Origin: Propionibacterium ruminifibrarum
GTDB taxonomy: Bacteria; Actinomycetota; Actinomycetes; Propionibacteriales; Propionibacteriaceae
DNA length: 32,000 bases
Direction: 5' to 3'
Assembly: GCF_900289195.1 (NCBI RefSeq)
Contig: NZ_OMOH01000003.1
Span: 296,697-328,696, forward strand
Shown here: positions 1 to 32,000 of the stretch, in pieces
Numbering within the stretch: position 1 is the stretch's first letter
Layout: every line of letters starts with the position of its first letter
Position numbers and translations under genes: made by a program
The notes under the pieces: generated by a model
The model's database searches: none
What the model saw: the letters and a program-made list of their open reading frames with translations, nothing else
Told to the model about the DNA's origin: nothing

Positions 1-2483
1 TCGTCGTTGCGGCCGAGGGTCGACCTGAGTTCGCGGGCCCGTGCCGCCAGGGCGCCGAGCGCCTCGTCCCCCCGCGGGCGGGCCGGTGCCGCGTCTGAGG
101 CCAGGCCGAGCATCTCGGCGACCTGTGGTGGCATGCCGGCCGCGGGCGCCCCGGCCCCGGGCCGGTCGCCGGCCGCCGGGGCGGCCGGTTCCGGCGCGTC
201 GAGCGCCTCGTCGATCAGTCGCGTCGCCAGGGCGCGCAGCCCGGCGAGTTCGGTGCGCGGCAGCCGGTCGAGCGAGTCCGGGTCCAGGCCCTGCGCCTCC
301 GCGACGACCTCGACGGCCGGCGGCAGCTCGGCGCCGCCGTGCCCGAGGGCGCCGTGCACCATCGTGCGGGTCTGTTCCGGGGTCCACGCCCGGCCGAAGA
401 CGTGCAGCCCCATCGGCGTCAGCGACTGCGCCAGGCGGTCCAGGTGGGGCTCCAGTTCGTCCGGATCGGTGGGCAGGTGCTCGGCCTCCGCGCGCCTGCG
501 CACCTCCTCGAGCAGCTCCCCGCTCGTCGCCGGCGACAGCGCGAGGCTGCGCCGGTACTCGGCCACCAGTTCGTCCAGCTCGGCGAGCGTGTCGTGCAGC
601 CCGCCGGGCACCATCGCCACCGGCTGGTAGCTGACGATCTGAGCGTGCGAGCGGCGCACCGCGATGAGCCCCTCGGCCGGGTTCCCGGCGTAGTAGAGGT
701 AGACGTGCGGCACGGAGCCCATCATGATGTCCGGGTAGCAGCGGGTGCTCACCGCGTTCTCCTTGCCCCCCAGGAACTCCAGCGTCCCGTGCGTGCCGAC
801 GTGGACGACGACGTCCGGGCGCCACACGCTCTGCAGCCAGGTGTAGAACGCCAGGTACTGCGGATGGGGCGGGGCCGTCTTGTCGTGGGCCTGGGAGTCG
901 GCCGTCGCACCGCCGCCGCGCCCGGGCTGGATGCCGACCAGGGCATTGCCGAACTCGAGGGCCGGGATGATGAAGTCGCCCTCCGGCGTCGTCATCGGGG
1001 CGGCCGGCCCGTCGGCCGGCCACGCCTGGTCGACCTGCGCCCAGGCCCGCTCGTCGCCGAGGTCGGCCCGCGCCTGCGCCCGCGGGTAGACGAACGGGGC
1101 GTCCGGGGCGTCGAACCGGGGCGAGTTCACGGCCCGGGACAGCAACTGGTCCAGCAGCTCGTCGGGCTCGGGCGTGCCCACCCGGTAGCCGGTGCGTGCC
1201 AGCTCGGCGAGGATTGCCGACATCGAGGCGGCGACGTCGAGGAAGGAGCCGCCCAGCAGCCTGCTCTCGCCGGCCGGGTAGTCGTAGCCGATGATCGCCA
1301 CGCGCGCCTCGGCCGGGTCGAGGCGCCGCAGCCGCAGCAGACCTGCGACGCGTCCGGCCAGGCGGTCGACCTGCTCGGGGATCGGGGTGAGCGCGTTGAG
1401 GGCGACCCCGTAGCGCTCGTCGACACGCGGGGCGCTCATCGCGGCCACCGGGATCTCGTCGATGCAGCCGTCGAGCTCCGGCAGCATCATCGACACCATC
1501 ACCTTGGCCGGGCTCAGCCCGGAGGCGGCCCGGAGCCAGTCCTCGATCGTGATGCGGGTCAGCAGGATCGGGTGCACGTGCGCGGCGCCCCACTCGTTGA
1601 GCAGTTCCGCCCCTGCGCCCGCCCTGCCGCCGCCGTAACTCGTGCCCAGCCGCAGGCTGAGCATGTTCACGACGACATCGGGTACGATGCCGGCCTCGCC
1701 CATGAGGCGCCGCAGGTCGTCGACCGTGCGGGTGGCGTTGCGCACCGCCAGCGGCAGCACCCAGCAGTGCGCGCCGAGCGCCTCGGCGACCGCCCTCGTC
1801 GCGGCCGTCGAGTCGATCGGGTAGCCGTCGCCGGGGTACAGCACGAGTGCGATCTGCCGGTCGCCGGGCCCGCCGACGGCCTCGATGTAGCGCCTCACGT
1901 CGGTGAATTCGCGCCCGCCCGCCAGGTCGACCGCGACGACGCCGTCGGCCGGGTACTCGGCCGACGTCACCACGACCTCGGGGTGGCCGCCGTACTCGTG
2001 CAGCAGCAGCGTGAGGAAGGCCCTGGCGTGCACCGGGCTCATCGCGTGGAAGCAGCGCAGCAGCGTCGACAGGTTGGCCAGGTCGGCCGCGAATCGTTCC
2101 GGGTCGGCGCCCTCGGCGCTCGTGGGCCGGGCGCCCGGCCCGGCCGGCCCGATGGGGACGCCGCCGGGGGCGGGACGGACGGTCCCCAGACGCAGCCTGT
2201 CGGTGAACAGGTGCCCGGGCGGCAGCAGATCGCCCTCGTAGGCCGCCACCGGCCCGGCCAGCGCGTCGGCCCAGGCCTGCGGCGCGCCGCTCAGGTCGAT
2301 GAGCAGGAAGTCACTGCTCGACACCGCCCCGGGCAGTCGCGCCGCGTCCTGCGGCGACGGGGGATCGGTGGCGTTGAACAGCCGGAGCTCGCAGGCGCCC
2401 GGATGGGTCCTCGCCAGATCCTGGTCGACCGCGATGAGGGCCGACAGCAGGTCCGGGCACACGCTGATGATCGTGATGCGCAT
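1..2483 (-). CDS. cobN: CobN-type cobaltochelatase / Mg-chelatase H-family large subunit, N-terminal ~827 codons (3' end runs off the left edge)
   Basis: It is missing from the ORF track because it has no stop codon inside the window. My reverse-strand translation starts at ATG (complement of 2481-2483), preceded by GAGGAGG (complement of 2491-2497). It stays open to position 1 and begins MRITIISVCPDLL. Around 839-760 it reads WLQSVWRPDVVVHVGTHGTLEFLGGK, the HGTLE(W/F)LPGK-type signature I associate with CobN/BchH chelatases. The 762-aa + ORF 339..2627 is its antisense shadow. Confidence 0.8.
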   Translation of the reverse strand, partial: MRITIISVCPDLLSALIAVDQDLARTHPGACELRLFNATDPPSPQDAARLPGAVSSSDFLLIDLSGAPQAWADALAGPVAAYEGDLLPPGHLFTDRLRLGTVRPAPGGVPIGPAGPGARPTSAEGADPERFAADLANLSTLLRCFHAMSPVHARAFLTLLLHEYGGHPEVVVTSAEYPADGVVAVDLAGGREFTDVRRYIEAVGGPGDRQIALVLYPGDGYPIDSTAATRAVAEALGAHCWVLPLAVRNATRTVDDLRRLMGEAGIVPDVVVNMLSLRLGTSYGGGRAGAGAELLNEWGAAHVHPILLTRITIEDWLRAASGLSPAKVMVSMMLPELDGCIDEIPVAAMSAPRVDERYGVALNALTPIPEQVDRLAGRVAGLLRLRRLDPAEARVAIIGYDYPAGESRLLGGSFLDVAASMSAILAELARTGYRVGTPEPDELLDQLLSRAVNSPRFDAPDAPFVYPRAQARADLGDERAWAQVDQAWPADGPAAPMTTPEGDFIIPALEFGNALVGIQPGRGGGATADSQAHDKTAPPHPQYLAFYTWLQSVWRPDVVVHVGTHGTLEFLGGKENAVSTRCYPDIMMGSVPHVYLYYAGNPAEGLIAVRRSHAQIVSYQPVAMVPGGLHDTLAELDELVAEYRRSLALSPATSGELLEEVRRRAEAEHLPTDPDELEPHLDRLAQSLTPMGLHVFGRAWTPEQTRTMVHGALGHGGAELPPAVEVVAEAQGLDPDSLDRLPRTELAGLRALATRLIDEALDAPEPAAPAAGDRPGAGAPAAGMPPQVAEMLGLASDAAPARPRGDEALGALAARARELRSTLGRND

Positions 2484-2610
2484 GATCACTCCTCCTCGGG
2501 GCCGGCCGCACTCGTGGCGGCCGGTGGTCGGTTCGTCGGTCGCCGCCCGCCCGGCGCCGGCTCGTCCGGGACGCGGACGCGATCCGCTCCCGGGGCCAGG
2601 GCGGTGCGCC

Positions 2611-2616
2611 TACACT
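2611..2616 (+). promoter_or_regulatory. -10-like hexamer TACACT placed for a leaderless yhhQ transcript
   Basis: TACACT ends 7 nt before the GTG at 2624. No Shine-Dalgarno sequence lies between them. Confidence 0.35.
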
Positions 2617-2623
2617 GCCGCCC

Positions 2624-3376
2624 GTGACAGATGAACCCACTGAGGCCCGGCACGTTGCGTCCCCGGCCGGGGACGGCGCCCCGGCCACGGGCCGCCCGGG
2701 CCCGGCCTATGCGAGCACGGGAGCCCGGTTCTACCCGATCATGCTGGCGGCCATGGCCGTCGTCATCGTGCTGTCGGGCATCGGCGGCTCGAAGGCCGTC
2801 CAGTTCGGCCCGATCCTCACCGACGGCGCCTTCTTCATCTTCCCGTTCAGCTACATCCTCGGTGACTCGATCACCGAGATCTACGGTCCCCGGGCCGCCC
2901 GACAGGCCATTACGACGGGTTTCGTCGTCAACATCATGAGCTCGATGATCTACTGGGTGATCATCGTGCTGCCGGGCCTGTCGGACGGCGACAACGCGGC
3001 CCGCGACGCGGCCTTCCGGCTGGCTCTCGGTCCGGTGTGGCAGGTCGTCCTGGCCGGTGTCGTCGGTTTCGCGGGCGGGCAGAGCGCCAACTCCTTCATC
3101 ATGTGGCTCGGCAAGCGGCGCCACCACGAGAAGGGCCTGTACGGGCGGCTCGTCTCGTCGACCGGTGTCGGCGAGTTCATCGACACGCTGCTGTTCTGCC
3201 TCATCGCCGCCCGCGCGATCGGCCTGACCACGGCCGGGCAGGTCGTGAACTACACGATCGTCGGCTACCTGTACAAGATCGCCCTGCAGTACGCCCTCAT
3301 GCCGCTCACCGGGCGCATCATCACGGCGATCAAGAAGCGCGAGCCGAGCTATCAGGCGGCGCTGGCCGCGGCCTGA
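2624..3376 (+). CDS. yhhQ: Queuosine-precursor (preQ0/preQ1) transporter, YhhQ/VUT (DUF165) family membrane protein
   Basis: The 250-aa ORF is multi-TM. The stretch FFIFPFSYILGDSITEIYGPRAARQAI matches the conserved FP.TY..D..TEVYG core I recall for YhhQ. It has a GTG start and about 35 aa of non-conserved N-terminus, so the true start could be further downstream. Confidence 0.75.
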   Translation: MTDEPTEARHVASPAGDGAPATGRPGPAYASTGARFYPIMLAAMAVVIVLSGIGGSKAVQFGPILTDGAFFIFPFSYILGDSITEIYGPRAARQAITTGFVVNIMSSMIYWVIIVLPGLSDGDNAARDAAFRLALGPVWQVVLAGVVGFAGGQSANSFIMWLGKRRHHEKGLYGRLVSSTGVGEFIDTLLFCLIAARAIGLTTAGQVVNYTIVGYLYKIALQYALMPLTGRIITAIKKREPSYQAALAAA

Positions 3377-3486
3377 ACCCCGCGGGCCGGCCCCCGCCAG
3401 GTTCGGGCCGTGCCCGGGTCGGGACGGCGATGACATCCGGGCCGGCCTGCGCGTCCGGGTCCAGAACACCATGGCGTGACGTCGGT

Positions 3487-4089
3487 TCAGCCCGTGACCT
3501 TCTCCTCTATCGTGACGCCGTAGGTGTTCTGGAAGTACTCCTGCGTGGCGGTCATCAGCTCGGCGGTCTCGGCCTGCGCCGAGTCCCAGCGCCCGTGCTG
3601 GCGGACCGGTTCGGAAGCGTCGTTGCCCTCGTCGTCCGTGATGCCGGTGAGGACCTGGTCGTCCAGTCCCATCGTGTAGTCGTACGTCGTGCCGCGCGCG
3701 GCCACGTGGTGGTGGCGGACGAAGGTGCGGTCGGCGTAGTTGAAGATGAAGTAGTCGCTGTAGTCGTCGCCGCTGGCGGGATCGACGAGCTGGAAGGTTG
3801 CCGTGCCGTCGGCGCCGGGTTCGATGGTGATGCGCACCCCGGCCCCCTCGGCCAGATCGGCCCCCAGGTCGGTCGCGGTGAGCACGCCGTCGGCGGTCTC
3901 GAAGTCCGTCGCGCTCGGCGCTGCGGTCGAGGACCCACCGGGGCTCGGCGCCGCACTCGTCGTGCCGGCCTGGGTGCTCTGAGGCGCCGAGGCGCTGTCC
4001 TGGCTGTCGCCGGACGACCCGGAGCAGGCCGACAGGGGCAGCGCCAGGGCCGCTGCGAGGAGGGGGACCAGTACTCGTGCGTTCATCAT
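3487..4089 (-). CDS. Secreted lipoprotein of unknown function, last gene of the ABC importer operon
   Basis: The track ORF 3487..4212 is trimmed here to the ATG at 4089, which forms an ATGA overlap with the ATPase stop at 4086-4088. AAGGAGA lies just upstream, and a second in-frame ATG at 4086 has better SD spacing. The N-terminus MMNARVLVPLLAAALALPLSAC has a canonical lipobox (LSAC). It is followed by an S/T/A/P-rich linker and a ~130-aa domain I do not recognise (…FIFNYADRTFVRHHHVAARGTTYDYTMGLDD…). Confidence 0.6.
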   Translation of the reverse strand: MMNARVLVPLLAAALALPLSACSGSSGDSQDSASAPQSTQAGTTSAAPSPGGSSTAAPSATDFETADGVLTATDLGADLAEGAGVRITIEPGADGTATFQLVDPASGDDYSDYFIFNYADRTFVRHHHVAARGTTYDYTMGLDDQVLTGITDDEGNDASEPVRQHGRWDSAQAETAELMTATQEYFQNTYGVTIEEKVTG

Positions 4090-4937
4090 TTCTCCTTGTC
4101 CAGAGGTTTTCCCGCCTGGCGGGCGGGGTTGGGTGAGGATCTGTGGCCGCCGGTCCGGCGTGACCGCGGCGCCACGACCGGCTGACCGCTGACCGGGTCG
4201 GCGCTGATCCATGCGTCGACGCCGAAGACCTGCTCGATGGCGCCGGTGTCCAGCGCCCGTCCGGGCGCGCCGGTCGCCCGCACACGCCCGTCGGACATGA
4301 GGACGGCGTTGTCGCAGTAGCGGGCGACCTGGGTGAGGTCGTGCAGCACCATGACGACGGTCAGCCCGCGCTCGGTGTTGAGCTCGCGGACCAGGTCGAG
4401 GATCTCGAGCTGGTGGGCGATGTCCAGGTAGGTGGTGGGCTCGTCGAGCAGGAGCAGCTGCGGCTCCTGGGCCAGGGCCGCCGCGAGCCAGACGCGCTGC
4501 CGCTCGCCGCCCGACAGCGTCCCGATCCGCCGATCCGCGAACGGGACGAGGCCGGTGCGCTCCAGCGCCGAGGCCACCGCGGCTCGCCCGCCGGCGTCAC
4601 GGGCCGTGAACCAGCCCTGGTGCGCGTAGCGCCCGTAGCCGACCATGTCGGCCACCCGCACCTCGGGGCCCGCCTGCGCGTTCTGCCAGACCACCGCCAT
4701 CGCCCGGCCTCGTCGCCGCGAACTCATCGAGGCGACCGGCTCCCCGCCCAGCAGCACCCGGCCCCGCACCGGCGCGGTGCCGCACACCGCGCGCACCAGC
4801 GTCGTCTTGCCGCAGCCGTTCGGCCCGATGATCCCGTGGACGAGGCCCGGCGCCAGGTCGAGGTCGATGCCGTGCAGGATCTCCCGGCCGCCCAGTTCGA
4901 CGACCAGTCCGCGCATCGACAGCCCGGCGCCGCTCAC
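4086..4937 (-). CDS. ABC transporter ATP-binding protein, FepC/FecE/BtuD-like (iron-chelate or corrinoid importer)
   Basis: Contains Walker A GPNGCGKTT, signature LSGGERQR and Walker B LLLLDEPT. The GTG start at 4937 overlaps the permease stop (GTGA). Confidence 0.9.
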   Translation of the reverse strand: MSGAGLSMRGLVVELGGREILHGIDLDLAPGLVHGIIGPNGCGKTTLVRAVCGTAPVRGRVLLGGEPVASMSSRRRGRAMAVVWQNAQAGPEVRVADMVGYGRYAHQGWFTARDAGGRAAVASALERTGLVPFADRRIGTLSGGERQRVWLAAALAQEPQLLLLDEPTTYLDIAHQLEILDLVRELNTERGLTVVMVLHDLTQVARYCDNAVLMSDGRVRATGAPGRALDTGAIEQVFGVDAWISADPVSGQPVVAPRSRRTGGHRSSPNPARQAGKPLDKEK

Positions 4938-5971
4938 AGCGCCCTCCTCAGCAGGAAGAGGAAGAAGGGCACGCCCAGGACCGTCATCGTGATGCCGACC
5001 GGGATCTCGACGGGGGAGAAGACCGTGCGCGAGAGGGTGTCGCTCACGACGAGCAGGGCCGCGCCGGCGAGGATCGAGCCGGGCACGGTGAGCCGGTGGT
5101 CCGGGCCCAGCACCATGCGCATGATGTGCGGAACGATGAGCCCGACGAAACCGAGCAGCCCGACCGCGCTCACCGCGCTCGCCGCGAGCACCGCCGCGAG
5201 CGCGGTGAAGAAGACGCGGTTGGCCTGGACGTTCATGCCCATCGAGCCGGCCGCGTCATCCCCCAGCACCAGCACGTTCAGCCGCCGCGCGAAGCAGCAG
5301 GCCAGCGCCAGTGAGACCAGTGAATAGGGCCACAGCCCGCGCACCTCGGTCCAGCCGCGCATCGACATCGCGCCGTTCATGAACATGAGGGCTCCGGCCA
5401 CCCGGTCGGAGAAGAGCACCATGAGCGCCGAGATGCCCGCCCCGCACAGCGCCGAGACGGCCACCCCGGCCAGGATGATCCGCAGCGGCTGGATGCCTCC
5501 CTTCCAGGCCAGCAGGAAGATCGCCGCGGCCGCCCCCATCGCACCGGCGAAGGCCGCCGGGGTGACGAGCGCCAGACGGCTCGGGGCGACGAGCATGATG
5601 CCGATCCCGAGCAGCCCGGCCCCCGAGGAGACGCCGATGATGCTCGGATCCGCCAGGGGATTGCTCATGACCGCCTGCAGGATGACGCCGCTGACGGCCA
5701 GGTTCATGCCCACCAGGACGGCGAGCAGCATGCGCGGCAGCCTGATGTCCCAGACGATCCGCCGCAGCGAGGCGTCGCGGCCCGTCAGGGCGTCGAGCAC
5801 CTGACCGGCCGACAGGTGGATGGAGCCCGCCCCGATCGCGTACAGGGCCCCCGCGACGAGCAGCACGGCCAGCGCGATGAAGACGCCGACGCGGAACCAG
5901 CCGCGCCCGGCGAGGCCGTGGTGGCCGTTGCCCGGGGATACCCCGGCGCGGCCGGTGATCGTCGCGCTCAT
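4934..5971 (-). CDS. FecCD/BtuC-family ABC importer permease
   Basis: The 345-aa polytopic protein has the typical FecCD layout (…IRLPRMLLAVLVGMNLAVSGVILQAVMSNPLADPSIIGVSSGAGL…). The ATG at 5971 overlaps the binding-protein stop (ATGA). Confidence 0.9.
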   Translation of the reverse strand: MSATITGRAGVSPGNGHHGLAGRGWFRVGVFIALAVLLVAGALYAIGAGSIHLSAGQVLDALTGRDASLRRIVWDIRLPRMLLAVLVGMNLAVSGVILQAVMSNPLADPSIIGVSSGAGLLGIGIMLVAPSRLALVTPAAFAGAMGAAAAIFLLAWKGGIQPLRIILAGVAVSALCGAGISALMVLFSDRVAGALMFMNGAMSMRGWTEVRGLWPYSLVSLALACCFARRLNVLVLGDDAAGSMGMNVQANRVFFTALAAVLAASAVSAVGLLGFVGLIVPHIMRMVLGPDHRLTVPGSILAGAALLVVSDTLSRTVFSPVEIPVGITMTVLGVPFFLFLLRRAL

Positions 5972-7026
5972 GCGTACTGCTGGGCGTCGCCGTAGACGTC
6001 GGGATGGATGCAGGCGGCCATGTAGGCCACCGCGTCACCGTAGTAGGGGCCGCCGTTGAGCAGGAAGTACTCCTGCGGCAGATAGGAGATGCGGCCCTCC
6101 CGCACGGCGTCGACCGCCTGCCAGGCCTGGTTGGACGCGAACTCCTCGTCCATGCGCGCCTGGGCGTCGGCGTCGGTCTCCACCATGCTCGTGACGAGCA
6201 CATGGTCGGGCTGGGCCGCCACGATGGCCTCGATGTCGAGGGGCGTCGTCTCCGAACCGGGATTGTCCGGGGTCAGGCCCGAGGCGATGTTCGTCAGGCG
6301 CAGGGTGCCGGCGATCTGCCCGGCGATCGAGTCGTCGAGCTTGACGGCCAGCGAGGTGGCGGTGACGTAGACGATGACGACGGACGGGGAGCCCTCGGGC
6401 AACCGGTCGACGACCTCGTCGACCCGGTCGCCGATCTGGGTGATGCGTTCGGACGCCGTGTCCGGGTGGCCGGTGAGCACGCCGAACGCCCGGTAGATCG
6501 CCTCGAGTTCGGCCTGGGAGCGGGCCCTCACCTGAAGACCCCGGATCCCCAGTTCGCGCAGCCTGGACAGCACGGTGTCCTGGGCGCCGCTCATGACGAT
6601 GACCAGGTCGGGCTCGTACGAGCTGACGGCCTCGATGTCGACGTTCGAGGTGGCGCCGACCGTCGGCACCGCGCGCATCGCCGCGTCGTTCTCGGGGACC
6701 GTCTTCACGTTGTCGGTGATCTGCACCGAGCAGACGGCCGTGCCGCCCACGTCATACCAGATGTTCATGGCGGTGCCCGCCAGGATGCACACCCGCTGCG
6801 GCGCCGAGTCGAAGTCGACGCTCCGGCCGCTGAAATCGGTGATGCTCAGCGGGAACTCGGTGCTCGTCATGGGCATCGGGCCGGCGTCGGCGGCTGCCGA
6901 CGGCTCATCGCCGGGCGGCGGGTCCTGCTGGCCGGCCGAGCAGCTCGCGCCGAGCATCGACATCGTTGCGCAGAGCACCGCAGCGAGTGCCCTGCGTGTT
7001 GCGCGGCGACGGCTGGTGACGGACAT
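5968..7026 (-). CDS. Periplasmic-binding-protein type 2 (FhuD/FepB/BtuF-like) substrate-binding protein, probable lipoprotein
   Basis: I chose the ATG at 7026 because AGGAGG lies 6 nt upstream; the track start at 7068 has no SD. The N-terminus MSVTSRRRATRRALAAVLCATMSMLGASC is a signal peptide with an Arg-rich n-region and a Cys at the cleavage region. The body resembles cluster-A siderophore/corrinoid binding proteins. Confidence 0.85.
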   Translation of the reverse strand: MSVTSRRRATRRALAAVLCATMSMLGASCSAGQQDPPPGDEPSAAADAGPMPMTSTEFPLSITDFSGRSVDFDSAPQRVCILAGTAMNIWYDVGGTAVCSVQITDNVKTVPENDAAMRAVPTVGATSNVDIEAVSSYEPDLVIVMSGAQDTVLSRLRELGIRGLQVRARSQAELEAIYRAFGVLTGHPDTASERITQIGDRVDEVVDRLPEGSPSVVIVYVTATSLAVKLDDSIAGQIAGTLRLTNIASGLTPDNPGSETTPLDIEAIVAAQPDHVLVTSMVETDADAQARMDEEFASNQAWQAVDAVREGRISYLPQEYFLLNGGPYYGDAVAYMAACIHPDVYGDAQQYA

Positions 7027-7093
7027 GGCGGCCTCCTGCGGTGATGCGAACGCGGTCACCTTATCCATGACCAGCCAGAAAAAAACAAGATCT

Positions 7094-7120
7094 TTGTGAA
7101 AAAAGTTTGCTTTTTCACAA
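7094..7120. repeat. Perfect 10-bp inverted repeat TTGTGAAAAA / TTTTTCACAA with a 7-nt spacer, inside an AT-rich island
   Basis: Positions 7094-7103 pair exactly with 7111-7120. The repeat lies between the putative iron box and the binding-protein start codon. On the minus-strand transcript the hairpin is followed 9 nt later by a T7 run (complement of 7078-7084). Confidence 0.6.
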
Positions 7121-7140
7121 GCGTGTTCGGTTCTAGCACA

Positions 7141-7159
7141 TAAGGTCAGGCGAACCTTG
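7141..7159. promoter_or_regulatory. DtxR/IdeR-type iron-box-like palindrome upstream of the ABC importer operon
   Basis: TAAGGTCAGGCGAACCTTG matches the IdeR/DtxR consensus TTAGGTTAGGCTAACCTAA at 14 of 19 positions by my count. It has AAGGT…ACCTT dyad symmetry and sits 115-133 nt upstream of the start at 7026. Confidence 0.4.
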
Positions 7160-7435
7160 CATGATATGGTCCGGCGGTCTGCCGTCCGAAGCCCCGCCCC
7201 GGCCCGCAGAACTCCTCACTGCCTCGACGCCGGGAACGCATGGGCGCCCGGCCGCGCCGGGCGGTGACGGTGGCCGGTTGTGCGGAGGCGCCCTCGGGTC
7301 CCCCGGGCGTCACTGCCGAGGCCGGGATCGGAGCCGGCGGCGTCGCCGCGGGGCGCGGGGGAGGACGGCTTTTCCGGACGATTCATGAGCCCCGGGGGCA
7401 AGGGGCGCGCCGGTTTGTGTACATTGAGAAGTGCT

Positions 7436-7640
7436 GGTTCAGCCCATCGTCAGATGGGCTGTCGTAAGAGGGAATTCCGGTGAGAGGCCGGAGCTGTCCC
7501 GCAGCGGTGTATGGGAACAACGTCACAACGAGCACTGGGCCCGATGGCCTGGGAAGCGGTGGTGTAGGAACCGGGAGCGATCCCGAGTGCCCATGAGCCC
7601 GAAGACCTGCCAGCCGCAGCGGCGCGAGCCGCTGCGGAAC
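7436..7640 (+). promoter_or_regulatory. Cobalamin (AdoCbl) riboswitch, + strand, with a downstream GC hairpin as candidate expression platform
   Basis: The core elements appear in canonical order. These are GAGGGAAttCCGGTGAGAGGCCGGAGCTGTCCCGCAGCGGTG (7468-7509), GAGCACTGGGcccgatggCCTGGGAAGCG (7530-7558) and the B12 box GAGCCCGAAGACCTGCC (7595-7611). A 9-bp hairpin lies at 7440-7461. A perfect 10-bp hairpin CCGCAGCGGC-gcga-GCCGCTGCGG lies at 7614-7637. Confidence 0.85.
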
Positions 7641-7891
7641 GTGCCCCGCGGAGGGTCCACGGATCGGAGCGATCGGTGCCCGGCGATGCGCATCATCACC
7701 GGGTCCGGTCACGAAGATCAGTGCCAGCGGTTCCGGCGAACGCCTGCCTGGCGAGCCGGTGGGCGACCACCGGACGAACCAGCAGGGCCGCACCGGAGCC
7801 ACCAGCCCCCGACGTCAGCGCCGGGGCCATGCCAGGTGGGTGCCGGGCTCACGCCCGTCGCCCGCCGATGACCGGCTGGCAGCCAGTCCCC

Positions 7892-7913
7892 GGTGCGCCC
7901 CACCCGGCGCACC
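7892..7913 (+). promoter_or_regulatory. 8-bp GC hairpin (GGTGCGCC-ccaccc-GGCGCACC) ~20 nt upstream of the mutA SD
   Basis: The arms are perfect complements and are followed by CTGACCCTTTCAGGAGCAGGAG. The function is unknown; an attenuator or processing site is possible. Confidence 0.3.
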
Positions 7914-7939
7914 CTGACCCTTTCAGGAGCAGGAGTCGA

Positions 7940-9844
7940 ATGAGCAACACCGAATCGGGCGCCACCGCGGCCGAAGAGGCCACGCCCGCTCAGCTCAGCC
8001 TCGCCGGTGATTTCCCGGCAGTCACTGAGGAGCAGTGGGAGATCGAGGTGGCCAAGGTTCTCAACCGCGGTCGTCCACCAGAGAAGCAGCTCTCCGTCGA
8101 GCAGAGCATGAAGCGTCTGACGGTTCACACCGTCGACGGCATCGACATCAAGCCCATGTACCGGCGCGATGACGTCCCCGGCCCGCTGGGCTATCCGGGC
8201 GTCGCCCCGTTCACGCGCGGCACCACCGTGCGCAATGGCGAGGCGGATGCATGGGACGTGCGCGCCCTCCACGAGGATCCCGACGCGGACTTCACCGCCA
8301 AGGCGATCCTCACTGATCTGGAGCGGGGCGTCACCTCCATCTGGCTGCGCACCGGTTCCGACGCCGTCAACCCGGCCGACGTGGCCACCGTGCTGTCCGA
8401 CGTGCTCCTCGAGATGGTCAAGGTCGAGGTCTCCTCCCGCGAGGACCAGCAGGCGGCCGCCGAGGCCCTTCTCGCCGTCTACGAGGCCAGCGACAAGCCC
8501 AAGGACCACCTCGCCTTCAACCTCGGTCTCGACCCCATCGGCCTGGCCGCCCTGCAGGGCACCGCCGCCGACCTGTCCGGACTGGGCGCCTGGGTCGAGC
8601 GCATCGCCGCCTACCCGAAGGGCAGCGCGATCACCGTCGACTCGACGATCTACCACAACGCCGGCGCCGGCGACGTCGCCGAGCTCGCCTGGGCCCTGGC
8701 CACCGGAGCCGAGTACGTGCGGGCCCTCGTCGAGCAGGGCGTCGACGTCAATGACGCGTTCCGGACGATCGAGTTCCGCGTGACGGCCACCCACGACCAG
8801 TTCCTCACCATCGCCCGGCTGCGCGCGCTGCGCACCTGCTGGCAGCGGATCGGTGAGGTCTTCGGCGTCGACGAGGCCAACCGCGGCGCCCGTCAGAACG
8901 CCGTCACCAGCTGGCGGGAGCTGACCCGCGAGGATCCCTACGTCAACATCCTGCGCGGCACGATCGCCACCTTCGCCGCCTCCGTCGGCGGCGCCGAGGC
9001 CATCACGACGCTGCCGTTCTGCGCCGCCTTCGGCCTGCCCGACGACTTCGTGCGCAGGATCGCCCGCAACACCGGCATCATCCTGGCCGAGGAGGTCAAC
9101 ATCGGCCGGGTCAACGACCCGGGCGGCGGCTCCTTCTACGTCGAGTCCCTGACCGACGCCCTGGCCAAGGCCGGCTGGGCGGAGTTCCAGAAGACCGAGG
9201 CGGCCGGCGGCATGGCCGCCGCCCTGGTCGGCGGGCACGTCGCCGAGGTCCTGTCCGAGTGCAACACCGAGCGCGCCAAGCGCCTGGCGAGCCGCAGACA
9301 GCCCATCACGGCCGTGAGCGAGTTCCCGATGCTCGACGCCCGGACCGTCGAGGTCAAGCCCAATCCCGAGGCCCCGGCCCGCGGCGGCCTGGAGTGGCAC
9401 CGCGACTCCGAGGTCTTCGAGAAGCTCGTCGACCGCTCCGCCGCCCTGCCCGAGAGGCCGAAGGTCTTCCTGGCCTGCCTCGGCACGCGCCGTGACTTCG
9501 GCGGCCGCGAGGGCTTCTCGGCCCCCGTCTGGCACGTGGGCGGTATCGAGACCCCCGAGGTCGAGGGCGGCACGGTCGACGAGATCGTCGCCGCGTTCAA
9601 GGACAGTGGCGCGCAGGTCGTAGACTTGTGCTCGTCCGCCAAGGTCTACGCCGAGCAGGGCGTCGAGGTCGCCAAGGCCCTCCGCCAGGCCGGTGCGAAG
9701 GCCGTCTACCTGTCCGGTGCCTACAAGGAACTGGGCATCTCGGACGACGAGGCCGCCGAGATCTTCGACGGTCGCCTGTTCATGGGCATGGATGTCGTCG
9801 ACATCCTCACGCGCACGCTCGATGTCATGGGGGTGACGGAATGA
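7940..9844 (+). CDS. mutA: Methylmalonyl-CoA mutase small (beta) subunit
   Basis: The ATG at 7940 is preceded by AGGAG (7931-7935). The N-terminus [51 protein letters not shown] parallels the Propionibacterium MutA N-terminus as I recall it. The track ORF starting at 7676 adds 88 R/P/A-rich non-coding-looking residues. Confidence 0.95.
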
Positions 9845-12048
9845 GTGCTCTTCCTCGTTTTGATTCTGTCGAACTCGGTGCGGGGGCCGTCCCGGCCTCT
9901 GCCGCCGAGGACTTCGCCCGCCTGGCCGCTGAGGCAGGCACCGGCGAGCAGTGGGTGACCCCGGAGCAGATCCCCGTCGGCACCCTGTACGGCGAGGAGG
10001 CCTACGAGGGCGCCGACTGGCTGGACACCTACGCCGGCCTGCCGCCGTTCACCCACGGCCCGTACGCCACCATGTACGCCTTCCGGCCGTGGACGATCCG
10101 CCAGTACGCCGGGTTCTCCACCGCCAAGGAGTCCAACGCCTTCTACCGCCGCAACCTCGCGGCCGGCCAGAAGGGCCTGTCGGTCGCCTTCGACCTGCCC
10201 ACCCACCGCGGCTACGACTCGGACAACCCGCGCGTCCCCGGTGACGTCGGCATGGCCGGTGTGGCCGTCGACTCGATCTACGACATGCGTGAGCTGTTCT
10301 CGGGCATCCCGCTCGACCAGATGAGCGTGTCGATGACGATGAACGGCGCGGTGCTGCCGATCCTCGCCCTCTACGTGGTGACCGCCGAGGAGCAGGGCGC
10401 CAAGATGGAGCAGCTGGCGGGAACGATCCAGAACGACATCCTCAAGGAGTTCATGGTTCGTAACACCTACATCTACCCGCCCCAGCCGTCGATGCGGATC
10501 ATCTCCGACATCTTCGCGTTCACCAGCGCGAACATGCCGAAGTGGAACTCGATCTCCATCTCCGGCTACCACATGCAGGAGGCCGGTGCCACGGCCGACA
10601 TCGAGATGGCCTACACGCTGGCCGACGGCGTCGACTACCTGCGCGCCGGCGAGTCCGTGGGCCTCAAGGTCGACCAGTTCGCCCCGCGCCTGTCGTTCTT
10701 CTGGGCCATCGGCACCAACTTCTTCATGGAGGTCGCGAAGATGCGCGCGGCCCGCATGCTGTGGGCCAAGCTCGTCAACCAGTTCGGTCCGAAGAACCCC
10801 AAGTCGCTGAGCCTGCGTACTCACTCGCAGACCTCCGGCTGGTCGCTGACCGCTCAGGACGTGTACAACAACGTGGTCCGCACCTGCGTCGAGGCCATGG
10901 CCGCGACCCAGGGGCACACCCAGTCGCTGCACACGAACTCCCTGGACGAGGCCATCGCGCTGCCGACCGACTTCTCGGCCCGTATCGCCCGCAACACCCA
11001 GCTGTTCCTGCAGCAGGAGTCGGGCACCTGCCGTGTCGTCGACCCGTGGAGCGGCTCGGCCTACGTCGAGCAGCTCACCAAGGAGCTGGCGCGCAGGGCC
11101 TGGGGTCACATCCAGGAGGTCGAGGCGGCCGGCGGCATGGCCAAGGCCATCGAGCAGGGCATCCCGAAGATGCGCATCGAGGAGGCGGCCGCCCGCACCC
11201 AGGCGCGCATCGACTCCGGGAACCAGCCGCTGATCGGCGTGAACAAGTACCGTCTCGACCACGAGGACCCGCTCGAGGTCCTCAAGGTCGACAACTCCCA
11301 GGTGCTCGCCGAGCAGAAGGCCAAGCTGGTCAAGCTGCGCGCCGAACGGGACGAGGAGGCCACCCAGGCCGCCCTCGACAGGCTCGCCTGGGCCGCTGCG
11401 AACCCCGATCCCACCGACCCCGACCGCAACCTGCTCAAGCTGTGCATCGACGCAGGTCGCGCGATGGCCTCCGTGGGAGAGATGAGCGACGCCATGGAGC
11501 GCAGCTTCGGTCGCTACACCGCGCAGATCCGGACGATCTCCGGCGTGTACGCCAAGGAAGTGAAGGATTCGGCTGAGGTGGACGAGGCACACGAGCTCGT
11601 GGAGAAGTTCGAGCAGCTCGAGGGCCGTCGCCCTCGTATCCTGCTCGCCAAGATGGGCCAGGACGGCCACGACCGCGGCCAGAAGGTCATCGCAACGGCC
11701 TTCGCCGACCTCGGTTTCGACGTCGACGTGGGCCCGCTGTTCCAGACGCCGGAGGAGACGGCGCGTCAGGCCATCGAGGCCGACGTGCACGTGGTGGGTG
11801 TGTCGTCGCTGGCCGCCGGCCACCTCACGCTCGTCCCGGCGCTGCGTCAGGAGCTCGACGCCCTGGGTCGCCAGGACATCCTCATCGTCGTGGGCGGCGT
11901 CATCCCCGAGGACGACTTCCAGGCCCTCCGCGATGCGGGCGCCATGGACATCTACCCGCCCGGCACGGTCATCCCGGATTCGGCGGTGCGTCTGCTCAAG
12001 GAACTGATCAGCTCCCTCGACGCGGACGAGGCCCCGGCGGATGCCTAG
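9841..12048 (+). CDS. mutB: Methylmalonyl-CoA mutase large (alpha, B12-binding) subunit
   Basis: The ATG at 9841 overlaps the mutA stop (ATGA). The protein is 735 aa. It has the mutase TIM-barrel region (…[48 protein letters not shown]…) and a C-terminal B12-binding domain with the DxHxxG motif ([11 protein letters not shown]). Confidence 0.95.
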
Positions 12049-13048
12049 GAGCATCGACGTCGATGCGCTGGTCGGCCAGGTCCTGGCCGGCCAGCGCACT
12101 GGCATTGCCCGTGCGATCACCCTGGTGGAGTCGGCCCTGCCTGCGCACCGGCCGCTGGCGCGCAAACTGCTCGCCCAGCTGCTCCCGTACGCGGGCAACG
12201 CCACGCGCGTCGGCCTGACCGGTGTTCCCGGCGCCGGGAAGTCGACGTTCACCGACGCCATGGGCTGCCGGCTGATCGACCGCGGCCACAAGGTGGCGGT
12301 TCTGGCCGTCGACCCGTCGAGCACCCGCACCGGCGGCTCGATCCTCGGCGACCGCACCCGGATGGGCAAGCTCGCCGAGTCCGACTCGGCCTACATCCGC
12401 CCGTCACCGTCCGGTGGCCATCTCGGCGGCGTGGCCCGGGCAACCCGTGAGGCCATGATCATCGTCGAGGCGGCCGGCTACGACACCGTGATCGTCGAGA
12501 CCGTCGGCGTCGGCCAGTCCGAGGTCGCGGTGGCCGGCATGGTCGACACCTTCCTCATGCTCTCCCTGGCCCGTTCGGGCGACCAGCTGCAGGGCATCAA
12601 ACGCGGCATCCTCGAGCTCGCCGACGTCATCGCCGTCAACAAGGCCGATGGCGACAACGCGCCGGCCGCCCGCTTGACGGCCCGCGACCTGTCCATCGCG
12701 ATGAAGCTCATCAATGACGAGTCCAGCGGGCGCCGCACCCCGGTCATGACCTGTTCGGCCCTGACCGGCGACGGGCTGGACGACGTCTGGAAGGCCGTCG
12801 AGGAGCACCGCGCCTGGATCGAGGAGACAGTCGGCCTGGCGCGCTACCGCGCGGACCAGCAGATCGACTGGATGTGGGCCCAGATCGAGAGTCAGGTGCT
12901 CGACTCACTGCGCTCGACCCAGGAGTTGCGTGAACTCGGCCGCGCCCTGGAGGAGAAGGTCGGGGCGTCCACCGAGAGCGCCCTCGACGCCTCGGTCGAG
13001 TTCCTCACCACCTGGGCCGAGCAGGTGCCCGGCTTCCAGTGGGAGTGA
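12041..13048 (+). CDS. meaB: MeaB/ArgK G-protein chaperone of methylmalonyl-CoA mutase
   Basis: Contains the P-loop GVPGAGKST, a [10 protein letters not shown] switch region and the NKADG specificity motif. It overlaps the mutB 3' end by 8 nt. Confidence 0.9.
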
Positions 13049-13073
13049 CCCGGCGCGATCTCCCAGTACTTGA

Positions 13074-15705
<2,632 letters not shown>

Positions 15706-15821
15706 TCGTTGAGACACGCGGCCGCACGGCACGGGAACCGTGGCGGCGACCGACGACCACGAACTGCCCCGTCCCGCCGGACAATGCTGGACGAGACACT
15801 CTGCAGCGGCGCCGCTCGCCG

Positions 15822-15827
15822 TAGACT
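15822..15827 (+). promoter_or_regulatory. -10-like TAGACT placed for a leaderless purD transcript
   Basis: TAGACT ends 6 nt before the GTG at 15834, with no SD in between. Confidence 0.4.
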
Positions 15828-15833
15828 GCCGTC

Positions 15834-17132
15834 GTGAGTTCTGGACCTGATGCCATCACCGTTCTCGTCGTGGGCTCGGGAGGCCGCGAGCACGCCCTGG
15901 CCCTCGCCATCAGCAAGGATCCTGCCGTGGCCGCCGTCCACGTGGCGCCCGGTAATCCCGGTACGGCCGGCTTCGCCACCAATCATCCGGTCGACATCCT
16001 CGACGGCCCGGCGGTCGCCGCGCTCGCCGTCGACCTGGGCGTCGACCTGGTCGTCGTCGGCCCGGAGGCTCCGCTGGTGGCCGGCGTCGCCGACGCCGTG
16101 CGCGAGCGCGGCGTCGCCTGCTTCGGCCCGGGTGCTGCCGCCGCCCGGCTCGAGGGCTCGAAGGCCTTCGCCAAGCAGGTCATGGCCGACGCCGGCGTGC
16201 CGACGGCCAGGTCCCGCACCGCCACGACGCCCGAGCAGGCGGCTGCCGCGCTCGACGAGTTCGGTGCCCCCTACGTCGTCAAGGCCGACGGCCTGGCAGC
16301 CGGCAAGGGCGTCGTCGTGACCGACGACCGCCAGACGGCCCTCGATCATGCGGCCGAGTGCGGCCAGGTCGTCATCGAGGAGTACCTCGACGGCCCCGAG
16401 GCCAGCCTGTTCGTCATCACCGACGGGGTCACCGCCGTCCCGCTGCCGCCCGCGCAGGACTTCAAACGGGTGGGCGACGGCGACGAGGGGCCCAACACCG
16501 GCGGCATGGGCTCGTACACCCCGCTGCCCTGGCTTCCCGGTGGCACCGTCGAACGGGTCATGGCCGAGGTCGTCGAACCCACCCTGGCACGCATGCGTGA
16601 CCTCGGTGCGCCCTTCACCGGCCTGCTCTACGTCGGCCTCGCCCTCACCAAGGCCGGCCCCCGCGTGGTCGAGTTCAACGCCCGGTTCGGCGACCCCGAG
16701 ACCGAGGCGATCCTGCCCCGTCTGAACACCGGCCTGGGGACCCTGCTGCTCGCCGCCGCAACCGGCGCGCTCGCCGAGCAGCCGCCCCTCGAAGTCTCCG
16801 GGGACGCCTGCGTCGGTGTCGTCCTGGCCGCCAAGGGCTACCCGGCCACCCCGGCCAAGGGTTGCGTCATCACCCTGCCCGACGAGCCCGAGGGCGTCCA
16901 CGTCATCCACGCCGGCACCGCCCTGGACGCCCGGGGGCGGCTCGTCGCCGCCGGCGGTCGCGTCCTGGTGGTCGTCGCCACCGGATCCGACATCGCCGAC
17001 GCCCGCGAGCGGGCCTACGCCCACATCGACCGGATCGACTTCGCCGACGGCTTCGCCCGCACCGACATCGCCTCGCAGGCCCGCCTCGACGCCATCGCCG
17101 CCCGCCTGGGCCGAGACAGGAGAGAACAGTGA
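15834..17132 (+). CDS. purD: Phosphoribosylamine-glycine ligase (GAR synthetase)
   Basis: The 432-aa protein has [14 protein letters not shown] at the N-terminus, an ATP-grasp region and [11 protein letters not shown]. Confidence 0.95.
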
Positions 17133-18562
17133 GCGTTCCCAATGTGCTGGCCACCCGCTACGCCTCGGAGCAGATGCGCCGGATCTGGTCGCCCGAGCAC
17201 AAGGTCGTTTCAGAGCGCCGGCTGTGGATCGCCGTGCTCGAGGCCCAGCGCGACCTGGGCGTCGACTTCGGCGGCGACGACCCGGACGTCGTCATCGCGG
17301 ACTACCGCAGGGTCGTCGAGCAGGTCGACCTCGACTCGATCGCCGCTCGCGAGCGCGTGACCCGCCACGACGTGAAGGCCCGCATCGAGGAGTTCAACGC
17401 CCTGGCCGGCCACGAGCACGTTCACAAGGGCATGACCAGCCGCGACCTCACCGAGAACATCGAGCAGGCGCAGGTGCTGGGCGCCCTGAGACTGATCCGG
17501 TCCCGCGTCGTCACATCCCTGGCCCGGCTGGCCGAGCTGGCCGCACGCTACGCCGACCAGCCGATCGCCGGCCGCAGCCACAACGTGGCCGCCCAGGTGA
17601 CCACCCTCGGCAAGCGCTTCGCGACCTGCGCCGATGAGCTGCTCATCGCCCATGCCCGACTGGACGACCTCATCGCCCGCTACCCGGCCCGTGGCATCAA
17701 GGGGCCGATGGGTACCGCCCAGGACATGCTCGACCTGCTCGGCGGCGACCTGGAGCGGCTCGCCGAGCTCGAGCAGCGCATCGCCTCGGACCTGGGTTTC
17801 CACCACGTGCTCACGAGCACCGGCCAGGTCTACCCGCGCAGCCTCGACCTCGACGCCCTGTCCGCCCTGGCCCAGACCGCCGCCGCCCCGTCCAACCTGG
17901 CCACCTCGATCCGCCTCATGGCGGGCAACGAACTGGTCACCGAGGGCTTCAAGCCCGGCCAGGTCGGTTCCTCGGCCATGCCGCACAAGATGAACACCCG
18001 CAGCTGCGAACGCATCAACGGCATGGCGGTCATCGTTCGCGGCTACGTCTCGATGATCGGCGAACTGGCCGGCGACCAGTGGAACGAGGGCGACGTCTCG
18101 TGCTCGGTCGTGCGCCGCGTGGCCCTGCCGGACGCCTTCTACGCCCTCGACGGGCTGTTCGAGACCTTCCTGACCGTGCTCGCCGACTTCGGGGCGTTCC
18201 CCGCCATGATCGCCGCCGAACTCGACCGTTATCTGCCGTTCCTCACCACGACGAAGATCCTGATGGCCGCGGTCCGCAAGGGCGTCGGCCGCGAGGACGC
18301 CCACGAGGTCATCAAGGAGAACGCCGTCGCCGTGGCGCTCGAACTGCGCGAGACCGGCTCCGGGACGAACCCGCTGTTCGACCGGCTGGCCGACGACGGC
18401 CGCCTGCGCCTGAGCCGCGACGAACTCGCCGAGCTGGTGAGCGCCCCGCTCGAACTCACCGGCGCCGCCCGTCACCAGGTCGGCCGGGTCATCGCCCGGA
18501 TCGAACCGATCGTCGCAGCCGACCCCGAGGCGGCCGCCTACCGGCCCGGCGCAGTGCTCTAG
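17129..18562 (+). CDS. purB: Adenylosuccinate lyase
   Basis: The GTG at 17129 overlaps the purD stop (GTGA), with GGAGAG upstream. The protein is 477 aa and carries the fumarate-lyase signature GSSAMPHKMN. The track ORF from 16862 is an in-frame non-coding extension inside purD. Confidence 0.95.
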   Translation: MSVPNVLATRYASEQMRRIWSPEHKVVSERRLWIAVLEAQRDLGVDFGGDDPDVVIADYRRVVEQVDLDSIAARERVTRHDVKARIEEFNALAGHEHVHKGMTSRDLTENIEQAQVLGALRLIRSRVVTSLARLAELAARYADQPIAGRSHNVAAQVTTLGKRFATCADELLIAHARLDDLIARYPARGIKGPMGTAQDMLDLLGGDLERLAELEQRIASDLGFHHVLTSTGQVYPRSLDLDALSALAQTAAAPSNLATSIRLMAGNELVTEGFKPGQVGSSAMPHKMNTRSCERINGMAVIVRGYVSMIGELAGDQWNEGDVSCSVVRRVALPDAFYALDGLFETFLTVLADFGAFPAMIAAELDRYLPFLTTTKILMAAVRKGVGREDAHEVIKENAVAVALELRETGSGTNPLFDRLADDGRLRLSRDELAELVSAPLELTGAARHQVGRVIARIEPIVAADPEAAAYRPGAVL

Positions 18563-18712
18563 CGGCTCGGCGCGCCAGGCGACCCGTACCCGGCGTGCCA
18601 GGGCAGGACATGCCACATCCTGTGAGAAAAAGCATGTCTTCGTGTCGCAGCCCCGGTCCAGAGTCATATCGGGCGGTCCGGGGGCTGGTCGCGGCGCACC
18701 CGCCGCCGTTTC

Positions 18713-19753
18713 TCAGAACTCCCCGCCGCGCTCGTCGGCCAGGCGGGCGCCGGCGTCGACGAAACCCGCGACGGTCACGACGAAGGCGCTCACCGGGCGG
18801 TCGCCCTCGGGGGTGCGGAACCATTCCAGACCCAGGTCGATCCGCGCGCCCCAGCGCTCGGCGCGGTCGACCACCTGCTCGATGACCAGCCCCAGCTGCT
18901 CGGCCGTGTCGAAGGCGAGCGCATAGCTGAGCGAGTCCCGCAGGATTCCCGAGGCCTCCTCAACGGGGATCTGTTCGGGGCTCAGCGAGTCGAGGTGACG
19001 CCGGTAGGCGAGCAACTCGTCGCGAGTGCTGGCGCCCTCGTCGGTGCGCTTGCTCATGAGACGCCCCAGCGAGGCCAGTTCCAGGCCTGCGACGACGATG
19101 AGCACCGGCCCCACCAGGACGCCCCAGTGGCCCGTCGCCATGACCTGAATGACCCCGAGCACCGCCAGGACGAGCCCGATGACGATGACGACACCGCCCG
19201 CCCATCCCCAGCGGTTGTTCACCGTGGAACCATGCTGGAACCAGCCGCGGCCCATCGTGTCCTCGCGCAGCTGGCGCTTGGTGCGCGACAGCACCTGCCC
19301 CGTCGACGTGACGACGCTCGAGAGGGTCACCGAGTCGTCGGGGCCGGTGAAGACCTGGTTGAGCAGGAAGTGCTCGAAACCGTGCAGCCTCTCGCCGTCG
19401 GTCCGCCTCGTCGTGCGGGTGAGCACCCAGTCATGGGCGGGACGGTCGGGATGCGCCAGCACGGTGATGGCCAGGAAACCGCGCTGGGCCAGGTCGATGA
19501 GCGTGATGAGGACGTCCCTGCTGGTCGTCGACTCCTTCAACAGGGTGTTGACCATGCCCGGCGTCAGGCCCGCCGGGGACGTGGTGACCGGCTCGGGTTC
19601 GATGAGTCCGGGACGGTTCACCGGGATCTGCTCGTCATCGGCTCGAAGCCGGCGGGAACGGATGACCGCGGTACTCGCGACGACGACGGCGGCGATACCG
19701 ACGATGAGCACGACGAGCGCCAGTGTGTCCACGATGCAAACCTCCGCAATCAC
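18713..19753 (-). CDS. Membrane protein resembling the C-terminal/TM part of DUF2207 proteins
   Basis: It has an N-terminal TM helix, then …GLTPGMVNTLLKESTTSRDVLITLIDLAQRGFLAI…, then two central TM helices. This pattern is one I associate with DUF2207. A GTG at 19732 preceded by GGAGG is a likelier start than 19753. Confidence 0.5.
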   Translation of the reverse strand: MIAEVCIVDTLALVVLIVGIAAVVVASTAVIRSRRLRADDEQIPVNRPGLIEPEPVTTSPAGLTPGMVNTLLKESTTSRDVLITLIDLAQRGFLAITVLAHPDRPAHDWVLTRTTRRTDGERLHGFEHFLLNQVFTGPDDSVTLSSVVTSTGQVLSRTKRQLREDTMGRGWFQHGSTVNNRWGWAGGVVIVIGLVLAVLGVIQVMATGHWGVLVGPVLIVVAGLELASLGRLMSKRTDEGASTRDELLAYRRHLDSLSPEQIPVEEASGILRDSLSYALAFDTAEQLGLVIEQVVDRAERWGARIDLGLEWFRTPEGDRPVSAFVVTVAGFVDAGARLADERGGEF

Positions 19754-19812
19754 CCTAGCGGCTGAATGTGGCCCCAGCGGAGAGGATCACACACCGGCCA
19801 TGACTACAGCTT

Positions 19813-19829
19813 TGTGAATGACCTGTGAA
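19813..19829 (-). promoter_or_regulatory. Direct repeat TTCACA-N5-TTCACA (read on the minus strand), a Pho-box / OmpR-family-like site in the divergent promoter region
   Basis: The + strand reads TGTGAAtgaccTGTGAA, with 11-bp phasing. A third TGTGAA lies at 19858-19863. Confidence 0.3.
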
Positions 19830-19904
19830 GACCGTGTTTCTCATTGAATGGCATCTTTGTGAACAAGCTATGGCCAGCCTGTCAATTGAATAATTCATGT
19901 CTGG

Positions 19905-19910
19905 CAGAAT
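19905..19910 (+). promoter_or_regulatory. -10-like CAGAAT (TGgCAGAAT) placed for a leaderless transcript of the glycopolymer operon
   Basis: The hexamer ends 6 nt before the GTG at 19917, with no SD. The 11-bp palindrome TGAATAATTCA lies just upstream (19887-19897). Confidence 0.35.
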
Positions 19911-19916
19911 GGACAG

Positions 19917-20414
19917 GTGCACACCCCTGAAGAGAAGAAGGGCCGTGTCACGGGCTACGTTCCCGGCGGCTTCGACATGTTCCACATCGGACACCTCAAC
20001 GTCCTGCGCGCTGCCCGCCAGCACTGCGACCGTCTGGTCGTGGGCGTCGCGGCCGACGAATCGCTGTACCGCATGAAGGGTCGCATGCCCATCATCCCCC
20101 TGCGCGAGCGCTGCGAACTCGTGGCCTCGCTGCGGTTCGTCGACGCCGTCGTGGTCGACCTCGACCAGGACAAGCGCCTCGCCTGGCGTCTTCAGCCCTT
20201 CGACATCCTGTTCAAGGGGGATGACTGGAAGGGCACCCCCAAGGGGGACAAGCTCGAGGCCGAGATGGCAGAGGTCGGCGCCACCGTGTTCTACCTGCCC
20301 TACACGCCGAGCACGTCCAGCACCAAGCTGCGTCGTTTCATCGCCCCCGAGGACTTCACTGACGAGGACGTCCTCGCCGAGGGGGCCGTGCCGAGCGGGG
20401 TGCAGGTCAGGTGA
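19917..20414 (+). CDS. Cytidylyltransferase, glycerol-3-phosphate cytidylyltransferase (TagD/TarD)-like
   Basis: The 165-aa protein has the nucleotidyltransferase motif GGFDMFHIGHLNVL (GxFDxxHxGH) and a TagD-like size. The alcohol-phosphate substrate cannot be read from the sequence. Confidence 0.8.
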   Translation: MHTPEEKKGRVTGYVPGGFDMFHIGHLNVLRAARQHCDRLVVGVAADESLYRMKGRMPIIPLRERCELVASLRFVDAVVVDLDQDKRLAWRLQPFDILFKGDDWKGTPKGDKLEAEMAEVGATVFYLPYTPSTSSTKLRRFIAPEDFTDEDVLAEGAVPSGVQVR

Positions 20415-21166
20415 GCCCTGCCCAGTCCGAGACCGCCGACGAGACCTGGGGGCAGCGGTTCAGCCGCTATCGGGCCGAGCTCGACGCGGCCCAGAAACCC
20501 GGCAATGGCGTTCCCGCCTACACGCGCTGGGTCAACCGCCGCGGCGCCCGGGTCGTGGCGGCCTTCGCCGCCGCCACCGGATGGACGCCGAACAATGTCA
20601 GCGCGATGTCGTTCCTGCTGTCCGCCCTCGGCATGGTCGTCCTCATCGCCTGCCGGCCCGCGGTGTGGGTCGGTGTCGTGGCCGCCGTGTTCCTCGCCCT
20701 CGGCTACCTGTTCGACTCCGCCGACGGCCAGGTCTCGCGGGTCACGCACGCCTCCAGCAAGACGGGGGAGTGGATCGATCACGTCGCCGACGCCTTCCGG
20801 TCACCGGCGATCCACCTGTGCCTGGCCGTCACCACGGTCATCCACACCGACCGCCTCTGGTTCGCGCTCGTGGCCGTCGGCTACGCGTGGGTCACATCCG
20901 GCCAGTTCCTCTCCCAGATCCTCGCCGAGCAGTTCGTGCGGGCCGCCGGTCGCAAGCAGACCCGGGGCGGCACCCTGCGTTCCTTCGTCCTGCTGCCGAC
21001 CGACCCCGGCACCCTGTGCTGGTCGTTCGTCCTGTACGGCCTCGGAGCACCCTTCATCGTGGTCTACACGCTGCTCGCCGTCATCGCCGTCTGCCACTCG
21101 CTGCTGTCGCTGAGCCGCCGCTACCGCGACCTGCGGGCCCTCGACGCGGCCGCCCAGGGGGGCTGA
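20411..21166 (+). CDS. CDP-alcohol phosphatidyltransferase-family integral membrane transferase
   Basis: DSADGQVSRVTHASSKTGEWIDHVADA fits the DG(x2)AR(x8)G(x3)D(x3)D family motif, with S in place of A. The protein is multi-TM. The GTG at 20411 overlaps the upstream stop (GTGA). Confidence 0.8.
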   Translation: MSPAQSETADETWGQRFSRYRAELDAAQKPGNGVPAYTRWVNRRGARVVAAFAAATGWTPNNVSAMSFLLSALGMVVLIACRPAVWVGVVAAVFLALGYLFDSADGQVSRVTHASSKTGEWIDHVADAFRSPAIHLCLAVTTVIHTDRLWFALVAVGYAWVTSGQFLSQILAEQFVRAAGRKQTRGGTLRSFVLLPTDPGTLCWSFVLYGLGAPFIVVYTLLAVIAVCHSLLSLSRRYRDLRALDAAAQGG

Positions 21167-21167
21167 C

Positions 21168-22118
21168 GTGCCGCGCCTGTCCGTTCTCCTGCCGGCGCGC
21201 AATGCCGAGCGGACCGTCGCCGGGGCGGTGCGCTCGACGCTGTCCGCCATGCCCGCCGACGCAGAGCTCCTCGTCGGCGACGACGGTTCCACCGACCGCA
21301 CCGCCGAGCAGGTCCTGGCCGCAGCGACCCGCAGGGGCGTCACCGACCCCAGGCTGCGCATGGTCGAGGTCGCTCCCGGCCCGGGCGGCATCACGCGCGT
21401 CCTCACCCGGCTGCTCGACGTCTCGGACTCGGCGCTGGTCGGGCGCATGGATGCCGACGACATCTGCCTGCCCGGCCGGTTCCGTGCCGCGCTGCGATCC
21501 ATCGGCCGCGGCGACGACATGGTCTTCCAGCAGCAGATCGAACTCCGCGAACCGGCGGACGGCGGAACGCGGCGCCGGATCGTGCCCCGCGCGCCCTACC
21601 CGATCAGCCCCGACGAGTTCGGTCTTCACCTGCTGTTGACCAACCCGGTCTGCCACCCCACGATGGTGGCGACCCGGGAACTTCTCGACCGGGTGGGCGG
21701 GTACCGTGACGTGCCCGCCGAGGACTACGACCTGTGGCTGAGGTCGGCCGCCGCCGGCGGGCGCCTGCGCCGTCTCGGCCGCTGGGGCCTGATCTACCGC
21801 GTCCACCCGGCGCAGATCACCGCCTCCCGGAGCTGGCGGGACGCCTCGTGGGCCGATGAGCGCCAGGCGCAGGCCTTCGCCGACCTGTCCGAGCGGCTCA
21901 CCGGCGCCCGCCTGCGCCGGATCGTCTCGATGAGTGCCCTGCCCCCCGCCGAGCGCGAGGCGGAGATGGCCCTCTTCGCGGCGGCGGTCCGACCGGCCAT
22001 CGACGCCCTCGGCCCCCGGCGGGCCGCCCCCCTCAACAGACGCCTCGAGGCCCGCCAGTCCTGGTTGCGCAACCAGAAGAGTCCTTCCGAGCAGAATCTC
22101 CAAGGAGAGACCGAATGA
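21168..22118 (+). CDS. Family 2 glycosyltransferase
   Basis: LSVLLPARNAERTV…LLVGDDGSTDRT…MDADD is a typical GT2 (GT-A) N-terminal fold with a DxD motif. Confidence 0.85.
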   Translation: MPRLSVLLPARNAERTVAGAVRSTLSAMPADAELLVGDDGSTDRTAEQVLAAATRRGVTDPRLRMVEVAPGPGGITRVLTRLLDVSDSALVGRMDADDICLPGRFRAALRSIGRGDDMVFQQQIELREPADGGTRRRIVPRAPYPISPDEFGLHLLLTNPVCHPTMVATRELLDRVGGYRDVPAEDYDLWLRSAAAGGRLRRLGRWGLIYRVHPAQITASRSWRDASWADERQAQAFADLSERLTGARLRRIVSMSALPPAEREAEMALFAAAVRPAIDALGPRRAAPLNRRLEARQSWLRNQKSPSEQNLQGETE

Positions 22119-23821
22119 GTACCCTCACCCCGCCTCCCACCGGCGGCCCCCAGATCCTGTGGCACGAACTCCAGCGCCGCTGGAGGGAGATCCTCGCGGG
22201 CGTTCTCATCGGCGGCCTGCTCGCGGGGCTGTCCCTCATCATCGGGCCGAGCTCGCACACGGCGACGGCGACCGTCGCGATCACGAACCCCTCGTCGAGC
22301 CCCGAGCCCGCCGCCCGTTCCTCGCTGTCCAGCACCGACATGGTGACCGAGAAGGGGATCGCCACGTCGGCGACCACGCTGCGCCAGGCCCTCAACTCCC
22401 TGGACGAGAAGGACCTGACCCTCGCCGACCTCGAATCAGGCCTCGAGGTCGAGGGGGACACCAATGGCACCATCGTGACGGTCGCCTGGTCGGGTGGTGA
22501 TCGTGATCAGGCCGTCGCAGTGACCAATGCGATCACCGCCGCCTACATCGAGCAGCGCACGGGCCTCACCGAGCAGCGCGCGGACGAGATGCTGGCGACC
22601 GTCACCGAGAAGATCAATGCCCTGAACGAGGAGGCCGCCGGTCTCGACACCGGGACGCCTGCGGGGCAGGTCCGCTCCGCCGCGATCCAGTCCGAACTGT
22701 CCGGCCTGCTCACCGAGCAGGACCAGCTCGCCTCCTACCACGTCACGGCCGCGCGGGTGCTCACCGACGCCGGCGACTCCCCGGACGTCACCGATCCACC
22801 GAGGATGAGGACCCTCGTCGCCGGCCTGCTGATCGGCCTCGTCCTCGGCCTGGCCATCGGTTTCGTTCGTGAGCGCCGCGAGAAGCACGTGCTGGCCGCC
22901 CGCCAGCTCTCCGACCTGACCGGCCTGCCCGTCTGGGGCGCCCAGGATGGTGCCGGCCCCGGCGCACAGTGGGACGCCCCGGCCCAGTTGGCCGCCCTGG
23001 CCGTCGGCAAGGGCTCAGAACTCATCTTGTTGGCCGACGGGTCGGACCGGCGCGCCCTGGCCTTCGGCCAGGCCCTCGGCCGCGCTCGCAGGGCCCAGTC
23101 CGCACCCGCCCCCGTCCTCGTCGACAACCGCATGCCCCTTGCCGAGATCGTCGAGCGGCTCGGCGATGAGGGCCGGATCCTCATCGGCACAGCCACCGGC
23201 GCCTCCCTGAGTGAGCTGCACGAACTACTCGACCAGCTCACCATTGCCGACCGCGACGTCGTGGGTCTCGTCATGCTCGACGGCGATGCCCCCGCGGCGG
23301 GCACGCGGATCACCAACGGGCAGCAGCCTCAAACCCCCACCGAGCCTCGGAATCCCTCGTCCCAGGGCGCCGCCGAGTCCTGGCGTGCGGCGTTCCAGAG
23401 GCCCGCCGCAGAACCCCCGCTGACTCCGCAAGTCCCCGAGCCCCAGCCCGTCATGTCCCCGCCCACCGGGCCTGCGAGCGCCACGACCGCCGGGGATGCG
23501 CCTTTCTCCCCGCAGGTCGCGGCCGAAGCCCCGCACCCGGCTCCCCCCTCGGAAGTCCCCATGTCGAGGACCGCCGTGACCGAGGCCGGTGGCGCGGAGC
23601 AGCCCACTGCGCTGCGGGGACCAGACGCCTCGCCGGATGCCGGCACCCCCGCGGAGCCCGTGTCCGCCGGCGGGGCGGAGCCCGCCGCCGAACCGGCGGA
23701 GAGCACCGCCCGACAGGAGGACGACAGGCCCGTGCCGCCGCGCAACAGGGCCCGATCCGCGGCCGACTACCGGAGAATGATCCGTCGTCAGAACCGCGGG
23801 AGGAAACATGGCGGCCGCTGA
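22115..23821 (+). CDS. Wzz/PCP-like chain-length determinant with a degenerate BY-kinase-like domain and a Pro-rich disordered tail
   Basis: Two TM helices (ILAGVLIGGLLAGLSLIIGP and LVAGLLIGLVLGLAIGFV) flank a ~190-aa coiled extracytoplasmic segment. The cytoplasmic part has only remnants of a P-loop (LAVGKGSELILLADGSD). A ~170-aa P/A/E-rich tail ends in a basic patch. The ATG at 22115 overlaps the upstream stop (ATGA). Confidence 0.65.
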   Translation: MSTLTPPPTGGPQILWHELQRRWREILAGVLIGGLLAGLSLIIGPSSHTATATVAITNPSSSPEPAARSSLSSTDMVTEKGIATSATTLRQALNSLDEKDLTLADLESGLEVEGDTNGTIVTVAWSGGDRDQAVAVTNAITAAYIEQRTGLTEQRADEMLATVTEKINALNEEAAGLDTGTPAGQVRSAAIQSELSGLLTEQDQLASYHVTAARVLTDAGDSPDVTDPPRMRTLVAGLLIGLVLGLAIGFVRERREKHVLAARQLSDLTGLPVWGAQDGAGPGAQWDAPAQLAALAVGKGSELILLADGSDRRALAFGQALGRARRAQSAPAPVLVDNRMPLAEIVERLGDEGRILIGTATGASLSELHELLDQLTIADRDVVGLVMLDGDAPAAGTRITNGQQPQTPTEPRNPSSQGAAESWRAAFQRPAAEPPLTPQVPEPQPVMSPPTGPASATTAGDAPFSPQVAAEAPHPAPPSEVPMSRTAVTEAGGAEQPTALRGPDASPDAGTPAEPVSAGGAEPAAEPAESTARQEDDRPVPPRNRARSAADYRRMIRRQNRGRKHGGR

Positions 23822-25049
23822 CGCACTGCCGGGGGAGATCGACGAGGCCGGTTCGCGCATCGTCCAGTGGGACCGCTCCACCGGCCGGCTGAGGGTCGTC
23901 AGCGACTTCGGTCAGGCCACCACCCTCGTCCTCGTGCGCGACGGCGCCCGCACCGTCGGCGCCGTGACCATCGCCACCGGCCAGGACATCGCCACGGCCC
24001 CCGAGGTGCGGGCGCTGCCCCCAGCGGCCGACAGGGCCTGGAAGGAGGGTGCCGGTGCGGGACTGTCGGCCTCGGTGGTGTTGTGCACGACAGGTGACTG
24101 CGACCTGCTGCACCCGGCCGTCGAGGCCCTCCTGGCCCAGACGCATCCCGACTTCGAACTCGTCGTCGTTGACAACGCCCCGGCCTCGGGCAGGGTCCGC
24201 CGCGTGCTCGGCGATGTCGAGGACGCCAGGATGCGGATCATCGAGCAGCCCGCCCGGGGCCTCTCCCACGCCCGTAACGCCGGTGCGGCGGCGGCGAGCC
24301 GACCCTTCATCGCCTTCACCGATGACGACGCCATCGTCGACCCCGGTTGGCTCGTCGCCCTGCTCGACCCCTTCGCAGCCGACCCCGATCGCGTCATCGG
24401 CGCGACGACCGGGATGGTGCTGCCCGCCGAGCTGCGCTACCGGGCCCAGCGCTGGTTCGAGTCACGTGGCGGCTTTCCCAAGGACGACGTACCGCGCGTA
24501 TGGATGGCGTGCCGACCGGCCCCGCGCCCGGTACGCGACTTCGGCGCGCCCGGTGAGGGCGGCCCGCTGTACCCGGTGACGACCGCGCGCGTCGGCGCCG
24601 GCGTCTGCATGGCCTACCGGGCCGAGGCGCTGGCCGGCGCCGGCAGTTTCGATGTCGCACTCGGCGCGGGCACCCCGACCCGCGGGGGAGAGGACCTCGA
24701 CATGTTCGCGCGCGTGTTGCGCGCCGGATGGGCCATCGTCCACACCCCCGACGCGGTGCTGCACCACCGGCACCGCCGGGACGAGGCAGGCCTGGACACC
24801 CAGGTCCGCGGCAACGGCTCCGGCACGGCGGCGCTGCTCACCAAGTCGGTGCTCGAGCACCCGAGCACGCTGCTCACCCTGGCAGGGCGCCTGCCCGCTG
24901 TGGCGGCCCGGGTCAGGCCCGGGTCCGACCGGGTCGCCGGGACCGACGACGACACGCCCGGCTCTCTCACCAGGTCGGAGATCAAGGGTTTCCTCGAGGG
25001 GCCGGTGCTCTATGCCCGATCGGCGTGGTCCGCGAGGCGGGCGCGGTGA
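23808..25049 (+). CDS. Family 2 glycosyltransferase with a ~95-aa N-terminal extension
   Basis: LSASVVLCTTGDCDLL…ELVVVDNAP…AFTDDDAIVDPGW…GGEDLDMF are typical GT2 motifs. It overlaps the previous gene by 14 nt. Confidence 0.85.
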   Translation: MAAADALPGEIDEAGSRIVQWDRSTGRLRVVSDFGQATTLVLVRDGARTVGAVTIATGQDIATAPEVRALPPAADRAWKEGAGAGLSASVVLCTTGDCDLLHPAVEALLAQTHPDFELVVVDNAPASGRVRRVLGDVEDARMRIIEQPARGLSHARNAGAAAASRPFIAFTDDDAIVDPGWLVALLDPFAADPDRVIGATTGMVLPAELRYRAQRWFESRGGFPKDDVPRVWMACRPAPRPVRDFGAPGEGGPLYPVTTARVGAGVCMAYRAEALAGAGSFDVALGAGTPTRGGEDLDMFARVLRAGWAIVHTPDAVLHHRHRRDEAGLDTQVRGNGSGTAALLTKSVLEHPSTLLTLAGRLPAVAARVRPGSDRVAGTDDDTPGSLTRSEIKGFLEGPVLYARSAWSARRAR

Positions 25050-26488
25050 GGGCTCGACGAGCACTCGCGAGCGGCCGCTGGGACCGTTCACCCGGCCGCG
25101 GGCGGTGGCAGCGTACGACGGCCCGGGGGCTGTGGCGCCGCCCAGCGGTCGGCCGGGCCGGCAGGCCGGTGGAACTCGAGGCGCAGTCCCTGCCGGCCTG
25201 GCCGTTCGTCGCGGCCTTCGGCAGCTACATCATCTGGTGGTTCGTCGGCATCGGGGACATGATCTGGCCGATCATGGCCGCCGTCATGCTCGTGCTCATG
25301 GTGCGGCGGCGTGGCCTGCGGTTCCCCCGCGGCTGGGCCATCTGGGCCTTCTTCCTGCTCTGGGCGACGATCTCGATCGTCGAGTGTGACACCGCCGGAC
25401 GTGCGCTGGGTGCGCTCTACCGTCTGGCGATGCTGTTCGCCGCCACCGTCTTCGCCTTCTATGTCTACAACGCCCGCAGCACCATCACGCTGCGCACCGT
25501 CGGCTCGGCGATGAGCCTGTTCCTGTTGTCCGCCGTACTCGGCGGGCTCCTCGCGATGATCGCTCCCGAACTCCAGATCAGCACACCGTTGTCTCATGTC
25601 CTGCCCGGCGCGCTCACGTCGAACAGTTTCGTCCACGAACTCGTCTACCGCTCCACCACCCAGTGGATCGAGAACTCGTGGGTGCAGACCGATCCGCGCC
25701 CGAGCGCCCCATTCGTCTACGCGAACACGTGGGGCAACGTCTTCTCGCTCGTCTTCCCGATCGTCCTGGTCCATACCGTGCAACTGTGGCGCGAGTACTC
25801 GCCGCGTCGCTGGCCGGTGACGATCCTCGCCGTCGGCTCGCTCATCCCGGCGGCCGCCACGCAGAACCGTGGCATGCTCGTCGGCCTGGCGGTCATCGCC
25901 CTGTGGGTGGGCGTCCAGCAGGCCAGGACCGGCCGTACCCGCCAGGTGCTCGCCGGGTTCGTCGTCGCCATGACCGCAGTGCTGGTCTGGGTCGTCTCAC
26001 CGATGGGCCGGTCGTTGTTCAGCCGGGTCCAGACGAGCACATCGACCGAGGACCGGCTCATCAATTACCTGGAGACGGTCAACACACTCCGCGAGTCGCC
26101 CCTGCTGGGCTTCGGCGCCCCGCGCCCGTCCACCGCGTCGTGGTTGCCCTCGCTCGGCACCCAGGGCCAGTTCTGGACGGTCCTGTTCTCGCACGGGGTC
26201 GTCGGCGCGATCCTGTTCATGGCCACCTTCGTCGCCGCCGCCGTGTACGCCTGGCGCTCCACGGACACCTACGGCGCGGTCCTCGGCGGCATCGCAGTGG
26301 CCACGTTCGTGGAGTCGTTCTACTACGGGATGACGACGGGCCTGATGGTCTCGCTCGTCGCCGTCGCCCTCCTGGTGCGTCAGCGTGAGACCGGCGAGAC
26401 CACTGGCCCGCTGCGAGGGCAGGTCAGCACGTCGGATCGTCGGGGAAGGTCTCGCTGGCGAGTTTCCAGGAGCCATCGGGATTCGTGA
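25046..26488 (+). CDS. O-antigen polymerase/ligase (Wzy_C)-like polytopic membrane protein
   Basis: I chose the GTG at 25046 because it gives a GTGA overlap with the GT2 stop and is in frame with track ORF 24728..26488. The protein has about 10-12 TM helices and a large loop (…SLIPAAATQNRGMLVGLAVIALWV…), as in O-antigen ligase family proteins. The start is uncertain; another GTG near 25169 is possible. Confidence 0.7.
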   Translation: MRARRALASGRWDRSPGRGRWQRTTARGLWRRPAVGRAGRPVELEAQSLPAWPFVAAFGSYIIWWFVGIGDMIWPIMAAVMLVLMVRRRGLRFPRGWAIWAFFLLWATISIVECDTAGRALGALYRLAMLFAATVFAFYVYNARSTITLRTVGSAMSLFLLSAVLGGLLAMIAPELQISTPLSHVLPGALTSNSFVHELVYRSTTQWIENSWVQTDPRPSAPFVYANTWGNVFSLVFPIVLVHTVQLWREYSPRRWPVTILAVGSLIPAAATQNRGMLVGLAVIALWVGVQQARTGRTRQVLAGFVVAMTAVLVWVVSPMGRSLFSRVQTSTSTEDRLINYLETVNTLRESPLLGFGAPRPSTASWLPSLGTQGQFWTVLFSHGVVGAILFMATFVAAAVYAWRSTDTYGAVLGGIAVATFVESFYYGMTTGLMVSLVAVALLVRQRETGETTGPLRGQVSTSDRRGRSRWRVSRSHRDS

Positions 26489-27026
26489 GCGTGAAGATGG
26501 TCAGCGAGCGCTTCGGCTGCGAGGCGCGCAGATCGGTGCCCTGGTCGTTGAGCACCTGCACCGCCGAGGAGTCGACGCAGGCCTCGACCTCAAGGCTCGT
26601 CCCGTCCTCGGAGGTGTTCGTGATCCGGGCGTTCTCGATCGTCGGGGCGCCTTCCTGGTGCACGCCGGTGTTCATGAACTCCTCGGACTGCGCCAGGTAC
26701 TCGTCGAGCGCGCTGCCGGTGAGTACATCGGACAGGTCGACGGGGTTGCCCGGGTCCGACAGGGCCGTGGCCGTGCGGGTCAGGGCCTCAAGCGTCGTGT
26801 CCGCGGCCTCTCCGTCGGTCAGGGGAGTGGCGGGCGCGGTGCGTCCCGGCGTGGCGTTCTCGGGTGGGGCGACGGTCGACGGGGCGCTGGACGGGGAGCC
26901 CTCCGAGTCCTCCCCGGGCGTCGCCCGCAGGAAGCGGACCGCCGTGACGATGAGGACGAGCAGGAGCACTGCGCAGATCACTGCGACGACCAGCCGCCTG
27001 CGTGAATGAACCGTCGTGAAGGCCAT
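26424..27026 (-). CDS. Single-pass membrane-anchored extracytoplasmic protein, unknown function
   Basis: MAFTTVHSRRRLVVAVICAVLLLVLIVTAV forms the TM anchor. It is followed by a P/S/T/A-rich linker and a ~120-aa globular domain with two Cys, one of them the C-terminal residue. A GTG at 27035 is an alternative start. The 3' end overlaps the Wzy-like gene by 65 nt. Confidence 0.5.
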   Translation of the reverse strand: MAFTTVHSRRRLVVAVICAVLLLVLIVTAVRFLRATPGEDSEGSPSSAPSTVAPPENATPGRTAPATPLTDGEAADTTLEALTRTATALSDPGNPVDLSDVLTGSALDEYLAQSEEFMNTGVHQEGAPTIENARITNTSEDGTSLEVEACVDSSAVQVLNDQGTDLRASQPKRSLTIFTLTNPDGSWKLASETFPDDPTC

Positions 27027-27095
27027 GGGACACACCAGTCAGTGGGAAACGGGGGGACTAGGGCTCAGATGCTACCCCAGGAGAAGGATTGTTGA

Positions 27096-28604
27096 ATGAG
27101 TGAGCACAAAGAGGATCGCACGGCCCTGGCCCGGGGCGGCATCATCGGTTTCGTCGGCGCAACGCTCAGCGCCGTGCTCGGCTTCCTGCTCTCCGTGCTG
27201 CTGGCCCGCCTGCTCGGTTCGGCCGGGTCGGGCGTCGTCACGCAGGCCACGGGGGTCTTCTCGCTCATCATGGCCATGGCCAAGCTGGGCTTCGACTCGG
27301 CCGCGATCTACCTCATGCCGCGCCTGCGCATCGGCAGTCCCGAGGAGATCCGTTCCTGCCTGACCTACATGGGCACCCTGACGGTCGGCATCTCACTCGG
27401 TGTCGTCCTCGTGCTCGAGATCGTGGCGCCGCGCATCTGGGGGGCCGATGACCCGTCGGTGCTCAACGCCGTCCGGGCGATCATGTGGTTCATCCCCGTC
27501 GGCTCCCTGACGGTCGTCGCGGCCGCGGCCCTGCGGGCCCTCGGCAACATGCGCGAGTACGTCCTGGTTCAGAACATCACCCTGCCCGTCCTGCGCCCGG
27601 TCCTCGTCGCCGTGGCCGTCGCGCTGGGCGGCTCGTTGACCGCCGTGTCGGTCTCCTGGGCGCTGCCGTTCGTCGTCGTCCTGTTGCTCAGCTGGTTCCT
27701 CCTGCTGCGCCACCTGCCCCCCGAAGCCGAGACCGGTCCCCAGCCCCGCTGGCCCGGCGCCCGGCGCCGGCGCGCCATCATGGGTTTCGCCCTGCCCCGC
27801 ACCCTCTCCGCCACCCTCGAGCAGGGGCTGACCTGGCTCGACGTCCTCATCGTCGGCGCGCTCGCCGGCAACGCCGCGGCAGGCATCTACGGCGGGGCCA
27901 GCCGCTACATCCAGGCCGGGCTCATCGTGGACACCGCTCTGCGCATCGTCGTCTCGCCGCAGTTCAGCAGGCTCATGCACACGAACAAGATGGATGAGCT
28001 GCGTGCCCTCTACTCGACGGCGACGATCTGGCTGGTGCTCTTCGCCACCATGATCCACCTGCTCATGGCGATCTTCGCGCCCTGCCTCATGCTGATCCTC
28101 GGCCCGGAGTTCCTGCCGGGCTCGTGGGTGCTGGTCATCCTGTGCTGCGGAGCGATCGTCACCTTCTGCGCCGGCAACATTCACTCGCTGCTCATCATGA
28201 GCGGGCGGAGCGGCTGGGCCGCCTTCAACAAGGCCGTCGTCCTGGTGACGAACATCATCGGCAACCTCGTGCTCATCCCGGTCCTGGGGATCAACGGGGC
28301 GGCGCTCAGCTGGGCGGTGTGCATGGTCGTCGACGCCGCGCTGGCCACGATTCAGGTCGTCCACTTCCTCGACGTGCGGCCGAACGTCGTCGACGTCCTG
28401 CGGCCGCTGGCCGGCGTCGGGGTCAGTGTTGGCATCCCGGCCGGCCTTGTTGCCCTGGTTCTTGGACGAGATTCGTTCCTCGGCATGGGGATCGGGGTCG
28501 TGGCCGCCCTGGTCTGCTTCGCCGTCATGTGCCGACTGCTGCGGGAGCCTTTGCACTTGTCAGGGCTCGGATCAATGCTAAAGTCAAAGACCAGGAACAG
28601 CTGA
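27096..28604 (+). CDS. Wzx-type oligosaccharide flippase (MOP/PST family)
   Basis: The 502-aa protein has ~14 TM helices and the typical PST layout. The ATG is preceded by AGGAGAAGGA. Confidence 0.85.
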   Translation: MSEHKEDRTALARGGIIGFVGATLSAVLGFLLSVLLARLLGSAGSGVVTQATGVFSLIMAMAKLGFDSAAIYLMPRLRIGSPEEIRSCLTYMGTLTVGISLGVVLVLEIVAPRIWGADDPSVLNAVRAIMWFIPVGSLTVVAAAALRALGNMREYVLVQNITLPVLRPVLVAVAVALGGSLTAVSVSWALPFVVVLLLSWFLLLRHLPPEAETGPQPRWPGARRRRAIMGFALPRTLSATLEQGLTWLDVLIVGALAGNAAAGIYGGASRYIQAGLIVDTALRIVVSPQFSRLMHTNKMDELRALYSTATIWLVLFATMIHLLMAIFAPCLMLILGPEFLPGSWVLVILCCGAIVTFCAGNIHSLLIMSGRSGWAAFNKAVVLVTNIIGNLVLIPVLGINGAALSWAVCMVVDAALATIQVVHFLDVRPNVVDVLRPLAGVGVSVGIPAGLVALVLGRDSFLGMGIGVVAALVCFAVMCRLLREPLHLSGLGSMLKSKTRNS

Positions 28605-28653
28605 GGGTAACCCGTAGGGGTGTTTTCATAGGCAATACCCAGCGCGACCCAAT

Positions 28654-28676
28654 GTTCACAACAGTTTTATGTGAAC
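28654..28676. promoter_or_regulatory. Inverted repeat GTTCACA-N9-TGTGAAC in the AT-rich region upstream of the fibrinogen-like protein gene
   Basis: The 7-bp arms are perfect. The repeat lies ~13-35 nt upstream of a -10-like TGgCATGAT (28687-28694) and ~70-90 nt upstream of the ATG at 28745. Confidence 0.35.
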
Positions 28677-28744
28677 CTTCAAACGTGGCATGATGTGCGC
28701 GTAAGCAGTTCTGACACTGAGCCGTCTGCACCCCCGAGGAAGAA

Positions 28745-31700
28745 ATGCGCCACCTCCGCACGCGCGGGGCAGCCCTTGCTGTCCCGCTCATGATCATCGC
28801 GTCCATCATGTCGGCCCTCCCCTCCGCGGCCGCCGATCCGGCCGCGGACGATGACACCGCCGTCACCACCAGCGCCACGGCGCTCGCCCACGATGGCAGG
28901 ACCGAGGCCACCGCGGCCGCTTCCTGCTGGGAGATCAAGCAGAACGACCCCGGCTCGGCCGACGGCACCTACTGGCTGCAGACGCCAGCCATGGACGCTC
29001 CGGGGCAGTTCTTCTGCGACCAGACCACCGATGGCGGCGGATGGGTCATGATCGGGCGCGGCCGCGAGGGCTGGCAGAGCTACACTCAGGGCTGGGGCGA
29101 CCAGTCCCTGTTGCTGACCCGGGATCGCTCGGGCGCCAACCTCGATGTCGCCCAGCTGCCGGCCGCCACCGTGGACGGCCTGCTGAACAACCAGCCGGTC
29201 GCCAGCCTCGACTCGGGCTACCGCGTCGTGCGCGCCGCGAACGCTCAGGGCACCAAGTGGCAGACCATCGACATCCGCCCCACGCAGACTCAGGGCTGGG
29301 TCTGGCCGTTCAAGACCTACACCACGTACAGAGCTCGCTTCGACAACGGTGGCTGGAACTACGGCACCACCATGGACGAACAGCTGCTGCCCAACTGCTA
29401 CTGGACCGCCTGCGCCAAGTCGATCGACGTGCGGTCGAAGTCGGAGAACGGCTTCAAGGCCGGCTGGGCCTACTCGAAGTTCGCATTCCTGCGCACCGGC
29501 ACCTTCATCACCCAGCCCAAGAGCGGCAGCCAGTACCTGCCCTTCGCCGAGATGTACGTCCGGCCGCAGGTCACCTCGGACGATCCGGGATTCGCCGCCA
29601 TCGCCGACTCCGGCACCGCCGCGATCCCCTCTCGCACCGACAACGCAGCCTCCGAGTACGCCCAGAAGACCAATTGGGGCGTGAGCGGCAACCTCACCGG
29701 CTCGGTCACCGAGGGCAGCATTCAGGTGCAGGCCTTCGCCCAGATCGGCAGCACCATGTTCGTCGGCGGCAACTTCACCGGCGTGCAGCGCGGCTCGAAC
29801 GGGGAGGTGCACGACACGACGGCCCTCGCCGCCTTCGATGCGAACACCGGCGAGTGGAACGGCGCGCTCACCTTCAGCTTCGACAACCAGGTGCACGACC
29901 TGCTGGCCCTGCCGGACGGCAGGCTCCTCGTCGCAGGCGATTTCACCACCGTCAACGGCTCGGCCCATGCGGGCACCGTCGTCATCGACCCGGCCACCGG
30001 AGCGGTCGACGAGTCCTGGGACCTGCAGATCGTCAATCGGCTCTCGAGCGGCACGATGACCGTGAAGACCCTCACCACCGACGGCACCTACGTCTACCTG
30101 GGCGGTGCGTTCACGCACCTGTCCGGCCAGGGCGTCCAGAACTCCTACGGCCGGGCCGCGGCCCGCGTGGACGTGTCCACCGGCAAGCCCGACCGCTCGT
30201 GGAACCCCGAGTTCAACGGCTCGGTGTGGGGCTCCAGCGTCGACACCGACACCGGCAAGTACTTCGCCGGTGGCTACTTCTCGAAGTCGGGAACCACCGA
30301 CGTCAAGTGGGCGGCCTCGATCTTCACGGCCCCCGGCGCCCGGGTCGATGACTCGTTCACCTTCGTCAGCTCGGTCACGGGCTACACCTACACGTACACG
30401 AACCCGAAGAAGTCCTACCAGCAGGCCGTCGACGTCGTGGACGGCAACGTCTACTTCGGCGGCTCCGAGCACAACCTGTTCCGCTACGACATCGCCACCA
30501 TGAACCGCCAGTCCGGCTCGATCACGCTGGCCAACGGCGGCGACATCCAGGCCATCGAGTCGAACAACGGCGTGACCTACGCGTCCTGCCACTGCTCCGA
30601 CTTCGCCTACCAGGATGCCTACAGCTGGGATGAACTGACCAAAGAGGCCTGGACCGAGGCCGATCCGATCCGCTGGGTCGGCGCCTGGGACAGCGCCACC
30701 GGCGAACAACTGAACTGGACCCCCTACAACCTGAGCTCCACCCGCTCCACCGGCGCCTGGGCGCTCAAGGTCACCGACAGCGGCATCCTGTGGGCCGGCG
30801 GCGACTTCAACAACTCGTACACCTCGCCCACCGGCCAGCAGTGGAACGGCGGGTTCGCCCTGTACGGTCCGCGCGACAACACCCCCACCGAGGCGCCCGG
30901 CCTGCTGCGCGTCACCGGCTCGGATGACGACACCGTGACCCTGGCCTGGGGTGCCGTCCCCGACGCCACCGGTTACCAGGTGCTGCTCGACGACCGCACG
31001 ATCGCCACGACGACCGCCACCTCGGTCACCGTTCCCCGTGCCGGCAACCAGCGCTACTTCGTCCGCACCGTTGACGGCAACGGCAACATCAGCGCCTCCT
31101 CGCCGGTCGTCGTCGCCCCGGAATCCGGCGCGGCCGACGACTCCAGCCCTGTTCTGCTCGAGGACGACGCGACATGGTCCTATCTGTCAGCTGACACCGT
31201 CCCCGCCGAGAACTGGACCGGCGCCGACTACGACGACTCGTCCTGGTCCTCCGGTGCGGCCCCCATCGGCTACGGCGACGCCGAACTGAACACGGCGATC
31301 ACCCCGGCGCCGGCGCTGAGCCGCCCGGTCACCACCTACTTCCGCAGCTCGTTCACCGTCGGCGACGTCTCGGCCATCAGCGGCGTGTCCGTCTCCTATG
31401 TCGCCGACGACGGGGCCGTGGTCTACGTCAACGGCACCGAGGTCAGCCGGACCCGCCTCGATGACGGAGCCGTCACGGCGACCACCCGCGCCAATGCGGT
31501 CGTCAAGACGGCGGCGGCCCGGGCCGACCGCACGGTCGTCACGGTGCCCGCCTCGGCGCTCGTAGACGGCGAGAACACCATCGCCGTCGAGACGCACGTG
31601 AACTACCGTTCCAGCGCGTCCATGACGATGCAGGCCATGGTCACTCGCGTCGACCAGGCCGACATGGCCGGCGAGCCCGCACCCGATCCGGCGGCCGAAC

Positions 31701-32000
31701 CCGCTGATCCGGGGGTCGAACCCGCTGGCGGTGAGGCCGCCGACCCCGCGGAGGAACCCGGGGCCGAGCCCGCCGATCCTGAAGCGGAACCCGCCGGTGA
31801 GGCCACGACCCCACCCGAGCCCGTCGACCCCCTCCAGCCCGTCGACGCCACGAACGCCACGGGCGAGGTGATCCCGGCCGGCTCGCAGTGGTCCTACCGC
31901 TACGAGACCACGAAGGCCGAGGACGGCTGGAACGATGACGCCGACCTCGGCGAGTGGAAGACCGGCGCCGGCCCGATCGGCTGGGACAGCAGGAACAGCA
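28745..32000 (+). CDS. Large secreted mosaic protein: signal peptide, fibrinogen-related domain, multi-blade beta-propeller, FN3, and two beta-sandwich modules split by a P/E/A linker (3' end beyond the window)
   Basis: It is missing from the ORF track because it has no stop in the window; I translated it myself. The ATG at 28745 is preceded by GAGGAAG. The signal peptide is MRHLRTRGAALAVPLMIIASIMSALPSAAA. The frame stays open to position 32000, giving at least 1085 codons. The 676-aa minus ORF 28679..30709 is its antisense shadow. Confidence 0.85.
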   Translation, partial: MRHLRTRGAALAVPLMIIASIMSALPSAAADPAADDDTAVTTSATALAHDGRTEATAAASCWEIKQNDPGSADGTYWLQTPAMDAPGQFFCDQTTDGGGWVMIGRGREGWQSYTQGWGDQSLLLTRDRSGANLDVAQLPAATVDGLLNNQPVASLDSGYRVVRAANAQGTKWQTIDIRPTQTQGWVWPFKTYTTYRARFDNGGWNYGTTMDEQLLPNCYWTACAKSIDVRSKSENGFKAGWAYSKFAFLRTGTFITQPKSGSQYLPFAEMYVRPQVTSDDPGFAAIADSGTAAIPSRTDNAASEYAQKTNWGVSGNLTGSVTEGSIQVQAFAQIGSTMFVGGNFTGVQRGSNGEVHDTTALAAFDANTGEWNGALTFSFDNQVHDLLALPDGRLLVAGDFTTVNGSAHAGTVVIDPATGAVDESWDLQIVNRLSSGTMTVKTLTTDGTYVYLGGAFTHLSGQGVQNSYGRAAARVDVSTGKPDRSWNPEFNGSVWGSSVDTDTGKYFAGGYFSKSGTTDVKWAASIFTAPGARVDDSFTFVSSVTGYTYTYTNPKKSYQQAVDVVDGNVYFGGSEHNLFRYDIATMNRQSGSITLANGGDIQAIESNNGVTYASCHCSDFAYQDAYSWDELTKEAWTEADPIRWVGAWDSATGEQLNWTPYNLSSTRSTGAWALKVTDSGILWAGGDFNNSYTSPTGQQWNGGFALYGPRDNTPTEAPGLLRVTGSDDDTVTLAWGAVPDATGYQVLLDDRTIATTTATSVTVPRAGNQRYFVRTVDGNGNISASSPVVVAPESGAADDSSPVLLEDDATWSYLSADTVPAENWTGADYDDSSWSSGAAPIGYGDAELNTAITPAPALSRPVTTYFRSSFTVGDVSAISGVSVSYVADDGAVVYVNGTEVSRTRLDDGAVTATTRANAVVKTAAARADRTVVTVPASALVDGENTIAVETHVNYRSSASMTMQAMVTRVDQADMAGEPAPDPAAEPADPGVEPAGGEAADPAEEPGAEPADPEAEPAGEATTPPEPVDPLQPVDATNATGEVIPAGSQWSYRYETTKAEDGWNDDADLGEWKTGAGPIGWDSRNS
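28925..29570 (+). other. Fibrinogen C-terminal-like (FReD) domain of the secreted protein (approximate bounds)
   Basis: CWEIKQNDPGSADGTYWLQTPAMDAPGQFFCDQTTDGGGWVMIGRGREGWQSYTQGWGD follows the eukaryotic FReD pattern C.EI…G.Y.I.P…F.V.CDM.TDGGGWTV.QRR.DGS…W..Y. A later Cys pair (NCYWTAC) is also present. Confidence 0.7.
31668..31848 (+). repeat. Low-complexity imperfect tandem repeat encoding a P/E/A/D linker
   Basis: GAACCCGC(T/C)G-type units recur. The translation is GEPAPDPAAEPADPGVEPAGGEAADPAEEPGAEPADPEAEPAGEATTPPEPVDPLQPVD. Confidence 0.6.

Follow-up and report, generated by a model that had tools for sequence, protein, structure and literature searches.

A conserved cobalamin aptamer in the leader of the propionibacterial mutA-mutB-meaB operon, with a probably lost first gene and a possible repressing translational switch

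Cobalamin riboswitches normally repress genes of B12 supply and B12-independent isozymes. Some riboswitch RNAs, namely EutX/Rli55 and AspocR, link B12 availability to B12-dependent pathways, and to our knowledge the controls of such pathways (eut and pdu, through EutX/Rli55 and AspocR) are all net activating. The locus studied here raises the question of what a cobalamin aptamer does in front of methylmalonyl-CoA mutase, an enzyme that requires the cofactor. It lies in a 32,000-nt stretch of the Propionibacterium ruminifibrarum genome (contig NZ_OMOH01000003.1), hereafter the window, for which a first-pass annotation had proposed a cobalamin riboswitch directed at the mutA-mutB-meaB operon across a spacer of about 300 nt. 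The account that we favour, and to which as a whole we give an even chance, is that the aptamer belongs to the mut leader, that the first gene of the operon has decayed, and that the element is most likely a repressing translational switch.

The aptamer is genuine and lies on the mutA strand, as had been claimed. A cmscan of the whole window against Rfam gave a single RF00174 match, at 7418-7628 on the plus strand (87.4 bits, E 1.6e-20; the gathering score is 31.5 bits), which covers the model in full (1-189). The search of both strands that had been suggested was carried out, and the minus strand of 6900-8000 contains no RF00174 match even at E<=5. All the motifs and both downstream hairpins quoted by the first-pass annotation were located within 2 nt of the positions given for them (Table 1). 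The B12 box was likewise recovered; taken together with A7612, it agrees at 17 of 18 positions, counted by eye, with the consensus rAGYCMGgAgaCCkGCcd as quoted in PMC5644110. In the cmscan alignment, P1 has six standard pairs and its outer model pairs are flagged as non-canonical; the junction helices P3-P6 are standard-paired, so that only the outer P1 and a few peripheral pairs depart from the canonical form. The GGGAA, GCCACUG and GGGAAG motifs are conserved, the core is invariant in Propionibacterium, Acidipropionibacterium, Luteococcus and Raineyella, and CCCGCAG at L5 shows no variation in any aligned leader. Judged by its large peripheral extension, the aptamer looks like a typical AdoCbl-type member. 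It shares with E. coli btuB and other Cbl-I elements the B12 box, the four-way junction, the extension and a C-rich L5. However, classical Cbl-I elements serve uptake or biosynthesis genes and lie about 30-100 nt from the ribosome-binding site (RBS), whereas the client in the window is the main consumer of the cofactor, and 328 nt separate the B12 box from its RBS.

Table 1. Features of the aptamer, leader and flanking genes in window coordinates
Feature	Position	Strand	Remark
FecCD/BtuCD-type ABC importer	4086-7068	-	divergent from aptamer
Probable -10 hexamer TACATT (TANNNT type)	7420-7425	+	same spot in relatives
P1 5' strand GCUGGU	7433-7438	+	pairs with 7609-7614; cmscan alignment
GAGGGAA	7468-7474	+	core motif
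CCGGTGAGAGGCCGG	7477-7491	+	core motif
GTCCCGCAGCGGTG	7496-7509	+	core motif
L5 loop UCCCG	7497-7501	+	putative kissing-loop donor; cmscan alignment position
GCACTGGG	7532-7539	+	core motif
CCTGGGAAG	7548-7556	+	core motif
B12 box GAGCCCGAAGACCTGCC / GAGCCCGAAGACCUGCC	7595-7611	+	bases 7609-7611 open the P1 3' strand
Post-P1 hairpin	7614-7623 with 7628-7637	+	10 bp, perfect; loop GCGA; -23.8 kcal/mol
Block A CCCCGCGGAGGGUC	7644-7657	+	mini-hairpin (G/A)CCC-CGCGGA-GGGU bearing SD-like GGAGGG
Small conserved hairpin GAUCG-GAG-CGAUC	7662-7674	+	both sides of two pairs differ between clades
Variable spacer middle	7675-7860	+	non-coding; probable decayed ancestral first gene or uORF
UGGCAGCC	7877-7884	+	RNAalifold helix; predicted pairing with GGAGUCG of the SD region
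Distal GC hairpin	7892-7899 with 7906-7913	+	8 bp; -16.9 kcal/mol; directly 5' of anti-SD and SD
Block B GACCCUUUC	7916-7924	+	pyrimidine-rich anti-SD candidate
Block C GGAGCAGGAGUC	7926-7937	+	double Shine-Dalgarno (SD) of mutA
mutA, methylmalonyl-CoA mutase small subunit	7940-9844	+	TIGR00642, 815.7 bits (cutoff 617)
mutB, large (B12-binding) subunit	9841-12048	+	NF006944, 1257.9 bits; ATGA overlap with mutA
meaB, mutase-associated GTPase chaperone	12041-13048	+	NF006958, 461 bits; overlaps mutB end

The next gene on the strand is indeed mutA, the TIGR00642 match beginning at 7940, and comparison with related genomes, another check that had been called for, supports the mut genes as the target. 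RF00174 lies 5' of mutA in 12 of 14 genome loci, the arrangement recurs in P. freudenreichii, A. jensenii, Raineyella and two Raineyella-like contigs, and it was found in about 40 metagenome loci; seven other mutA loci are without the aptamer. The upstream neighbours of the aptamer vary between loci, and the aptamer stays with mutA in all four genera named above. The first-pass annotation had left open whether such an arrangement was already on record for propionibacteria. It had been predicted: Deptula et al. 2017 (PMC5644110) list B12 riboswitches upstream of cbiL, cbiB and mutA in P. freudenreichii, citing Vitreschak 2003, and call their effect still unaddressed. Our literature search found no experiment on a mutA B12 switch. 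The mutA-riboswitch arrangement is one predicted for P. freudenreichii as early as 2003 and conserved in four genera.

The P. freudenreichii element (L015) is the ortholog of that in the window, with an RF00174 score of 95 bits and a position 350 nt upstream of mutA. The two share the SD 12-mer, the distal hairpin plus UUGACCCUUUC, and the position of the -10 box. However, P. freudenreichii lacks CCCCGCGGAGGGUC and carries in its place a GGCAU-loop(CGGGGAC)-AUGCC hairpin with GAGGAG downstream; it keeps an 87-codon open frame running to a stop that overlaps mutA, whereas the spacer of the window is non-coding; and its divergent neighbour is cbiL with a short aptamer of its own, whereas that of the window is the ABC importer.

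In 18 of 18 leaders, drawn from the four genera, a TANNNT hexamer precedes the 5' strand of P1 by 12-13 nt, and its T, A and last T are invariant in alignment A1. The transcript would most likely begin at about 7431-7433, at the foot of P1 and approximately 7 nt past the -10 box; the start given by the first-pass annotation, 7436, falls within P1. There is no TANNNT between the aptamer and mutA in the 18 leaders (3745 nt of spacer), and on this basis a further promoter, whether in the spacer or in the conserved distal block, was considered and set aside; set against a background of 0.69 per kb in the window, the absence is only weakly significant. A terminator scan of 6900-8100 found no terminator-like site. 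A single transcription unit, from the aptamer through the mut genes, is the probable arrangement. Since the -10 box precedes P1 in every leader and the upstream neighbours differ, the aptamer RNA is, on sequence grounds, the 5' leader of the mutA-mutB-meaB mRNA, placed in cis, and not a stand-alone RNA.

The spacer of about 300 nt is present as described, and it is non-coding. GC content by codon position is flat in all frames (0.74/0.75/0.73, compared to 0.70/0.48/0.93 in mutA), and the middle part carries indels, aligns poorly even between close relatives and does not keep reading frames. In Raineyella-like loci, the same position is filled by a real GNAT-like gene (orf150, 145-152 aa), which forms 8 clusters of 60-82% identity, has a coding GC pattern, and ends with a stop that overlaps the mutA ATG (ATGA overlap). 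The C-terminus of orf150, TITMSGAGVA followed by the stop, matches the window translation through the mutA SD; the window retains the last ~10 codons of the ORF, of which those at block C (SGAGV) carry the mutA SD, and the stop TGA at 7941-7943 overlaps the mutA ATG. Searches of the spacer for orf150 with tblastn and hmmsearch recovered no more than its last 10-30 codons (E 0.03-0.2). The remaining lineages have junk uORFs of 9-88 codons, and the leaders together make up a decay series, i.e., intact GNAT-like gene, junk uORFs, mini-uORFs and pure non-coding spacer. The 3' end of the spacer is homologous, by sequence, to the 3' end of orf150, and the spacer as a whole is most plausibly what is left of a first gene that has been lost, and not a piece of an exotic expression platform. 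The ancestral operon would have begun with a GNAT-like ORF of ~150 aa, translationally coupled to mutA via the ATGA overlap, and in the lineage of the window this ORF would have decayed into structured, non-coding sequence. A conserved leader peptide was rejected, because neither frames nor sequences are kept between the window and its relatives L001-L003 and GC1/2/3 is flat.

Both hairpins reported by the first-pass annotation, at 7614-7637 and just before the mutA SD, are real (Table 1) and are conserved as structures. The post-P1 hairpin shows GC<->AU compensatory changes at three pairs and a variable tetraloop, and in Acidipropionibacterium type A4 it is kept with an unrelated sequence; the distal hairpin shows compensatory changes in 4 of 8 pairs (UA<->CG and CG<->GC; 8 leaders). 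Both outdo all shuffles and slid controls; for the proximal structure, 95% of cells are paired versus 29-51% in slid controls. The post-P1 hairpin is modelled as a structural element stacked on P1, and is probably neither a terminator nor a kissing partner; downstream of it lies AACGUGCC, with no U-tract. Block A is invariant in seven of nine Propionibacterium leaders and the core of block B in nine of nine. Block C is identical in 16 printed riboswitch-bearing leaders (Propionibacterium, Acidipropionibacterium, Luteococcus) and also in Acidipropionibacterium-like metagenome platforms; the SD region of Raineyella fluvialis is GGAGCAGGAGCC in place of GGAGCAGGAGUC, and riboswitch-free genera have a different mutA SD. 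In the helix predicted for UGGCAGCC, pairs are invariant or altered on one side only.

Several other roles for these elements were tried and rejected. Neither hairpin qualifies as an intrinsic terminator (no U-tract and no terminator-scan match). Pairing of the 3' arm of the post-P1 hairpin with the identical CCGCAGCGG of the aptamer (7500-7508) is not maintained: in alignment A1, inspected by eye, covariation links the two arms of the hairpin but the aptamer segment does not vary, and L003 and L007 have therefore lost the complementarity. Pairing of the SD with the L4-L5 segment of the aptamer is predicted to be strong in Acidipropionibacterium (-20 kcal/mol) and recurs, at -14 to -18.5 kcal/mol, in clade 2 and in Luteococcus; being absent in the clade of the window, it is not a general mechanism. 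Pairing of the SD with CCUGC of the B12 box amounts to 5 bp only and is outside the top sites.

Two readings would detach the aptamer from the mut genes. The RNA might be a stand-alone B12 binder, as the first-pass annotation suggested in the form of a riboswitch-terminated transcript, or a relic without effect, mutA being transcribed from a promoter of its own in the spacer. The distance of 311 nt between aptamer and mutA, the stable hairpin directly after P1, the loss in the window clade of the ORF or uORF that was originally under switch control, and the EutX/Rli55 and AspocR precedents all fit such a reading. However, those RNAs act in trans or antisense and are ended by a riboswitch-controlled terminator, whereas the window aptamer is in cis, co-oriented and syntenic with the enzyme genes, and is followed by neither a U-tract (AACGUGCC is not one) nor a terminator-like site; none of the 18 spacers has a -10-like hexamer; strong conservation of the aptamer, of block A and of the distal block contrasts with a freely varying middle; the spacer ranges from 82 to 359 nt across leaders, yet the aptamer is always on the mutA strand; and the Raineyella-like genomes place the switch directly before the first gene of the operon. 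We regard this reading as very unlikely. The riboswitch might also serve the divergent importer, e.g., by antisense or promoter interference, given that the importer, of the FecCD/BtuCD type, might transport corrinoids, and that the P. freudenreichii and clade-2 loci have a second, weak aptamer facing the divergent gene. Against this, the aptamer is on the wrong strand and about 350 nt from the importer start, a search for a degenerate minus-strand aptamer found none at E<=5, in P. australiense and P. freudenreichii the aptamer does not neighbour the importer, and the importer has an AT-rich region of its own that bears an operator-like palindrome and a DtxR/IdeR-like box. Strand and synteny effectively refute this reading, which was already discarded by the first-pass annotation, and leave it a negligible probability.

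For the leader itself, we suggest a mechanism built on three short elements, A, B and C. Read from the sequence, GCGG and GGG of block A are complementary to CCGC and CCC of L5, which makes block A a candidate L13/P13 and anti-anti-SD; block B is predicted to pair either with the nearby AGG of the SD or, over a long range, with block A, at -11.9 to -13.2 kcal/mol. Taken over all estimates, the A:B duplex is predicted at -11.9 to -14.6 kcal/mol and B:C at -7.8 kcal/mol, and block A is the best or second-best duplex partner of B in all seven leaders that have it, with duplexes of -12.9 to -14.6 kcal/mol; P. freudenreichii and L005 are without block A, and neither offers B a strong partner. The local fold, at -31.2 kcal/mol, buries the mutA SD. 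The first ~200 nt of the transcript would fold into a canonical AdoCbl-type aptamer, and the following states are envisaged: (i) by default, the SD (C) would be buried in a local three-way structure with B and 7870-7884; (ii) in the ligand-free state, the G-rich, SD-like segment of block A (GGAGGGUC, 7650-7657) would pair with B across the spacer, freeing the SD; (iii) with AdoCbl bound, L5 would kiss the GCGG/GGG of block A and lock it in its mini-hairpin, B would re-pair with the SD, and translation of mutA would fall, and with it that of the whole operon via polarity.

The L5 kissing complement in the window is 3-4 nt only (GCGG or GGG, within 7648-7655); other clades carry the G-rich L5-complementary motifs CGGGGA, CGGGGAC, GCGGGG and CGAGGGG. 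Because A, B, C and L5 are all invariant, their pairings are without covariation support. In a folding model of the Raineyella leader, blocking the L5-complementary motif reduced the unpaired SD from 0.59 to 0.16, a clear shift in the OFF direction; over 17 leaders, the same thermodynamic modelling gave no consistent direction for the regulatory sign. A repressing translational switch is favoured by the order of the elements, in which a G-rich block by the aptamer is followed by a pyrimidine anti-SD and this by the SD. The same logic is seen in the P. freudenreichii cbiL switch, presumably a repressing one, where the G-rich/anti-SD/SD triplet is contiguous. It should also be said that a gap of ~260 nt between anti-anti-SD and anti-SD is unusual, and that repression of a B12-dependent enzyme at plentiful B12 is counter-intuitive physiologically.

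Close mechanistic parallels are the metE and ppe2 elements of Mycobacterium tuberculosis (Mtb), which are translational OFF switches in which the CCC of the L5 kissing loop blocks an anti-anti-TIR and an anti-TIR closes the TIR (bioRxiv 10.1101/2023.04.25.538288). Like the window leader, they are actinobacterial and without intrinsic terminators, and the ppe2 switch controls a uORF with an AUGA overlap to the next gene, which resembles orf150 or the uORF with mutA. However, they control a B12-independent isozyme and a PPE/cobalamin-related operon, whereas the target in the window is a B12-dependent enzyme; their three elements adjoin one another, while ~260 nt separate A from B in the window; and they are experimentally supported, whereas the window switch is predicted from sequence.

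An activating switch, in which AdoCbl frees the mutA SD or prevents premature termination, would restrict synthesis of the apo-mutase and its chaperone to conditions in which the cofactor is present. This physiological logic, shared with the net activating controls characterised for B12-dependent pathways (EutX/Rli55, AspocR), is its main attraction. In addition, the L5-complementary CCUCGGGG of Raineyella-like leaders is also complementary to CCGAGG of the SD, so that kissing could release the SD, and the modelling, itself without clear direction, shifted L002 and L006 slightly ON. A natural activating corrinoid riboswitch is known as well: the A. halodurans cobT element (PMC10653944), also a corrinoid aptamer in an unexpected context, would be the closest precedent. 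That cobinamide-responsive switch opposes a P13 antiterminator to an intrinsic terminator (PMC10653944), whereas no terminator-like hairpin with a U-tract is present in the window leader (6900-8100). The described activating mechanism requires such a terminator, its 5' half overlapping the 3' side of a ligand-stabilised P13, and its absence from the sequence lowers the probability of a cobT-type activator, other routes to activation remaining. Moreover, the window element next to the aptamer is the purine-rich, SD-like GGAGGG, which is unable to pair with the SD and hence can act only as an anti-anti-SD, and the Raineyella leaders have a second anti-SD element able to close the SD (folds of L019 and L023). 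The order of A, B and SD matches that of repressing actinobacterial B12 switches, and we consider the ON-type or otherwise atypical platform put forward by the first-pass annotation unlikely, although still a serious competitor. A rather improbable reading is control of transcript elongation or stability, of either sign, with Rho or an RNase acting in the leader according to its ligand-dependent fold. It draws on a leader of ~500 nt that is untranslated in the window clade, on the rarity of intrinsic terminators in actinobacteria, on the reported augmentation of the M. tuberculosis B12 switches by Rho or mRNA decay (bioRxiv 10.1101/2023.04.25.538288), on the cbiM riboswitch of P. UF1, which is described as controlling transcription (PMC11494915), and on lineages in which an SD-preceded uORF across the whole spacer fits translation-dependent protection from Rho. 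However, C is not enriched relative to G in the spacer (0.38 and 0.36), the spacer is highly structured, and shielding by translation is impossible in the window clade since the uORF has been lost there.

A cis-acting switch on the principal consumer of the cofactor is a rarely discussed exception among cobalamin riboswitches, and the consumer here, methylmalonyl-CoA mutase with MeaB, is central to propionate fermentation. As a natural experiment, the comparative series bears on how a riboswitch keeps its link to a downstream gene once the original first cistron has decayed. We doubt that the leader is a natural activating AdoCbl switch that gates the mutase and its chaperone directly on the cofactor, working without an intrinsic terminator and through a long-range RNA interaction of ~260 nt across what is left of a decayed gene. 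If it were, it would be the first ON switch of the cobalamin class to act in cis on an enzyme that depends on cobalamin, the second corrinoid riboswitch with natural activation, next to that of A. halodurans cobT, and a new regulatory logic for the class. If the switch is repressing, as we favour, the apoenzyme would belong to the B12-biosynthesis regulon, and one signal would balance the supply of and the demand for the cofactor. Either sign would be relevant to the industrial production of B12 and propionate in propionibacteria.

The only Rfam match in the whole window is a cobalamin riboswitch (RF00174), which cmscan places on the plus strand at 7418-7628 over the full length of the model, with 87.4 bits versus a gathering score of 31.5 and an E value of 1.6e-20. 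A permissive Rfam scan of 6900-8000 added no minus-strand aptamer. The aptamer is an ordinary RF00174 member, standing before an operon whose MutA shares 95% identity with the Propionibacterium australiense protein. The first-pass annotation had read a plus-strand B12 riboswitch aimed at mutA-mutB-meaB across a ~300-nt spacer; each motif it quoted was found in the window, both of its hairpins are real, its anatomy of the feature holds, and its interpretation is partly right, in that the element very probably acts in cis on mutA. Its ON-type or otherwise atypical platform and riboswitch-terminated stand-alone RNA are unnecessary for explaining the spacer.

Features of the window and of comparison loci from relatives (L numbers, in locus coordinates)
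Feature	Position	Strand	Remark
FecCD/BtuCD-type ABC importer genes	4086-7068	-	divergent
TANNNT-type hexamer TACATT	7420-7425	+	position conserved in 18/18 leaders
P1 (aptamer closing helix)	7433-7438 with 7609-7614	+	cmscan alignment
L5 (aptamer loop) UCCCG	7497-7501	+	cmscan alignment
B12 box	7595-7611	+	
Post-P1 hairpin	7614-7623 with 7628-7637	+	10 bp, -23.8 kcal/mol, directly after P1
Block A CCCCGCGGAGGGUC	7644-7657	+	invariant in 7/9 Propionibacterium leaders
UGGCAGCC	7877-7884	+	distal conserved block
Distal GC hairpin	7892-7899 with 7906-7913	+	8 bp, -16.9 kcal/mol
Block B GACCCUUUC	7916-7924	+	distal conserved block
Block C, mutA SD 12-mer GGAGCAGGAGUC	7926-7937	+	distal conserved block
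mutA	7940-9844	+	
mutB	9841-12048	+	ATGA overlap with mutA
meaB	12041-13048	+	
Opposite-facing short aptamers	L004 2218-2385; L005 2242-2372; L006 2246-2373; L007 2243-2406; L015 2211-2301	-	
orf150, intact (Raineyella-like)	L019 2067-2504; L023 2501-2959; L024 2501-2956		frame ends at mutA-overlapping stop; proteins P0121-P0128
orf150, presumed intact (Raineyella-like)	L071		from ~620-nt aptamer-to-mutA gap
SD-preceded open frames, P. freudenreichii	L015 2741-3004; L026 1241-1504		87 codons each, sequence non-conserved
SD-preceded open frames	L006, L007 2738-3004		88 codons each
SD-preceded open frame	L005 2891-3004		37 codons
Short SD-preceded frames	L012 2966-3004; L052 1466-1495		12 and 9 codons
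Two Acidipropionibacterium leader types			9-12 codons, MSI(H/Q)SGAGV
Window clade, L004, other Acidipropionibacterium types, Luteococcus			no SD-preceded start

RF00174 lies on the mutA strand, a short way upstream of the gene, in 12 of the 14 genome loci that encode MutA relatives (Propionibacterium, Acidipropionibacterium and Luteococcus); a distant Propionibacteriaceae MAG and Hyphomonas lack it. The aptamer also precedes mutA in P. freudenreichii, A. jensenii and Raineyella fluvialis, in two Raineyella-like contigs and in ~40 metagenome loci. It is absent at the mutA loci of Brooklawnia, oral taxon 192, Tessaracoccus, Propionimicrobium and Aestuariimicrobium, and from the metagenome loci checked with MutA identity of at most ~64%. 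The neighbour upstream of the aptamer varies: the window, L002, L003 and L098 have the ABC importer there, P. freudenreichii has cbiL, P. australiense has a different gene, and the Raineyella-like loci have genes for a methylase, a glyoxalase-like protein or a ribosomal protein. This non-conserved context is further illustrated by Luteococcus sp. H101 (L010), in which an rRNA operon adjoins the riboswitch-mutA unit upstream (1-1983; the minus-strand 16S occupies 465-1983 and is followed by the beginning of the 23S).

All 18 leaders have the TANNNT hexamer 12-13 nt before the 5' strand of P1, a strong positional signal for a putative promoter. None of the 18 aptamer-to-mutA spacers contains such a hexamer, where ~13 are expected by shuffles; this absence is weak evidence, because the window's own background (0.69 per kb) predicts just ~2.6. 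No terminator-like site was found around the leader. Since the upstream genes vary, the -10-like hexamer is constant and a terminator is lacking, the aptamer region is therefore read as the 5' leader of the mut operon: its association with mutA is held with high confidence, its role as a leader acting in cis is very probable, and we infer a transcription start and a single transcription unit.

The riboswitch-free loci of Brooklawnia, oral taxon 192 and Propionimicrobium (L016, L017, L020) share a ribosome-binding region, CTGGGAGGAGTGAACCGATGAC, ~25 nt before mutA, which differs from the riboswitch-type Shine-Dalgarno (SD) sequence, yet is equally conserved; they also have a conserved NAD-binding dehydrogenase gene upstream of mutA. 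These loci show the mut operon in a second arrangement, one that lacks the riboswitch. The P. cyclohexanicum-like and P. freudenreichii-like loci contain one more cobalamin aptamer, short (22-35 bits, without the peripheral extension) and of opposite orientation, ~60-220 nt from where the mutA aptamer starts; in P. freudenreichii this gap is 141 nt and the short aptamer faces cbiL. The Rfam scan found no such partner in the window.

On the importer side, a perfect 10-bp inverted repeat, TTGTGAAAAA-N7-TTTTTCACAA, occupies 7094-7120 in an AT-rich island, ~30-50 nt upstream of the importer start codon (7068, minus strand). The repeat resembles an operator; a search of related loci did not recover it. 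At 7142-7160, TAAGGTCAGGCGAACCTTG matches 14 of 19 positions of TTAGGTTAGGCTAACCTAA, which we take to be the DtxR/IdeR iron-box consensus; if this putative box is real, the importer would be iron-regulated rather than B12-regulated. Just beyond the importer, an ORF at 2624-3376 (plus strand) has a Vut_1 domain (putative vitamin uptake transporter, YhhQ-like; E 6e-39), with no Rfam riboswitch match near it in the whole-window scan.

Between the B12 box and the mutA start codon lie 99 to 376 nt, depending on the clade, and the middle of the spacer is unalignable even between close relatives. GC by codon position in the window spacer is flat in every frame (0.74/0.75/0.73), and no reading frame is conserved in the spacers of the window clade. 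At this position R. fluvialis and related contigs have a real gene, orf150 (145-152 aa), with the GC pattern of coding sequence. Its start, preceded by the SD CCGAGGAGCC, is ~110-140 nt past the aptamer, and its TGA stop overlaps the mutA ATG. Its proteins fall into eight clusters (60-82% identity) without a Pfam match; the predicted structure (AlphaFold; pLDDT 73, pTM 0.70) is similar to those of GNAT acyltransferases (Foldseek E about 1e-4, TM 0.45-0.6), and with moderate confidence we consider the protein GNAT-like (acyl-CoA N-acyltransferase fold). No description of a GNAT-like gene, under predicted B12-riboswitch control, heading a mutase operon was found in the literature searched.

The orf150 C-terminus, T(I/L)T(M/L)SGAGV(A/L)-stop, matches the translation of the conserved block of the window when the frame is continued through the mutA SD, and the match includes a serine codon-family switch; spacer-orf150 homology is detectable over the last ~10-30 codons only (E 0.03-0.2). 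In other leaders, open frames with non-conserved middles begin just past the riboswitch platform, and their stop lies at the mutA ATG or overlaps it; the window clade has lost the SD-preceded frame. That the frames stay open despite indels points to selection acting on translation of the leader (coupling), not on the peptide. Given the flat codon-position GC, the lack of a kept frame, the position of orf150, the C-terminal match and this decay series, the spacer is best explained, with moderate strength, as what is left of a first cistron since lost.

As to the platform, the post-P1 hairpin is kept by GC<->AU compensatory changes beneath a variable tetraloop, and is therefore considered a structural element; it was rejected as the kissing partner of L5. 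It recurs in Acidipropionibacterium with unrelated sequence. Block A, the G-rich element beside the aptamer, includes an SD-like GGAGGG, can form a CCC/GGG mini-hairpin, and has GCGG and GGG complementary to L5; other clades have different G-rich motifs in its place (CGGGGA, CGGGGAC, GCGGGG, CGAGGGG). The distal GC hairpin shows compensatory changes at 4/8 pairs, and the SD 12-mer is identical in all Propionibacterium, Acidipropionibacterium and Luteococcus leaders examined (in R. fluvialis its counterpart is GGAGCAGGAGCC).

The local fold of 7870-7945, also given by RNAalifold, is a three-way structure that buries both SD halves (-31.2 kcal/mol). Block A (GGAGGGUC) is complementary to the pyrimidine-rich anti-SD candidate, block B (GACCCUUU; 8 bp including two G-U, -11.9 kcal/mol), and is the best or second-best site for B within the whole leader in 7/7 leaders having A. 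In the proposed model, free A would pair with B and leave the mutA SD open; capture of A by a ligand-dependent L5 kissing loop would let B close the SD, and the operon would be repressed. Blocking the L5-complementary motif of a Raineyella leader in silico lowers predicted SD accessibility from 0.59 to 0.16. The same three-element logic can be read by eye, in compact form, in the P. freudenreichii cbiL switch (GGGCGAGGUA / UACCU / GAGGAGG), and applies to the M. tuberculosis metE switch as described in bioRxiv 10.1101/2023.04.25.538288, which also documents, for ppe2, a riboswitch-controlled uORF with an AUGA overlap.

It should be noted that the L5-A complement is short, that the long-range A-B contact is unusual for such a switch, that the P. 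freudenreichii clade has no block A, and that modelling of 17 leaders gave no consistent regulatory direction; the A/B/C/L5 pairings show no covariation because these elements never vary. A repressing switch is slightly favoured, and the specific A/B/C scheme is put forward tentatively. According to PMC10653944 (2023), all known corrinoid riboswitches repress, except its new example, A. halodurans cobT, which acts via antitermination and is the one precedent for an activating switch. Activation by B12 would be physiologically attractive for mutA; however, the window has no terminator and its aptamer-proximal element is SD-like, not anti-SD-like, and we consider this sign unlikely. Alternatively, the leader transcript may be under Rho- or RNase-based control. 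A stand-alone RNA or relic aptamer and riboswitch action on the divergent importer are both disfavoured on grounds of strand, synteny and conservation and because no terminator was found.

A B12 element upstream of mutA was predicted for P. freudenreichii in 2003 (Vitreschak, as cited in PMC5644110) and restated in 2017 (PMC5644110), with the comment that its influence on the genes downstream had so far not been addressed; no experiment testing a mutA switch turned up in the literature searched. The window element is an ortholog of this known, uncharacterised arrangement. Added here are the phylogenetic extent of the mutA riboswitch, its conserved putative promoter and conserved platform hairpins, an origin of the spacer, proposed with moderate confidence, in a lost GNAT-like first gene, and a testable three-element model.

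Follow-up and report, generated by a model that had tools for sequence, protein, structure and literature searches.

A fibrinogen-like, propeller-bearing protein with a predicted signal peptide is encoded within a Wzx/Wzy-type glycopolymer locus of Propionibacterium ruminifibrarum and its relatives

Wzx/Wzy pathways are textbook knowledge, but the extracytoplasmic part of these routes is poorly defined in Gram-positive Actinomycetota. Two arrangements described in bacteria offer points of reference. In the GlxA-CslA system of Streptomyces, an extracytoplasmic propeller copper-radical oxidase works with a membrane glycan synthase (PMC11022532), and S-layer/SLH proteins are encoded beside the genes that make their secondary cell-wall polymer or glycan (PMC6030368). 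A further line of comparison is provided by the fibrinogen-related domains (FReDs) of animals, which are found in ficolins, tachylectin-5A, FIBCD1, angiopoietins and tenascins and are captured by the Pfam profile PF00147. Bacterial proteins with a comparable motif are gathered by the NCBIfam model NF040941 GGGWT_bact ("fibrinogen-like YCDxxxxGGGW domain-containing proteins"), which covers only a 46-aa motif and is silent on function; this name is used for orthologues of the protein described below in both NCBI and UniRef, as the sequence-only reading of this DNA had supposed. We found no literature on the family in which this motif is joined to a propeller.

The window, that is the whole stretch of 32,000 nucleotides of Propionibacterium ruminifibrarum DNA analysed here, contains the following genes upstream of the one coding for the FReD-propeller protein:

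19917-20414, + strand: cytidylyltransferase, first of the five genes that form the head of the locus (19917-25049, + strand)
20411-21166, + strand: CDP-alcohol phosphatidyltransferase family, head of the locus
21168-22118, + strand: GT2 glycosyltransferase, head of the locus
22115-23821, + strand: PCP/Wzz-like protein, head of the locus
23808-25049, + strand: GT2 glycosyltransferase, head of the locus
25169-26488, + strand: Wzy-type polymerase/O-antigen-ligase family (start from the gene call on the contig L001)
26424-27035, - strand: small membrane-anchored partner protein
27096-28604, + strand: Wzx-type flippase, directly upstream of the FReD-protein gene

The Wzx, Wzy and two GT2 genes thus lie together in one same-strand cluster, and all four score above their Pfam cutoffs (Polysacc_synt, 75.5 bits; Wzy_C, 34.8 bits; GT2, 54.8 and 75.1 bits), while the Wzz/PCP match is sub-threshold (20.1 bits versus 25.5). 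The partner combines an N-terminal TM helix, a low-complexity linker and a conserved domain of about 100 aa ending in FPDDPTC, with an ARC6-like_IMS match of 21 bits, just below the cutoff. From the end of wzx to the ATG of the FReD-protein gene there are 140 nt, with no + strand terminator seen between the two genes and a promoter-like site at 28557-28584; past its stop codon a WecG/TagA gene begins after 3 nt. The gene had been described as next to a glycopolymer locus: the locus is real, as the GT2, Wzz-like, GT2, Wzy_C and Wzx genes upstream attest, but the gene is embedded within it rather than beside it. The window yielded no priming phosphoglycosyl transferase, and a Bac_transf gene lies close to the corresponding locus in Actinomyces (L002). 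Taken together, the set of cytidylyltransferase, CDP-alcohol phosphotransferase, GT2s, PCP-like protein, Wzy, Wzx and WecG/TagA-type enzyme suggests that the polymer is teichoic-acid-like, contains phosphate and is assembled on a lipid carrier.

The FReD-protein gene itself runs past the end of the window, and its features are:

28736-28739, + strand: Shine-Dalgarno GAGG, read from the sequence, 5 nt before the ATG at 28745
28745-32000, + strand: gene for a FReD-like/propeller/FN3/two beta-sandwich protein, predicted to be secreted, codons 1-1085 of 1217
28745-28831, + strand: predicted Sec-type signal peptide, aa 1-29, read from the sequence as MRHLRTRGAALAVPLMIIASIMSALPSAAA with cleavage before DP
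28886-29599, + strand: diverged FReD-like head, aa ~48-285 (NF040941, AlphaFold2 model, Foldseek, profile versus PDB)
28922-29053, + strand: GGGWT_bact core of the head, aa 60-103 (NF040941)
29642-30880, + strand: predicted beta-propeller of ~7 blades, aa ~300-712 (DUF5122/Rax2, motif spacing, column counts)
30890-31129, + strand: FN3 module, aa ~716-795 (family profile versus PDB; Pfam fn3 in family members)
31142-31648, + strand: beta-sandwich module 1, weakly CBM-like, aa ~800-968 (PF14683)
31649-31861, + strand: acidic Pro/Ala/Glu-rich linker, aa ~969-1039, read from the translation
31862-32000, + strand: start of beta-sandwich module 2 (full extent aa 1040-1217), cut by the window end

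All 1085 codons of frame 1 are open, amounting to ~89% of the 1217-aa protein, and every peptide quoted in the sequence-only reading is present in this translation; the remaining 132 codons lie beyond the window end. The 3' end is carried by the near-identical contig L001 (99.8-99.9% DNA identity), whose complete 1217-aa product, P0001, is 100% identical across the window portion. Hence the gene is not a pseudogene, and a frameshift or stop past the window is ruled out. Its GC3 of 0.92 is the same as that of the neighbouring genes. P0001 ends in ...FDAEATLER, and neither an LPXTG motif nor a hydrophobic stretch nor a basic tail is present at this C-terminus (...SLTFDAEATLER) or in orthologues; the full-length protein has no membrane tail, and the sortase anchor once suggested for the missing end is absent. 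The signal peptide shows a basic n-region, a 17-aa hydrophobic core and an A-A-A cleavage motif, and across 84 family representatives the FReD domain starts at a median residue of 42. We infer that the protein is exported via Sec in a non-sortase manner. The secreted multidomain architecture proposed earlier (FReD-type head, propeller, FN3, duplicated beta-sandwich) is borne out, secretion being predicted from the signal peptide.

The head matches NF040941 at 71 bits (E 6.1e-20; residues 60-103 against model positions 1-46 of 46), far above the curated cutoff of 30 bits, and the protein is thus a member of that family. The animal profile PF00147 is borderline, with 19.3 bits for the full protein and 22.3 bits for the domain alone against a gathering cutoff of 22, and the alignment is partial, covering only profile positions 13-62 of 221; among 50 family members, 17 match it at E <= 0.001. 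An AlphaFold2 model of aa 45-300 (pLDDT 85.1, pTM 0.85) was used to search the PDB with Foldseek, and the best 50 matches were all FReDs (probability 1.00, E 4e-7 to 5e-6), aligned over ~245-260 columns with TM 0.37-0.48, rmsd 8-9 A and identity of 12-19%. As modelled, the head is therefore a strongly diverged version of the animal FReD fold, in line with what the sequence-only reading expected of a structure prediction. It has a predicted disulfide pair, C61/C91, in the N-terminal A-subdomain, the motif C-D/E-x4-GGGW-T/V, and a C-terminal strand EMYVRP whose final RP we take to match the animal FReD consensus. C61, C91, D92 and G97-G99 are invariant among 34 diverse representatives, in which W100 is nearly so; in 50 full-length representatives W100 is invariant. 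Comparison of the family profile with the PDB recovered intelectins (E 2e-10) and tenascin/angiopoietin (E 1e-6) over the first ~65 residues only, and sequence similarity to any FReD or intelectin stops at about residue 110. An intelectin/X-type lectin identity, marked by an intelectin-specific extension of the fold and a Ca2+-dependent exocyclic-diol site, was considered and rejected, the sequence match being confined to aa 59-108 and no intelectin chain appearing among the best 50 Foldseek matches.

The part of the head in which animal FReDs bind their ligands tells a different story from its N-terminal signature. Between W187 and G240 a sequence-level test found no conserved acidic or Ca-loop motif, either among orthologues or family-wide, and an hhalign comparison of the fibrinogen gamma C-domain with the family profile gave an alignment of the first ~60 columns only, with no counterpart of the Ca2+ loop. 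The second Cys pair, C218/C223, is lineage-specific and not kept across the family, and the canonical Ca2+/acetyl-pocket motifs and P-subdomain disulfide have no detectable counterpart at this level. The ficolin/angiopoietin-like acetyl-binding site proposed earlier thus finds no support; with no detectable conservation of the canonical ligand site, it may be that the head binds no glycan.

Bacterial occurrences of this domain had been thought rare. At 50% identity the head domain forms 1220 clusters, and species-representative genomes contain at least 319 matches, almost all from Actinomycetota. They span the classes Actinomycetes and Acidimicrobiia, with heads 30-42% identical to that of P. 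ruminifibrarum; many come from oral Actinomyces, Schaalia and Rothia, and the family is as common in soil and water genera (Arthrobacter, Microbacterium, Nocardioides, Acidimicrobiia) as in host-associated ones. Of 99 long representatives, 90 have the core of FReD, propeller and FN3. Outside this group, the same kind of head is found on tail-fibre-like proteins of cyanophages, where it presumably serves to bind receptors. With only ~50-65 residues aligning with animal FReDs and TM-scores below 0.5, it might be argued that the likeness is a short-motif artefact, or alternatively that an animal FReD was recently acquired by horizontal transfer with its animal function kept. We consider either very improbable: an artefact would not yield best 50 PDB matches that are all FReDs aligned over their full length at probability 1.00, and the deep phylum-wide spread, conserved synteny, native GC3 and low identity of the heads argue against recent transfer from animals.

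Gene order like that of P. ruminifibrarum is found in Propionibacterium (L004), Actinomyces (L002, L003) and a distant representative (L007), and in the most distant representatives tested (L005, L006) the gene lies in or beside such loci. Among 78 family loci from species-representative genomes, Wzx or Wzy is encoded within 10 kb in 50 and both in 46; a PCP-like gene accompanies 38, a CDP-alcohol transferase 35, and a homologue of the small partner 45, often directly upstream of the FReD gene. Restricting the count to loci whose upstream sequence extends for 8 kb or more leaves 63, of which 46 have Wzx or Wzy. Some of the other 17 contain tandem paralogues that push these genes past 10 kb, and the seed HMMs used are weak for Acidimicrobiia. 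As about 1.4 Mb was scanned, with a chance expectation of ~1 Wzx assuming 1-3 per genome, Wzx/Wzy cassettes accompany the family far more often than chance would allow. The link to the neighbouring polymer proposed earlier is likely. The partner proteins bear a TM helix or lipobox followed by the conserved domain, predicted to be extracytoplasmic; in L005 only 5 nt separate the end of the partner gene from the FReD gene, and in the P. ruminifibrarum window the partner gene is on the opposite strand. Conservation across orders (Wzx 62%, Wzy 53%, FReD protein 47%) indicates that the cassette is not a hypervariable antigen locus.

These distributions bear directly on the sequence-only reading that the protein is a lectin or adhesin for foreign glycans, such as those of host mucins or competitors, with a ficolin- or intelectin-like site and a locus position devoid of meaning. 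The FReD-type fold, the intelectins (binders of microbial glycans) as best sequence matches, the many oral relatives and the shared head type of the cyanophage proteins would all suit it. The family-wide Wzx/Wzy synteny, the equal presence in soil and aquatic Actinomycetota, the loss of the Ca2+/acetyl-site motifs and P-domain disulfide, and the lack of intelectins among the best 50 structural matches count against it. We therefore regard this reading as improbable, and a host-glycan adhesin as the general role of the family is not upheld.

The remaining modules were delineated with differing clarity. The propeller is predicted from GG.F motifs at residues 341, 397, 453, 509 and 685, with a 56-aa periodicity, and from sub-threshold DUF5122/Rax2 matches; of 50 family members, 30 match DUF5122 and 15 match Rax2. 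Of the 6-7 blades proposed earlier, the periodicity bears out about seven, but the profile matches stay below threshold. Neither family profiles against the PDB nor Pfam yielded solved or curated relatives of the propeller and beta-sandwiches. The FN3-like module is confirmed by the match of the family profile to the FN3 of chitinase A1 (PDB 1k85, E 9.4e-11), and the duplication of the beta-sandwich likewise by 37% identity between modules 1 and 2 (E 1e-26). Module 1, the best-conserved part relative to Actinomyces (62%), has a CBM-like PF14683 match of 16-21.5 bits depending on the query (cutoff 27), which recurs in 17 of 18 orthologues (best E 1e-5). The linker varies among orthologues in length and sequence.

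Column counts across 90 representatives revealed a conserved polar set in the propeller, comprising Y451, E575, H576, D600, Q602, C615-H616-C617, D687 and D711. Y451 is kept in 88 of them, H576, H616, D600, Q602 and E/Q575 in 87 each, and C615 and C617 in 74 each. The Tyr/His/His/Asp/Gln set is possibly a conserved binding or catalytic site, and it is from this pattern of residue conservation that the suggestion of an enzyme comes. A galactose-oxidase/GlxA copper radical oxidase, the name some sources give to orthologues, was tried and rejected, as whole-protein family profiles gave no match to an AA5 or GlxA chain at E <= 10; no Kelch Pfam match was seen in the protein or family members.

The polar set also weighs on the question of whether the protein is cargo rather than machinery of the locus, namely a surface lectin or adhesin with no enzymatic role, of the S-layer kind or associated with the wall, that is exposed on the polymer or carries it as a glycan, with the CBM-like modules anchoring it to the wall and the head and propeller facing outward. 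Such a protein could well have a predicted signal peptide, no covalent anchor and two CBM-like modules, C-terminal modules that vary in the family (PKD, LamG, one CW_binding_2), and tandem paralogues, as in Actinomyces and probably Rothia. The Wzy_C family includes O-oligosaccharyltransferases, and the synteny fits cargo and machinery equally. Yet the near-invariance of the His/His/Asp/Gln/Tyr set, despite heads only 30-40% identical to that of P. ruminifibrarum, is more like an active site than an exposed adhesin surface; the protein's rate of evolution is about as low as that of the locus's cytoplasmic and membrane enzymes; and wall display needs no dedicated membrane-anchored partner. On balance we think the cargo role rather unlikely.

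We favour, by a modest degree over even chances, the reading that the FReD-propeller protein belongs, as a dedicated extracytoplasmic component, to a conserved Wzx/Wzy-dependent wall-glycopolymer cassette of Actinomycetota, probably handling the bacterium's own polymer rather than host sugars. Repeat units would be flipped and polymerised, whereupon the protein would engage the polymer outside the membrane near the machinery, tethered there by the small membrane-anchored or lipoprotein partner encoded alongside. The diverged head and CBM-like beta-sandwiches might bind glycan, and the Tyr/His/His/Asp/Gln set might form a site at which the polymer is bound, or a reaction catalysed, in a step of processing, trimming or transfer. 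The ligand-side (P-subdomain) loops of the head vary between lineages. A bolder version, possible but doubtful, is that the protein and its small NTF2-like partner form an unrecognised phylum-wide extracytoplasmic module in which the propeller catalyses trimming, transfer or ligation of the lipid-linked polymer while the variable P-subdomain lets the head read it. The fibrinogen-type lectin fold would in that case have had an ancient bacterial self-glycan role independent of animal innate immunity.

A large, conserved protein, predicted to be secreted, that has both a candidate active site and a seemingly dedicated membrane partner and is present in hundreds of species, among them the abundant oral Actinomyces, Schaalia and Rothia, food and commensal Propionibacterium and soil genera, would fill a gap in how the wall polymer is assembled or displayed, and is possibly a target or phage-receptor determinant. 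More generally, bacterial fibrinogen-like domains emerge as common, ancient in one phylum, probably tied to the cell's own glycans, and devoid of the canonical animal binding-site motifs.

Set against the described systems, the unit behind NF040941 proves to be a diverged FReD fold of ~240 aa that is linked to Wzx/Wzy loci and, in nearly every case, has a propeller and FN3 fused to it. With animal FReDs it shares the fold, the first disulfide and the CD....GGGW motif, but the resemblance is distant, no counterpart of the Ca2+ loop is detectable, no P-domain disulfide is conserved across the family, and it stands at the N-terminus of a large multidomain protein, whereas theirs follows a collagen or coiled-coil stalk at its C-terminal end. 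Intelectins (hITLN-1, 4wmq; XEEL, 4wmo; lamprey serum lectin, 7e1e) give the best matches by sequence over the first ~50 residues and, like the bacterial domain, retain only the N-terminal FReD signature; their Ca2+/diol-binding residues have no alignable counterpart in it. S-layer/SLH systems likewise place a secreted surface-protein gene amid TagA/WecG-type wall-polymer genes, and the FReD-propeller protein may similarly attach non-covalently to its polymer; its locus differs in having no SLH domains and no pyruvyltransferase that we could see, with another domain set and a conserved candidate active site. GlxA-CslA is comparable in outline only, as an extracytoplasmic propeller (predicted in our case) encoded and acting with a membrane glycan machine in an actinobacterium. 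GlxA has no sequence relationship to the family, nor does the FReD-propeller protein give evidence of its Cu site or Tyr-Cys cofactor, and that system is synthase-dependent, whereas the FReD-protein locus is Wzx/Wzy-dependent.

What the evidence supports best is that the FReD-propeller protein, whose head is a fibrinogen-related domain (FReD), belongs to a conserved Wzx/Wzy wall-glycopolymer cassette of actinobacteria as a dedicated extracytoplasmic component. Its gene (28745-32000, plus strand) is accompanied in the window by the following genes:

19917-20414, plus strand: cytidylyltransferase
20411-21166, plus strand: CDP-alcohol phosphatidyltransferase-family protein
21168-22118, plus strand: GT2 protein
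22115-23821, plus strand: PCP/Wzz-like protein
23808-25049, plus strand: GT2 protein
about 25169-26488, plus strand: Wzy_C protein
26424-27035, minus strand: small membrane-anchored protein, henceforth the partner
27096-28604, plus strand: Wzx

No plus-strand terminator was found between wzx and the FReD-propeller gene, and on L001, a near-identical contig with the complete gene, a WecG/TagA-family glycosyltransferase gene begins 3 nt past its stop codon. Hence, the association with a glycopolymer locus proposed in the sequence-only reading holds, but the gene lies inside the locus rather than next to it. L001 is 99.8-99.9% identical to positions 18823-32000 of the window; at about 23532-23611, within the PCP/Wzz-like gene, it is 78 bp longer due to a tandem-repeat copy-number difference, the product being 594 aa in L001, 568 aa in the window and 462 aa in the homologue from L004, an uncultured Propionibacterium locus. 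The partner gene shows a convergent overlap of about 65 nt with the 3' end of the Wzy gene.

The window-encoded part of the FReD-propeller gene translates into 1085 stop-free codons containing all the peptides originally quoted from it. It has a GAGG 5 nt upstream of the ATG and a GC3 of 0.92 similar to that of its neighbors (the whole window has a GC of about 0.70), in agreement with the native composition noted earlier. The complete 1217-aa product in the protein database (P0001) is 100% identical across this part, and the 132 residues beyond the window finish the second beta-sandwich module and end in ...FDAEATLER. As there is neither a frameshift nor, in the full-length protein, an LPXTG motif or a hydrophobic tail, and the orthologues have the same kind of C-terminal end, the gene is intact, and neither the pseudogene nor the sortase anchor that had been entertained is borne out. 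Judged by its sequence, the N-terminal stretch MRHLRTRGAALAVPLMIIASIMSALPSAAA/DP resembles a Sec signal peptide.

Elsewhere in the window, a cobalamin riboswitch (RF00174, 87.4 bits; 7418-7628, plus strand) lies directly 5' of a B12-dependent operon (7676-13048, plus strand) coding for the small and large subunits of methylmalonyl-CoA mutase and MeaB, whereas a divergent BtuFCD-like ABC transporter (4086-7068, minus strand) is encoded on the other strand; a B12 "off" switch preceding a B12-requiring enzyme represents an unusual logic. At 13129-15732 two long ORFs overlap on opposite strands, and each harbors a single real gene towards one of its ends, namely purA on the plus strand (Pfam domain at residues 419-835 of 841) and an inosine-uridine nucleoside hydrolase on the minus strand (residues 530-853 of 867). 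Their long N-terminal extensions are high-GC ORF artefacts.

Using profile searches and structure prediction, we delineated three regions upstream of the two beta-sandwich modules:

Residues about 48-285: FReD-like head (NF040941; AlphaFold model and Foldseek)
Residues about 300-712: propeller (sub-threshold DUF5122, Rax2 and Reg_prop matches; GG.F periodicity)
Residues about 716-795: FN3 (family profile against the FN3 of chitinase A1, 1k85; E 9e-11)

The head is recovered by the NCBIfam profile NF040941 'GGGWT_bact' (71 bits, E 6e-20), while Pfam Fibrinogen_C (cutoff 22) is borderline, scoring 19.3 bits with the full protein and 22.3 bits with the isolated domain and matching only profile positions 13-62 of 221. 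Its best solved sequence relatives are the intelectins (XEEL, hITLN-1 and the lamprey serum lectin; E 2e-10 when searched with a profile of 34 family sequences), with tenascin, angiopoietin, FIBCD1 and fibrinogen ranking behind them; all these alignments end around residue 110, even with the family profile. An AlphaFold run with only 18 orthologues yielded a pLDDT of 47 and was discarded in favor of one using the diverse 34-sequence alignment (pLDDT 85.1, pTM 0.85). With this model the top 50 Foldseek matches in the PDB are exclusively FReDs, including M-, L- and H-ficolin, tenascins, FGL1, angiopoietins, FIBCD1 and fibrinogen, each with a probability of 1.00 over about 250 aligned columns, yet with TM-scores of 0.37-0.48, rmsd of 8-9 A and 12-19% identity. 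The head is thus a genuine, though strongly diverged, FReD. An intelectin-like head is unsupported at the fold level since the structural matches favor classical FReDs; for that reason, and because the intelectin site residues are unalignable, we dropped the proposal that it binds, in intelectin fashion, a glycerol-phosphate diol of the polymer made by the cytidylyltransferase and CDP-alcohol transferase.

The residues invariant in the family are S60, C61, G74, W77, C91, D92 and GGG97-99, along with W110, G116, R160, W187, G240 and P274. The part of the model with the lowest confidence (residues about 160-215, pLDDT 56-73), which by position we take to be the region of the ligand-binding P-subdomain of animal FReDs, has no conserved polar residues. 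Comparison of the family with the fibrinogen gamma C-domain using hhalign gave no alignment past the first 60 columns, leaving the Ca loop unplaced, and the second cysteine pair of the head, C218/C223, is lineage-specific. The canonical Ca2+ loop and acetyl pocket therefore have no detectable sequence-level counterpart in the head, and a ficolin-like acetyl lectin is not supported. Among the BFVD matches to the head model are FReD-type heads of tail-fibre-like proteins from cyanophages of Synechococcus and Prochlorococcus, which match it on a par with animal FReDs (E 4e-7 to 5e-5); phages hence use this fold as well, presumably in receptor binding.

In the region following the head, GG.F motifs are spaced 56 aa apart at 341, 397, 453 and 509, with a further one at 685, a pattern that fits a propeller of about seven blades. 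Neither the propeller nor the beta-sandwich modules retrieved a sequence relative in the PDB with the single sequence, the domain profile or two whole-protein profiles. The two beta-sandwich modules are related to each other (37% identity, E 1e-26) and weakly resemble the 'CBM-like' domain III of PL4 (17 of 18 orthologues match; best E 1e-5, sub-cutoff). As every Pfam match of the isolated modules falls below the cutoff, the labels 'galactose-binding/CBM' and 'DUF5122' are at this stage only leads. A galactose-oxidase label carried by one orthologue finds no support from the family profiles.

At a threshold of E <= 1e-3 a search with the 256-aa head recovered 1220 clusters (50% identity), 119 of them with E <= 1e-30, and at least 319 relatives came to light when a single genome of each species was scanned; the earlier view that such proteins are rare in bacteria is therefore wrong. 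The complete FReD, propeller and FN3 core is present in 90 of 99 long representatives, and in 84 full-coverage representatives the median start of the FReD-like domain is residue 42, directly after a signal peptide. Beyond this core, the C-terminal modules are variable: CBM-like, RGI-lyase beta-sheet, PKD, LamG and, in one case, CW_binding_2. The 78 loci kept from the species scan are nearly all from Actinomycetota, spanning Actinomyces, Schaalia, Pauljensenia, Arachnia, Propionicimonas, Rothia, Arthrobacter, Kocuria, Microbacterium, Brachybacterium, Nocardioides, Amycolatopsis, Planobispora and Acidimicrobiia. This breadth, the depth of a family whose head domains share 30-42% identity with the studied one, and the native composition argue against a recent transfer of the head from animals. 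Four giant proteins of 2390-4522 aa (P0130, P0132, P0199 and P0264) contain 8-15 GGGW motifs at intervals of mostly about 200-260 aa and probably consist of diverged FReD-like domains in series; a lipoprotein signal is present in P0130, while P0132 and P0199 resemble Cys-rich secreted proteins and are possibly eukaryotic.

The gene order is the same in the uncultured Propionibacterium, in oral Actinomyces (L002/L003) and in the distant representative L007, while in the more distant L005 and L006 the gene lies beside Wzx/Wzz/Wzy or CDP-alcohol transferase genes. We quantified this linkage by running HMMs built from the locus proteins on all ORFs of the 78 loci: Wzx or Wzy is found within 10 kb in 50 (both in 46), and in 46 of the 63 loci whose upstream flank spans 8 kb or more. 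For comparison, across the roughly 1.4 Mb scanned about one Wzx is expected by chance on the assumption, rather than a computed control, of 1-3 per genome. The other components recur as well (GT2 in 42, PCP-like in 38, CDP-alcohol transferase in 35, cytidylyltransferase in 19 and WecG in 16). In L002 the gene is present as tandem paralogues (6261-9773 and 10001-13471; 1170 and 1156 aa, sharing 50% identity), the spacing of genes points to such paralogues in the Rothia loci L023, L025-L030 and L051 too, and several apparent misses in Rothia look like tandem paralogues displacing the cassette past the flank. Micrococcales loci usually start with the partner and the FReD protein and continue with CDP-alcohol transferase, GT2, Wzy, Wzx and PCP-like, the partner gene ending a few nucleotides from the FReD gene (5 nt in L005).

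Homologues of the partner accompany the FReD-propeller gene in 45 of the 78 loci (e.g. L005, 9198-9995). They begin with a TM helix or, in Rothia and others, a lipoprotein-type ...GC signal, followed by a Ser/Ala/Pro-rich linker and a conserved domain of about 100 aa with a C(V/I)DSS motif, and end in an invariant FP(D/N)(D/N)P.C. No Pfam match is above threshold, the ARC6-like_IMS score being 21 bits against a cutoff of 22.8. We infer that the partner is a membrane-tethered extracytoplasmic adaptor.

Across 90 representatives with the FReD, propeller and FN3 core, the propeller retains Y451 in 88, E/Q575, H576, D600, Q602 and H616 in 87 each, C615 and C617 in 74 each, W672 in 86, W683 in 88, D687 in 82 and D711 in 85. 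Being near-invariant while the head domains are only 30-40% identical to the studied one, this set is a candidate active or metal site. Between the window and L002 the identities are 62% for Wzx, 57% for GT2, 53% for Wzy, 50% for WecG, 47% for the FReD-propeller protein and 43% for the partner; within the protein they are 62% for beta-sandwich 1, 55% for the propeller, 44% for the head and 40% for beta-sandwich 2. These values suggest that the cassette makes a conserved polymer, not a hypervariable capsule, and that the head is among the faster-evolving parts of the protein. The Wzx and Wzy values (window 21168-28604) are unusually high for Propionibacterium-like and Actinomyces organisms, which belong to different orders; either a conserved polymer or horizontal movement of the whole cassette between host-associated actinobacteria could account for them.

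Based on its cytidylyltransferase, CDP-alcohol transferase and WecG/TagA genes, the polymer may be phosphate-containing and teichoic-acid-like, with a TagA-type linkage unit. In our proposal the partner would hold the FReD-propeller protein at the outer face of the membrane, the head with its variable P-region and the CBM-like modules would bind the nascent or mature polymer, and the conserved propeller site would serve a processing, transfer or trimming step. The main rival holds that the protein is cargo, namely a non-enzymatic lectin or S-layer-like protein that is displayed on the wall and either attached to the polymer of the locus or modified with it; synteny is compatible with both, but the conserved polar propeller set and the partner tilt toward machinery. 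The adhesin for host or competitor glycans favored by the sequence-only reading is weakened by the presence of the family in free-living genera and the missing canonical FReD site, though it may still fit individual lineages.

Taken together, we regard this as a Wzx/Wzy glycopolymer locus that includes a conserved but uncharacterised extracytoplasmic component, the mechanism of which is at the stage of a proposal. The GGGWT domain as such is known, the protein belonging to an NCBI-named family; the literature searched (on bacterial FReDs and actinobacterial Wzy/CDP-alcohol loci) gave no account of the family, an absence that is no proof. Nor did it describe a complete FReD-type fold that lacks the canonical site, its obligate fusion to a propeller and FN3, the embedding of the gene in Wzx/Wzy cassettes across the phylum, the membrane partner occurring with it or the conserved propeller residues. 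The protein is a solid lead, open to direct testing, both for cell-envelope biology and for the question of how fibrinogen-type lectins evolved. Among known systems, though the family profiles show no sequence relationship, a functional analogy is offered by GlxA-CslA of Streptomyces, in which an extracytoplasmic propeller oxidase is complexed with a membrane glycan synthase (PMC11022532).
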